Positions 1-32,000 of a stretch of 32,000 nt of DNA are shown here, in pieces (within the stretch, counting starts at the first letter, position 1; every line of letters starts with the position of its first letter). The translations under genes and the position numbers were made by a program. A model generated the notes under the pieces. The model searched no databases and was not told the origin of the DNA. It worked only from the letters and a program-made list of their open reading frames with translations. Where the stretch lies: assembly GCA_041661045.1 (NCBI GenBank), contig JBAZVE010000001.1, positions 480,001 through 512,000 on the forward strand. The letters are read 5' to 3'. Source of the DNA: Candidatus Saccharimonadota bacterium (lineage in GTDB: Bacteria > Patescibacteriota > Gracilibacteria > UBA1369 > 2-02-FULL-48-14).

Positions 1-16
1 GTGAGGGCCACTAAGC

Positions 17-1768
17 CTAGTATAAACTTCCTCCCCATTCTACAACGGTAAAGCCATAACGATCCGGCGCGCGGTATTCGGGAGCGGGCAAGCCCGGCTC
101 GGCAGCGGGCTCATAGAACATGAAGAGCCTAATCACTTGATCGGGCTGAGGATAAATGTGCAAAGGAGCCACTTGATCCATGAGCGCATTGCCCACAAAG
201 TGGAATTCAATGTAAGGAGTCTCTACTTTTTGAAGTTCCGGCAGCCAGAATTCCATAAAGTCCGCAGTTTCTTGTGCGTTTAGGCCCATGTCCACCAAGA
301 GGGACGGCAGAGCTTTAGCCACTTCGCTCACGGCGAGGGTGAATCCTGCGTCCTGCAAGATTATTTCTTCATCCGACTGACCTTCCCAAAATAAGTAAGG
401 GTAGGTTTTCCCGTCAAAAATATTCCAGAGTTCTCCCGTCGGCTTGGCTTTTACAAACCACCCTCGAGGACCGTAAAAAGGTTCCACTTTGGTGAAGACG
501 GGGATGTCTACACGAACGCTCACTAGGGTTTCCTCCTCCGGATACAAGTAGATCACCGGCTTTCCACATTCCGCCATGGGGGCGTAAGCGGCGTTGGCAA
601 CATTGGTATAAGTTCCCGTGTCTAGCTTTATGAAAAAGAAGTCTCCGCTGTGAGCAAAAGATTCGATCGCCATTGGCTCTTCTGTACTTTTCCCTTCGTC
701 GTATTGAAGTCGAGCCTTGTAAGCGTAATAAGCGCTACTTAATGCGATGGCAAATGGGGACTCTTCGTCTAAATCTCCAGGCTCAGCGAGCCAGAATACG
801 GGCTCTCCGTCCAAGTCCCCCGCAAGCTCCAATTCTGCTTCTTGCTCAGCCGTAGGAAAGTGTTGGACAATGCAACCGCTTGCAAATCCGCAACCGCTGT
901 TGACGCTCAAGGCGTAATTCTTGGTCTCTGGGTTAAGCTTTGGCGCATTTTCATTTGGAGTGAATGAAAGTTCGGCCTGTCCCACTAGGTACTCGTCTAC
1001 TTCAAGCTGATTGAATATCTTTGGCGTGAGCTTGTACCTCGCCAAGGTGCCATCTTTATTGAGAGCGTATAGGCAATTATCGATCATGTAAAAGTGTGAA
1101 AACTCGGAACTATTGAGCTCCAGTGGCGTGATTGGCGATCTGGGATTTTCGAAGCTTTGTGCCGCAAGCATATATAAATCATTTGTTAGACTCACCTCCG
1201 TGTCTTCGTAGAGATCGAGGGTATCGGGCACTTCAAGATCTTGGATTCTTGTCTCCGTGTCTTCCTCTACCACTGGGAAAATCTCTGACCTCGCATCTTC
1301 CCACGCTCCATCGTATGCATTCTCAGATGCATTCAGTAAAACGGTCCACTCTTGAGTGCTTTCATCAACTGCAAACCGGAAAGCCGTGTCTCCGCCCATT
1401 CCACCCCCATCGTAGGGCGGGCTTGCTAATACTAAGGTTTGTCCCGCATAGGGGGCCTTAAGAATGGTTCCTATTTTCCAAGCTTTTCTTCCCTTGTCGC
1501 TGTCATCCAGTGGGTTTTCTGCGTAATAGCTTTCGTTGGCGTCCATGATTTCTGAAAGAGGAAGTTCCACAGGTTCATAGAAGTCAACTTCTGCGGAAAT
1601 GCTGTCTTCCCAGGCCACTAGACCACTGGTATCCACGGTCGGCTCCTCTTCCTCTTCTTGAGGTGCCTCTGGCTCTTCGGGTTCTGCTTCAGGATCGGGC
1701 TCTGTGGGGATGAGCTGGCATCCTACTAGGGTAAGGGCCAACAAGAAGGGTAGGGCTTTTTTAAACAT
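17..1768 (-). CDS. secreted lipoprotein, unknown function (583 aa)
   Basis: Uninterrupted ORF. The N-terminus MFKKALPFLLALTLVGC is a signal peptide with a lipobox Cys. An acidic Pro/Glu linker follows (EPDPEAEPEEPEAPQEEEEEP). The C-terminal ~180 aa start with CGKPVIYLYPEE, a segment I recall from uncharacterised bacterial proteins but cannot name. Confidence 0.7.
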   Translation of the reverse strand: MFKKALPFLLALTLVGCQLIPTEPDPEAEPEEPEAPQEEEEEPTVDTSGLVAWEDSISAEVDFYEPVELPLSEIMDANESYYAENPLDDSDKGRKAWKIGTILKAPYAGQTLVLASPPYDGGGMGGDTAFRFAVDESTQEWTVLLNASENAYDGAWEDARSEIFPVVEEDTETRIQDLEVPDTLDLYEDTEVSLTNDLYMLAAQSFENPRSPITPLELNSSEFSHFYMIDNCLYALNKDGTLARYKLTPKIFNQLEVDEYLVGQAELSFTPNENAPKLNPETKNYALSVNSGCGFASGCIVQHFPTAEQEAELELAGDLDGEPVFWLAEPGDLDEESPFAIALSSAYYAYKARLQYDEGKSTEEPMAIESFAHSGDFFFIKLDTGTYTNVANAAYAPMAECGKPVIYLYPEEETLVSVRVDIPVFTKVEPFYGPRGWFVKAKPTGELWNIFDGKTYPYLFWEGQSDEEIILQDAGFTLAVSEVAKALPSLLVDMGLNAQETADFMEFWLPELQKVETPYIEFHFVGNALMDQVAPLHIYPQPDQVIRLFMFYEPAAEPGLPAPEYRAPDRYGFTVVEWGGSLY

Positions 1769-1852
1769 AGAGAGGGGTTAGGTGCGTGCCGCTTAGATAC
1801 GCTACTTGCTTTAACGCGGGACTTGAATAGAAGTGTCCGGAAAGCGGTTGAC

Positions 1853-2100
1853 TTTTGGCTGGTTTAGTTTGTTTTGTGGCTAGCTTATGCCTGTAATGAG
1901 GTTTATTGAACTTCTTTTTTGTTCATCAGTGTGGGCGCGGACAAAAGGCTTGCTCAAGCCCTGCGGCGGCACAGGATGCTCTTGCGCACATTTTTTGGCT
2001 AAAGCAAGCCAAAAATTTCGCGGTGGCGAGTGTGCGAGTGTTGGCTTATTTTAGCCCTATTTTTTGAGTAAAAATTGAGTTCGATGGGCGTTTTTTGGCT
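1853..2100 (+). promoter_or_regulatory. repeated TTTTGGCT motif and GGCT/AGCC palindromes in the long ftsA upstream region
   Basis: TTTTGGCT occurs at 1853, 1993 and 2093. TTTTTTGGCT is identical at 1991-2000 and 2091-2100. A 9-bp inverted repeat TTTTTGGCT (1992-2000) / AGCCAAAAA (2007-2015) is present. GGCTTG-CT-CAAGCC lies at 1947-1960. The function is unknown. Confidence 0.3.
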
Positions 2101-2165
2101 TAGAAAAGCCCTTATTTTGCTTACAAAGGCTTGCGGGGGCGGAACTCTTGGTCTAAAGTCGGTTC

Positions 2166-3410
2166 ATGCCCAAGCACCGAATCATCGCCGGCCTCGATAT
2201 TGGAAACTCAAAAATTCGTGTTGCCATCGCCGTGATGGATGAAGAAAGCACCACTCCCAATGTGATTGGAGTAGGAGTGTCTCCTTCCGGTGGACTTCGA
2301 AAGGGAAATATTATTGATGTTGGAGAAACGGTTTCGAATATCGCCAGCGCCCTGGAGGACGCCGAACGAATGGCTGGAGAACCGGTGCACACCGTGTTTT
2401 TGGGAATTTCCGGTGACCATATTTCCTCCATGGACAGCAAGGGGGTTATTGCCATTTCTCACAGCGGAAATGAAATTATTGAAGACGATGTGGACCGAGT
2501 TTTGGAGGCGGCCCAAGCGGTGGCGATTCCAAACAATCGAAGAATTTTGCGTATCATCCCAAAGAGTTTTACCGTGGATGAACAGACCGGAATCAAATAT
2601 CCCGTGGGAATGACCGGAATCCGTTTGGAGGTTTTGGCTCACTTGGTGACCGGCCTCGTGCCTGCGGTTAAGAATATTGAAAAATGCGTGCATCAAGCGG
2701 GTGTGGATATCAACGATATTATTCCTTGTGGCCTTGCCGCTGCGGAATCTGTGCTCACCAAACGACAGAAAGAATTGGGTACGGTTGTGATTGATATTGG
2801 ATCCGGAGGCACGAATGTGGCCGTGTATGAAGAGGGGACCGTGTTGCACAGCGCTTCTCTTCCCGTTGGGGGAGATAATGTGACCAACGATATTGCCATT
2901 GGCCTCCGTACTTCCATCGATACGGCTGAAAAAATTAAAATTGAGTACGGTTCCTGCATCCCTGAAGATATTCATGACCGTGAAACCATCGATCTTTCTT
3001 TGCTTTCAAAAATCGACACGCAAACGGTTTCTAAGAAGCAGCTGGCTGAAATCATTCAAGCGCGATACCACGAGATCTTTATGATGGTGAAAGACGAACT
3101 TTCTAAAGTTCAAAGAGATGGGATGCTGCCGGCCGGAGCCATTTTGGCGGGTGCGGCGGTTAAAATGCCGGGCGTGATTGATCTTGCGAGAGAGGTGCTC
3201 AATCTGCCTGTGCAGATCGGATTCCCCACCAATTACGAAGGAGTTGTGGATAAAATTGAGGATCCCGCTTATGCCAGCGTGATCGGGCTTGTTATTTGGG
3301 GCTCTCGTTTTCAGGGAGATGGGTACGCCAATCGATTCAATCTTAAGAATATTTCTTTTGAAAAGGCCGGACAAAGTTTAAAGACTTGGTTCCGCGGCTT
3401 ACTCCCTTAA
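2166..3410 (+). CDS. ftsA: cell division protein FtsA
   Basis: 414-aa ORF. It has an actin/ASKHA-type N-terminus (IIAGLDIGNSKIRVAIA) and later DIGSGGTNVAVY, both typical of FtsA. It sits immediately upstream of ftsZ. Confidence 0.95.
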   Translation: MPKHRIIAGLDIGNSKIRVAIAVMDEESTTPNVIGVGVSPSGGLRKGNIIDVGETVSNIASALEDAERMAGEPVHTVFLGISGDHISSMDSKGVIAISHSGNEIIEDDVDRVLEAAQAVAIPNNRRILRIIPKSFTVDEQTGIKYPVGMTGIRLEVLAHLVTGLVPAVKNIEKCVHQAGVDINDIIPCGLAAAESVLTKRQKELGTVVIDIGSGGTNVAVYEEGTVLHSASLPVGGDNVTNDIAIGLRTSIDTAEKIKIEYGSCIPEDIHDRETIDLSLLSKIDTQTVSKKQLAEIIQARYHEIFMMVKDELSKVQRDGMLPAGAILAGAAVKMPGVIDLAREVLNLPVQIGFPTNYEGVVDKIEDPAYASVIGLVIWGSRFQGDGYANRFNLKNISFEKAGQSLKTWFRGLLP

Positions 3411-3422
3411 CCCCCTTAAGCT

Positions 3423-4640
3423 ATGGCAGCTTCTCAACAAGGCCAACAAGACGACAGCTTGAAAAATCTCTTTTCCAGCACCAGCTCAAAACGACGCAAC
3501 TTTGAAGTCACTCCAGATGTGACTCCGGTGGCGCGCATTAAAGTGATCGGTGTTGGAGGGGGAGGAGGAAACGCCCTCAACCGCATGATTCGTTCCAACA
3601 TCAAAGGAATTGATTTTATTGCGATCAACACGGATGCTCAAGCGCTCTACCACAGTGAAGCGGCCACCAAGATCAATATTGGTAAGGCCACGACTCGTGG
3701 ACTTGGCGCCGGAAGTCACCCCGATGTTGGACGACAGGCCGCCGAAGAGTCTTCCGAAGAAATCAAACAGGCGATTGATGGAGCTGAGATGGTGTTCATC
3801 ACTTGTGGACTTGGAGGAGGAACCGGAACCGGAGCCGCGCCTGTGATTGCTGAAATTGCCCGCGACCTTGGTATTTTGACCGTTGCCGTGGTAACGAAGC
3901 CGTTCTCATTCGAAGGACACCGCCGTCGAACGCAAGCGGAAGAAGGTCTTGAGAACTTGAAGAACAAGGTGGATACGCTGATCACGATTCCGAACGACAA
4001 GATTTTGTCCCTCATCGACAAAAAGACACCGCTCACCGAAGCCTTCCAAGTGGTAGATGATGTGCTCCGACAAGGCGTGCAAGGTATTTCCGATTTGATC
4101 ACCGTACATGGAATGATCAATGTGGACTTTGCCGATGTGAAAGCCATCATGGAAAATGCCGGATCCGCCCTCATGGGGATTGGATACGGAACAGGAGAAA
4201 ACCGTGCAACCGAAGCGGCCCGTGCCGCCGTGGAAAGCCCATTGCTCGAGCTCGACATTCAAGGAGCGAAGGGAATTCTGTTCAATATCACCGGAGGAAG
4301 CGATCTCTCCATGTTTGAAGTGGACGAAGCGGCTCGCATCATCACCGAAGCGGCTGATCCTGAGGCTAATATTATCTTTGGAGCCGTTATCAACGATTCT
4401 TACACCGGTGAAATTAAGATCACCGTGGTGGCTACAGGATTCGACGACATCAAACGCGGCGTTCAAATTGCACGACCTCTTGGGGAATATCGCCCCGCGA
4501 GCAGTGGCATGAACACTCCCATGCAAAAGCCTTTGAGCATGCAGGACAACCGTCCCAGCACTCCTTCTATGCCCATGGGTGAAGACACCGGAAACGAATA
4601 CGATATTCCGGCATTCATTCGACAGAAGATGCAGAAGTAA
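3423..4640 (+). CDS. ftsZ: cell division GTPase FtsZ
   Basis: Contains the tubulin signature [13 protein letters not shown], the N-terminal [11 protein letters not shown] motif, NTDAQAL, and the conserved C-terminal peptide DIPAFIRQK. Confidence 0.97.
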
Positions 4641-4647
4641 ATTGATT

Positions 4648-4702
4648 AAAAAGACCCCCGCTCCGGCACAGATGAACTTTAGTGCCTTGCGGGGGTCTTT
4701 TT
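4648..4702. terminator. bidirectional rho-independent terminator between ftsZ and the convergent 190-aa gene
   Basis: AAAAAGACCCCCGC (4648-4661) pairs with GCGGGGGTCTTTTT (4689-4702). An inner GGCAC/GTGCC pairing lies between them. A-run and T-run flanks allow termination on both strands. Confidence 0.7.
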
Positions 4703-4720
4703 AATGGGATTTTAAGGGGA

Positions 4721-5293
4721 CTAGTAGTTTAGAACATTCCCTTCAACCATTTCCGTCCAGGTGGACCCGTACTTGAAGGCAACATTAAAGGGGTCGTCCT
4801 CTCCAGGGGTTTCATCCAAGACTGTGGCGGAGTCGATATTGACCGTCAAGGTAGCGGGCATAGTTCTGGTGAGACTCACTCTGGATGTGGTCGTCACTGT
4901 AGCGTAGGCCGTTCCGAGATCTGTACGGTCCACTACTCCTGTACCAATGGTCGTGCTTCCATTTTTCAAATAGACCGTACTTCCATCAGCGGCAGCGTCG
5001 ATGTAGGCTGGAATAGTGGTCCAAAAGTAGACCGTGAAGGTGCTTCCCGCTGGGATAGAGGCTGACCTTGTGGTGGATGCCGTCATCACCAAAACATCAT
5101 CGGAACTGCTCACTGTCCTGGATCCACTTGGACTTGAAGTGGACAGTGCGTAGTTCACGGTACCAAGCGCTGATGAAGCAGTGCTGAACTTACCTTGTAG
5201 GCTGTCGAGCCCTCCCGATGCATAAAGGCTTAGCCCCAGTACCACGAGGAGACCGAGGGCGGCAATGGAGAAAACTTTTGTTTTTGACTTCAT
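4721..5293 (-). CDS. secreted Ser/Thr-rich protein, unknown function (190 aa)
   Basis: N-terminal signal/TM segment MKSKTKVFSIAALGLLVVLGLSLYASG. It is a paralogue of the next gene, with shared LQGK/LQGR, SPSG, (L)LDE..GEDD/GVED and a C-terminal ..L.Y. Confidence 0.6.
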   Translation of the reverse strand: MKSKTKVFSIAALGLLVVLGLSLYASGGLDSLQGKFSTASSALGTVNYALSTSSPSGSRTVSSSDDVLVMTASTTRSASIPAGSTFTVYFWTTIPAYIDAAADGSTVYLKNGSTTIGTGVVDRTDLGTAYATVTTTSRVSLTRTMPATLTVNIDSATVLDETPGEDDPFNVAFKYGSTWTEMVEGNVLNY

Positions 5294-5385
5294 TTTTGTT
5301 TTTGTTAAGGGTAAAAATGAAAATCTTCGTGTTATTATAACATACTGAGCCTACTTTGGCAAGCCCCACGGGGGGGCAAATAAAA

Positions 5386-5407
5386 AGAACCCGCGTTTAG
5401 GGGTTCT
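5386..5407 (-). terminator. hairpin terminator downstream of the 178-aa lipoprotein gene
   Basis: AGAACCC (5386-5392) pairs with GGGTTCT (5401-5407). On the minus strand the stem is followed by TTTTTATTT. Confidence 0.5.
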
Positions 5408-5487
5408 CTTTACGGTTGCTTACTCCGCGGTATAGAACGGAGGGAGGCGACCATTCATTACAAAATATCTTTTGGAGTTTGTGCGGC

Positions 5488-6024
5488 TTAGTAGGTGAGT
5501 GTGCTTCCGGTGATCTTTCTTCCGTTGTGCTCCACAGTCACCACAAGGGCGTCTTCTACGCCGGCCTCTTCGTCCAAAAGCGCTGCTGTGTCGGCTACGA
5601 TTGTGAAGATTTCGGTGGTCCCCGCCTCAAAAGATAGTGGTGTGGTTGTCTTTATGAGGGCGACTCCTTCGCTCAAACGGGTGGTGTCGATTAAGCCGAA
5701 TTTTGCGGTCCCAACTGAGGCGCTCAGTCCTTTCATGTTTAGCGTTACCGGAGTTCCCACGCCTGCGCTATCCAAACTTTCGTCTGTAATGAAGTCCACA
5801 CGAAACACCGCTCCTGTGGCTATGGTGCTGTCTTCTTCAAATTCCATGGTGAACTCCATCACGGTATCCAGAGTGGAGACTGCGTGAGCTCCACTGGGGC
5901 TTCCACTTCCGAGCGTCATGCCCCAAAAATCTGTTCCCCAACGGCCCTGAAGGTCTTGCCCTGAGCAGGCTGTTGTTAGGATGGAGAGGGCGGCCAATGA
6001 GCTAAATAAGATTTTTGCGTTCAT
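5488..6024 (-). CDS. secreted lipoprotein, unknown function (178 aa), paralogue of 4721-5293
   Basis: Signal peptide plus lipobox-like MNAKILFSSLAALSILTTAC. Colinear similarity to the 190-aa neighbour. Confidence 0.6.
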   Translation of the reverse strand: MNAKILFSSLAALSILTTACSGQDLQGRWGTDFWGMTLGSGSPSGAHAVSTLDTVMEFTMEFEEDSTIATGAVFRVDFITDESLDSAGVGTPVTLNMKGLSASVGTAKFGLIDTTRLSEGVALIKTTTPLSFEAGTTEIFTIVADTAALLDEEAGVEDALVVTVEHNGRKITGSTLTY

Positions 6025-6082
6025 GGGGTGGAAGTTAAGAATGAGACAAGCTTACCGTTCTTTGTTTTTTTCTGCTAGACTA

Positions 6083-7084
6083 ATGTGGATGAATATCAGG
6101 CAACTCCAGATTGGGGACAAAGAGCGGTTCAATGCCATGGTGGCGGCGCATCCTTACGGCTCCGTTGAGCAGAGCTTTGAGTGGGGGGAGCTGCAGACTC
6201 GAATCCCCGGTCGCCCGGCTTTTTTTGTTTTTGGAGTTTTTGAAGGGGACGATTTGCGCGGCGGCATGATGGTGGTGCGGCAGGTGATGGGCATGGGGAA
6301 GACTTGGCTGTGGTGTCCGCGCGGGCCCTTGCTGCCTGCCGAGGGGAGCGAGGAGGCGTGGGAACTGCTGCAGGGGGCGGCCGAGGCGCTGGCCCGCGCC
6401 GATGGGGATGTGTTTTTGCGGATCGAGCCCGGGTATCCCGCCGAGCGAGCGCCTTTTTTTGGGGGAAAGACTTCTGCTGAGCATTATTTGCCCCAAGATT
6501 CTTTGCTTTTGGATTTGAGCCTGTCTGAGGCGGATTTACTCGCTCAAATGACTCCGAAGGGGCGCTACAACATCAAGTTGGCGGAGAAACGGGGGGTAAC
6601 GGTGCGACGGGGGCGGCCCGAAGAGGTTTCTGTTTTTTATGCGTTGTTGATGAGCACGGCCGAACGCGATGCTTTTTTTGTGCACGAAGAGGCTTTTTAT
6701 GCCGATTTTTTACGGGTTTTGGGGGATCGTGCTCATTTTTACCTCGCCTTTGCAGAGGGGGAGGCTGTTGCGGGGATGCTGGTGACGCACTTTGGCTCGG
6801 TGGCAACTTATTATTATGGGGCTTCCGGGGCTACGCATCGAGAAAAAAAGGCGCCCTACTTGTTGCAGTGGTTCGCGATGCGGGAGGCTAAAAAAGCGGA
6901 GCTTAAACTTTATGATTTTCTGGGGGTGGCGCCGGAGGGCGATGAGCGCCATGTGCTTTCGGGCGTCACACAATTTAAAACTCGCTTTGGCGGGGTGCGA
7001 GTGCAGTACACCGAGGCCAGGGTCTTTGTGTATCGGCGGCTTTGGTGGTGGATTTATCGTGTGGCGAAGGCCTTGCGCCGCTAA
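6083..7084 (+). CDS. FemAB-family aminoacyl-tRNA-dependent peptidoglycan peptidyltransferase (FemX-like)
   Basis: The N-terminus ...NIRQLQIGDKERFNAMVAAHPYGSVEQSFEWGELQ and the C-terminal KAPYLLQW...YDFLGV...GVTQFKTRFGG are typical of FemAB/lipid II peptidyltransferases. The tracked start at 5981 overlaps the opposite-strand gene, so an in-frame ATG at 6083 or 6089 is preferred. Confidence 0.85.
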   Translation: MWMNIRQLQIGDKERFNAMVAAHPYGSVEQSFEWGELQTRIPGRPAFFVFGVFEGDDLRGGMMVVRQVMGMGKTWLWCPRGPLLPAEGSEEAWELLQGAAEALARADGDVFLRIEPGYPAERAPFFGGKTSAEHYLPQDSLLLDLSLSEADLLAQMTPKGRYNIKLAEKRGVTVRRGRPEEVSVFYALLMSTAERDAFFVHEEAFYADFLRVLGDRAHFYLAFAEGEAVAGMLVTHFGSVATYYYGASGATHREKKAPYLLQWFAMREAKKAELKLYDFLGVAPEGDERHVLSGVTQFKTRFGGVRVQYTEARVFVYRRLWWWIYRVAKALRR

Positions 7085-7584
7085 ATCTGTTCTGTTGTGC
7101 TTTTTTTGCCGCGTTTTTTCTCTTCAATCTCGAAGGCGCGGTCGATGAAGAGGACGCCGTCGAGGTGGTCCACCTCATGTTGGATGATGCGAGCGTTGAA
7201 GTGTTCGAGCACCAGGGTTTGTTCTTGGTTTTTGAGGTTTTTGTAGGAAACGGTCAGGCGGGAGGCGCGGAGCACCTTGCCCCACACTCCGGGGAGGCTC
7301 AGGCAGCCCTCTTCCCCTTCTTCGGTTTCCTCCGATCGCTCAAGAATTTCCGGATTGATGATGGGGAAGATGATTTCGTTTTTCTCTCCGGGGTTGAGGC
7401 GCACGATGGCCATGCGAATGTTGCGCCCGCATTGAGGCGCGGCGATGCCCACTCCGTTTTCTTTCCACATGGTTTTGGTCATTTCATCCGCGAACTTGCG
7501 GATGTCCGCTGTGATCTGGCGGATGGGGGTGGAAACCGTGCGAAGAATGGTATTGTCTGTTCCTTTTTCTACGGGGATAGCCAT
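7081..7584 (-). CDS. def: peptide deformylase
   Basis: All three deformylase motifs are present: GIAAPQ, EGCLSLPG and HEVDHLDG. Its stop codon overlaps the FemAB-family gene's stop codon (7081-7084). Confidence 0.95.
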   Translation of the reverse strand: MAIPVEKGTDNTILRTVSTPIRQITADIRKFADEMTKTMWKENGVGIAAPQCGRNIRMAIVRLNPGEKNEIIFPIINPEILERSEETEEGEEGCLSLPGVWGKVLRASRLTVSYKNLKNQEQTLVLEHFNARIIQHEVDHLDGVLFIDRAFEIEEKKRGKKSTTEQI

Positions 7585-7586
7585 GA

Positions 7587-8669
7587 TTACTGTGATTTTA
7601 GACTGGCTTCAATGAATTCGTCCAGCTCTCCGTTCAAAACTTTGTCCACCTGGCTGGTCTCGTGATCGGTACGGTGGTCTTTTACCATTTGGTACGGCTG
7701 CAAAACATAGGAGCGGATTTGGTTGCCCCAGGAATGCTGCACATGATCGCCGCGGATTTCTTGAATGGTGCTCAAATGGTTTTGTTCTTGCAGTGCGAGC
7801 AGTTTGGTTTTGAGCACTTTGAGTGCGTTTTCGCGGTTTTGAACCTGACTGCGTTCGGTTTGGCAGGCTACGCTGAGGCCTGAAGGAAGGTGGGTGACGC
7901 GGGCGGCGGTGCTGGTTTTGTTCACATTCTGCCCTCCGGCGCCACCGGCACGGAAAAAGTCCCATTCCAAGTCGTCTTCCTTTATTTCCAGTTCCACTTC
8001 ATCCAGATCCGGCACCACTTCCACCATGGCGAAAGAAGTTTCGCGGCTTTGCTTGGCGTTGAAAGGGGAGAGGCGAACTAGGCGATGCACCCCGTGTTCG
8101 TGCTTGAGGTAGCCGTAGGCGTAGGCGCCGTCTACTCGAAAAGAGGCGCTTTTGATTCCCGCTTCTTCGGCGGGAGAGAGGTCCAGTTGAGTGGCTTTCC
8201 AGCCACGGGCTTCGCAGTACCGTAAATACATTCGCATGAGCATTTCGGCAAAATCTTGCGCGTCCACGCCCCCGGTTCCCGCGTGAAAAGAGAGGATGGC
8301 GTTTTCCGCATCGTATGGGCCGCTGAGGTAGAGCTCAATGCTCAGGTGTCCGTGCAGCTTTTCGGCTTCAGCGGTGTCTTTTTCAATCTGATTCACGGTT
8401 TCTTTGTCGGACTCCTCCACCATACTGGTGAGGTCCAAAAGATTCTGAGCGTCGTGCTCCAATTTTTCCCAGGACCCGATGGTTTCACGGATCAGCCCTG
8501 CCTCTTTGGATATTTTTTGCGCATGAGCTTGATCGCTCCAAAAATCGGGTGCGGCCATTTCCGCTTCCAGAGTGGAGAGCGCGGATTTCTTTGCAGGCAA
8601 ATCCAAATGTTTGAGGGATTTCTTCACCTCATCTTGGAGCAGTAGCAGTCTATCTTTGATTTCTTGCAT
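7587..8669 (-). CDS. prfB: peptide chain release factor 2
   Basis: Has the GGQ motif (AGGAGGQNVNK) and the RF2-specific SPF tripeptide (RLSPFNAKQ). It is a single uninterrupted 360-aa frame. It ends 2 nt before the def start. Confidence 0.95.
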   Translation of the reverse strand: MQEIKDRLLLLQDEVKKSLKHLDLPAKKSALSTLEAEMAAPDFWSDQAHAQKISKEAGLIRETIGSWEKLEHDAQNLLDLTSMVEESDKETVNQIEKDTAEAEKLHGHLSIELYLSGPYDAENAILSFHAGTGGVDAQDFAEMLMRMYLRYCEARGWKATQLDLSPAEEAGIKSASFRVDGAYAYGYLKHEHGVHRLVRLSPFNAKQSRETSFAMVEVVPDLDEVELEIKEDDLEWDFFRAGGAGGQNVNKTSTAARVTHLPSGLSVACQTERSQVQNRENALKVLKTKLLALQEQNHLSTIQEIRGDHVQHSWGNQIRSYVLQPYQMVKDHRTDHETSQVDKVLNGELDEFIEASLKSQ

Positions 8670-8676
8670 GGGGGAG

Positions 8677-9021
8677 TTAGAAGCCGAATACTTGAAGAAA
8701 TTTTGGTTTTGCTTTTTTTAGGACCTCCTTTTTTAGAAGACCTAATTCGCCCAAAACAATTCCTTTGCTCAGGGTTGCGAGCTTATCGAAACGAATGGTC
8801 GAGTCCACTTTCAGCCCTGTTTCCTTAAAATATTTCTCGTTGGTTTTGAGCGTCCAATGCCCCTTGGCGTCCGCTTCACTCCCTCGAGAAGTGACGAAGG
8901 CCACAATGATATCTTTTGCCCCCGCTTCCGCATCGGAAAGGATTAGGGCGGGGCGAACCTTGGTCGAAGTTAAATCTGTAAAAGGGAATGGCACCAGAAC
9001 GATGGCTCCGAATTTAAACAT
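8677..9021 (-). CDS. PemK/MazF-family type II toxin (mRNA interferase)
   Basis: 114 aa. The N-terminus FGAIVLVPFPFTDLTSTKVRPALILSD and ...IVAFVTS... match the MazF/PemK SH3-like fold signature. It overlaps the upstream antitoxin ORF by 8 nt. Confidence 0.8.
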   Translation of the reverse strand: MFKFGAIVLVPFPFTDLTSTKVRPALILSDAEAGAKDIIVAFVTSRGSEADAKGHWTLKTNEKYFKETGLKVDSTIRFDKLATLSKGIVLGELGLLKKEVLKKAKPKFLQVFGF

Positions 9022-9259
9022 ATCGTTTTTTGAGATCTTTCATGGAATAAATGTCGGGCTCGTCTTCAAGGAACTGAAAGCTTGTGGACTGAGCGTTCAT
9101 CTCTGTTATTGGGAGTGCTTCGTTGAGGGTGATTCGCGGAACCACGAGCACCTCTTCTTCTTCACGGCGACCGATGGAGATGATGATTTTTTGGTATCTC
9201 ACCTGGCTGACGATTTCGCTCAAATGCTTTCGCGCTTCTGTGGTCGTGTAATGTCTCAT
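9014..9259 (-). CDS. Phd/YefM-like antitoxin
   Basis: 81 aa. The N-terminus YTTTEARKHLSEIVSQVRYQKIIISIGRREEEEVLVV resembles the Phd/YefM fold. The C-terminus is acidic. The position and 8-nt overlap with the toxin gene are typical of a type II TA pair. Confidence 0.65.
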   Translation of the reverse strand: MRHYTTTEARKHLSEIVSQVRYQKIIISIGRREEEEVLVVPRITLNEALPITEMNAQSTSFQFLEDEPDIYSMKDLKKRYV

Positions 9260-9263
9260 GATT

Positions 9264-9300
9264 TATTGTAGGTTGGTACAATTGTAACAATTTGTACAAA
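9264..9300 (-). promoter_or_regulatory. putative TA promoter/operator with two adjacent 10-bp perfect palindromes
   Basis: TACAATTGTA (9277-9286) and TTTGTACAAA (9291-9300) lie immediately upstream of the antitoxin start at 9259. On the minus strand the region reads ...TTGTACAAATTGTTACAATTGTACCAACCTACAATAAATCATG, which contains two TACAAT hexamers. Confidence 0.4.
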
Positions 9301-9305
9301 ATGCG

Positions 9306-9668
9306 TCAATTGTCGCACCCTCCCCAGCGCGGGAACTCTGGATCACCCTGTACTACCCCCTTCAATATTTCGCGGATTCGTTCGATGGACTCTGCAATGG
9401 CGTGTCTTACGGTGTTGGCTTGGGCTCGTAGGTTAGTACAGCCTGGTCGCTGCTCGGCGTCCAAGAACATCTGGAGAACCTGGTTTCCCAGGTCAGTGGC
9501 CCCTCCAACCTCGGCCTTGAGTTGAGCTGCCGTTAAGCTTTCTCCAGACGGAAGACTGAATATGTAATGACTTCCTTCTCTTTGGCAATTCTCTTCAGCT
9601 TTCATTATTTCCTTTATCAATCTGGCTCTGGGGCTCTCGAGTGATTCTTTGGTGTGGGGAATCTCCAT
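9306..9668 (-). CDS. hypothetical protein (120 aa)
   Basis: ORF only. It is co-oriented with and directly upstream of the TA/prfB/def string. I recognise no motif. Confidence 0.45.
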   Translation of the reverse strand: MEIPHTKESLESPRARLIKEIMKAEENCQREGSHYIFSLPSGESLTAAQLKAEVGGATDLGNQVLQMFLDAEQRPGCTNLRAQANTVRHAIAESIERIREILKGVVQGDPEFPRWGGCDN

Positions 9669-9775
9669 AAAAATTTTTTATAGTGCTGCACTTTAGCACC
9701 TGGCCAGTCCTCCGCACAAGCGCTGCCTGCTTCTTAGTGCTGCGCTAGTTGTTTTACCGAAGCTTGCGCATTAGA

Positions 9776-11284
9776 ATGGCGGGGATGTCTACCGCAAAGA
9801 AAATTCTCAGCAATACGGCGATTCAGGTGTTTGGACGGGCTATTATGGCGGGGCTGAGCATTGTGATTTTGAAGATTATTTCGCACTTTTTGAGTGTGGA
9901 GGGGTATGGGCAGTACACGGCGGTTTATGAGTTTTTGGCGTTTTTTGGGGTTGCGGCGGATTTGGGGTTGTTCACGATTGCGGTGCGGGAGATGAGCAAG
10001 GGGGAGCGGGACAAAACCTTTATTGCCAACAATATTTTGGGCATGCGTATGACGCTGGGCGTGGTGATGATGTCCTTGGCGACGGTGGCGGCGTTTCTGA
10101 TTCCGGCCTACCAGGACACTTTTATTCCGGTGGGCGTGGCTGTGGCGTCTTTGTCGGTTTTTCTGGCGATCATGCACGGTACGGTTTCCAGCGTGCTGCA
10201 GGTGGAGCTCCGCATGCAACACGCCACTTGGGGTCTGGTGTTGGGGAAGGCGGTTTCTTTGGCTTGGATGGCGGCGGTGATCTTTTACTTTTTTGCAGAT
10301 GAGCCAAGCCAAGCAGCTTTTAATCAACTGATGATTGCGGGGGTGGTGGGGAATTTGCTTTCGTTTTTATATACTTTTTATTTTGCGCTCAAGGTGCAGC
10401 GGATTCGTCCGCAGTTTACGCGGGAATACTGGAAAGAAGTGGCCATTACGGCGGCCCCGTACGGAACCGCTCTTATTTTAAACATGGTGTATTTTCGCGT
10501 GAGCAGTTTGATGCTTTTATTTATGGAAGGGCCAAAGGAGCTTGGGTACTTGGGGCCTGCCATGCGGATTTTGGAGATTTTGAATGTGATTCCGGTTTAC
10601 TTTATGAACAGTGTTTTGCCGGTGCTCTCCAAGGCGGTGCGGGAAGGGGGCACGAAGGTGGAACGGATTGTGCAGCTGGCGTTTAACTTTTTATTTATGA
10701 CGGGATTTCCCATGGCTGTGGGGCTTTACCTGTTGGCGTATCCCATTATTTTTCTCATCACTCAGCCGGAATTTTTGAGCCAGCTGGATAAGGGGATTTA
10801 TGGGTCCGACTACGCGCTGCGGATTTTGGCGCTGGCCATGTTCTTTTCCTTTTTGAACAGCACCTTTAACTACTCCCTGATTTCGTTGGGGAAGCAAAAC
10901 CACTTGTTGTGGATCAACGGGAGCGCCGCGGCCCTGAACATTGTGGTGAATCTTTACCTTATTCCGCGGCTTGGCTTCCGCGGTGCGGCACTTTCGAGCG
11001 TGGGGGTGGAGCTCTTTATTTTGGCGCTTTCGTATCTGGTGGCGCGAAGGTACATCCATTACCGCTTCGACCTTGTGGGGCTCTTCAAAATTGCGCTCGC
11101 CGGGCTGCTTATGGGCGGCGCCGTATATGCACTCAAAGACCCCACTTACAATCTGTGGGGCCTTCAGAATCTCAATGTTTTGGTGCTCGCCGTGGGCGGC
11201 GCCGCCCTCTACGGCGGCCTCCTTTATCTCTTTGGGGCTATCCCTGAAGAGTTTAAGAAGAAGGCTTCAGAGAAATTGGCTTAG
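9776..11284 (+). CDS. MOP-superfamily flippase (Wzx/polysaccharide-biosynthesis type, possibly lipid II flippase)
   Basis: About 500 aa and highly hydrophobic, with many predicted TM helices. The N-terminus KKILSNTAIQVFGRAIMAGLSIVILKIISHFLSVEGYGQYT is typical of Wzx/MurJ-like proteins. The start is ambiguous (9749, 9776 or 9785). Confidence 0.8.
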   Translation: MAGMSTAKKILSNTAIQVFGRAIMAGLSIVILKIISHFLSVEGYGQYTAVYEFLAFFGVAADLGLFTIAVREMSKGERDKTFIANNILGMRMTLGVVMMSLATVAAFLIPAYQDTFIPVGVAVASLSVFLAIMHGTVSSVLQVELRMQHATWGLVLGKAVSLAWMAAVIFYFFADEPSQAAFNQLMIAGVVGNLLSFLYTFYFALKVQRIRPQFTREYWKEVAITAAPYGTALILNMVYFRVSSLMLLFMEGPKELGYLGPAMRILEILNVIPVYFMNSVLPVLSKAVREGGTKVERIVQLAFNFLFMTGFPMAVGLYLLAYPIIFLITQPEFLSQLDKGIYGSDYALRILALAMFFSFLNSTFNYSLISLGKQNHLLWINGSAAALNIVVNLYLIPRLGFRGAALSSVGVELFILALSYLVARRYIHYRFDLVGLFKIALAGLLMGGAVYALKDPTYNLWGLQNLNVLVLAVGGAALYGGLLYLFGAIPEEFKKKASEKLA

Positions 11285-11291
11285 ATTTGGA

Positions 11292-11882
11292 TTATCTCCT
11301 GTCTTCGCATTCGGATTTGATGTCCTTGGCGCCTAGGCCTACGACTCCGCTCGGTCTTGTATCTTTTCCGGTGTAGGTGGAGCAGGTGGCATTTATTCCC
11401 CTTGCACATTCAGTGAGGATGAAAGCGCCGGCGGCCTGCTCACAGGGGTCCTCCCGGAAAAAGGCTGGGGCCACGACGGCGGCGTCCCCGGGCGCTTCGG
11501 GCTCCTCCCAAAACTTCCACCAGCTGGATTCCGGCGTCCCAATGTCCGTGTAGCCCAGAACCGGCTTCCCGGCCGTACCTACCGCTTCTCGCGCGCAGCG
11601 GAACTCCTGCTCTGAATCGGTGGCAACAAAGCCCATCTCCCGCCCCAGCTGAAGTGCTTGCTCAATTGCGTTTTTTTCTCGATCTGTACACTCGTCGACT
11701 GTTGCACGAGCTTTCCCGGACGGAGTGGTGATATCCACAAAACCGTCCTCATAAAGTTCCTTTGCCCTAACGGCGTTTTCACCTCTCTCCGCTGTCACAT
11801 CGACATGTCCACAGCCTTCGAGGGTAAGGGCGCCGAGCCCCAGTGCCGCCACCGGCAGACCAATTTTTAAGAGATTGTTCAT
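11292..11882 (-). CDS. Cys-containing secreted lipoprotein, unknown function (196 aa)
   Basis: Signal peptide plus lipobox-like MNNLLKIGLPVAALGLGALTLEGC. Several further Cys residues in the mature part suggest disulfides. Confidence 0.6.
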   Translation of the reverse strand: MNNLLKIGLPVAALGLGALTLEGCGHVDVTAERGENAVRAKELYEDGFVDITTPSGKARATVDECTDREKNAIEQALQLGREMGFVATDSEQEFRCAREAVGTAGKPVLGYTDIGTPESSWWKFWEEPEAPGDAAVVAPAFFREDPCEQAAGAFILTECARGINATCSTYTGKDTRPSGVVGLGAKDIKSECEDRR

Positions 11883-11946
11883 GGTATCAATGTTAAGACT
11901 GGGGTTTACTTTAACACTCTTTCATGCAGATGTCAAGGGGCTGCAT

Positions 11947-11976
11947 TTGGACTTTGGGGGGTGGGCTTGCTAGAAT
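11947..11976 (+). promoter_or_regulatory. sigma70-like promoter for rnj
   Basis: TTGGAC (11947-11952), an 18-nt spacer, then TAGAAT (11971-11976). This lies 21 nt upstream of the ATG at 11998. Confidence 0.4.
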
Positions 11977-11997
11977 ATCTCTGTTGAAAAAATCCGA

Positions 11998-13797
11998 ATG
12001 AATAAACTCGACAAATTGTCTGAATGGCTGAAGGATGCCGTACAAGGCGGGACCAAAGCTCCGCTGGTTTCGCATGTGCCAAGCGCTCAAGCTCCTGCGC
12101 CGGCGGTTCTTAAAAAGACTCGCGGTCCTTCGACTCATCCCAAGGTCCTGCGGGCCATCCCCATTGGGGGGCTGGAAGAGGTGGGGAAAAATGCCATGAT
12201 TTTTGAATACGAGCACGACATTGTGGTGGTGGACATGGGTTTTCAGTTCCCCGAAGATGAACTTTTTGGGGTGGATTACATTATTCCGGACATCGAGTAC
12301 TTGGTGCAAAGGAAGGACCGGATCCGCGGCATTTTGATCACTCACGGACATTTGGATCACATTGGGGCGCTGCCGTATGTTTTGCCTGAACTGGGCTTTC
12401 CGACGGTTTACGGGTCTCCGCTCTCTTTGGGCTTGGTGCAGAAACAACTGGAGGAGCACAAGCTGCTCAAACACACTCGTTTTAAGGTGGTGGACAACAA
12501 GCAAAGCTACCAACTGGGCCAAATGCAGGCGGAGTTTTTCCGCGTGAACCACTCCATTCCAGATGCCATGGGGATTTACCTTAAGAGTCCGGCGGGGAAT
12601 ATTGTGCACACGGGCGACTTTAAGTTTGACTTCACTCCTGCCGACGGGCTTGAGGCGGACATTAAAAAGATTGGTGAAATTGGGCGGCGCGGCGTGAATA
12701 TTTTGTTCTCCGACAGCACGGCGGCTTTGAAGCCGGGGCACACGATTTCGGAACGGATGATTGCCGAGGGCTTGGAGCACGCCATTGTCAACGCCAAGGG
12801 CCGCATTGTGATCGCGTCTTTTGCTTCCCTCATCGGTCGTATTCAACAAATTTTGCAGTTTGCCCAACGGCATGGACGAAAAGTGTTTTTGTCCGGGGGA
12901 AGTTTGGAGGCCAACTTTGAGATTGCCAAGAAGCTCGGCTTTTTGAAGTTTGATGACAAACTGGTGCACAGTATTCGCGAGGTGACCCATTACGGGGATC
13001 GCGAAGTTTTGATCCTCAGTACCGGTGGGCAGGGCGAGCCGATGGCCGCGCTCTCCCGCATGGCCACCAATGCCCACGCTCAGGTGAAAATTCATGATGG
13101 AGATACGGTTGTGATGTCTTCTTCTCCCATCCCCGGGAATGAGCGCCAGATCCAGTTTTTGATCGATCGTTTGGCCCGACTCGGGGCCAAGGTGATTCAC
13201 AATCAAATTGCGGATGTGCATGCCTCCGGACACGGCCAGCAGGAGGATTTGAAGCTGATGATGAGCCTTGCGAGGCCCGAACATTTGGTGCCGATCCATG
13301 GGAACTTTTACATGCGCCGTGCTCACGGAGATTTAGCCCCCGCGGTGGGTATCCCTATTGGCAACACCCACATGCTCGACAACGGGAATGTGATTGAAAT
13401 TAAGGATGGCAAGGTGGACTTCAAAAAAGAAGATATTAAGGTGCGTTATGTTGTGGTGGACGGCCTTGGCCGTGGAGACCTGGGGTCTCAGGTTCTTAAA
13501 GAACGGGAAACCATGGCGGAAAATGGCGTTGTGAGCGTTACGGTTAAGATGAGCCATGGACGAGTGCTGGGTTCGCCACTCCTCTTGCTACGAGGGTTTT
13601 TGGCCGGGAAAGATATGGATAAAAGTCTCAAAGAAATGGATAAAAAGGTGCGGGACAGTATTTTAAAACTGCAGAAAAGGAATAAAAATCCTGGCCTCCG
13701 GGACTATGAAAATGTGATCCGGAGTGACTTGGCCGGGTTTGTTGTGCAAAAGTTCAACAAGCGGCCCCTGATTCTCCCTGTCGTGGTCTTTGTGTAA
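11998..13797 (+). CDS. rnj: ribonuclease J
   Basis: Metallo-beta-lactamase motif ITHGHLDHIGALP, the beta-CASP region and a C-terminal domain. The 599-aa length includes a ~45-aa N-terminal extension. Confidence 0.92.
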   Translation: MNKLDKLSEWLKDAVQGGTKAPLVSHVPSAQAPAPAVLKKTRGPSTHPKVLRAIPIGGLEEVGKNAMIFEYEHDIVVVDMGFQFPEDELFGVDYIIPDIEYLVQRKDRIRGILITHGHLDHIGALPYVLPELGFPTVYGSPLSLGLVQKQLEEHKLLKHTRFKVVDNKQSYQLGQMQAEFFRVNHSIPDAMGIYLKSPAGNIVHTGDFKFDFTPADGLEADIKKIGEIGRRGVNILFSDSTAALKPGHTISERMIAEGLEHAIVNAKGRIVIASFASLIGRIQQILQFAQRHGRKVFLSGGSLEANFEIAKKLGFLKFDDKLVHSIREVTHYGDREVLILSTGGQGEPMAALSRMATNAHAQVKIHDGDTVVMSSSPIPGNERQIQFLIDRLARLGAKVIHNQIADVHASGHGQQEDLKLMMSLARPEHLVPIHGNFYMRRAHGDLAPAVGIPIGNTHMLDNGNVIEIKDGKVDFKKEDIKVRYVVVDGLGRGDLGSQVLKERETMAENGVVSVTVKMSHGRVLGSPLLLLRGFLAGKDMDKSLKEMDKKVRDSILKLQKRNKNPGLRDYENVIRSDLAGFVVQKFNKRPLILPVVVFV

Positions 13798-13841
13798 AAG
13801 ACTGTGCAATTGTTCAAAAGTGGTTTGATACCGCTTGAGCG

Positions 13842-13880
13842 GTTTTGAACGAACCGTTGTTCAAAACATTGTTTTTTGCT
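13842..13880 (+). terminator. rho-independent terminator after rnj
   Basis: GTTTTGAAC (13842-13850) pairs with GTTCAAAAC (13859-13867). It is followed by ATTGTTTTTTG. Confidence 0.5.
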
Positions 13881-13938
13881 TGCGGGTTTTGGTTTTTTGT
13901 TTTCGTGTTTTTGTTCTTTTTCTTGTTTTATGCCGAAC

Positions 13939-14169
13939 TTGTCCACTGTTTCCACTCTTTTTACACGAGTTTTGCACAAATTTACTACTTTTGAGGTTAA
14001 AGTTTTGCACTTTCTTGTTTTTTTAACCTCAGGGTTTTTTGTCTAAACGACAAGAAATATGCGTATTGGGCCTTAATTTTGGGTGTTTTGGCAATACCTT
14101 ACTATTTATAACTACAATTTTATATATATTACTTTTGTTTAGAAAATTGCTTATGGACAGAGTGGATAA
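13939..14169. other. candidate replication-origin-like region (DnaA-box-like sites plus AT-rich block) upstream of dnaN
   Basis: Sites compared with TTATCCACA / relaxed TTWTNCACA:
- TTGTCCACT, 13939-13947
- TTTTACACG, 13959-13967
- TTTTGCACA, 13970-13978 (full relaxed match)
- TTTTGCACT, 14003-14011
- TTATGGACA, 14151-14159
- AGTGGATAA, 14161-14169 (reverse complement TTATCCACT, 8/9)
An AT-rich block at 14101-14150 includes TATATATATT. Confidence 0.35.
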
Positions 14170-14203
14170 AATTTGATTGTATGAGTTCGATTTCCCAATC
14201 TAT

Positions 14204-15307
14204 ATGAAACTCACTTGTTCCCAAGCCGACCTTGCTCTTGCTCTTTCTTTGGTGAATAGAGCGGTGAGCCCAAACAACACCCTTCCCGTGCTTAATAATA
14301 TTTTAATTAAAGCGGAGGGGCGAAAACTTTTTCTTTGTGCCACCAATTTGGAAATTGCAATCAGTGCATCTTTTGATGCAGATGTTCAAAACGAAGGAAC
14401 GCTGACTGTTCCTGCGAAAGTTTTTAGTGCGTACGCGAGTTTACTTGAGGAAAATACCGTGGAAATGGGCGTTTTAAATGGAAATACGCTGGTTATTCGT
14501 ACCGATGGATCCGAAAGTAAGATGAAGGGAATCTCGAGCGAAGAATTTCCTTTACTACCCAAACTCGAAAACCCAAAAGTATTTACACTTTTAGTGGAAC
14601 CCCTTAAAGAAGCGATTGAACAGGTTGTTTTCGCAGCATCCACAAATGTTTCTCGGCCCGTACTCACCGGACTTTACTGGAAACTCGAGGCAAAAGTTTT
14701 AAAACTAGTGGCCACAGACAGTTATCGACTGGGTGAAAAAACAGTGGAAGTTCCTGAAAATGACGAAGAACTTTCTTTTATAATCCCCTCAAAGACCGCG
14801 CAAGAACTCTTAAAGATTTTGGAAAGCACGAATGAAAAGAGTTTTGAAGTTCGAATAGGAAAGGGGCAGATTTTATTTAAAGTGGGCGGTGTGGAAATCA
14901 TTTCCAGGTTGATCGACGGTACTTTTCCAGATTATGAGCGAATCATTCCAAAAGAAATTAAAACGGAACTCACACTCTCCAAGGAAGACTTTATTCTAGC
15001 CCTCAAAAAACTTTCCGTGATTGTACGAGAAAACAACAACAATGTTAAAATTCGTACCGAAAAAGATAAATTACTCGTGTTTAGTGATGAAACTCAAGTT
15101 GGACAAGGGGCCTGTGAAATTCCAGTACAGGGTGGGAGCGTAGAAACCGTTGAAACCGCACTCAATGTTCAATACCTCTTGGATGTTTTGGCTCACATAA
15201 AAGATGAAAAAGTTCATTTCAGCTTGAACGACGGACTTTCTCCTGTTATGGTGACGCCTGCCCAAGCGAGCGGGTATTTGCATATCATTATGCCCCTCAA
15301 AATTTAA
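14204..15307 (+). CDS. dnaN: DNA polymerase III beta sliding clamp
   Basis: MKLTCSQADLALALSLVNRAVSPNNTLPVLNNILIKAEG is a canonical DnaN N-terminus, with three-domain length (~367 aa). The ATG at 14204 is preferred over the tracked TTG at 14177. Confidence 0.93.
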   Translation: MKLTCSQADLALALSLVNRAVSPNNTLPVLNNILIKAEGRKLFLCATNLEIAISASFDADVQNEGTLTVPAKVFSAYASLLEENTVEMGVLNGNTLVIRTDGSESKMKGISSEEFPLLPKLENPKVFTLLVEPLKEAIEQVVFAASTNVSRPVLTGLYWKLEAKVLKLVATDSYRLGEKTVEVPENDEELSFIIPSKTAQELLKILESTNEKSFEVRIGKGQILFKVGGVEIISRLIDGTFPDYERIIPKEIKTELTLSKEDFILALKKLSVIVRENNNNVKIRTEKDKLLVFSDETQVGQGACEIPVQGGSVETVETALNVQYLLDVLAHIKDEKVHFSLNDGLSPVMVTPAQASGYLHIIMPLKI

Positions 15308-15310
15308 CGG

Positions 15311-18300
15311 GTGCCAACCTTTTTGAGTCCAGTGAAAGAATGTAGACATTTGATCAAGCTTTTTCCTTCCGGTCAAAACCTGAAGGTCATTGAGCAATTT
15401 AAAGACCAGGGTTATTCCTCACTTTCAGGGAGCGGGAATTATTCCTCAAAGGCTTTTTTAGTTTCGGATGTTTTAAGAGAGCTCAAAGACATCAATAAAG
15501 TGCTTTGGATTTGCAGTGATCAAAACCACAAAGAGAATATTATTCGTGCCCTTTCTTTGTGGAGTGAGGTTCCGGTTTATGACCTTAATCTCGAAGAAAA
15601 TCCAACAAGAAATAGAGAGGTGGAACGGAAGAACAAGGTCAAGAAAATGGAGTTTTTGAGTTTTACTCTTCAAAAAGAGGCGGCCCGATTTTACATCATT
15701 CAATACAAGGACCTTTTCCCCACATACCCCAACCTTAATGAAATAGAGAAAAGCGTTTTAAAACTTTCTCAGCGAGATGAAATCGACAGCATGGACTTTT
15801 TTGAATCTTTGATAGAACTTGGTTATGAGGTTGCCGATGACTCTTTTGTGGAAAAAGGGGAGTATTTTCGGCACGGAGATTTGCTCACCATTTGGCCGGT
15901 GAACAGTGAGCTGCCGCTGCGCATTGAGCTCGCCTTTGATGAGGTGGAGAAAATAACCCTCTTCGACCAGAATAAAAAAGAAGCCATTTCTGAGATTTCT
16001 TCGGTGGAAATTTACCCCATCGACATTCCGGACGGCAGCAGCAAGCTGCTCAGCACTTTTGGACGGGGGTCTTTGGTTTTGGACGACGAAGTGGAATTTC
16101 CGGACAGTGAAACGGAGGCCTTTGAAGCGGCGATGGCGGAAAGGAATTCGGAATCCAGATACATCGAGTTCCGATCCTTTATGGAGGAGACCCCGTACCA
16201 CCACCACCTTCATTATCTTTCGGTTCTTAAATATTATAATCCGCTCGACTTCATCGCCGATCTGCGAGAAAAAATCATGCAAGAGTGGACGGTCTTTTTG
16301 TTCACCAAACATCCCGAGCAGTACCACAAGCTGTTTGAAGAAAAGGGGATAGCGTGCAGGAATTACAGTAATGGAGATTACCGCGGTGGGGCGGAAGTGG
16401 TGCTTTTCCCCATTGGCCAGGAGGATGTTTTCCCCGAGGCTTTTCAAAACCCGGCGCTCAAGCTCACGCTGATTACGGATCGAAATATTGGGAATTTTGT
16501 GGAGACGGAGAAGCGCGCGCCGGAGCGGCAAAAAGTGTACACCGACTTTCTAACCGGACTCAAAACCGGAGATTTTGTGGTGCACAGTGATCATGGAATT
16601 GGGCTGTTTTTGGGCTTGGATAAGCGCACCATTGAGCAAGTGACTCGTGAGTATTTGAAGATTGGCTACGCCGAAAACGACAAGCTTTTTGTGCCGATTG
16701 ATCAGGCGGACAAGGTTTCCAAATTCATCGGGTCCGGAGACCGGCCGCCAAAACTCACACGACTTGGCAGCGCGGAATGGAGTACGCTCCAAAATCGAGT
16801 ACGCAAAGAAACCGAGAAAATCGCACAAGAACTGCTGGAACTTTACGCCGAACGGGAAAGCGCTCGCGGCTTTGTTTTTAGTGGGGACACTCAACGGATG
16901 ATTCAGTTCGAGAAGAATTTTGAGTATGAGGAAACGCCCGGACAGACGCGTGCCATTTTGGATGTGAAGCGAGACATGGAAGGGAAGAAGCCCATGGATC
17001 GACTGGTGTGTGGGGATGTTGGGTTTGGGAAAACGGAAGTTTCTATGCGGGCCGCGTTTAAGGCGGTTGAAGGGGGGAAGCAGGTTGCGGTTTTGGCGCC
17101 GATCACCATTCTTGTGGACCAGCACTACAAAAACTTTAAGAAACGAATGGAGGGATTTGATGTCCGCATCGAGATGTTGAGCCGCTTTCGCTCGCCCGCC
17201 GAACAAAAGAAAATTCTCCGCGCGCTGGAGAAGGGAGAGATTGATATTATTATTGGGACGCATCGATTGCTTCAAGGCGACATCAAATTTAAAGACCTCG
17301 GGCTCGTGATTATTGATGAGGAACAGCGCTTTGGAGTGAAGCAAAAAGAGGCGCTTAAAGACTTGCGCAAGGAGGTGCACATTCTCACGATGACCGCTAC
17401 GCCGATTCCACGAACGCTCAACATTTCTTTGCATGGGCTGAGGGACATTTCCACCATCACCACGCCGCCTCCCGGACGGCTCCCCATTGTTACCGAGGTG
17501 CGGCGGTTTTCACTCGGGCTTATTAAAAGTACGGTGGAAAAAGAAATTGAACGGGGCGGGCAAATTTACTTTTTGCACAACCGCGTGCAAACCATCGATG
17601 ACATGGCCGCTAAGCTGCGATCCTTGCTCCCAAAGGCTCGGATTGTGGTTACGCACGGAAAACTCCGCCCAGACGACCTGGAGCAGCGAATTTTGGCATT
17701 TAAGAATGGGGAGTACGATATTTTAGTGAGCTCCACGATTATTGAAAATGGAATTGACTTGCCCAACGCCAACACCCTCATTGTGAACAGTGCCGAGCGC
17801 TTTGGACTGGCGCAATTGTACCAGCTCCGCGGGCGCGTTGGGCGCAGCCGAAAACAAGCCTACGCGTACTTTTTGTACCACATGAAGCGCCTACCGCTGG
17901 ACGCAAAAAAACGGCTCCGCGCCATTGTGGAGGCCAATGAACTCGGCGCCGGATTCCAAATTGCGATGAAAGATTTGGAGATCCGTGGAGCGGGAGATAT
18001 TTTGGGCGCAAATCAAAGCGGCGCCATTCAGGTGGTGGGAGTTTCGCATTTTATTCGCATGCTCAATCAAGCCGTGGATGACCTCAAGAAGGGACGAAAG
18101 GTCGCCGAAGAAAATGGCATCCCCGAGGTGACCATAGAAATTCCGCTGCCCGCCTATGTGCCGGATGAATACATTGTGAGCTCCAAAGAAAAGATTTCCG
18201 TTTACCAAAAGTTGGCGGGCGCCGATACTTTGGAATACCTCACGGAACTGCGCACGGAGCTTACCGAAGATTATGGAAGAATGCCGGAAGAAGTGGGCAA

Positions 18301-18598
18301 CTTGTTCCGCGTGCTTGAAATCAAGATGCTCGCCAAAAAAGCCCGCGTTATTAATGTGAAAGCCGAAAATGTGCACAGCAGCGAGGACCGCCAAATCATT
18401 TTGCACATGTCTTCTTTTGTGAAGCCGGAAAACATTTTGTCCATGCTGGAATGCAACTCCAAGTGGATCATCTCCGGCACCAAACTCAAAATCAGCTTCA
18501 AAGACCTCGGCGTGGGCTGGGTGGAAGAACTCAAAAAGAGCCTCGCCGCACTGGGCAAAAAAGCTAAGAATGTGCCCGGAAGCGAGGTGGAGAAGTGA
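15311..18598 (+). CDS. mfd: transcription-repair coupling factor Mfd
   Basis: Contains the RNAP-interacting/CarD-like segment (GDFVVHSDHGIGLFLG), a superfamily-2 helicase core (GDVGFGKTEV, DEEQRFG, TATPIPRTL, QLRGRVGR) and a TRG region. It starts with GTG 3 nt after the dnaN stop. Confidence 0.93.
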   Translation: MPTFLSPVKECRHLIKLFPSGQNLKVIEQFKDQGYSSLSGSGNYSSKAFLVSDVLRELKDINKVLWICSDQNHKENIIRALSLWSEVPVYDLNLEENPTRNREVERKNKVKKMEFLSFTLQKEAARFYIIQYKDLFPTYPNLNEIEKSVLKLSQRDEIDSMDFFESLIELGYEVADDSFVEKGEYFRHGDLLTIWPVNSELPLRIELAFDEVEKITLFDQNKKEAISEISSVEIYPIDIPDGSSKLLSTFGRGSLVLDDEVEFPDSETEAFEAAMAERNSESRYIEFRSFMEETPYHHHLHYLSVLKYYNPLDFIADLREKIMQEWTVFLFTKHPEQYHKLFEEKGIACRNYSNGDYRGGAEVVLFPIGQEDVFPEAFQNPALKLTLITDRNIGNFVETEKRAPERQKVYTDFLTGLKTGDFVVHSDHGIGLFLGLDKRTIEQVTREYLKIGYAENDKLFVPIDQADKVSKFIGSGDRPPKLTRLGSAEWSTLQNRVRKETEKIAQELLELYAERESARGFVFSGDTQRMIQFEKNFEYEETPGQTRAILDVKRDMEGKKPMDRLVCGDVGFGKTEVSMRAAFKAVEGGKQVAVLAPITILVDQHYKNFKKRMEGFDVRIEMLSRFRSPAEQKKILRALEKGEIDIIIGTHRLLQGDIKFKDLGLVIIDEEQRFGVKQKEALKDLRKEVHILTMTATPIPRTLNISLHGLRDISTITTPPPGRLPIVTEVRRFSLGLIKSTVEKEIERGGQIYFLHNRVQTIDDMAAKLRSLLPKARIVVTHGKLRPDDLEQRILAFKNGEYDILVSSTIIENGIDLPNANTLIVNSAERFGLAQLYQLRGRVGRSRKQAYAYFLYHMKRLPLDAKKRLRAIVEANELGAGFQIAMKDLEIRGAGDILGANQSGAIQVVGVSHFIRMLNQAVDDLKKGRKVAEENGIPEVTIEIPLPAYVPDEYIVSSKEKISVYQKLAGADTLEYLTELRTELTEDYGRMPEEVGNLFRVLEIKMLAKKARVINVKAENVHSSEDRQIILHMSSFVKPENILSMLECNSKWIISGTKLKISFKDLGVGWVEELKKSLAALGKKAKNVPGSEVEK

Positions 18599-19100
18599 GC
18601 GCGGCGACGGCATTTTTAAGACTGCCTCTGACGACTGCAATCGCGGAGGGCTCCGAGCCTTCTGGGGAGGGCGTTTGAGCTAGATGGTGCTTTAAAAGCG
18701 GCAGGACCTCCTTAAGTCCAAGGGAAGCAATGGCATCGATCAGCAAAGATTTTGCGACAGGATCCGACTCCCAATCCAGCTGCTCCGCTAAAATGAGCCC
18801 GTTGAATTGGAGACCCCCCCGCCCTATAATGCGATACAGCGTTCTACGAATCTTGTGGTCTGGCGTACGCAGAAGTTTTAAGAGCTCTTCTTGAAGCGGC
18901 TCCGGAATGGCTGGTGCGGATTCTGACAAGTATTTGAGGAGTTCCCAGACTTCTTCAGGGCTGAACCCCGAGAGACGAGCTGCGGCTTGTGTCAAAACAT
19001 CTTTCGTGGACATGTTGTTATGAGTAGGGAGGTCAAGATACAAACAGACCAACGGGTCGAGGTCTAGTATTTGCGGTACTTCGGGTAAGGTAGCATCCAT
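18564..19100 (-). CDS. small alpha-helical, HEAT-repeat-like protein (178 aa), last gene of the orphan operon
   Basis: Segments LLKLLRTPDHKIRRTLYRIIGRGG and DWESDPVAKSLLIDAIASLGLKEVLPLLKHHL resemble HEAT/PBS-lyase-type repeats. Its ATG lies 9 nt after the protease stop. Its 3' end overlaps the mfd 3' end by 35 nt. Confidence 0.5.
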   Translation of the reverse strand: MDATLPEVPQILDLDPLVCLYLDLPTHNNMSTKDVLTQAAARLSGFSPEEVWELLKYLSESAPAIPEPLQEELLKLLRTPDHKIRRTLYRIIGRGGLQFNGLILAEQLDWESDPVAKSLLIDAIASLGLKEVLPLLKHHLAQTPSPEGSEPSAIAVVRGSLKNAVAALTSPPRFRAHS

Positions 19101-19109
19101 AAAAGAGGG

Positions 19110-20480
19110 TTATGCGGCTGGGCGGAGGACTAGTCCCACGCTTTTCTCCATTGCGGTAAATTCTTCGGAGAGAGCGGCTCTAATGCGATCGTTGGCCTCC
19201 GACCGAATGAGAGTTCTCATCGCTACTATTAATTGTTGGTTATCCCCTCTTTGTACGCCCAATAAGTCATAAACATTTGCATTGGCGAATTCGCGATGAA
19301 TGGCATCCGTTATTGCGGTTTCATTGGACAAACTTCTCCAGCCTTCCAACGCTTTGCCGAGAGGGGAAGCATGCGCCTCTAAACTGGCCGGGAGCAGGCT
19401 ATTGAAACCAGGGGCTAAACGCTGCAATTCATCAAGAAGCACTGCACTTAAGGTTGGATTTGTCTCTAGGTCTACGAGCGAACGCATGGCCATTCCCAGC
19501 CCAGCCACATCTCCGTTTCTTACCCCAAGTAAGGCGAAAAGGTCTCCGCCAGAAAGCCTTTCCGTCAAAACCTGCTTCATAACGATTTCACTTTGAATCT
19601 CTCTTAAACGCGCAATGGTTTGGCTTAGGGGTGAGGCCTGTGGGGCTAATATGACAAAGGAGAGTACCTCAAAATTATTTTGAAAGGCCTCCACTGAAAG
19701 TTGAAAAGGTTTTGATGTGTCATGGGGGTTCTCCAGGGTGACCAACTGGCGCACCTTGTCGTAAGCAATTATCGCATAGGCGTGAGGGCCAACCAATTTG
19801 TGACCTTCAACAACAATTTCGCCGCGTATTCTAGGAGTACCTGCGGTCAATATACGCCTTCCCGGGTTGTCGGCAGAATATTCCAGGGAACTCAGAGCGC
19901 TCTTAGCCGAAATGCTTATGGGCTTTAAGGCAAGCCCTTTCCCAAGTAGATGTGCCACAGCCTCTTCCCCATAGCCCCCTTCCACAGGGTAGCCCCCTTG
20001 CTTGTCTTTCAATATGGTGCCCCCTCGTGCGTCATGTATTTCCATACTTCTTGAGGAAGCGTAAGCGAGTTCCAAAATAATGTCCCCCAAAGGAGCGTTT
20101 GTTTTTGAATGATATTTCTCCCATGCTTCAGCGCTTCTAACCACGCCCGCCGGGGTCCATTCGTCGCTCCCCGTTCGTTTTACTCGATAGGGGCCTGGGT
20201 GCTTGGCTCCCGGGATGGTGACTTCCCACAAGTCCGGACCCACTTCTTTGATATTTTGGGCGACCATTTGTTTGAACACTTCAGGCGATGTTTTACGAAT
20301 GGCATTTATGGCGGTCAAGAGGTAGCAAACGCCGATTTGACCCTGTCGAATGTTAGAGTCTATGCCGAGGGGATAGAGCTTTTTGAAGAGGGCCGCCTCC
20401 GCGTTGATTTTTGTCCTTAAATGGAGGAGGTCTAAGTCGGCTGCTTTTTTTTGCACGGACTCAGGGGTAGCGGAGTCCAC
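19110..20480 (-). CDS. calpain-like (clan CA, C2-like) cysteine protease with two C-terminal helical repeats (456 aa)
   Basis: Three catalytic motifs match calpain:
- RQGQIGVCYLLTAINA (Cys52) versus QGxLGDCWLLAA
- LVGPHAYAIIAY (His233) versus GHAYS
- TLENPHD (Asn251) versus RNPWG
The Cys-His-Asn order and spacing are calpain-like. The start is GTG at 20480 (20-nt overlap with the upstream gene) or GTG at 20456. Confidence 0.7.
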   Translation of the reverse strand: MDSATPESVQKKAADLDLLHLRTKINAEAALFKKLYPLGIDSNIRQGQIGVCYLLTAINAIRKTSPEVFKQMVAQNIKEVGPDLWEVTIPGAKHPGPYRVKRTGSDEWTPAGVVRSAEAWEKYHSKTNAPLGDIILELAYASSRSMEIHDARGGTILKDKQGGYPVEGGYGEEAVAHLLGKGLALKPISISAKSALSSLEYSADNPGRRILTAGTPRIRGEIVVEGHKLVGPHAYAIIAYDKVRQLVTLENPHDTSKPFQLSVEAFQNNFEVLSFVILAPQASPLSQTIARLREIQSEIVMKQVLTERLSGGDLFALLGVRNGDVAGLGMAMRSLVDLETNPTLSAVLLDELQRLAPGFNSLLPASLEAHASPLGKALEGWRSLSNETAITDAIHREFANANVYDLLGVQRGDNQQLIVAMRTLIRSEANDRIRAALSEEFTAMEKSVGLVLRPAA

Positions 20481-23400
20481 ACTGGTCTTGATTTTGAAGA
20501 AAAAGTTGGTGATCTTTGCGGATGCGCTCTGAGAGCGCTTTGGAGGCTGATTCTAATCGGCCACTAAGGTCAGCACGAAGAGCTAAGTCGGAGATACTTG
20601 GCAGAAGACGCCGCTGGGAAGCGATACTATCCATATGACTACGAAGCTCCAGAACCCATTTTTCGCTTAGGATGTCTCCCCCGCCCAGGACGCGGAGAAT
20701 GTAGGAATTTTGTACGATCTTTTCCATGGTCTCGTCGACGGTTGTTAACCATGTTGCGACGCCTTCACAAACTTGACCGACGGCTTTCAAGATTTCTTTC
20801 GGGCGGAGGACCAGTGGGGGAGTTTCTGTTTCGGTTGGCGCCTTTTCTTCGGCGGTTTTGCCCCGTTCCAGGAGTGTACCTACAGTTTTTTTAAGCTCGT
20901 CTTGGAGCTTGGCGTACTCGTCGACAAGGGCTTTCGCTCGGTTTGCGTCTACATGATCGGGAAGAGGAATTTCATTTCGGACCATTTTTAGGAAATCCTC
21001 TTGCTTTAGGCCGTTTTCTTTACAGAAGGCGGCCATTTCTTTTTGGAGCTGGACACCGCGCTTGTTTACGCGGCTGACATTATTGAGAGTGACATCATCC
21101 GCTTCGACGGCTCCTTTTGTGAAACGACGAAGGGCTGGGCCTCCGAATTCAAAGCCGACTCCAAGGCCGAAAAACATGGCGTTGTTTTGTAGATTTTCCG
21201 CAAAACTTCCTCCGGTGAAAATGGTGTCCAGAGTGGTGCCCAGGGCAACATCTGCGCCCCCTTCCATGGTTGCGCCAATCAAGCGGTTTCCAAGGGCCAT
21301 GCCGTCATCCAGAGAGGAGAGCACGCGCATGCCACCTTTTTCCGTGGCGAGGCGGACGATTTGTTTGGCTTCGGGAGAGAGGGCCATGAGGCGCCCATTT
21401 CGTACGACTGCGGATCCAATGGCTCCGGAGCGTTGAAGTTGGTAAACGGCGCGACCGGCAGCCATGTATCGGGCTGCACCCATGGTCACCGTGTTTACGG
21501 CCATCTCTTTCCCATAAGCATCCACGAAACCTTCAGGGCCATCCTCAAACCCCTTTTGATTGATCACCGCGTTGGAGGCCGTCATGGCGGCTCCGCCCAC
21601 CAAGGCGGCACCCACTACGCCCAGCCCACCCGTTCCAATGGCCACCGCCACGCCCACACCAATAGACGCTGCTATTTTTGTGCCCATTTTTGCGTAGGCC
21701 CAACTTTTGTCACTGGCATTCCAGGAACCGAAGCCTTGGATGTCCGTGAGCAAGTTGACGCCTTCCACCTGGTAAGGTTCCAGGGAAATGCCCAAGTTGT
21801 TTTGAATTTCTTCGGGAGAAGAAGCATTTTTTTCGAGGTATTCTTCAAACTGGGATTGAGCGCCCTCTAGACATGGACCGAGAAAAATCTGAACGGTTTT
21901 TGTGAGGGCTTCATCCGAGGGAAGGGCTTGGCCATCCCGCAAATGTTGAATTTGGAAAATAATGGCGGTGGAAGCCCCTAGCTCTTCAATGCTGTTCACC
22001 GGAGCGGTTAGGATCCCTTTTGCTGCGCTTAAGTCTGGGTTGTTTTGCTCTTCAATCCAGGTAAGAGCTGCCGTTTTTTCTTCGCTAAGCACTTGGGCGA
22101 TATCCACTTTATCAGGAAGCAGCTCGCCGGATTCGTTGATGAGCTCCAGCAGGATTTTTTCGCTGTTGGCGGCTTCACGAGCCAAATCAGACGCCCATCC
22201 TGGGTCGCGGAGATCATCATCAATAGAGCCCAGCCTTCCACTGAATAGTTTGGCAACGGCGACACAGCTTTTTGCGTAGGAAGCGTAGTCCCCACCGGTT
22301 TTTTCGGTGGTGAGCTTCTCGGCCAGTTGTTGCTTGATTACCGTGAAGAGCTTTTGATAATCCAGCTTGAGCTCGTCACTTTGGAACTCGTTGTTGTCTA
22401 CTTTTTCATGGAGTTCCAGTGTCCACCCGATTGCTTCGTCGATGGACATGAGAGGCATAGTGGTTTGGGTCACTTGCATGGCGGCTTCAATATTTCTCGC
22501 GGCGGAATTCTCAAGGGTTTCATCGATGTTCGCGCTCAGCTCTACAAAGCGCTTGCTGTTTGTGAGGTAGCTGTCGCGCGTTTTTTTGTACTCTTCGGTG
22601 GCTTTTTCTTTTGGCAGAGCCTCCGTGAGGCTCGCGGATAGGCCCTCTAAGTTTTCTTGGCAGGCTGCGCTGATTTGAGACAAGGCTTGCTGTTCTTTTT
22701 CTCGGTCGTCCCACATATCCATTGCATTTGCCGCGGTGAGCGCTTTTTCCAGAAAAGCGACGGTCCCGTGGGCGGTGGGATCCAGAACAAAACCGTCTTC
22801 AAAGTCTTCGTCCAGGGCGAGCTTACGGCCGGCCTCCTCGTTTTGTTCGGTGGCGAGCCTTTTTTCAACCAGGGTCTGAATATAGCTTGCCCTTAGCTCT
22901 CCATTGGCAATAGAGGCATCGCTTAAATCTTCTTTGATCTGATCGTCAGTCTGCATGGCGACCTCTGTGTCCAGCTCCTCGGCAACAGCGTTAAGGGCTT
23001 TTGCGTACTTAGGTTCGACCGCGGCATACCAACGGATTGCCTCTACGCTTGGGATGGCGGTAGTTTCTGCCGCTGCGAGGTTTAAGTGTTCGCCGATTTC
23101 CAGTTGATCAGGCCGTGCTTGGGTTGTTTTTAAAGAAAACTCACCATTTTCATCAATAAAAGGGGTGGTTCCCGTTTGAGTGCGCTCGGCCTGAAGTTTC
23201 TGAATGATGGCGAAGTGTTTTCTTGGATCTTCTTTCCATGGTATGCCAAGCTCTCGTTCAACAATCAGAGACAGGTTGTCCCCATTTTCGACAGGGTACT
23301 TTCCCTTTTTCCATTCACGGTAAGCGGCGATGGAGGTAGAGAGGGTTTCGAGGGTTTGGCTGAGGTCCGCTTGCAGCCGGCTAATCTCTTCTGGCGAGGA

Positions 23401-23625
23401 GGCCTCTTTGAGCAGACCAAGAATGTTTTGTGAAAACGCCTCTTGTAGGGCAGGCTCTGCCACTTGGTTTTTGAGAGTTTCTTGGAAACGGTCCACCCCC
23501 TCAATAAATAGGGTCAGAGCCCGGTCTTTTTCTTGAGCATCATCCAGGATGGGTTTGTCTGAGGCCTCAATGGTTTTTTGGACCCGCTCCTGCTGCTTGT
23601 TGATGGAGTTTTCCGAATTTATCAT
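20461..23625 (-). CDS. large orphan protein with central glycine-zipper hydrophobic hairpin (1054 aa from Met34 of the tracked ORF)
   Basis: A long ORF with no signal peptide. The N-terminal ~650 aa are acidic and helical. KIAASIGVGVAVAIGTGGLGVVGAALVGGAAMTASNAVI spans ORF aa 683-721 (nt 21562-21678). A second patch, MFFGLGVGFEFGGPAL, lies at nt 21133-21180. The preferred ATG at 23625 shares ATGA with the stop of the upstream 104-aa ORF. Confidence 0.7.
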   Translation of the reverse strand: MINSENSINKQQERVQKTIEASDKPILDDAQEKDRALTLFIEGVDRFQETLKNQVAEPALQEAFSQNILGLLKEASSPEEISRLQADLSQTLETLSTSIAAYREWKKGKYPVENGDNLSLIVERELGIPWKEDPRKHFAIIQKLQAERTQTGTTPFIDENGEFSLKTTQARPDQLEIGEHLNLAAAETTAIPSVEAIRWYAAVEPKYAKALNAVAEELDTEVAMQTDDQIKEDLSDASIANGELRASYIQTLVEKRLATEQNEEAGRKLALDEDFEDGFVLDPTAHGTVAFLEKALTAANAMDMWDDREKEQQALSQISAACQENLEGLSASLTEALPKEKATEEYKKTRDSYLTNSKRFVELSANIDETLENSAARNIEAAMQVTQTTMPLMSIDEAIGWTLELHEKVDNNEFQSDELKLDYQKLFTVIKQQLAEKLTTEKTGGDYASYAKSCVAVAKLFSGRLGSIDDDLRDPGWASDLAREAANSEKILLELINESGELLPDKVDIAQVLSEEKTAALTWIEEQNNPDLSAAKGILTAPVNSIEELGASTAIIFQIQHLRDGQALPSDEALTKTVQIFLGPCLEGAQSQFEEYLEKNASSPEEIQNNLGISLEPYQVEGVNLLTDIQGFGSWNASDKSWAYAKMGTKIAASIGVGVAVAIGTGGLGVVGAALVGGAAMTASNAVINQKGFEDGPEGFVDAYGKEMAVNTVTMGAARYMAAGRAVYQLQRSGAIGSAVVRNGRLMALSPEAKQIVRLATEKGGMRVLSSLDDGMALGNRLIGATMEGGADVALGTTLDTIFTGGSFAENLQNNAMFFGLGVGFEFGGPALRRFTKGAVEADDVTLNNVSRVNKRGVQLQKEMAAFCKENGLKQEDFLKMVRNEIPLPDHVDANRAKALVDEYAKLQDELKKTVGTLLERGKTAEEKAPTETETPPLVLRPKEILKAVGQVCEGVATWLTTVDETMEKIVQNSYILRVLGGGDILSEKWVLELRSHMDSIASQRRLLPSISDLALRADLSGRLESASKALSERIRKDHQLFLQNQDQCGLRYP

Positions 23626-23936
23626 GAGAGGCTTTTCGTTAGATCTGACTCTGCTTCGTTGACTTCTTGTTTGTGTAAAGACTCGTGGACGGTACGAGTT
23701 GTTTTTCGTTTCAAAACACCCCACTTTTTCAGCACACTTTTCATGGAAGAGGGGCTGGCCGCTTCTTTCAGATGGGCTTTAAGTGAGGCCTCATTTTTTT
23801 CTAAAACTAAAATCAGCGCCGTTTTCTCAAAGTCGTCCATGCCTTTGAGCTCGCTCAGAAGCAGATCCTTTTGTGCTTTGCTCAGGAGAAGGTTTTTCAC
23901 CACAAGCGCTTCGACACGGTCGGTGGAGGTTGCCAT
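23622..23936 (-). CDS. small helical orphan protein (104 aa)
   Basis: ORF with helix-favouring, Lys/Glu/Leu-rich composition. Its stop overlaps the start of the large downstream gene (ATGA at 23622-23625), implying translational coupling. Confidence 0.55.
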   Translation of the reverse strand: MATSTDRVEALVVKNLLLSKAQKDLLLSELKGMDDFEKTALILVLEKNEASLKAHLKEAASPSSMKSVLKKWGVLKRKTTRTVHESLHKQEVNEAESDLTKSLS

Positions 23937-23957
23937 ACGGGTTTGTTTTATCTCGTA

Positions 23958-23986
23958 ATTCTACCACAAAACGGCCTTTCTTTCAA
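23958..23986 (-). promoter_or_regulatory. sigma70-like promoter upstream of the 104-aa gene
   Basis: The minus strand reads TTGAAA (23986-23981), a 17-nt spacer, then TAGAAT (23963-23958). This lies ~21 nt upstream of the ATG at 23936. Confidence 0.45.
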
Positions 23987-24027
23987 GGTGGTGACGAGGT
24001 AAAGGGCGAGCAGTGAAAAGCATGGAC

Positions 24028-25116
24028 TTAGGACGCCTTTTTTGAGTCGTCAAATAAGAATTCCTCGTCATCGTTGAAGAGGTCGGGATTGAGCTCATCC
24101 TTGGGACGGTTCGCGCTGGCAATAAGACCATTTGCCGTGGCCTCTTCCTTGGCGGCAATTTCTTCCGCGGTTCCACGGATGTCTTTGGGGTGGAAGGCGT
24201 CGTCGGTGAAGAGAGAGGTGGTGAGATGGGTTCCGTCTGCTTGTGTTAAGATGACAGCTCCATTCTCCAGCCTTGCCGATTTAGTTTGGGCCAGCTTGTC
24301 GTAGGGGTTGGAGCCCAATCCTTCCAGGATAGTTGTGGAAGCAGCGCTCAGGGCCATAGGGTAAGCCTCGAGAAGGTAATTCAAGTCACCCGCCTCCCTA
24401 GCCAATTCTTTTGCGACGGTCGCGGCTCTTTCATTGGGGGCTACTGAGGCAAGATCAACGGCGCCCCTGGGGGCGTCTGACGTAGGAAGCTCTTGAGACA
24501 CAGTTTTGGCATCGGGTGCGCTTCGTTCGGAAGTGTATTCAACCTGTGTGTTGGTCCCAAATTCGTTGCGCACATTCTGGATCACATCCCTTCTTCCGCC
24601 TGTTCTGAAGAAACCAGGGCTTTTGGGTGTGCTTTGGTTGGGATGGGCCCCACCAAAATATACTTCACCGGTGTTCAAGTCCTCTGGTTTAGGTAGGAAG
24701 GCTAAGTAAGCATCCAAATCTGCGGGGTCAGTCCCTGGCATATGCGGGTCTGTCTCGGTTTCTGCTGGCTGAGTTTCTTTTACCTCACCTTTTTTGTCTA
24801 GCCCGGCAGCCTTAAGCTCCAGATAGGTCTTGAAAAAAATTGCATTTTGTTCAGCCGTTCCTTTGTAGCCGTAGGCATCTTTAGTAGTGCTGAGCGCAGC
24901 CATGTTCGCAGGCTTGTTCTTATTAAAGCCATCAATGAAGGAAGGATTTCGTTTTATGAAGTTAATACGCCCCACAAAGCTAGGATCGTCTCCTAGTTTT
25001 GACATAGCATTGTAGAGTTGGACGGCCTCGCCTTTTTCAAGACGACCGAGGAGCGCTTTGGCTTTATCGGGAGTGCTTTGTTCGGGGCCGTTGTCGCGGG
25101 AGGATTCAATAGACAT
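24028..25116 (-). CDS. orphan protein (362 aa from the second Met), acidic C-terminus
   Basis: Clean ORF with no signal peptide and no recognisable motif. The C-terminus is DLFNDDEEFLFDDSKKAS. The ATG at 25116 (MSIESS...) is preferred over 25152. Confidence 0.55.
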   Translation of the reverse strand: MSIESSRDNGPEQSTPDKAKALLGRLEKGEAVQLYNAMSKLGDDPSFVGRINFIKRNPSFIDGFNKNKPANMAALSTTKDAYGYKGTAEQNAIFFKTYLELKAAGLDKKGEVKETQPAETETDPHMPGTDPADLDAYLAFLPKPEDLNTGEVYFGGAHPNQSTPKSPGFFRTGGRRDVIQNVRNEFGTNTQVEYTSERSAPDAKTVSQELPTSDAPRGAVDLASVAPNERAATVAKELAREAGDLNYLLEAYPMALSAASTTILEGLGSNPYDKLAQTKSARLENGAVILTQADGTHLTTSLFTDDAFHPKDIRGTAEEIAAKEEATANGLIASANRPKDELNPDLFNDDEEFLFDDSKKAS

Positions 25117-25120
25117 GTGT

Positions 25121-25156
25121 TTTTGTGTTATGAAATCTTTACATTTTAACACAAAA
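25121..25156. promoter_or_regulatory. 10-bp perfect inverted repeat overlapping the putative promoter of the 362-aa gene
   Basis: TTTTGTGTTA (25121-25130), 16 nt, TAACACAAAA (25147-25156). The right arm overlaps a minus-strand extended -10 element, TGtTAAAAT (TAAAAT is the reverse complement of 25143-25148). Confidence 0.4.
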
Positions 25157-25175
25157 GTTTGTGCCCAGCAAGGGC

Positions 25176-25203
25176 TTGTTCAGGGCAAGGAATCTGTTAT
25201 AAT
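25176..25203 (+). promoter_or_regulatory. sigma70-like promoter for ssrA
   Basis: TTGTTC (25176-25181), a 16-nt spacer, then a perfect TATAAT (25198-25203). This lies 21 nt upstream of the mature tmRNA 5' end. Confidence 0.5.
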
Positions 25204-25224
25204 AACCCAGCTCTTTGAAATTGT

Positions 25225-25659
25225 GGGGATGTACAGGCTTTGACAGAAAGATTAGAAGTCCGTTGCCTGCTTTCAGGTGGTTGCTTGGTCCCACCTTAAC
25301 CCGTCCAAGCAAATTAAGTGCTAAAACCACTGCAGAGATCATCCGCGAAGACGCTCTACGACTTGCTCGTTCTGCGTTTCAACCAGCCCGTGCTTTGGCA
25401 CTCGCTGCGTAGTTGATCTTGAACCGTCATTAAGTACGGTTCCGCTCACTCATCGACGCCTTGTGGATGAAATGGGTGTAATAATCGAGGCTTAGGGAAA
25501 CTCCTGCTTGTGTTCCGGGGGCGTACTGAAACTTTGAAGACACGACAGCGGTGCTTTTGTCCACCTTTTATACCGCTGCCGTAGACAAAGTGGACTATGA
25601 AAGTAAACGGTTTCGCACTTCCTTTTTGGACGCGGGTTCGATTCCCGCCATCTCCACCA
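25225..25659 (+). ncRNA. ssrA: transfer-messenger RNA (tmRNA, ssrA), one-piece
   Basis: The 5' end GGGGATGTACAGGCTTTGAC matches the tmRNA consensus GGGGnUG....GGnUUCGAC. The 3' end is GGACGCGGGTTCGATTCCCGCCATCTCCACCA, a T-arm plus acceptor plus CCA. The acceptor GGGGATG/CATCTCC includes the G3:U pair. An internal reading frame ends ...ARALALAA-TAG (stop at 25410-25412), a classic tag terminus. Confidence 0.9.
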
Positions 25660-25794
25660 GAGAATTCGGAAAAACGACGGCCCTTGTGGCTGGCGCTTTT
25701 TACGATGTCTGCGTAGCAGACTGGCGAGGGAGAACCTCCGAAGGATGGGTTCGTGAGGGAGCGAAGCGACCGTTTAGCGAACGCAGTGAGCGTC

Positions 25795-25812
25795 TTCCCG
25801 CCATCTCCACCA
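25795..25812 (+). repeat. exact 18-bp direct repeat of the tmRNA 3' end (att-like)
   Basis: TTCCCGCCATCTCCACCA occurs at 25642-25659 (in the gene) and again at 25795-25812. The repeat begins inside the T-loop and runs to the CCA end. Confidence 0.85.
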
Positions 25813-25889
25813 TTGATTTTGCGTGCGCAATGGACTTGACAAAAGTAGAAATAAGGTTCATACTCTAACTCTTTAAACCTTCCTTGCAT

Positions 25890-26381
25890 ATGAGCACTTC
25901 TAGACCAAATGACGACTGCGATGGCCTTGTTGAGGAGGGTGATTCGGTACCGGTTGACGGCTTAGAAGCGGGGGCCGTGGATAGAGGAGATGTTGAGGGT
26001 GAAGTTGAAGAAGTATCCTACGCTAATTTAGTGAATTTAGTTGAGCGGTTTGGTGTCGAGAAAGTACGGGCTGCTCTCGCAGAGGCAGGGGTTTTAAAAG
26101 AAGGAGAAAGTGGCGTGTCAATTGAAACATCAAAGGAGTCATCCCCTGAGAGATGGACAAAATACTTCCGGTTTATAGACGCAGCAGAAATGCTTGGATT
26201 AGCTACTGTTGTAACCAAGGTAGGCTCAACCGCAAACCCCGGAGGCGATGTCATTAGATATACAGCTATCCCTGGTTTGACCGTCTCTCCCACGGAGGCC
26301 TACTGGACTGCCTGGACTATTCTTGGTGCAGGACTTCCCACAGACGCAGACAATGGTGTCGTTGGGGAGAATCAAGATTAA
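25890..26381 (+). CDS. hypothetical acidic protein (~163 aa)
   Basis: ORF only. The N-terminal half is Asp/Glu/Gly/Val-rich. The first ATG is at 25890 (the tracked TTG is at 25884). No recognisable motif. Confidence 0.4.
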   Translation: MSTSRPNDDCDGLVEEGDSVPVDGLEAGAVDRGDVEGEVEEVSYANLVNLVERFGVEKVRAALAEAGVLKEGESGVSIETSKESSPERWTKYFRFIDAAEMLGLATVVTKVGSTANPGGDVIRYTAIPGLTVSPTEAYWTAWTILGAGLPTDADNGVVGENQD

Positions 26382-26448
26382 ATCCAAAACGGTCCCTCTG
26401 CACCGACCTGTTAACTTCATCGGTGCCCATTGAACCTAAGGCTAGGTA

Positions 26449-26682
26449 TCAAGGGAAATCTAAGGTGAGGACTTGTCTGTTTTTCCAATAACGGAGCCCG
26501 CTTACGACCGTCCAGAGCGCTTTAAACTTGTGCACCGCAATGGCTTGAACGGGGCTGAGCCCCGCAAGGATTAAGAGTGGAACCAGAATGAGACCGGAGC
26601 CCGACCCCGTCATGGCTGTGAAAAAACAGACCACACTTGCCGTAAGACTAAGTCCGATGATCGTTAAGACCTCTGTTCCCAT
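26449..26682 (-). pseudogene. truncated TauE/SafE-family permease fragment (77 aa, N-terminal part only)
   Basis: FFTAMTGSGSGLILVPLLILAGLSPVQAIAVHKF resembles the first TM pair of TauE/SafE (sulfite exporter family) proteins. As I recall, those are normally roughly three times longer. No continuation exists in any frame downstream. Confidence 0.45.
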
Positions 26683-26752
26683 GTGCAGATATTATCTCAC
26701 CGTTTAAGTTAGTTCAACGCTCCAACAAGTAAACAAGTTGGAAGGCGGGACT

Positions 26753-27484
26753 CTACTGAAGCTCTGATCCGTGGACCCAGGCGTAAGAAATTTTGGTGCC
26801 ATAGGCGGGCTCTCCGTCGATGAGAGCACCGGAATACCAGCCGAGTTCAACGCCCACGAGATACCAATAATCTTCAAGGCCAGCCACTGTCTCTTTAGTT
26901 TCTGTCCGTGCAAGTACGCCGGTGAAACTTCCGGCGAAGCTTTCGATTTCTCCCACTTCGCAGCCTTCAGCACAAAATCGGAATTCGTAGACCGGAGAGC
27001 CGATTTCTGGCTTTGCTTTTGGCGTAGCCTCCGGGGTCACCTGGGCATCGGAGTCCACGATGATGACGGAATAAGAGTCCACAATTCGTTTGCTGCCTGC
27101 AGGGACAGGTGTATTTCTGTCCCAGTACTTTGGCGACCCGTCCGCGGTCAGATAGACGGTGTAGTAGAGGCTGTCTGCGGATTCGCCCAAGGTCATGCTC
27201 CAAGGCGCTTCACCGTTTCTTGGGGTCAGCATCATTTTTTCTCCTTCAATTTGATAGGCCCCTTCGACGGGGGCACCGCCTTCACCCGCAAAGGAGTCGA
27301 GGTAAGTGCCATCCTCGTTGAACTCGATATAAGCGCCGAGAACCCCCACAGGACCCCAGTCTCCCGAGACCAGAAGGTCTTCGGTGAGAGTCAGGCTGTC
27401 TTCGACAATAGGTTCCGGGTTAGGGCTTGTTGCACAAGCGGTGAGTCCAAGGGTCAGCAATGAAAGGAGAAAAAGTTTTTTCAT
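26753..27484 (-). CDS. secreted lipoprotein, unknown function (243 aa)
   Basis: MKKLFLLSLLTLGLTAC is a signal peptide with a lipobox. The rest looks beta-rich, and the C-terminal part is vaguely SH3-like. Confidence 0.65.
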   Translation of the reverse strand: MKKLFLLSLLTLGLTACATSPNPEPIVEDSLTLTEDLLVSGDWGPVGVLGAYIEFNEDGTYLDSFAGEGGAPVEGAYQIEGEKMMLTPRNGEAPWSMTLGESADSLYYTVYLTADGSPKYWDRNTPVPAGSKRIVDSYSVIIVDSDAQVTPEATPKAKPEIGSPVYEFRFCAEGCEVGEIESFAGSFTGVLARTETKETVAGLEDYWYLVGVELGWYSGALIDGEPAYGTKISYAWVHGSELQ

Positions 27485-27579
27485 AAATTGGATAGGATGA
27501 ATTTACTGAAGCATACCTGAATGCAAAAAACAAATGCAGGAGGCTTAAGCGCAAATATTACTCCAAGCGCTAATCTTTG

Positions 27580-27942
27580 TCACTCCATATCGTCAAGATG
27601 TTTGACCACACCATCCTCAAGAAGGATGAGGGTGTCTTTAGCGGTCACCGTAGGGTTCCCATGTGCACCAAGGTGGGCAACAGCCATTCCAGATTCAATA
27701 CACATGACCGATATTCCTCTCATAGGCCCCCAGTTACTAACAAGTATTCTTATTTTATTGGGTGTCACTAGTTTGCCCTTTTCCGAAAGCACTTTAAGTA
27801 GTGAAGTAAGCTCCCCATCACTTTCCCCCAAGAAAACTGTAAGCGCTGCAATTGCAGCGGACACCGACAGGTCTCCCTGCGTTTCCTGTAAAAAACTTTC
27901 GAGTCGACCCCAAGGTGTTTCTGTAGTTTGAAGTGTAGTCAT
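27580..27942 (-). CDS. hypothetical protein (120 aa), distal gene of the Cys-rich operon
   Basis: ORF only. It lies 29 nt downstream of the 216-aa gene on the same strand. Confidence 0.45.
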   Translation of the reverse strand: MTTLQTTETPWGRLESFLQETQGDLSVSAAIAALTVFLGESDGELTSLLKVLSEKGKLVTPNKIRILVSNWGPMRGISVMCIESGMAVAHLGAHGNPTVTAKDTLILLEDGVVKHLDDME

Positions 27943-27971
27943 GATGAAGAGAGGGTAAAAAATGTGGAAGC

Positions 27972-28622
27972 CTAACCAACAAGCAGCCTATTTAGGTGAG
28001 GATATGTAGAGCCAAAGCTTTCGACGGATCTCACACAGTACAAAGCCCTCACCGTAGCAGTGGCAGGAGTATTGTTGCGGTTGGAAAAATGTGCACACCT
28101 GCCTACGGAAATCAAAGGATCTTGAATGTAAGCTATCCCGTCGGGGCAGTACTCAAGCAAGTTCATAAGGGGGCCGAGACGGAGGCACTCCACCTCTACA
28201 TCAAGATCTCCCTTAATAGGGCTGCCGGTGTAGACATCTGTGCGCAAAACATGAAAAGCAAATCCTACCTGGGTTTGTACGTCTCTTTCTTCGACAGTCC
28301 CTACTAAAATAACATTGCCCGGCCTTAGATCGCGAGGATCGATAGCAACGAGTGAACGCAAGCCAAAATCCTCTACCGTAGGTATCCCCAATGGTGGCTT
28401 CTCTCTGAGCGCTCGCCTCGTTTGAGATAGTAATAGGCCCGCCTCTTCCTCTAGTTTTAAGAAATCTGCTATGGGCCTCATGCGCTCGTTGTAGCGATCA
28501 AGTGCATCTACAGGACCAGACCCTTGGGCTGGGCGTGCCCCTGTGTATAAAGACGGTGCTCGCATATACTTTGGAGAGTAAGCTAAAGTGGGTAGGATGC
28601 CACAAAACGCTGCTTGTGTCAA
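27972..28622 (-). CDS. hypothetical protein (up to 216 aa)
   Basis: ORF only. It lies 21 nt downstream of the zinc-ribbon gene. Its start is uncertain because there are internal Met codons. Confidence 0.45.
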   Translation of the reverse strand: MTQAAFCGILPTLAYSPKYMRAPSLYTGARPAQGSGPVDALDRYNERMRPIADFLKLEEEAGLLLSQTRRALREKPPLGIPTVEDFGLRSLVAIDPRDLRPGNVILVGTVEERDVQTQVGFAFHVLRTDVYTGSPIKGDLDVEVECLRLGPLMNLLEYCPDGIAYIQDPLISVGRCAHFSNRNNTPATATVRALYCVRSVESFGSTYPHLNRLLVG

Positions 28623-28643
28623 TATCTTGTGGGGGCCAAAGCT

Positions 28644-28919
28644 TCACCCAATGTTCTCCCAGAAGCATTTTTGGCAGTAAATAGTGTAGGGGGCTTCGGG
28701 CGGGTAGACGGAGAGCATGTCTTGTTGGCATTTGGCGCAGGTGCGTTTGTACATTTGCCGTTCGCTTCGAAGTGCCATGCGATGGCGGTGACGACAAGTT
28801 GGACAATGAGTGGGGGGTGGCAAATTTTTGCGCTTATAAAAGTCGGCTTCGGCGCTGATGACCAGGAAGTTTCTTCCGCAGTTGGGAGTGCTGCATTGAA
28901 GGGAAGGAGAGGCGTTCAT
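28644..28919 (-). CDS. double zinc-ribbon protein (91 aa)
   Basis: Four Cys pairs are present: C9/C14, C39-P-T-C42, C61-A-K-C64 and C82-Q-K-C85. They occur in the context FLVISAEADFYKRKNLPPPTHCPTCRHRHR...MYKRTCAKC...YTIYCQKCFW. The ATG at 28919 lies 5 nt after the upstream gene's stop. The upstream part of the tracked 202-aa ORF only overlaps the neighbouring gene and is not counted. Confidence 0.7.
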   Translation of the reverse strand: MNASPSLQCSTPNCGRNFLVISAEADFYKRKNLPPPTHCPTCRHRHRMALRSERQMYKRTCAKCQQDMLSVYPPEAPYTIYCQKCFWENIG

Positions 28920-28924
28920 AGTGT

Positions 28925-29899
28925 TTAGAGGATTAAGGGTGAATCGGTTTCGGTTTGGAGGCGGTTGTGTTCGTAGTCGGAGATGAAGTAGGGCGTGAGA
29001 TTGTAGTGGCCGCCTGCAATGAGCTCTTGGTGGATTTCGGCGACTTTTTTGGCGTAGTCTTCGGGTGAGTAGGGCTGATTTAAAATGTGGTATTCCTTGT
29101 TTTCCAGGTAGACGCAGCCGAAGCAGTTTTTGAGGTTGCGGGAGTAGGCGCAGAATTCGGAATCGCTGGAGCGGTCGGTGTGGAGACAGAAGTTGCAGTT
29201 GAAGCAGAGTGGGGACTGCACACAGCTGTAGAGGGCCTCGGCTTCGAAACAAACGGTGAGGTCCACACAGTCTTTGTTGGCATTGGCTTCCACGGTGTAG
29301 AGGCAGTCTTCGGAGGCAAAAATGTCGTAGCAGTTGAAGCAGTTTTTACTTTCCGTAATGTGATCGCCGGTGCAATTTTCGGTCATAGTTTGATGGAAGG
29401 CGGGGAGAGGGGTTTTGCGTTTCAACGCTTCCACTTGTGTTTGGATGAAGGCGAGGTGATCGGGATTGGAGAGATCGAATTGGGCGATTTTTTGCACATA
29501 TTCTTCTTTGCTGAGAGGCTGGTTGAAGAGGTGATATTGTTTTTGATAGAGCCCCACACAGCCGAAACAATTTTTGCAGCCGTAACAGTCTTGGCTGTAT
29601 TGGCATTCGGCGCAGTTTTGGCAGTCCTGGCAGAAGTCGCAGCTGTAGCAATTGACGCAATCGACGCATTCGGTGCACCACTGACAATTCACGCAAAACG
29701 ACACGCCGCTACAGTCACTGCATTTGCGGGAATAACGACCGTAGTACACATCTTCGCAGTAGAAAACGCCGAAGCAGTAATAGCAGTTTTTAGACTTCAC
29801 CGCGGTGTCCGAATAGCCACAATTTTCGGCCATGACGAGCTTGAGGTTGTAACGGGGCTGCGTCCGCAAAAGATTTTGGAATTCTTGTATGAAAGGCAT
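28925..29899 (-). CDS. extremely Cys-rich repeat protein with internal duplication (324 aa, ~34 Cys)
   Basis: MPFIQEF... start at 29899. In the run CVNCQWCTECVDCVNCYSCDFCQDCQNCAEC (nt 29603-29695), Cys recurs every third residue 11 times. The protein has two colinear halves, each ending NCFGCV(G/Y)L..K.YH(L/I)(F/L)NQP.S.E(E/D)Y..K(I/V)A. Confidence 0.75.
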   Translation of the reverse strand: MPFIQEFQNLLRTQPRYNLKLVMAENCGYSDTAVKSKNCYYCFGVFYCEDVYYGRYSRKCSDCSGVSFCVNCQWCTECVDCVNCYSCDFCQDCQNCAECQYSQDCYGCKNCFGCVGLYQKQYHLFNQPLSKEEYVQKIAQFDLSNPDHLAFIQTQVEALKRKTPLPAFHQTMTENCTGDHITESKNCFNCYDIFASEDCLYTVEANANKDCVDLTVCFEAEALYSCVQSPLCFNCNFCLHTDRSSDSEFCAYSRNLKNCFGCVYLENKEYHILNQPYSPEDYAKKVAEIHQELIAGGHYNLTPYFISDYEHNRLQTETDSPLIL

Positions 29900-29943
29900 A
29901 ATGGTTGTTGTTAGAGCACAAGGGAGTGTTATATACCCTTTTT

Positions 29944-30906
29944 CTATTCGCGGTCTTCTTGGGGGTCTAACGCCCATGTCGCCAACCGGTTAATGCGTGC
30001 GATAATATTATCTAATTCTTTTCTTTTCTTGAGGGCTTCTCTTTCCGGTGAATCCTCAAGAGGAATTACGCTAGCCACCAGGTTCTCCATAGGAAGTAAT
30101 GCTATTCTTCCGTCCGCCCCTCCCCCCCTTGCTTCACCATGAACTCCTAATACGTGGCGATCCAAGATATATAAAGTGTCAGTATCTCCTCCAACATTAC
30201 AGCCATGAAGGGACCGTAATTCATGAAGATTACTTACTATTGTGATATTTTCTTCCGCTATGCCTAGCTCGGTCATCCATGTCTTAATGTGTTCTGCTCG
30301 TGTTTTTCCGTTAAAAAATGAGTTTCTAATACTTGAAAATGGTGGATGATCGCCGAGGTTGCTTCCTACTATACAAACTTTTGTGAGGCCTTTCGCTTCC
30401 ATGTGGGGCGCTATAAGCTCTTTCAACCTTTCCCCAAATGCATCCATTTTTTGTTTGTAAAATTCGTCTGAGAATCCATCGATTGAGTAAAGCATTTGCC
30501 TACGTTTTCCTTCGTCATCAGGTAATTGGTCAGCGTATTTCAAAGCATCGTCAAACACCATATCTAGAGTCTCACCGGCTATGAGCCTTTCCTGACCTTT
30601 AGGAGTAGCCTCTCCTAGTGCAATTGAAGTTGTACGGTCAAGTATATGCACATGTGTTGAAAGATCTTTCCCTAGTACATCTAGTATTTTATTTTGGATT
30701 TCCTCATTAGTGGCTTCCACCGGGAATGCCACCAATGTTGTAGGATGGCCTTCAGCTTCAAGCCTGGCTCTTATCTCTGGGAGTTTGGTCGCATATAGGT
30801 CATTGTCTCTGTAGACAAGTGCGATCGGGGTGTGTTTTCCAGACATGGTGATGTGGGTTAATTTGTTTAGAGCCAAGAGAGTATTATGACTCATTTTTGG
30901 TATCAT
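29944..30906 (-). CDS. hypothetical protein (up to 320 aa), first gene of the Cys-rich operon
   Basis: Clean ORF with no motif I can name. Alternative starts are Met5 (30894) and Met21 (30846). It looks more AT-rich by eye than the neighbouring genes. Confidence 0.55.
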   Translation of the reverse strand: MIPKMSHNTLLALNKLTHITMSGKHTPIALVYRDNDLYATKLPEIRARLEAEGHPTTLVAFPVEATNEEIQNKILDVLGKDLSTHVHILDRTTSIALGEATPKGQERLIAGETLDMVFDDALKYADQLPDDEGKRRQMLYSIDGFSDEFYKQKMDAFGERLKELIAPHMEAKGLTKVCIVGSNLGDHPPFSSIRNSFFNGKTRAEHIKTWMTELGIAEENITIVSNLHELRSLHGCNVGGDTDTLYILDRHVLGVHGEARGGGADGRIALLPMENLVASVIPLEDSPEREALKKRKELDNIIARINRLATWALDPQEDRE

Positions 30907-30942
30907 GTCGACAACAAGCTGTCATTTTGTTTAATTACAGGG

Positions 30943-30970
30943 TATAATTGATGTAGAAAGTTAATCTACA
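30943..30970 (+). promoter_or_regulatory. putative promoter (-10 TATAAT) and inverted-repeat operator in the divergent region
   Basis: TATAAT lies at 30943-30948. The inverted repeat TGTAGA (30952-30957), 7 nt, TCTACA (30965-30970) ends 2 nt before the ATG of the TrmB-family gene. Confidence 0.35.
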
Positions 30971-30972
30971 GT

Positions 30973-31755
30973 ATGCTTACTGCTACCGATTTAAGTCGAA
31001 TTGTGGCCTTGCTCAAGCAGTTTGAGTGCAATGAAAGCGAGGCGAAAATTTATGTGGAGTCGCTTAAGACGGGGCCCACGACCGTGCAAGAGTTGGCAAA
31101 GAAAATGAAGCGGAATCGCGTCACCGTGCACAGCGCGGTGGAACAACTTGTTGAAAAGGGCTTGCTGTATGAAACTCGAAAAGAAAATCGACGGTTGATT
31201 GGGGCGGAAGAGCCGGACATTTTGCATCGTTTGCTTCAAAAACGCGAGAATGAAATGAAGCTACTGAAGTCGAATTTGGACTATGTAACGGGTCTATTGA
31301 ATTCGGTGCAGGCGGTCGATAAAAGTATTCCGACGGTGAAGTTTTATGAAGGATTGGACGGGTTCAAGAAAATGCTCGAAGAGACTTTGACGGCGAGGGG
31401 TAAGGTCTTTGTTTTCACTTATGTTGACCTGTTCTCTAAGTTGCTTGGGCCCGAGTATTTAGAAGATTATTTTGTTCGCCGTGCTAAGAAAGGCATTTAT
31501 ACCCGTCTGATTTTTCCACCCTGCGCATTCGCCACGCGAGTGAACAAAAAGGCCAAGGAGTACAATATTGAGGTGAGACTTTTGCCACCGGAACTCCAGT
31601 GGAAATCCGGAATTTTTTCTTGGAACGACTCCATGTCTCTCATGTCTTACACGGAAGGCAAGCTCACCAATACGATCATCGAAAACAAGGACATCGCGTA
31701 CTTTTACCAGAATGTGATTTTTGAACTCTGCTGGGCGATGGCGAAACCCATGTAG
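30973..31755 (+). CDS. TrmB-family transcriptional regulator
   Basis: The N-terminal winged HTH ([54 protein letters not shown]), then a coiled segment and a C-terminal effector-type domain, match the typical TrmB architecture at 260 aa. Confidence 0.8.
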
Positions 31756-31784
31756 GCGTGTGTGCTATTGATTTCCATTCAATT

Positions 31785-32000
31785 ATGCCATTTTTTACTT
31801 ACATTCTGCGGTGCAGTGATGGGACGCTTTACACGGGGAGTACCGGGGATCTTGAGGGGCGGCTGCATAAACACAATAACTTAAAAAGTGGGGCGAAATA
31901 TACGCGGGCGCGGAGGCCGGTGGAATTGGTGTACAGCGAAGAGTGTGAGAGCTTGAGTGCGGCGCGGAAAAGAGAGGTGGAGATTAAAAAGCTTACGCGG
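31785..32000 (+). CDS. GIY-YIG nuclease-domain protein (UPF0213/YhbQ-like), 3' end truncated by the window edge
   Basis: The ATG at 31785 opens [32 protein letters not shown]...[18 protein letters not shown]...REVEIKKL. It has the GIY/YIG-type motifs (YIL...LYTG), the conserved Arg and the conserved Glu. It is absent from the ORF track because the frame runs off the window. Confidence 0.8.

What the first reader, a model, noticed from the sequence alone, without database searches (positions are those of the whole stretch)
18564..25156. Orphan, translationally coupled operon: calpain-like protease, 1054-aa glycine-zipper membrane protein, small helical protein, HEAT-like protein and a 362-aa orphan
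All five genes are on the minus strand. The junctions look like one expression unit:
- The 104-aa ORF's stop and the large gene's Met share ATGA (23622-23625).
- The large gene's stop (20461-20463) lies inside, or 4 nt before, the protease start (GTG at 20480 or 20456).
- Only 9 nt separate the protease and the HEAT-like gene.
- A TTGAAA-17-TAGAAT promoter precedes the 104-aa gene.
- A 10-bp perfect inverted repeat overlaps the promoter of the 362-aa gene.

No member has a signal peptide. Apart from the protease fold I cannot place any of them in a described family.

The combination is a papain/calpain-type protease, a very large helical protein with a Gly/Ala/Val membrane hairpin, and a repeat-type partner. 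In logic, though not in sequence, this resembles protease-gated membrane effectors such as bacterial gasdermin-protease operons. It also resembles effector/chaperone modules of host-attached bacteria. Either reading would make this an undescribed system.
Basis: partly seen in the sequence, partly recalled or inferred. Interest (0 to 1): 0.8.

Follow-up and report, generated by a model that had tools for sequence, protein, structure and literature searches.

The report
Giant modular CPR protein, split protease

Summary
The sequence features are real: ORFs, ATGA overlap, 20-nt overlap, 9-nt gap, promoter-like site and inverted repeat. The interpretation changes.

- **Organism:** a Peribacteria-type CPR bacterium that uses the standard genetic code. 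RF2 is present; NCBI translated the record with code 25.
- **Family:** the 1054-aa protein is not an orphan. An exhaustive HMMER search finds 67 representative clusters. None is covered by Pfam or NCBIfam, and there is no significant fold match.
- **Architecture:** an N-module, a helical core and a Gly/Ala hydrophobic hairpin, then 400-2100 aa of variable C-terminal domains (calpain-like, Fic, ART, GGDEF, FHA, J-domain).
- **Protease:** a genuine calpain-type core. In at least 7 relatives it is fused to the C-terminus of the giant protein. In the window, deleting one C from a C4 run (20464-20467) restores a single 1504-aa ORF.
- **Partners:** the 104-aa protein is conserved upstream in 8 loci. 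The HEAT-like protein occurs only with the closest protease (window and L003). The 362-aa ORF is an unrelated neighbour.

So the protease is an exchangeable payload, not a gate. The best analogy is a polymorphic toxin or effector. The delivery route and target are unknown.

The parts
23622..23936 (-). Small (104 aa) all-helical partner protein. Its stop overlaps the start of the giant gene (ATGA).
   Evidence: ORF and overlap. Homologues sit immediately upstream of the giant gene in L002, L003, L012, L026, L027, L008 and L005. It is present in all 7 loci examined whose giant protein carries the N-module.
20461..23625 (-). Body of the giant modular protein (1054 aa): N-module, helical core, hydrophobic hairpin and coiled-coil tail.
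   Evidence: The AF2 model has mean pLDDT 70.1 and is almost entirely helical. No Pfam, NCBIfam, PHROG or PADLOC family and no significant PDB or BFVD fold match.
22906..23625 (-). N-module (residues ~1-240).
   Evidence: In other giant proteins that lack the core, only this part matches: P0028, P0031, P0039, P0047, P0049, P0051, P0053, P0057, P0060 and the L012 protein. It co-occurs with the small upstream partner.
21736..22893 (-). Conserved alpha-helical core domain (residues ~245-630).
   Evidence: Highest-confidence part of the AF2 model, with 10-residue block pLDDT mostly 80-98. It falls within the part of the profile (positions ~250-930) that most family members match.
21556..21693 (-). 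Gly/Ala/Val-rich hydrophobic hairpin (residues ~645-690: AKMGTKIAASIGVGVAVAIGTGGLGVVGAALVGGAAMTASNAVI).
   Evidence: The only segment with a 19-residue Kyte-Doolittle mean above 1.4 (maximum 1.96). It is the most conserved block across the family, with nearly invariant glycines.
21133..21198 (-). Second conserved hydrophobic/glycine segment (residues ~810-831: NLQNNAMFFGLGVGFEFGGPAL).
   Evidence: Conserved in alignments A1, A8 and A9. pLDDT is low here.
20461..20467 (-). Frameshift point: minus-strand CCCC (20464-20467) followed by TGA (20461-20463).
   Evidence: Deleting one C gives one uninterrupted 1504-aa ORF (...LRYP-ESVQKK...). The protease frame is +1 relative to the body frame. Homology to P0002 runs in the body frame up to ~LQNQDQ. 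Homology to the L003 fusion starts at protease residue 17.
19641..20432 (-). Calpain-type cysteine protease core (residues ~17-280 of the 456-aa ORF). Gln46, Cys52, His233 and Asn251; codons at 20343-20345, 20325-20327, 19782-19784 and 19728-19730.
   Evidence: Q46, C52 and H233 are invariant and N251 is kept in 5 of 6 domains (Asp in P0005). Peptidase_C2 is hit in 6 of 6 homologous domains, best E 4.4e-11. The PDB profile search returns calpains as its 18 best hits, the top ten at E 1.5e-5 to 9.4e-4. The 15 best Foldseek hits are all calpains (14 protease cores and m-calpain).
19113..19628 (-). Helical C-terminal module of the protease ORF, duplicated in the window (residues ~285-356 and ~372-452).
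   Evidence: Both copies align to the single copy in L003. One copy is also present in L012. No family could be assigned; the J-domain idea was not supported.
18564..19100 (-). HEAT-like helical-repeat protein (178 aa), a protease-specific downstream partner.
   Evidence: 39% identical (E 2e-29) to the 167-aa ORF that directly follows the fused protease in L003. No homologue downstream of other family members and none found in the metagenome scan. HEAT_2 scores 21.8 bits, below the cut-off.
23958..23986 (-). Promoter-like site TTGAAA-17-TAGAAT with TG extension, upstream of the small gene.
   Evidence: 10 of 12 matches. The count of such sites in the region is not above chance.
18541..18560 (-). 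Terminator-like stem-loop just after the HEAT-like gene's stop.
   Evidence: 7-pair stem followed by a T-rich tail. It is a consensus match only.
24028..25116 (-). 362-aa ORF: an adjacent gene that is not part of the conserved module.
   Evidence: No homologue in any of the related loci then in hand (tblastn). No Pfam, NCBIfam, PHROG, PADLOC or PDB match. The upstream neighbours in L002, L003 and L010 are unrelated genes.

Best explanation
**What is shown**
- The locus is one copy of a family of giant modular proteins. Every member with a taxonomic label (L003, L004, P0007) comes from Peribacteria, a CPR lineage; the window's own record is labelled Candidatus Gracilibacteria. The family has no description in any library searched.
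- A member has a constant part: an N-module of ~240 aa, a ~400-aa helical core, a Gly/Ala-rich hydrophobic hairpin, further conserved amphipathic or hydrophobic helices, and a coiled-coil stalk.
- After the constant part comes an exchangeable C-terminal enzymatic domain.
- A ~100-aa helical protein is encoded immediately upstream.
- Often an unrelated small protein is encoded immediately downstream.
- In this genome the exchangeable domain is a calpain-type cysteine protease. It lies in the +1 frame, one C (in a C4 run) away from being fused to the body as in its relatives.
- The HEAT-like protein accompanies this particular protease.
- The 362-aa ORF is unrelated.

**What is inferred**
- The constant body is a targeting and membrane-insertion module. 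It places or delivers the variable enzymatic domain at or across a membrane.
- The small upstream protein binds the N-module, as a chaperone or targeting factor.
- The protease is the payload and acts on target proteins. It is not an activator of the body.
- The HEAT-like protein is its cognate binding partner, most simply an inhibitor or immunity protein.
- The body-protease junction has three possible states: a recent frameshift that split or inactivated the gene; +1 ribosomal slippage at CCC-UGA that makes both a body-only and a fused product; or an assembly error. The catalytic residues are intact, so the protease part is not decayed.
- Whether the target is the organism's own cytoplasm or a host cell is not established. 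I favour an inter-cellular effector role (about 40%) over an intracellular one (about 25%).
For: **Family and architecture**
- The exhaustive profile search found 67 representative clusters, 33 of them at E <= 1e-30.
- The core is matched in most members. The N-module is matched alone in nine others. Full-length members have 400-2100 aa after the core, against ~120 aa in the window protein.
- The last 300 aa of 34 members fall into 20 unrelated clusters.
- Domains found in members: Fic (2 members), Peptidase_C2, ART-PolyVal, GGDEF, FHA, Metallophos, DnaJ and AAA, plus XopAC/AvrAC-type Fic. The protease, GGDEF and J-domain motifs sit at the C-terminal ends.

**Protease fused to the body**
- It is a C-terminal domain in L003/P0005 (46% identity over 357 aa, E 2e-98), in P0029, P0053, P0055 and P0010, and in L012 and L013.

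**Calpain type**
-.

**One-base frameshift**
-.
- Neither protease GTG is preceded by the TAAC motif. That motif precedes 12 of 25 genes here, including the body, HEAT-like and 362-aa genes.

**Partners**
- Small partner conserved in 8 loci.
- HEAT-like partner conserved with the closest protease.
- A tightly linked downstream ORF, unrelated between loci, is present in 7 of 10 loci with a complete 3' flank.
- HEAT-repeat immunity proteins and papain-like C-terminal toxin domains are known in polymorphic toxin systems (PMC3482391). A papain-like interbacterial toxin with an immunity protein has been characterised (PMC12136450).

**Lineage**
- Peribacteria are inferred symbionts with variable large surface proteins (PMC4736985).
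Against: - No signal peptide and no known trafficking domain (WXG/LXG, PAAR, RHS, TPS, MuF) was detected.
- A two-helix hairpin would leave both ends on the same side of the membrane. Without a secretion route, that side is the producer's own cytoplasm.
- Several C-terminal domains (GGDEF, FHA, AAA, J-domain) are more typical of intracellular signalling than of toxins.
- The gene sits among housekeeping genes and keeps its position next to mfd in two genomes. This suggests vertical inheritance rather than an arms-race island.
- No downstream partner exists in L002, L004 or L008. The HEAT-like protein is absent after the more distant protease domains.
- Association with secretion machinery is weak. 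T4SS-like genes are near only 2 of the loci examined and are absent from the window, L003 and L012 flanks.
- The AF2 model of the hydrophobic region has low confidence.
Confidence: 0.6

Rival explanations
1. An intracellular, membrane-anchored scaffold or signalling protein. The hairpin anchors the protein in the organism's own membrane with both ends in its cytoplasm. The variable C-terminal domains (protease, GGDEF, FHA, AAA, J-domain, Fic) act on the organism's own proteins, for example in envelope or division control.
For: - No signal peptide, and a single hydrophobic hairpin.
- The domain repertoire includes typical cytoplasmic signalling modules.
- Housekeeping neighbourhood: mfd, tmRNA, ftsA/ftsZ, dnaN and prfB.
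- Synteny with mfd is kept in L002.
Against: - Extreme turnover of the C-terminal domain between close relatives: 20 clusters among 34 tails.
- Toxin- or effector-type domains are present (Fic/XopAC-like, ART-PolyVal, calpain-like).
- Downstream partner genes are tightly linked and change with the domain.
- A dedicated small upstream partner. This pattern is typical of exported effectors rather than of housekeeping scaffolds.
Confidence: 0.25
2. One reading: a protease-gated pore-forming effector, gasdermin-like in logic. The calpain-like protease cleaves the large glycine-zipper protein to release or activate a membrane-permeabilising form.
For: - A protease and a protein with a hydrophobic Gly-rich hairpin are adjacent, and fused in relatives.
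- Papain-like domains can act as releasing (autoprocessing) peptidases in large toxins (PMC3482391).
Against: - Most family members have the same hairpin body but no protease. They carry unrelated C-terminal domains instead.
- No PADLOC or gasdermin model matches.
- The body is all-alpha, unlike the beta-rich gasdermin fold (own knowledge).
- The HEAT-like partner tracks the protease, not the body.
Confidence: 0.07
3. A component or cargo of a mobile element or DNA-transfer machine: a phage tape-measure-like protein, a 'polyvalent protein' of a conjugative element, or a divergent T4SS membrane component or substrate.
For: - A long helical protein with a Gly-rich hydrophobic segment resembles tape-measure proteins in gross features.
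- One member has an ART-PolyVal domain.
- A T4CP/TraG-like ATPase lies 1.4 kb from P0029. Two T4SS_pilin genes lie near P0055.
- Patescibacterial T4SS lack relaxases and have no known substrates, and VirB6 is undetectable in Gracilibacteria (PMC12102498).
Against: - No PHROG match.
- BFVD fold hits to tape-measure proteins are insignificant (E > 0.05, TM < 0.1).
- No phage or conjugation genes in the window or around L003 or L012.
- Chromosomal housekeeping context.
Confidence: 0.08
4. Junction alternative: the body and the protease are two real genes in this genome, translated separately. The protease would be started at GTG 20480 or 20456 by coupling to termination of the body. The fusion in relatives is then the other evolutionary state.
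For: - The overlap or 4-nt spacing allows termination-reinitiation.
- The same sequence appears in the JGI/NCBI record and in a Logan assembly.
- The catalytic residues are intact.
- The genome is SD-less, so the lack of an SD is uninformative.
Against: - At least 7 relatives carry the protease fused to the giant protein; no related locus examined encodes it as a separate gene next to a body.
- The break is exactly one base in a C4 run.
- Both candidate starts are GTG and lack the TAAC motif.
- The window body has an unusually short tail.
Confidence: 0.35

Closest known systems
Polymorphic toxin systems (Zhang et al. 2012, PMC3482391)
   Same: A constant N-terminal part with highly variable C-terminal enzymatic domains among homologues. 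Papain-superfamily peptidases, Fic and ART occur among the C-terminal domains. Small tightly linked downstream genes change with the domain, and HEAT-repeat immunity proteins (Imm-HEAT) are a known class.
   Different: None of the known trafficking modules or signals (signal peptide, WXG/LXG, PAAR, RHS, TPS/FHA repeats, MuF) is detected. The constant part is a new helical body with a hydrophobic hairpin. The domain set also includes GGDEF, FHA, AAA and J-domains. A downstream gene is missing in 3 of 10 loci. Calpain-type domains are not mentioned in the part of that survey held.
LXG toxins with Lap targeting factors of the type VIIb secretion system (PMC10801868, PMC9600955)
   Same: A helical N-terminal domain, small alpha-helical partner protein(s) encoded directly upstream, a variable C-terminal toxin and a downstream immunity gene. 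One LXG toxin, TelE, forms membrane pores through its C-terminus (bioRxiv 10.64898/2026.03.12.711312).
   Different: No LXG, WXG100 or Lap-family Pfam match. The proteins are three to ten times longer. The hydrophobic hairpin is in the constant body, not in the toxin. No T7SS genes were seen in the window or in the neighbours inspected; whether the genome has a T7SS could not be tested.
Calpain (MEROPS/Pfam Peptidase_C2) protease core
   Same: Gln-Cys-His-Asn constellation with calpain-like motifs (QGxxGxCY, HAY, NPH/NPW). The Pfam C2 model is hit in all 6 homologous domains. The best PDB sequence-profile and fold hits are calpain cores.
   Different: The window protein itself is 1 bit below the Pfam gathering score, and only ~35 residues align. 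There are no calpain-III/C2L or penta-EF-hand domains. Identity to calpains is ~15%. Calcium dependence is unknown. Here it is a C-terminal module of a giant membrane-associated protein.
MARTX and large clostridial-type toxins (own knowledge, not tested here)
   Same: Very large toxins in which a hydrophobic, Gly-rich region is thought to insert into the target membrane and carry enzymatic effector domains across. A cysteine protease domain is part of the polypeptide.
   Different: No sequence or fold similarity detected. In those toxins the protease is constant and autoprocessing. Here it is one of many alternative terminal domains.
Chlamydial inclusion-membrane (Inc) proteins (own knowledge, not tested here)
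   Same: A ~40-residue bilobed hydrophobic hairpin in otherwise soluble, helical, lineage-restricted proteins of host-dependent bacteria, with no signal peptide.
   Different: No T3SS is known in CPR. There is no sequence similarity, and sizes and domain content differ.
Bacterial gasdermin-protease operons
   Same: Only the pairing of a protease with a membrane-active-looking protein.
   Different: No model match. The fold is all-alpha. The protease is dispensable for most of the family.

Membership tests
Peptidase C2 (calpain) catalytic core | Match to Pfam PF00648 at or above the gathering score (23.8 bits) | tested here: inconclusive
   The window protein scores 22.6-22.8 bits over residues 42-76 only. 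The L003 and L012 fusions score 24.2 and 24.3 bits. All 6 homologous domains hit at E <= 0.1, best 4.4e-11.
Peptidase C2 (calpain) catalytic core | Gln (oxyanion), Cys, His and Asn catalytic residues in calpain order and motif context | tested here: met
   Alignment A5: Q46, G50, C52, Y53, H233, Y235 and P252 are invariant. N251 is present in 5 of 6 sequences (Asp in P0005).
Peptidase C2 (calpain) catalytic core | Two-lobed calpain protease-core fold | tested here: met
   The AF2 model (pLDDT 68.8) gives calpains as its 15 best Foldseek PDB hits (calpain-1/3/5/8/9 protease cores and m-calpain), E 7e-5 to 3e-3, 260-340 aligned columns. TM-scores are only 0.2-0.43. The PDB profile search returns calpains as its 18 best hits, the top ten at E 1.5e-5 to 9.4e-4.
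Classical calpains | C2-like/calpain-III and penta-EF-hand domains; Ca2+ activation | tested here: not met
   No such Pfam domains in the 456-aa ORF or in the fusions. Ca2+ dependence cannot be tested here.
Polymorphic toxin systems | Homologues share the N-terminal part but carry unrelated C-terminal domains | tested here: met
Polymorphic toxin systems | A recognised trafficking or secretion module (signal peptide, WXG/LXG, PAAR, RHS, TPS, MuF, etc.) | tested here: not met
   No such Pfam or NCBIfam hits in the window proteins or in 32 family members. No N-terminal hydrophobic segment.
Polymorphic toxin systems | An immunity gene directly downstream that co-varies with the toxin domain | tested here: inconclusive
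   A tightly linked downstream ORF is present in 7 of 10 loci. These ORFs are unrelated to each other except for the window/L003 pair, which share the closest protease. None is present in L002, L004 or L008. An immunity function was not tested.
Polymorphic toxin systems | Toxicity of the C-terminal domain to target cells | not testable with these tools
   Needs expression and competition assays.
LXG / T7SSb effectors | N-terminal LXG domain; Lap/WXG100-type partners; T7SSb genes in the genome | tested here: not met
   No LXG, WXG or DUF3130-type hits for the N-module or the small protein. The genome-wide T7SS content could not be examined.
Bacterial gasdermin-protease defence systems | A gasdermin-fold protein plus an obligatorily associated protease | tested here: not met
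   No PADLOC hit. The model is all-alpha. The protease is present in a minority of the family.
Phage tape-measure proteins | PHROG/Pfam TMP family match; phage tail gene neighbourhood | tested here: not met
   No PHROG hit. BFVD matches are insignificant. The neighbours are housekeeping genes.
T4SS substrates or components of Patescibacteria | Consistent linkage to virB4, T4CP or pilin genes | tested here: inconclusive
   A T4CP-like gene lies near P0029 and T4SS_pilin genes lie near P0055. None were seen in the window or in the neighbours inspected around L002, L003, L008, L010, L012, L026 and L027.
HEAT-repeat proteins (PF13646) | Pfam HEAT_2 at or above 27.7 bits | tested here: inconclusive
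   21.8 bits. The L003 homologue has no hit. No PDB sequence match.
Genetic code 25 (UGA = Gly) lineages, as implied by the NCBI label 'Candidatus Gracilibacteria' | Loss of RF2; in-frame UGA in conserved genes | tested here: not met
   An RF2 gene with the SPF motif lies at 7587-8669. All conserved genes are intact under table 11, and stop use is TAA 12, TAG 10, TGA 5. Code-25 translation gives a 36-aa read-through tail that overlaps the protease ORF.

The most novel reading that the evidence does not exclude
The family is a CPR-specific, self-contained effector-delivery device. The Gly/Ala hairpin body inserts into the membrane of the host bacterium to which the episymbiont is attached. It then carries exchangeable enzymatic domains (calpain-like protease, Fic, ART and others) into the host cytoplasm, with the small upstream protein as export chaperone and the downstream protein as self-protection. 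In this genome, the CCC-UGA site would additionally act as a programmed +1 frameshift, prfB-like in logic, that sets the ratio of body-only to body-protease product.
Probability: 0.15. Interest if true: 0.85.

Novelty: new variant of a known kind. Interest (0 to 1): 0.6.

Why it matters
How CPR/Patescibacteria manipulate the cells they live on is largely unknown. No effector proteins have been defined for them, and their widespread relaxase-less T4SS has no known substrates (PMC12102498).

This family shows the hallmark of proteins used in inter-organism conflict: one constant body and many exchangeable enzymatic heads. Yet it has a body unlike any described trafficking module.

If it is an effector platform, it offers three things. 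First, a catalogue of candidate host-targeting activities in Peribacteria. Second, a new membrane-insertion or delivery domain. Third, a bacterial calpain-type protease with a possible dedicated HEAT-repeat inhibitor.

On the practical side, the public record of this genome appears to be translated with the wrong genetic code, which corrupts its protein set.

Tried and rejected
1. **Word-indexed homology searches.** With the large protein, the protease and a 10-sequence core profile they found almost nothing: 2, 1 and 1 hits. Only the exhaustive HMMER search revealed the family.
2. **P0002's extra 460 aa as the protease.** Rejected; there is no similarity.
3. **PDB sequence searches.** The protease alone or as a 2-sequence profile gave nothing. 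A 6-sequence profile was needed.
5. **Tape-measure, PHROG and PADLOC/gasdermin ideas.** No support.
6. **J-domain-like reading of the duplicated protease C-terminal module** (the 'LLGVxxGD' motif). A profile search of the PDB gave no J-domain hits.
7. **Homopolymer error in the A8 run (20445-20452) as the cause of the split.** Rejected, because the body-frame TGA lies upstream of that run. The C4 run is the only single-base site that restores the ORF.
8. **Metagenome scan for more HEAT-like partners.** Nothing found.
9. **Consistent T4SS linkage.** Not found.
10. **LysM-like appearance of residues ~108-145** (YxVxxGDxL). No Pfam LysM hit in the window protein or in the N-module-bearing members scanned. 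Left as an untested lead.
11. **Code 25 as an explanation of the TGA junctions.** Rejected.
12. **The look-up of encoding contigs for the JGI protease call (P0004).** Not on record.

Full report
**1. The observation**

All five minus-strand ORFs are present as described.
- The ATGA overlap of the 104-aa and 1054-aa genes is at 23622-23625.
- The TGA of the large gene (20461-20463) lies between the two candidate protease GTGs at 20480 and 20456.
- There is a 9-nt gap before the HEAT-like gene.
- A TTGAAA-17-TAGAAT site with a TG extension sits at 23986-23958.
- A perfect 10-bp inverted repeat is at 25121-25130 / 25147-25156.
- A terminator-like hairpin follows the HEAT-like gene at 18560-18541.

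Promoter-like sites are not more frequent in the region than in shuffles (7 against 4.1 +/- 2.1), so the promoter is plausible but not demonstrated. None of the proteins has a signal-peptide-like N-terminus. The only strongly hydrophobic stretch is residues ~647-688 of the large protein. Pfam, NCBIfam, PHROGs and PADLOC give only two sub-threshold hits: HEAT_2 at 21.8 bits and Peptidase_C2 at 22.6 bits.

**2. Organism and genetic code**

The large protein is identical to a JGI protein from a 1.3-Mb contig and to NCBI MFA6024026.1, labelled 'MAG: Candidatus Gracilibacteria bacterium'. Its relatives in species-representative genomes are Candidatus Peribacteria MAGs. Another relative is from Candidatus Peribacteraceae.

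The NCBI product is 1090 aa because TGA was translated as Gly (code 25). This gives a 36-residue read-through tail that overlaps the protease ORF. The window argues for the standard code:
- It encodes an RF2 with the SPF motif at 7587-8669.
- Every conserved gene is intact under table 11: mfd, ftsA, ftsZ, dnaN, RNase J, def, femAB-like and others.
- Stop codons are TAA 12, TAG 10 and TGA 5.

The flanks are housekeeping: mfd on one side, tmRNA (25225-25659) on the other.

**3. The large protein belongs to a sizeable, undescribed family**

Word-indexed searches found a single homologue, P0002 (1515 aa, 50% identity). An exhaustive HMMER profile search over 1.84 billion representatives found 67 proteins, 33 of them at E <= 1e-30, with lengths up to 3221 aa.

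Domain mapping shows three things:
- A core, profile positions ~250-930, is shared by most members.
- An N-module, ~5-240, occurs alone at the start of other giant proteins.
- Almost every full-length member has 400-2100 aa after the core. The window protein has only ~120.

The most conserved block is the Gly/Ala hairpin and the helices after it. An AF2 model built from 32 sequences has pLDDT 70.1. It is almost entirely helical, with a high-confidence domain at residues 245-630 and low confidence across the hydrophobic region. Foldseek against the PDB and against viral models gives no significant match. No Pfam or NCBIfam model covers the core in 32 members.

**4. The C-terminal ends are exchangeable**

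The last 300 residues of 34 members fall into 20 unrelated clusters. Recognisable domains include:
- Fic, in two members that NCBIfam matches to XopAC/AvrAC-type;
- ART-PolyVal;
- GGDEF;
- FHA;
- a calcineurin-like phosphoesterase;
- a J-domain;
- AAA;
- Peptidase_C2.

Where motifs could be located, they lie near the C-terminus.

**5. The 'separate' protease is one of these C-terminal modules**

In the Peribacteria MAG L003, a 1576-aa protein carries the body followed by a domain 46% identical to the window's 456-aa ORF (E 2e-98). The same domain ends P0029, P0053, P0055 and P0010. It also ends a 1571-aa protein on a 1.25-Mb seawater contig (L012) and a 1641-aa ORF in L013.

Three lines show it is a calpain-type core:
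- In six aligned domains Gln46, Cys52 and His233 are invariant, and Asn251 is kept in five (Asp in P0005). They sit within QGxxGxCY, HAY and NPH/NPW motifs.
- All six hit Pfam Peptidase_C2, best E 4.4e-11. The profile finds calpains as its 18 best PDB hits, the top ten at E 1.5e-5 to 9.4e-4.
- The AF2 model (pLDDT 68.8) has calpains as its 15 best Foldseek hits (14 protease cores and m-calpain).

It lacks the other calpain domains.

**6. The junction**

The protease frame is +1 relative to the body frame. Homology to P0002 continues in the body frame to within ~6 codons of the TGA. Homology to the L003 fusion begins at protease residue 17. Removing a single C from the minus-strand C4 run (window 20464-20467) yields one uninterrupted 1504-aa ORF (...LRYP-ESVQKK...). 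That is the size of the fused relatives.

The nearby A8 run cannot be responsible, because the body-frame stop lies upstream of it.

This genome has no Shine-Dalgarno sequences. Instead, a TAAC motif lies within 24 nt upstream of 12 of 25 starts (background 3.2%, P ~4e-12). It is present before the body, HEAT-like and 362-aa genes but absent before both protease GTGs.

I conclude that body and protease are one ancestral gene. Three states remain open:
- a real 1-nt insertion, producing a split or disabled gene;
- +1 ribosomal slippage at CCC-UGA. From my own knowledge, CCC followed by a stop codon is a shift-prone context;
- an assembly error.

The two assemblies carrying the identical sequence may derive from the same reads, so they do not settle the matter.

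**7. The partners**

*Small upstream protein.* The 104-aa helical protein has homologues directly upstream of the giant gene, often overlapping it by 4 nt, in L002, L003, L012, L026, L027, L008 and L005. All seven N-module-bearing giants examined have it. This suggests that it binds the N-module.

*HEAT-like protein.* It is 39% identical (E 2e-29) to the ORF that follows the fused protease in L003. It has no detectable homologue elsewhere.

*Other downstream genes.* Other loci mostly carry a different, tightly linked small ORF downstream: L009, L011, L012, L026 and L027. Three have none: L002, L004 and L008.

*The 362-aa ORF.* It has no counterpart in the related loci searched and no family match. 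The genes at that position elsewhere are unrelated. It is a neighbour, not a component.

**8. Mechanism**

What is shown is the architecture: a conserved small partner, a conserved body with a hydrophobic hairpin, an exchangeable C-terminal enzyme, and frequently a domain-specific downstream gene.

This is the organisational logic of polymorphic toxin or effector systems. In those systems papain-superfamily peptidases, Fic and ART domains, and HEAT-repeat immunity proteins are all documented (PMC3482391; PMC12136450). The small-helical-partner-plus-helical-N-domain arrangement recalls Lap-LXG complexes of the T7SSb (PMC10801868 and PMC9600955).

I therefore infer the following:
- The body targets and inserts the protein at a membrane.
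- The protease is a payload.
- The HEAT-like protein is its cognate binder, probably an inhibitor.

None of the defining trafficking modules of known systems is present, so this is a functional analogy and not family membership.

The main rival is an intracellular membrane-anchored signalling scaffold. It is favoured by the lack of any export signal, by the hairpin topology, by the GGDEF, FHA, AAA and J-domains, and by the housekeeping, mfd-linked position.

Links to T4SS genes are seen near only two members. They are intriguing given that patescibacterial T4SS lack known substrates (PMC12102498), but they are not consistent.

**9. Novelty and verdict**

The body, the small partner and the HEAT-like protein belong to no described family. 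The protease is a divergent member of a known family in a new context. The organisational principle is known. I class the finding as a new variant of a known kind and rate its interest as moderately high.

It provides candidate host-interaction proteins for a CPR lineage that has none defined, and a new putative membrane-delivery module. However, function, export route and target are all still inferred, and the organism is uncultured.

Noticed in passing
window 7587-8669 (-); whole window: The public NCBI record (MFA6024026.1, 'Candidatus Gracilibacteria bacterium') was translated with code 25: TGA is read as Gly, giving a 1090-aa read-through product. Yet the window encodes an RF2 with the SPF motif, and all conserved genes are intact under table 11. 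The genome's deposited proteome is probably corrupted by read-through at TGA stops.
   Followed up: yes
window, 24 nt upstream of start codons: There are no Shine-Dalgarno sequences. Instead, a TAAC (often YTAAC) motif lies 7-20 nt upstream of 12 of 25 start codons (background 3.2% of windows, P ~4e-12). It may be a lineage-specific initiation or leader signal.
   Followed up: partly
window 25225-25659 (+): A tmRNA gene (Rfam 116 bits) for which ARAGORN predicts an unusually long 30-residue tag, AKTTAEIIREDALRLARSAFQPARALALAA. It is divergently oriented to the 362-aa ORF, and the 10-bp inverted repeat (25121-25156) lies between them.
   Followed up: no
window 27972-28622 and 28644-29252 (-); 27580-27942 (-): Two adjacent ORFs are in the same frame, separated by a TGA. 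Reading through the TGA at 27580 would extend that ORF by 291 codons. This is probably chance given the evidence for code 11, but it was not examined.
   Followed up: no
L003 ~12900-13100; L004; many family members (P0007, P0009, P0010, P0013, P0015, P0019, P0023): A conserved ~60-residue linker motif (L[ST]PAQ..AIL.AH.VG...[YF][ST]..EL..K..IL...GF[TS]..E...L...G..G) follows the core in many members. It is absent from the window protein and has no family assigned.
   Followed up: no
L004 6203-10375: This 1390-aa relative replaces the N-module with two tandem ~100-aa repeats. It also has proline-rich tracts (PPPPPVPP...PPPPPVP) before an unassigned C-terminal domain.
   Followed up: no
L005-L007 2122-4620 (-); L011 18840-20917 (-): A T4CP/TraG/VirD4-like ATPase (DUF87, TrwB_AAD_bind, TraG-D_C) lies 1.4 kb from P0029. 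Two T4SS_pilin genes lie near P0055. This is a possible but inconsistent link to the relaxase-less T4SS of Patescibacteria.
   Followed up: partly
window large protein, around the Gly/Ala hydrophobic hairpin (~res 645-690); core profile A8 positions 352-415: The core profile weakly matches the N-terminal region (chain residues ~39-131) of paramyxovirus F proteins in the PDB (E 0.05-0.2). I take this to be the Gly/Ala-rich fusion-peptide region (own knowledge), so probably only compositional similarity of membrane-inserting segments.
   Followed up: no
window 19113-19628 (-): The helical module after the protease core is duplicated in the window (residues ~285-356 and ~372-452) but single in L003 and L012. 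It carries a conserved L.G...G[DN] motif. Its function is unknown, and no J-domain hits appeared in a PDB profile search.
   Followed up: partly
L012 (seawater contig of 1,246,142 bp): This contig has the size of a complete Peribacteria genome (~1.25 Mb in PMC4736985). It carries a small-partner + N-module giant + protease + 91-aa downstream gene cassette whose middle region differs from the window's core. It may be a second body type using the same N-module and partner.
   Followed up: partly
L014-L025: High-GC (60-73%) metagenome contigs encode ~500-630-aa proteins with a more distant calpain-like domain outside the giant-protein context.
   Followed up: no

What the first reader, a model, noticed from the sequence alone, without database searches (positions are those of the whole stretch)
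19110..20480. Bacterial calpain-like cysteine protease with a complete Cys-His-Asn triad
Three short motifs fall in the order and approximate spacing of the calpain (peptidase C2) catalytic core:
- QGQIGVCYLL (Gln46/Cys52) versus QGxLGDCWLL
- VGPHAYAII (His233) versus GHAYS
- LENPHD (Asn251) versus RNPWG

The oxyanion Gln sits exactly 6 residues before the Cys, as in papain and calpain. The Cys-to-His distance is 181 aa and the His-to-Asn distance is 18 aa. Calpain-like proteases are uncommon in bacteria. Here the domain has no signal peptide and is fused to a novel C-terminal repeat region.
Basis: partly seen in the sequence, partly recalled or inferred. Interest (0 to 1): 0.65.

Follow-up and report, generated by a model that had tools for sequence, protein, structure and literature searches.

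The report
Split calpain-like protease, CPR bacterium
The ORF really does encode a divergent calpain-type cysteine protease with intact catalytic residues, but it is the detached C-terminal part of a large membrane-anchored protein that is a single polypeptide in related bacteria, so it is a new member of a known kind of enzyme.

Summary
ORF 19110-20480(-) encodes 456 aa with Gln46, Cys52 (its only Cys), His233 and Asn251 exactly where stated. The calpain reading is supported.
- Pfam Peptidase_C2 is borderline for this sequence: 22.6 bits for the whole ORF and 24.4 for the domain, against a cut-off of 23.8.
- An exhaustive search finds 206 relatives. In them Q46, C52 and H233 are invariant and N251 is always N or D.
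- 29 of 30 aligned family members hit Peptidase_C2.
- The family profile finds only calpains in the PDB (best E = 1.2e-9).
- An AlphaFold model (pLDDT 92) matches only calpain cores at E ≤ 1e-3.

The protein is not a stand-alone enzyme. The upstream 1054/1087-aa ORF, which has a Gly/Ala-rich hydrophobic hairpin, overlaps the protease ORF by 20 nt. In all four relatives that carry this N-terminal module, the two parts are one ~1480-1590-aa protein. An independent read assembly reproduces the split with 100% identity. The "novel C-terminal repeat" is a duplicated ~85-aa helical module found after the calpain domain in several relatives. A HEAT-like downstream gene is syntenic in the closest relative. 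The closest relative is a Candidatus Peribacteria (CPR) genome. Bacterial calpains are already described (Rawlings 2015), so this is a new member of a known kind, with a modest curiosity in the gene split.

The parts
19110..20480 (-). Protease ORF. 456 aa from the mechanical GTG at 20480. The likely real start is the GTG at 20456, giving the 448-aa form used by public gene calls. Stop is TAA at 19110-19112.
19626..20408 (-). Calpain-type (Peptidase_C2, clan CA) protease core, residues ~25-285. An N-terminal helix (residues 6-35) packs onto it in the model.
20325..20345 (-). Codons for the oxyanion-hole Gln46 (20343-20345) through the nucleophile Cys52 (20325-20327). The motif is QGQIGVC. Cys52 lies at the N-terminus of model helix 52-64.
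19722..19784 (-). Codons for His233 (19782-19784), Asn251 (19728-19730), Pro252 and His253, forming the HAY ... NPH motifs. His233 lies at the start of strand 234-241 and Asn251 at the end of strand 246-251.
19386..19640 (-). C-terminal helical module, copy 1 (residues ~281-365). It contains the motif SPL...GGDLFALLGVxxGD...NP.
19113..19385 (-). C-terminal helical module, copy 2 (residues ~366-456).
20454..20552 (-). Junction of the split gene.
- The protease frame is open from 20552.
- The upstream frame ends ...TAC CCC TGA (stop at 20461-20463).
- The protease frame is the upstream frame shifted by +1.
- Candidate starts are GTG 20478-20480 and GTG 20454-20456, the latter 4 nt after the stop.
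- A T5 run lies within the 20-nt-plus overlap zone, and an A8 run lies just downstream at 20445-20452.
20461..23625 (-). N-terminal half of the split gene. 1054 aa from ATG 23625 (the mechanical ORF runs from GTG 23724 and gives 1087 aa). It is 44% identical over ~930 aa to the N-terminal part of the fused 1576-aa Peribacteria protein.
21562..21687 (-). Gly/Ala-rich hydrophobic segment of ~42 aa, residues 680-721 in the 1087-aa numbering. It is long enough for a two-helix membrane hairpin.
   Evidence: Kyte-Doolittle, peak 1.96; conserved in P0002
18564..19100 (-). Downstream 178-aa ORF, 9 nt after the protease stop. It has a sub-threshold HEAT_2 match and is conserved in the same position in the Peribacteria locus (39% identity, E = 2e-29).

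Best explanation
Residues ~25-285 of the ORF form a catalytically competent calpain-type papain-fold cysteine protease (MEROPS family C2, clan CA).

Expected catalytic roles:
- Cys52 is the nucleophile, at the N-terminus of the central helix.
- His233 is the general base.
- Asn251 orients the His.
- Gln46 forms the oxyanion hole.

Family placement. The domain belongs to a divergent bacterial subfamily found in CPR lineages (Peribacteria, Saccharibacteria, Gracilibacteria), Melainabacteria, Myxococcota, Acetobacteraceae and others. In this subfamily the protease usually sits at the C-terminus of large, otherwise uncharacterised proteins. It has no EF-hand or C2-like domain. It also lacks the ~34-residue segment after NPW that holds the second Ca2+ site in classical calpains, so it is probably not Ca2+-switched the way classical calpains are.

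The split. In this genome the ancestral gene has been split in its linker by a +1 frame change. The ancestral layout was:
- a ~650-aa helical region,
- a Gly/Ala-rich membrane hairpin,
- a linker,
- the calpain core,
- an ~85-aa helical module.

What is shown and what is inferred:
- Shown: the two halves are adjacent overlapping ORFs, the split is present in two assemblies, and a conserved HEAT-like gene follows.
- Inferred: the protease half (448 aa, now with the helical module duplicated) is translated separately, by coupling or reinitiation at the GTG 4 nt after the upstream TGA.
- Inferred: it works together with, or on, the membrane-anchored N-terminal half. By analogy with other tethered proteases, the fused proteins may normally release the protease by autoprocessing.
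For: Family membership and active site:
- Motif positions are confirmed.
- PF00648 scores 24.4 bits against a cut-off of 23.8 for the domain.
- There are 206 homologues at E ≤ 1e-3.
- The catalytic residues are invariant in 150-151 domains and in alignment A1.
- 29 of 30 members hit PF00648.
- The family profile hits only calpains in the PDB, with the catalytic motifs aligned.
- The AF2 model has pLDDT 92, and all 28 significant Foldseek hits are calpain cores.
- Cys, His and Asn sit at the canonical papain-fold secondary-structure positions.

Split gene:
- P0002 (1576 aa, Ca. Peribacteria MAG) aligns to the upstream ORF at 44% identity over 937 columns.
- P0002 aligns to the protease ORF at 46% identity over 357 columns.
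- P0113, P0057 and the 1571-aa ORF of L032 are also fused.
- The frame geometry of the junction is established.
- The Logan contig L065 from SRR18595301 is 100% identical over 9084 bp with the same two ORFs.
- All conserved housekeeping genes in the window are intact, so there is no sign of a high indel error rate.
- Stand-alone family members with the domain at the N-terminus exist, such as P0005, P0006 and P0027.

No classical Ca2+ apparatus:
- No other Pfam domain is found.
- 13-14 residues lie between the NP[H/W] proline and the conserved Phe in 138 of 157 domains, where calpain-8 has 34 more.
- Rawlings 2015 (PMC4631099) reports that bacterial homologues generally lack the Ca2+ sites.

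Synteny of the HEAT-like gene.
Against: - The single-sequence Pfam score for the whole ORF is below the gathering threshold (22.6 against 23.8).
- Foldseek TM-scores are only 0.42-0.50 with rmsd of 6-7 Å.
- The triad distances in the model were not measured.
- Asp51, in the GDC motif (D in 67% of the family), is Val here.
- Separate translation is not shown. No Shine-Dalgarno sequence precedes either GTG.
- The TAAC motif seen before 8 of 17 starts in this window is present only as a one-off variant (CTACCCC) before GTG 20456.
- All four relatives that carry the N-terminal module are fused, so the split could equally be a recent inactivating mutation.
- No substrate, localisation or activity data exist.
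Confidence: 0.8

Rival explanations
1. The split is a recent inactivating frameshift and the gene is a pseudogene in the making. The protease ORF is then poorly translated or not translated, and the calpain domain, although intact in sequence, is no longer used in this organism.
For: - All four relatives with the N-terminal module are fused in frame.
- No SD sequence and no canonical TAAC start motif lie upstream of either GTG.
- A T5 run lies inside the ~90-nt zone where both frames are open.
Against: - Both halves are otherwise uninterrupted, at 1054 and 448 codons.
- The break falls at the domain boundary. Homology to the fused orthologue resumes at residue 17, and the model helix starts at residue 6.
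- A GTG sits 4 nt after the upstream stop.
- The C-terminal module has been duplicated in this lineage, which looks like continued evolution rather than decay.
- All catalytic and near-invariant family residues are retained.
Confidence: 0.2
2. The split is a sequencing or assembly artefact, a 1-nt insertion, and the real gene encodes a single ~1500-aa fused protein as in the relatives.
For: The relatives are fused. Homopolymer runs (T5, A4) lie in the overlap zone.
Against: - An independent Logan assembly of run SRR18595301 gives a 9084-bp contig that is 100% identical with no gaps.
- Three sources (JGI/IMG, NCBI, Logan) all call separate proteins.
- Eight conserved genes covering ~4100 codons in the window have no frame breaks.
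Confidence: 0.08
3. The two ORFs are joined at the ribosome by a programmed +1 frameshift at CCC_UGA_G. Peptidyl-tRNA-Pro would slip from CCC to CCU while the RF2-dependent UGA is in the A site. This would give both a 1054-aa membrane protein and a ~1500-aa protease fusion, in a ratio set by RF2 availability.
For: - The protease frame is exactly +1 of the upstream frame.
- The last sense codon plus the stop reads CCC_UGA, so a slip to CCU_GAG enters the protease frame directly.
- UGA is a rare stop in this window, ending 3 of 22 ORFs.
- The fused product would recreate the architecture of all relatives.
Against: - Of the four conserved prfB-type elements (SD-like sequence 3 nt upstream, pyrimidine slippery run, TGA, and a following C; PMC12421855), only the pyrimidine run and the TGA are present.
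- The following base is G, and there is no SD-like element.
- This genome shows no SD usage at all.
- Its own prfB is unshifted.
- No second genome with the same site is available to test conservation.
Confidence: 0.06
4. The three motifs are a chance resemblance and the protein is not a calpain-type peptidase. It would belong to another clan CA family or have a non-protease fold.
For: The whole-ORF Pfam score is below threshold. phmmer of the single sequence against the PDB finds nothing.
Against: - The family-level profile searches, residue conservation and structure search all point only to calpains.
- The next-best folds (ComA/PCAT C39 peptidase domains, phytochelatin synthase) have E ≥ 2.6e-3 and cover only about half the domain.
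Confidence: 0.02

Closest known systems
Bacterial calpain homologues (MEROPS family C2; Rawlings 2015, Biol Direct 10:66, PMC4631099), e.g. Tpr of Porphyromonas gingivalis
   Same: - The same Gln/Cys/His/Asn catalytic set in the same order.
- A Peptidase_C2 profile match.
- No EF-hand domains, and the core Ca2+ sites are largely missing.
- Patchy phyletic distribution.
- Some members are membrane-associated or part of multidomain proteins.
   Different: - Rawlings listed seven phyla and none from the CPR. The closest relatives of this protein are in Peribacteria, Saccharibacteria, Gracilibacteria and Melainabacteria.
- The domain is very divergent, scoring only borderline against PF00648.
- It is followed by an uncharacterised ~85-aa helical module.
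- In this genome it is detached from its N-terminal membrane module.
Classical eukaryotic calpain protease core (CysPc, subdomains PC1/PC2; CAPN1, 2, 3, 8, 9 structures 2g8e, 6bkj, 2p0r, 2nqa)
   Same: - They are the best and only significant structural and profile matches.
- Shared motifs are QGxxGDC[WY]hL, LExAYA, HAYS and NP[WH], plus a C-terminal 'EFxhSxxxF' strand.
   Different: - Sequence identity is 12-17%.
- The ~34-residue segment between NPW and EFWMS is missing. From my own knowledge of the Ca2+-bound core structures, that segment carries ligands of the second Ca2+ site.
- There are no C2-like or penta-EF-hand domains.
- His replaces the Trp of NPW here.
Membrane-anchored calpains of eukaryotes (DEK1/phytocalpain type: N-terminal transmembrane region, long linker, C-terminal CysPc). 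From my own knowledge, not tested here.
   Same: The overall logic of the fused orthologues is the same: a membrane-embedded N-terminal part, a variable linker and a C-terminal calpain core.
   Different: - There is no detectable homology outside the protease core.
- This protein has a single ~42-aa Gly/Ala-rich hydrophobic hairpin rather than a multi-pass domain.
- There is no C2L domain.
- In this genome the two parts are separate ORFs.

Membership tests
Peptidase family C2 (calpain), clan CA | Significant match to the family profile (Pfam PF00648 Peptidase_C2) | tested here: met
   The domain alone scores 24.4 bits against a cut-off of 23.8 (E = 1.8e-5). The whole ORF scores 22.6 bits, just under the cut-off. 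29 of 30 aligned homologues hit PF00648, with a best E of 2.3e-11. The family profile against PDB sequences returns only calpains as significant hits, down to 1.2e-9.
Peptidase family C2 (calpain), clan CA | Catalytic Gln (oxyanion hole), Cys, His and Asn present in that order and conserved | tested here: met
   Q46, C52, H233 and N251 are present. In the family, Q is 150/150, C is 150/150, H is 151/151 and N/D is 151/151. They align to the calpain QGxLGDC, GHAYS and NPW motifs.
Peptidase family C2 (calpain), clan CA | Two-subdomain calpain protease-core fold (PC1 helical, PC2 beta) | tested here: met
   The AF2 model has pLDDT 92 and pTM 0.89. The 28 Foldseek hits at E ≤ 1e-3 are all calpain cores, at probability 1.0, 272-339 aligned columns and TM 0.39-0.50.
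Peptidase family C2 (calpain), clan CA | Cys, His and Asn side chains within catalytic distance in the structure | not testable with these tools
   Model coordinates are not exposed. There is only indirect support: the residues lie at the canonical helix N-terminus and strand positions with pLDDT above 95.
Peptidase family C2 (calpain), clan CA | Thiol-dependent endopeptidase activity | not testable with these tools
   This needs biochemistry.
Classical (Ca2+-switched) calpains | Ca2+-binding loops in the protease core, plus C2-like and penta-EF-hand domains | tested here: not met
   No EF-hand or Calpain_III domain is found by Pfam. The segment after NP[W/H] that is 34 residues longer in calpain-8 is absent; 138 of 157 family domains have 13-14 residues there. 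The site-1 Asp equivalent is Asn43 here, and is acidic in only about half of the family. The assignment of ligands to these segments rests on my own knowledge of the calpain core structures.
prfB-type programmed +1 ribosomal frameshift | SD-like element 3 nt upstream, pyrimidine slippery run, in-frame TGA, C after the stop (PMC12421855) | tested here: not met
   The junction reads GGA CTC CGC TAC CCC TGA G. The CCCT run and the TGA are present. There is no SD-like element, and G follows the stop.
Genetic code 25 organism (UGA = Gly), as implied by the NCBI protein P0155 | In-frame UGA in conserved genes and loss of RF2 | tested here: not met
   There is no in-frame TGA in ftsA, ftsZ, femAB, prfB, the flippase, RNase J, dnaN or mfd, about 4100 codons in total. 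prfB is intact with SPF at 201 and GGQ at 245, and scores 459.6 bits against TIGR00020.

The most novel reading that the evidence does not exclude
The break between the membrane module and the protease is not a defect but a recoding switch. A +1 slip of tRNA-Pro at CCC_UGA_G would make a minority of ribosomes produce the full ~1500-aa membrane-tethered protease, while the rest terminate. An RF2-sensitive frameshift would then set the ratio of 'anchor only' to 'anchor plus protease' in a CPR bacterium that has no Shine-Dalgarno-type stimulator.
Probability: 0.06. Interest if true: 0.6.

Novelty: new member of a known kind. Interest (0 to 1): 0.33.

Why it matters
- It extends the known range of bacterial calpain-type proteases to the Candidate Phyla Radiation. 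Rawlings 2015 listed seven phyla, and none of them was a CPR lineage.
- It defines a sizeable, very divergent subfamily (206 cluster representatives) that single-sequence Pfam scans only just detect.
- In this subfamily the protease is typically the C-terminal module of large, uncharacterised proteins, some of them membrane-anchored.
- For small-genome, probably host-dependent bacteria, such proteins are candidates for envelope or host-interaction functions.
- The natural split of the gene gives a ready-made 448-aa soluble construct for biochemistry.
- None of this overturns current understanding. It is an annotation-level advance.

Tried and rejected
- **Single-sequence searches were uninformative.** phmmer against the PDB found nothing, NCBIfam found nothing, and single-sequence AlphaFold gave pLDDT 35.
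- **The word-indexed protein search was uninformative.** It found only the protein itself. With the family profile it found only one further protein.
- **Looking for the source genome or near strains failed.** Single-protein scans of genome contigs and metagenome contigs found nothing. Alignment-based scans found only relatives at ≤ 48% identity. Conservation of the split among sister strains therefore could not be tested.
- **The J-domain idea for the C-terminal repeat was rejected.** The 'DLFALLGV...' stretch resembles the start of a J domain, but there is no DnaJ or other Pfam hit and no PDB hit.
- **Tracing homology to the fused orthologue across the junction failed.** The linker is too divergent, and homology resumes only at protease residue 17.
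- **A start-proximal motif as evidence for independent initiation was equivocal.** TAAC is strongly associated with starts in this window, but the protease GTG has only a variant of it.
- **The N-terminal module matched no known family.** Nothing was found against Pfam, NCBIfam or the PDB.
- **Code 25 was considered and rejected.** See the membership test.
Full report
**1. Observation**

The minus-strand ORF 19110-20480 exists and encodes 456 aa. The three motifs are at the stated positions. They give Gln46, Cys52 (the only cysteine), His233 and Asn251, with spacings of 6, 181 and 18 residues. The protein has no hydrophobic segment.

**2. Is it a calpain-type protease?**

Single-sequence evidence is weak:
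- Pfam Peptidase_C2 scores 22.6 bits for the whole ORF (cut-off 23.8) and 24.4 bits for residues 1-290.
- phmmer against the PDB finds nothing.
- Single-sequence AlphaFold fails, with pLDDT 35.
- The word-indexed 5.8-billion-protein search finds only the protein itself.

The exhaustive HMMER search of 1.84 billion cluster representatives changes the picture:
- There are 206 proteins at E ≤ 1e-3 and 31 at E ≤ 1e-10, most of them matching query residues ~25-285.
- After one local profile iteration there are 157 domains.
- In those domains Q46, C52 and H233 are invariant, N251 is N or D in every case, and P252 is P in 150/151. Position 253 is H or W.
- The family consensus reads QG..GDCY[L]L ... 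LE.AYA ... HAYS ... NP[HW]DTSK.

Further family-level tests agree:
- 29 of 30 aligned members individually hit PF00648, with a best E of 2.3e-11.
- A profile of the alignment searched against PDB sequences returns only calpains as significant hits. Calpain-8 scores 1.2e-9, calpain-3 scores 1.2e-8, and m-calpain, calpain-5, calpain-9 and calpain-1 follow.
- The catalytic motifs are aligned residue for residue.

The structure agrees as well:
- With the alignment as input, AlphaFold2 gives pLDDT 92 and pTM 0.89.
- Cys52 lies at the N-terminus of helix 52-64, His233 at the start of strand 234-241 and Asn251 at the end of strand 246-251. This is the canonical papain-fold arrangement.
- Foldseek against the PDB gives 28 hits at E ≤ 1e-3, all of them calpain protease cores (probability 1.0, ~300 columns, TM 0.39-0.50).
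- Other clan CA folds follow with E ≥ 2.6e-3 and cover about half the domain.

**3. How it differs from classical calpains**

- No EF-hand or C2-like domain is present.
- Between NP[H/W] and the conserved Phe of the final strand, 138 of 157 family domains have 13-14 residues. Calpain-8 has 34 more residues there.
- From my own knowledge of the Ca2+-bound calpain cores, that segment carries ligands of the second Ca2+ site.
- This agrees with Rawlings 2015, who found that bacterial homologues generally lack the Ca2+ sites (PMC4631099).

**4.

The upstream ORF 20461-23724(-) overlaps the protease ORF by 20 nt. Its real start is ATG 23625, giving 1054 aa, and this exact protein is in public collections.

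The closest homologue of the protease is P0002, a 1576-aa protein from a Candidatus Peribacteria MAG (L001, 2365-7095).
- Its residues 1-923 align with the upstream ORF at 44% identity.
- Its residues 1213-1567 align with the protease ORF at 46% identity, including one copy of the C-terminal module.

Three other relatives that carry the N-terminal module are also single polypeptides: P0113 (1477 aa), P0057 (1589 aa) and the 1571-aa ORF of the marine contig L032.

The N-terminal half contains a ~42-aa Gly/Ala-rich hydrophobic stretch (residues 680-721) that could form a membrane hairpin. It has no match in Pfam, NCBIfam or the PDB.

**5. The junction**

On the minus strand the upstream frame ends ...CGC TAC CCC TGA (stop at 20461-20463). 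The protease frame is +1 relative to it and is open only from 20552. The candidate starts are GTG 20480 and GTG 20456, the latter 4 nt after the stop.

The split is not an assembler artefact:
- A Logan contig from run SRR18595301 (L065, 9084 bp) is 100% identical without gaps and carries the same 1054-aa and 456-aa ORFs.
- Eight conserved genes in the window are unbroken.

I consider four readings:
- A real fission with separate translation. I favour this one. The break is at the domain boundary, both halves are intact, stand-alone family members exist, and the C-terminal module has been duplicated here.
- A recent inactivating frameshift.
- Residual sequencing error.
- A programmed +1 frameshift at CCC_UGA_G.

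The frameshift reading is geometrically exact. However, it has only two of the four elements conserved in prfB-type sites (PMC12421855), and it cannot be tested for conservation because no closer relative is available.

**6. The C-terminal 'repeat' and the neighbourhood**

- Residues ~281-365 and ~366-456 are two copies of an ~85-aa helical module (local alignment score 103).
- The module occurs once after the calpain domain in P0002, and it is also found in P0020, P0006 and P0008.
- It matches nothing in Pfam or the PDB.
- The next gene (18564-19100) has a sub-threshold HEAT_2 match. It is conserved immediately downstream of the fused gene in L001 (39% identity, E = 2e-29), which suggests a functional partner.

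**7. Organism and genetic code**

- The window carries ftsA, ftsZ, femAB, prfB, a flippase, RNase J, dnaN and mfd.
- It comes from a 1.32-Mb contig.
- The best relative is a Peribacteria genome (lineage).
- The NCBI version of the upstream protein (P0155, 1090 aa) translates the TGA as Gly, which means code 25 was used.
- The window has a bona fide RF2 (SPF at 201, GGQ at 245; 459.6 bits) and no in-frame TGA in ~4100 conserved codons, so the organism uses the standard code.

**8. Comparison with what is known, and verdict**

- Bacterial calpain homologues were described in 2015 in seven phyla. They include membrane-associated and multidomain forms, and they lack the Ca2+ sites.
- A full-text search found no paper that connects calpain with CPR bacteria.
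- This is therefore a new, divergent, CPR-associated member of a known kind.
- The added curiosities are a naturally split gene and an uncharacterised accessory module.

Noticed in passing
window 20461-20463 (TGA) and public protein P0155: The NCBI version of the upstream protein (1090 aa) reads through this TGA as glycine, so that record was annotated with genetic code 25. The window itself indicates the standard code: RF2 is intact, and there is no in-frame TGA in ~4100 codons of conserved genes. The public annotation of this genome is probably wrong wherever a gene ends in TGA.
   Followed up: yes
window, 10-22 nt upstream of starts at 1768(-), 3423(+), 5293(-), 6024(-), 8669(-), 11882(-), 19100(-), 23625(-): No Shine-Dalgarno sequences are seen. 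Instead a (C/T)TAAC motif, often followed by a C-rich run (e.g. CTAACCCCTCTCT-ATG, TTAACCCCCTTAAGCT-ATG), precedes 8 of 17 start codons. The background probability is 0.027 per 22 nt, giving a post-hoc binomial p of about 5e-9. In two cases the TAA is the stop codon of the preceding gene. The motif is not seen in the AT-rich upstream regions of the Peribacteria locus L001.
   Followed up: partly
window 7587-8669 (-): prfB (RF2) is encoded in a single frame, without the programmed +1 frameshift that most bacteria use for autoregulation. TGA ends only 3 of 22 ORFs in the window.
   Followed up: partly
window 27972-29252 (-): The 202-aa ORF (28644-29252; weak treble-clef zinc-finger hit) ends in TGA. 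The next ORF (27972-28622, 216 aa) lies in the same frame only 7 codons later. This could be chance, a nonsense-interrupted gene or stop-codon read-through.
   Followed up: no
window 25225-25659 (+): A tmRNA gene is predicted, with the tag peptide AKTTAEIIREDALRLARSAFQPARALALAA. That tag is unusually long.
   Followed up: no
window 14001-16000 and 30001-31000: There are two low-GC stretches (0.39-0.42 against about 0.50 elsewhere). The first spans the intergenic region upstream of dnaN and the 5' part of mfd.
   Followed up: no
P0009, P0057, P0020, P0118 (family members): Calpain-like domains of this subfamily sit near the C-terminus of very large proteins (up to 4210 aa). Some of these carry a Metallophos domain (P0009) or an FHA domain (P0057). 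One protein (P0089) has two calpain domains, and another (P0142) has three partial ones.
   Followed up: partly

Follow-up and report, generated by a model that had tools for sequence, protein, structure and literature searches.

The window analysed here, a 32,000-nt stretch of DNA, carries on its minus strand two adjacent genes, designated A and B, and a regulator gene on the opposite strand. Gene A (28925..29899, including the stop codon), delineated from its open reading frame and translation, from homologues and from AF2 models, encodes an acidic protein (pI 4.9) of 324 aa. The initial annotation had estimated about 34 Cys in this product, and the count is exactly 34. Cysteine accounts for 10.5% of its residues, against a mean of 0.53% in 18 other open reading frames of the window, and for 8.7–12.8% of the residues of orthologues across the clade, in which it is retained under purifying selection. 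The start codon at 29899 was preferred to an upstream ATG at 29977 because the orthologues share an M-x-F-x-x-E-F-Q start and the identical entry P0001 is also 324 aa long.

Two regions of A, here termed solenoids 1 and 2, arise by internal duplication, as the initial annotation had proposed; the halves are 35% identical across 120 aa (E = 5e-25). Solenoid 1 (29546..29830, minus strand, aa 24–118), recognized from the Cys phase, residue ladders and DSSP assignments, comprises about eight 12-residue coils and a conserved N-C-F-G-C-x-G-L cap. Solenoid 2 (29102..29383, minus strand, aa 173–266), its duplicate by half-to-half alignment, holds 13 Cys and ends in the same N-C-F-G-C cap. Inside solenoid 1, a regular-expression match locates a C-x-x run (29603..29695, minus strand, aa 69–99) with the sequence CVNCQWCTECVDCVNCYSCDFCQDCQNCAEC, in which 11 Cys recur with a period of 3 without exception, exactly where and as often as first reported. 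The phase extends beyond this run, as 21 of 21 Cys between aa 27 and 114 have a position number that is a multiple of 3; 12 of the 13 Cys in the second half of the protein fall in a single phase. A plus-strand reading frame at 29087–29914 (275 aa) and a 202-aa extension of the gene B reading frame were both rejected as by-products of the period-3 composition, homologues being found for the minus-strand products alone.

Gene B (28644..28919, minus strand), identified through zf_Tbcl matches, begins 5 nt past the TAA stop codon of A, in a different reading frame, and encodes a basic protein (pI 9.2) of 91 aa with 8 Cys and an Arg-rich helix between two predicted zinc fingers. Stop-codon readthrough as a means of joining the two products was rejected, since B is out of frame with A and its orthologues all start at an ATG of their own. 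Finger 1 (28794..28895, minus strand), C9-x4-C14 … C39-x2-C42, was defined from the sequence and alignment A3; finger 2 (28665..28739, minus strand), C61-x2-C64-x17-C82-x2-C85, was defined from the sequence and from weak matches to TIGR04272, zf_Tbcl_2 and LIM models. The double finger gene had been noted in the initial annotation as containing four CxxC-type pairs. Each finger does have two Cys pairs, and three of the four (C39/C42, C61/C64 and C82/C85) have that spacing, but the first (C9, C14) is C-x4-C. Many paralogues of the family have lost the second member of a Cys pair.

The B fingers align with zf_Tbcl (PF13451), zf_Tbcl_2 (PF23477) and the CxxC-x17-CxxC family TIGR04272, described as ‘probable treble clef’ fingers, with scores slightly below the curated cut-offs (23.0 against 24, 21.1 against 27 and 17.7 against 36 bits, respectively). 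They cover the zf_Tbcl-type models end to end (aa 13–47 and 54–86), finger 2 has the x17 spacing of TIGR04272, and the close orthologues P0121–P0129 have a precomputed PF13451 record. As these families are without known function, membership says little about the mechanism of B. Finger 2 also shares C-x2-C-x17-C-x2-C and (V/I)-Y-C-x-x-C-(F/Y) with the second zinc finger of LIM domains (CRP1/CRP2; 1ctl, 1cxx), a non-significant profile match (E = 0.016–0.03) that covers half a LIM domain; however, B lacks the His or Asp ligand pattern of LIM. LIM fingers are protein-binding modules, and a docking role for B would therefore fit.

Gene neighbourhood and a candidate operator

Divergent from the A–B operon lies a gene for a 260-aa winged-helix regulator of the TrmB family (30973..31755, plus strand), which scores 36.3 bits with PF01978 (cut-off 25.6). 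Its orthologues (58–66% identity) occur divergently upstream of A in nine related loci, which amount to eight distinct places because L003 duplicates L002. More distant TrmB-like paralogues border arrays of the family in additional loci. A palindrome, TGTAGA-N7-TCTACA (30952..30970, no strand), ends 2 nt before the regulator start codon. The window has a single copy, and exact copies lie at the same relative site in L001, L002, L006, L008 and L011; the palindrome is presumed to serve the TrmB-like protein as its operator.

Between the regulator and A is a 320-aa gene without a known family (29944..30906, minus strand), delimited by its reading frame and GC profile. Its GC content is low (41.6%), profile scans returned no family match, and it is missing from all of the related loci. 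The gene is probably an insertion that, to judge from the arrangement, now shares a transcript with A and B. Together with this gene, the 216-, 120-, 243-, 147- and 374-aa reading frames of the window are not conserved beside the family in related loci.

A split variant of a large patescibacterial family

A profile search (E ≤ 1e-3) for the family core recovered 3,973 representatives of 50%-identity clusters, nearly all from Patescibacteria. Gene A itself has 334 homologues, with E values down to 1e-54 and 90–100% of the query covered; where these matches are named, the labels are only Peregrinibacteria, Gracilibacteria or Peribacteria. Most of the 150 relatives listed are about 550 aa long, with the core near residues 100–410 and a finger pair at the N terminus, which bears out the statement in the initial annotation that zinc ribbons are fused N-terminally to Cys repeats in such proteins. 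Relatives examined individually have zinc fingers at both ends, and the commonest full-length form among the relatives listed is, as read from their sequences, double zinc finger–solenoid–solenoid–double zinc finger.

The further suggestion that the parts at the locus stand in the opposite order is misleading, as B corresponds to the C-terminal finger pair. In the clade to which the window belongs, 67 members are split and 14 close orthologues are fused A–B proteins, with the parts in the same order as the genes of the window. In split orthologues, A and B overlap by 4 nt at one extreme and lie 107 nt apart at the other, and B adjoins A in all eight close loci outside the window. Gene A begins at P-F-(F/I)-x-x-F, the motif that succeeds the N-terminal fingers in the long forms. 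The N-terminal finger pair is absent from A, and the window contains no B-like reading frame upstream of it; the C-terminal pair is supplied by B, a gene of its own. The window clade is a truncated and split variant of the family, and B is the split-off C-terminal finger module.

Elsewhere, the family often forms tandem arrays of finger–core–finger units, with at least six in about 10 kb at L031, L077 and L022, whose paralogues are about 30% identical to one another. An ATPase of the HerA/VirD4 type adjoins arrays in 10 of 82 loci, and one family member is fused to a GNAT domain. The window clade is present in single copy in seven of eight close loci, at 55–80% identity; the eighth, L006, adds a distant paralogue. 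The outward residues Y40, E49, D50, Y53, D65, E73, Y76, E77 and Y85 are strongly conserved among representatives less than 50% identical, and no conserved residues of catalytic type are evident.

Homologues with a single solenoid are encoded by phages, namely phrog_15341 (HMM E = 7.7e-15), the Campylobacter phage CP220 group, Vibrio phage 1.238 and Flavobacterium phage FL-1, and further single-solenoid relatives occur on IMG/VR contigs. The phrog_15341 group shares with A a (N/D)-C-x-x-C hexad ladder and a C-F-G-C-x-G-(I/L) cap (hhalign probability 97.6%). In contrast to A, its members are 100–260 aa long, with other termini, no duplication and no zinc-finger pair.

No hydrophobic segment was found in A, in B or in 246 of 248 relatives, A has no signal peptide, and the proteins of the family are predicted to reside in the cytoplasm. 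Large Cys-rich proteins have been described from Peribacteria, the same lineage, whose proteome Cys content of 1.67% is unusually high (Anantharaman et al. 2016, PMC4736985). Those proteins are extracellular, average 1,655 aa, mostly have signal peptides and resemble Cys-rich repeats of Myxococcus, whereas the family of A, which does not appear in that paper, consists of cytoplasmic proteins of 320–560 aa.

Predicted fold and role of the A–B pair

Scans of A against Pfam, NCBIfam and PADLOC returned noise only (DUF362, E = 0.013; PDC-M30A, E = 0.016; AFP repeat, E = 0.53), and PDB searches with the single sequence and with a profile gave nothing significant, the best match being the MLL CXXC domain (E = 0.05). 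Foldseek searches of the PDB with models of A and of a fused orthologue gave no match at E ≤ 0.001, and the weak matches, among them the Tenebrio antifreeze protein with its 12-residue coils, were all beta-helices. Literature searches with family names, lineage, cysteine ladder, treble clef and CXXC repeats found no description of the core family. The initial view that the core belongs to no characterized family is therefore upheld.

The sequence periodicity and the models agree on a solenoid. Among family representatives, 98% of Cys in the first half and 89% in the second share one of the three possible phases. Co-occupancy by Cys is positive at an offset of 12 residues (z = +6.7 for solenoid 1 and +5.9 for solenoid 2), negative at an offset of 6 (z = −7.6 and −3.4) and approximately zero at offsets of 3 and 15. 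Solenoid 1 additionally shows, at 12-residue spacing, an E/K ladder (E25-K37-E49-K61-E73) and an N/D ladder (N26-N38-D50-D62-N86-D98-N110). In the AF2 model, aa 40–100 have the DSSP pattern E--E--E-- with pLDDT of 86–91. The pTM is 0.57 for A alone and 0.87 for a fused ortholog, which is modelled as one compact unit with the fingers at pLDDT 90–95; pLDDT in solenoid 1 falls to 61–68 in the fused model, and the geometry of this solenoid is therefore provisional. A solenoid of 12-residue coils (four times three residues), in which each third residue would face a core that has no room for bulky side chains and is packed with ladders of Cys, Ser and small aliphatics stacked on one another, is well supported by the periodicity and the models. 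Among the options offered in the initial annotation, a Cys-stacked solenoid is the only one that the data back, through the offset-12 signal and AF2. The inward orientation of the Cys residues, like the A–B interface, is deduced from the periodicity, DSSP strings and pTM values.

In 149 representatives, many ladder positions are occupied by Cys in only 16–60% of sequences; across the family the figure for most ladder positions is 16–80%, the remaining sequences having Ser, Val, Ile, Leu or Asn. Because of this exchange at inward positions, we infer that the Cys residues are chiefly small hydrophobic packing residues with free thiols and do not form a string of metal-binding sites. The 11-Cys run arises because the window clade drove Cys occupancy to its maximum; three successive coils of A have Cys at all four inward positions. 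Some Cys (C39, C105, C108, C111, C114, C259 and C262) are 86–99% conserved, which leaves room for a local metal site, or two, at the solenoid caps. The caps have a nearly invariant C-x2-C-x2-C-F-G-C. A Cys or His at position 123 was considered as a fourth cap ligand and rejected, as Tyr is just as frequent there. The amount of Cys that the clade retains, at positions where Ser or Val would serve, is poorly explained by packing alone.

We favour, with somewhat better than even confidence, the reading that A and B are subunits of a split family member, located in the cytoplasm, built on coils of stacked Cys, controlled by the regulator and serving in binding or as a scaffold. The acidic solenoid pair of A would bind the basic, Arg-rich B and so rebuild the fused protein; such a complex is suggested because orthologues occur both fused and split, the charges are complementary (net −17 for A against +7 for B) and the fused model reaches the pTM given above. 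The arrangement of the locus suggests that A and B would be transcribed from a divergent promoter under the TrmB-like regulator, acting through TGTAGA-N7-TCTACA. Our best guess is that the complex is a non-enzymatic binding or scaffold module.

The cysteine enrichment of A and its clade, the coils with four inward Cys, the nearly invariant caps and the predicted metal-binding nature of the partner B could instead point to a metal-thiolate protein, in which the four inward Cys of each coil would line a continuous thiolate channel or make up a series of sites for Zn, Cu(I), Fe or Fe–S clusters and the protein acts as a cytoplasmic store, buffer, sensor or redox protein. The likeness to the MLL CXXC zinc domain and to PsaC fits this idea, but is weak and non-significant (E ≥ 0.9 for PsaC). 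However, the replacement of Cys at most ladder positions across the representatives is unlike the behaviour of metal ligands and weakens the metal, Fe–S or redox ladder that the initial annotation had also entertained; as in a metallothionein-like protein, ligand Cys should be kept across homologues, and only a few cap Cys are. Solenoid 2 keeps the fold with far fewer Cys. Offset 12 is alone in giving a positive co-occupancy; the value is negative at 6 and approximately zero at the offsets of 3 and 15 at which paired CxxC knuckles would show. The ferredoxin-type 4Fe–4S motif C-x2-C-x2-C-x3-C-P is absent from A, in which the spacing is uniformly x2 with no C-P, and no Fer4 Pfam match was obtained. 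Moreover, a 12-residue coil, as in the Tenebrio antifreeze structure, leaves scant space for ions. We consider the metal-thiolate reading unlikely. A bolder version, in which the all-thiol core holds a column of metal ions or a redox-switchable thiol stack and A–B is a novel kind of cytoplasmic metal store or sensor on a beta-solenoid, read through the fingers and the TrmB-like regulator, strikes us as quite improbable.

A different proposal addresses what the proteins do and does not conflict with the solenoid fold, namely that the family belongs to a conflict system of diversifying, tandemly amplified cytoplasmic sensors or decoys for phages and mobile elements, the single-solenoid phage proteins being mimics or inhibitors. 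The arrays of divergent paralogues, the phage homologues, the ATPase beside arrays and the GNAT fusion would all suit it, but no PADLOC model matches, the conserved outward residues (Y40, E49, D50 and others) do not resemble a diversifying recognition surface, and the window clade looks housekeeping-like in its copy number, its identity and its constant TrmB-like neighbour; we regard this proposal as distinctly unlikely. As for a secreted or ice-binding, disulfide-stabilized beta-helix homologous to the Tenebrio molitor antifreeze protein (1ezg; PF02420), A has the same coil length of 12, an inward residue at each third position and a similarly narrow core, filled in both by Cys, Ser or Ala. 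Foldseek paired the ladder of A with this solved fold (1ezg and 1l1i, 28–29% identity, probability 0.4–0.5) and with no other at noticeable identity, and a relative from a Vibrio phage bears the annotation ‘insect antifreeze protein’. The insect protein, however, is secreted and has i/i+6 disulfides and T-C-T ice-binding arrays, whereas A has neither signal peptide nor membrane segment, no T-C-T arrays, an acidic surface, a duplicated domain and intracellular-type zinc fingers as fused or separate partners. The AFP HMM scores 11.2 bits against a cut-off of 36.5, and co-occupancy at the disulfide spacing of 6, an indirect test, is negative. An antifreeze-type protein is thus largely refuted and very improbable, and the similarity is best taken to reflect analogy or a very remote relationship of folds and not family membership.

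The family is large, comprising some 4,000 clusters at the 50% identity level, and in certain CPR genomes of 1 Mb it fills tens of kilobases. Neither Pfam nor NCBIfam has a model for its core, no relative has a solved structure, and we found no literature on it. Should the thiol core bind metals, it would constitute a new metal-binding scaffold. On the reading that we favour, the ultra-narrow 12-residue beta-helix, hitherto seen as a secreted, disulfide-braced insect antifreeze, may also form in the cytoplasm on ladders of Cys and Ser. The natural split and fused pair predicts a heterodimer, and this pair, along with the defined architecture and the candidate regulator and operator, offers experimental starting points for these uncultivated bacteria.

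Cysteine phase and predicted solenoid fold of protein A

Gene A (28925–29899, minus strand) encodes a 324-residue protein with 34 Cys residues, a content of 10.5% compared with 0.53% in 18 other ORFs of the window. The Cys ladder and the internal duplication described in the initial annotation are both borne out: the CVNCQWCTECVDCVNCYSCDFCQDCQNCAEC run (residues 69–99, nt 29603–29695, minus strand) holds 11 Cys at a strict period of three, and the two halves share 35% identity in a 120-residue alignment (E = 5e-25). The regularity extends further than was noted there, with all 21 Cys of residues 27–114 at positions divisible by three and 12 of the 13 in the second half in one phase. A protein identical to A is recorded as hypothetical on a 1.3-Mb contig that bears the label Candidatus Gracilibacteria. 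A 275-residue plus-strand ORF over gene A (29087–29914) was rejected as spurious; long antisense ORFs arise from the period-3, Cys-codon-rich composition. At related locus L002, the gene caller annotated an antisense ORF (6999–7364, minus strand) in the public record rather than the zinc-finger gene (7023–7304, plus strand).

Sequence statistics, which are independent of modelling, were computed on 149 representatives with mutual identity below 50%. One phase of three contains 98% of Cys in half 1 and 89% in half 2, and Cys interchanges with Ser, Val, Ile, Leu and Asn at the ladder positions. Measured against column shuffles, Cys co-occurrence is positive at offset 12 (z = +6.7 in half 1 and +5.9 in half 2) and negative at offset 6 (z = −7.6 and −3.4), with little signal at offsets 3, 9 and 15. 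Conserved ladders with a spacing of 12 are also present (E25-K37-E49-K61-E73 and N26-N38-D50-D62-N86-D98-N110). This pattern is the signature of a β-solenoid with 12 residues per coil, in which each of four three-residue sides would point one residue inward; like residues would stack along the axis, and opposite residues would compensate in size across a narrow core. The AlphaFold2 model of A (82 homologs; mean pLDDT 72.5, and 86–91 over residues 40–100), with a DSSP string of E--E--E--, agrees with the 12-residue coil obtained from the statistics. Loss of Cys among homologs, which had been named as telling against the earlier reading, proves partial: most ladder positions are kept as inward positions rather than as Cys, and a handful (C39, C105, C108, C111, C114, C259 and C262) are conserved as Cys at 86–99%. 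The Cys of A would thus act as core packing residues.

Zinc-finger modules and the split and fused forms

Gene B (28644–28919, minus strand) begins five nucleotides past the TAA stop of A in a different frame and encodes a 91-residue protein with eight Cys. Four pairs are present, as previously proposed, although the first is not CxxC (C9-x4-C14, C39-x2-C42, C61-x2-C64 and C82-x2-C85). B scores just below the cut-offs of Pfam zf_Tbcl and zf_Tbcl_2 (‘probable treble clef’) and of TIGR04272, PF13451 is on record for its orthologs, and its finger 2 bears a weak likeness (E = 0.016) to the second finger of LIM domains. Zinc-finger modules across the family frequently lack the second Cys of a pair, whereas Y28, P36, C39, R43, R47 and C61 never vary and R51, R54 and R59 hardly do; the conserved feature is therefore the Arg-rich helix between the two fingers. 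An alignment of modules from the homologs P0110, P0154, P0166 and P0178 (A3) shows the second CxxC Cys replaced in many paralogs (for example, C-E-I-S-G-S, C-P-E-E-R and V-Y-D-L-E-Y), with the Arg-rich helix, Tyr and Pro residues invariant despite this replacement. Judged from these alignments, zinc binding may have been lost in some ‘zinc fingers’ of the family.

A word-index search returned 334 homologs of A, and every taxon-named one belongs to Peregrinibacteria, Peribacteria, Gracilibacteria or an unclassified Patescibacteria bin. Among 1.84 billion cluster representatives searched with a profile, 3,973 matched at E ≤ 1e-3, including 1,462 with E ≤ 1e-30. Most of the 150 relatives listed are ~550 residues long, with the core at residues ~100–410; in the several long forms that were read, the two solenoids are flanked by a double zinc finger on either side, with a W-W-S-D-x-W linker after the N-terminal one and a G-E-W-G-E-F-F-P segment before the C-terminal one. 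The N-terminally fused zinc ribbons mentioned in the initial annotation are therefore real, but the ‘opposite order’ assigned to the present genes is misleading, because B is the C-terminal module standing in its normal order. The window’s clade (55–80% identity) lacks the N-terminal fingers, and its C-terminal finger pair is a separate gene in 67 members (A of 300–360 residues) and fused in 14 (400–430 residues). At each of the eight close loci that lie outside the window, B directly follows A, at spacings from a 4-nt overlap to 107 nt. The window thus holds a stripped and split member of a very large Patescibacteria family.

When contigs from one genome per species were surveyed by tblastn, tandem arrays were found with six or more zinc finger–solenoid–zinc finger genes per ~10 kb (L031, L077, L022, L013, L024 and L081), the paralogs being ~30% identical to the window protein. 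Crude ORF clustering at 82 loci assigned 210 ORFs to the family, their median length being 525 residues. Such arrays are a large coding investment in genomes of ~1 Mb. In one family member of 731 residues (P0178), the zinc finger–solenoid–zinc finger body follows an N-terminal GNAT acetyltransferase domain within a single polypeptide.

The two products differ in charge, A being acidic (pI 4.9, net charge ~−17) and B basic (pI 9.2, net charge ~+7). The model of a fused ortholog, P0023 (76 sequences), has a pTM of 0.87, with pLDDT of 90–95 in the finger region and a lower 61–68 in solenoid 1; A modelled alone has a pTM of 0.57. We suggest that B docks onto the solenoid pair of A, restoring the fused form, and that this docking would be electrostatic. 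No hydrophobic segment was found in A, in B or in 246 of 248 relatives, which, together with the zinc fingers, points to a cytoplasmic protein.

Genomic neighbourhood and regulation

Otherwise the window is ordinary chromosome (ftsA, ftsZ, femAB, release factor, RNase J, dnaN and mfd). Among the neighbours, only a 260-residue regulator of the TrmB family (30973–31755, plus strand) is widely conserved. At nine related loci, which represent eight distinct places because L003 repeats L002, its orthologs (58–66% identity) stand upstream of A in divergent orientation; more distant copies flank the arrays (31 ORFs in 26 of the 82 loci). A perfect palindrome, TGTAGAAAGTTAATCTACA (TGTAGA-N7-TCTACA; 30952–30970), is located 2 nt upstream of the start of the TrmB-like gene and occurs nowhere else in the window. 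The same motif is found at the equivalent place in L001, L002, L006, L008 and L011, and in degenerate versions in L009 and L010. We regard it as a candidate operator through which the TrmB-like protein would control the A–B operon.

Between the regulator and A, on the strand of A, lies a 320-residue ORF (29944–30906, minus strand) with a GC content of 41.6%, compared with ~50% around it. It matches nothing in Pfam, NCBIfam, PHROGs or PADLOC and is missing from every related locus, where the regulator and A adjoin divergently; its features suggest an insertion, possibly by acquisition. Upstream of A in the window there is no promoter-like site, so that A and B, together with the 320-residue gene, are probably transcribed from the divergent promoter.

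A HerA/VirD4-like ATPase of ~745 residues with weak HerA (DUF87) and T4SS-DNA_transf matches lies beside family arrays in 10 of the 82 loci (for example, L042:1794–3956, L024:6721–8961, L028:8060–10300, L037:6387–8762, L073:6390–8645 and L080:2389–4626); none is present in the window. A minus-strand ORF 21 nt downstream of B (27972–28622; up to 216 residues from a TTG start, with an internal ATG possible; 2.3% Cys) has no family match and is not kept beside the family at other loci. Elsewhere in the window, GC falls to 39–41% at 14001–16000, across dnaN (14177–15307) and the start of mfd, from ~50%; cumulative GC skew has no turning point; and two long minus-strand ORFs (20461–23724, 1,087 residues; 17–1768, 583 residues) have no Pfam match at E ≤ 1e-4.

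Relationship to known proteins and possible function

Scans of the A core against Pfam, NCBIfam and PADLOC returned only noise, sequence searches of the PDB, made with A and with its profile, gave no match below E = 0.05, and Foldseek searches of the PDB with two AlphaFold2 models gave none at E ≤ 0.001. The sole library family matching the core is phrog_15341 (E = 7.7e-15). Phages also encode small relatives with a single solenoid, namely the Campylobacter phage CP220 group, Vibrio phage 1.238 and Flavobacterium phage FL-1, as do several IMG/VR contigs; these share with the family a C-terminal C-F-G-C-x-G-(I/L) cap (hhalign probability 97.6%). The small phage proteins at L085:5977–6348 (CP220, adjoining a putative DNA ligase), L088:5920–6708 and L092:6168–6473 consist almost wholly of (N/D/S/G)-C-x-x-C hexads. 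A Vibrio phage copy is annotated as ‘insect antifreeze protein’. Literature searches found no description of the family; the Cys-rich proteins reported from Peribacteria are large, secreted and unlike it (Anantharaman et al. 2016, PMC4736985). No curated family accounts for A–B, and the find is well beyond chance. It is best described as a new variation on parts of known kinds, a narrow Cys/Ser-laddered β-solenoid and treble-clef-type zinc fingers.

These analyses establish the architecture, 12-residue periodicity, split and fused relationship and regulator linkage of A–B; for its role, our guess is non-enzymatic binding or scaffolding. No conserved catalytic-looking residues were found in the family. 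Many outward Tyr, Glu and Asp residues are conserved across distant members, which suggests that members share an interaction surface or that these residues pack between domains, and speaks against a hypervariable recognition surface. A metal-thiolate core in A, which the extreme and conserved Cys content of the window’s clade would favour, is doubtful; judged from the sequences, the Cys pattern argues against obligate four-Cys metal sites.

That the family acts in conflict with phages is distinctly unlikely: tandem arrays and phage homologs are consistent with such a role, but defence models gave no matches and the window’s clade is conserved, occurring once per locus in seven of eight close loci. 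The weak Foldseek matches are all β-helices and include the 12-residue Tenebrio antifreeze protein (28–29% identity), but the Cys co-occurrence pattern argues against i/i+6 disulfides of the antifreeze kind here, and a secreted helix of the antifreeze type is highly improbable. The relevance of the family for structural and CPR biology is moderate to high, and would be high if the thiol core proves to bind metal.
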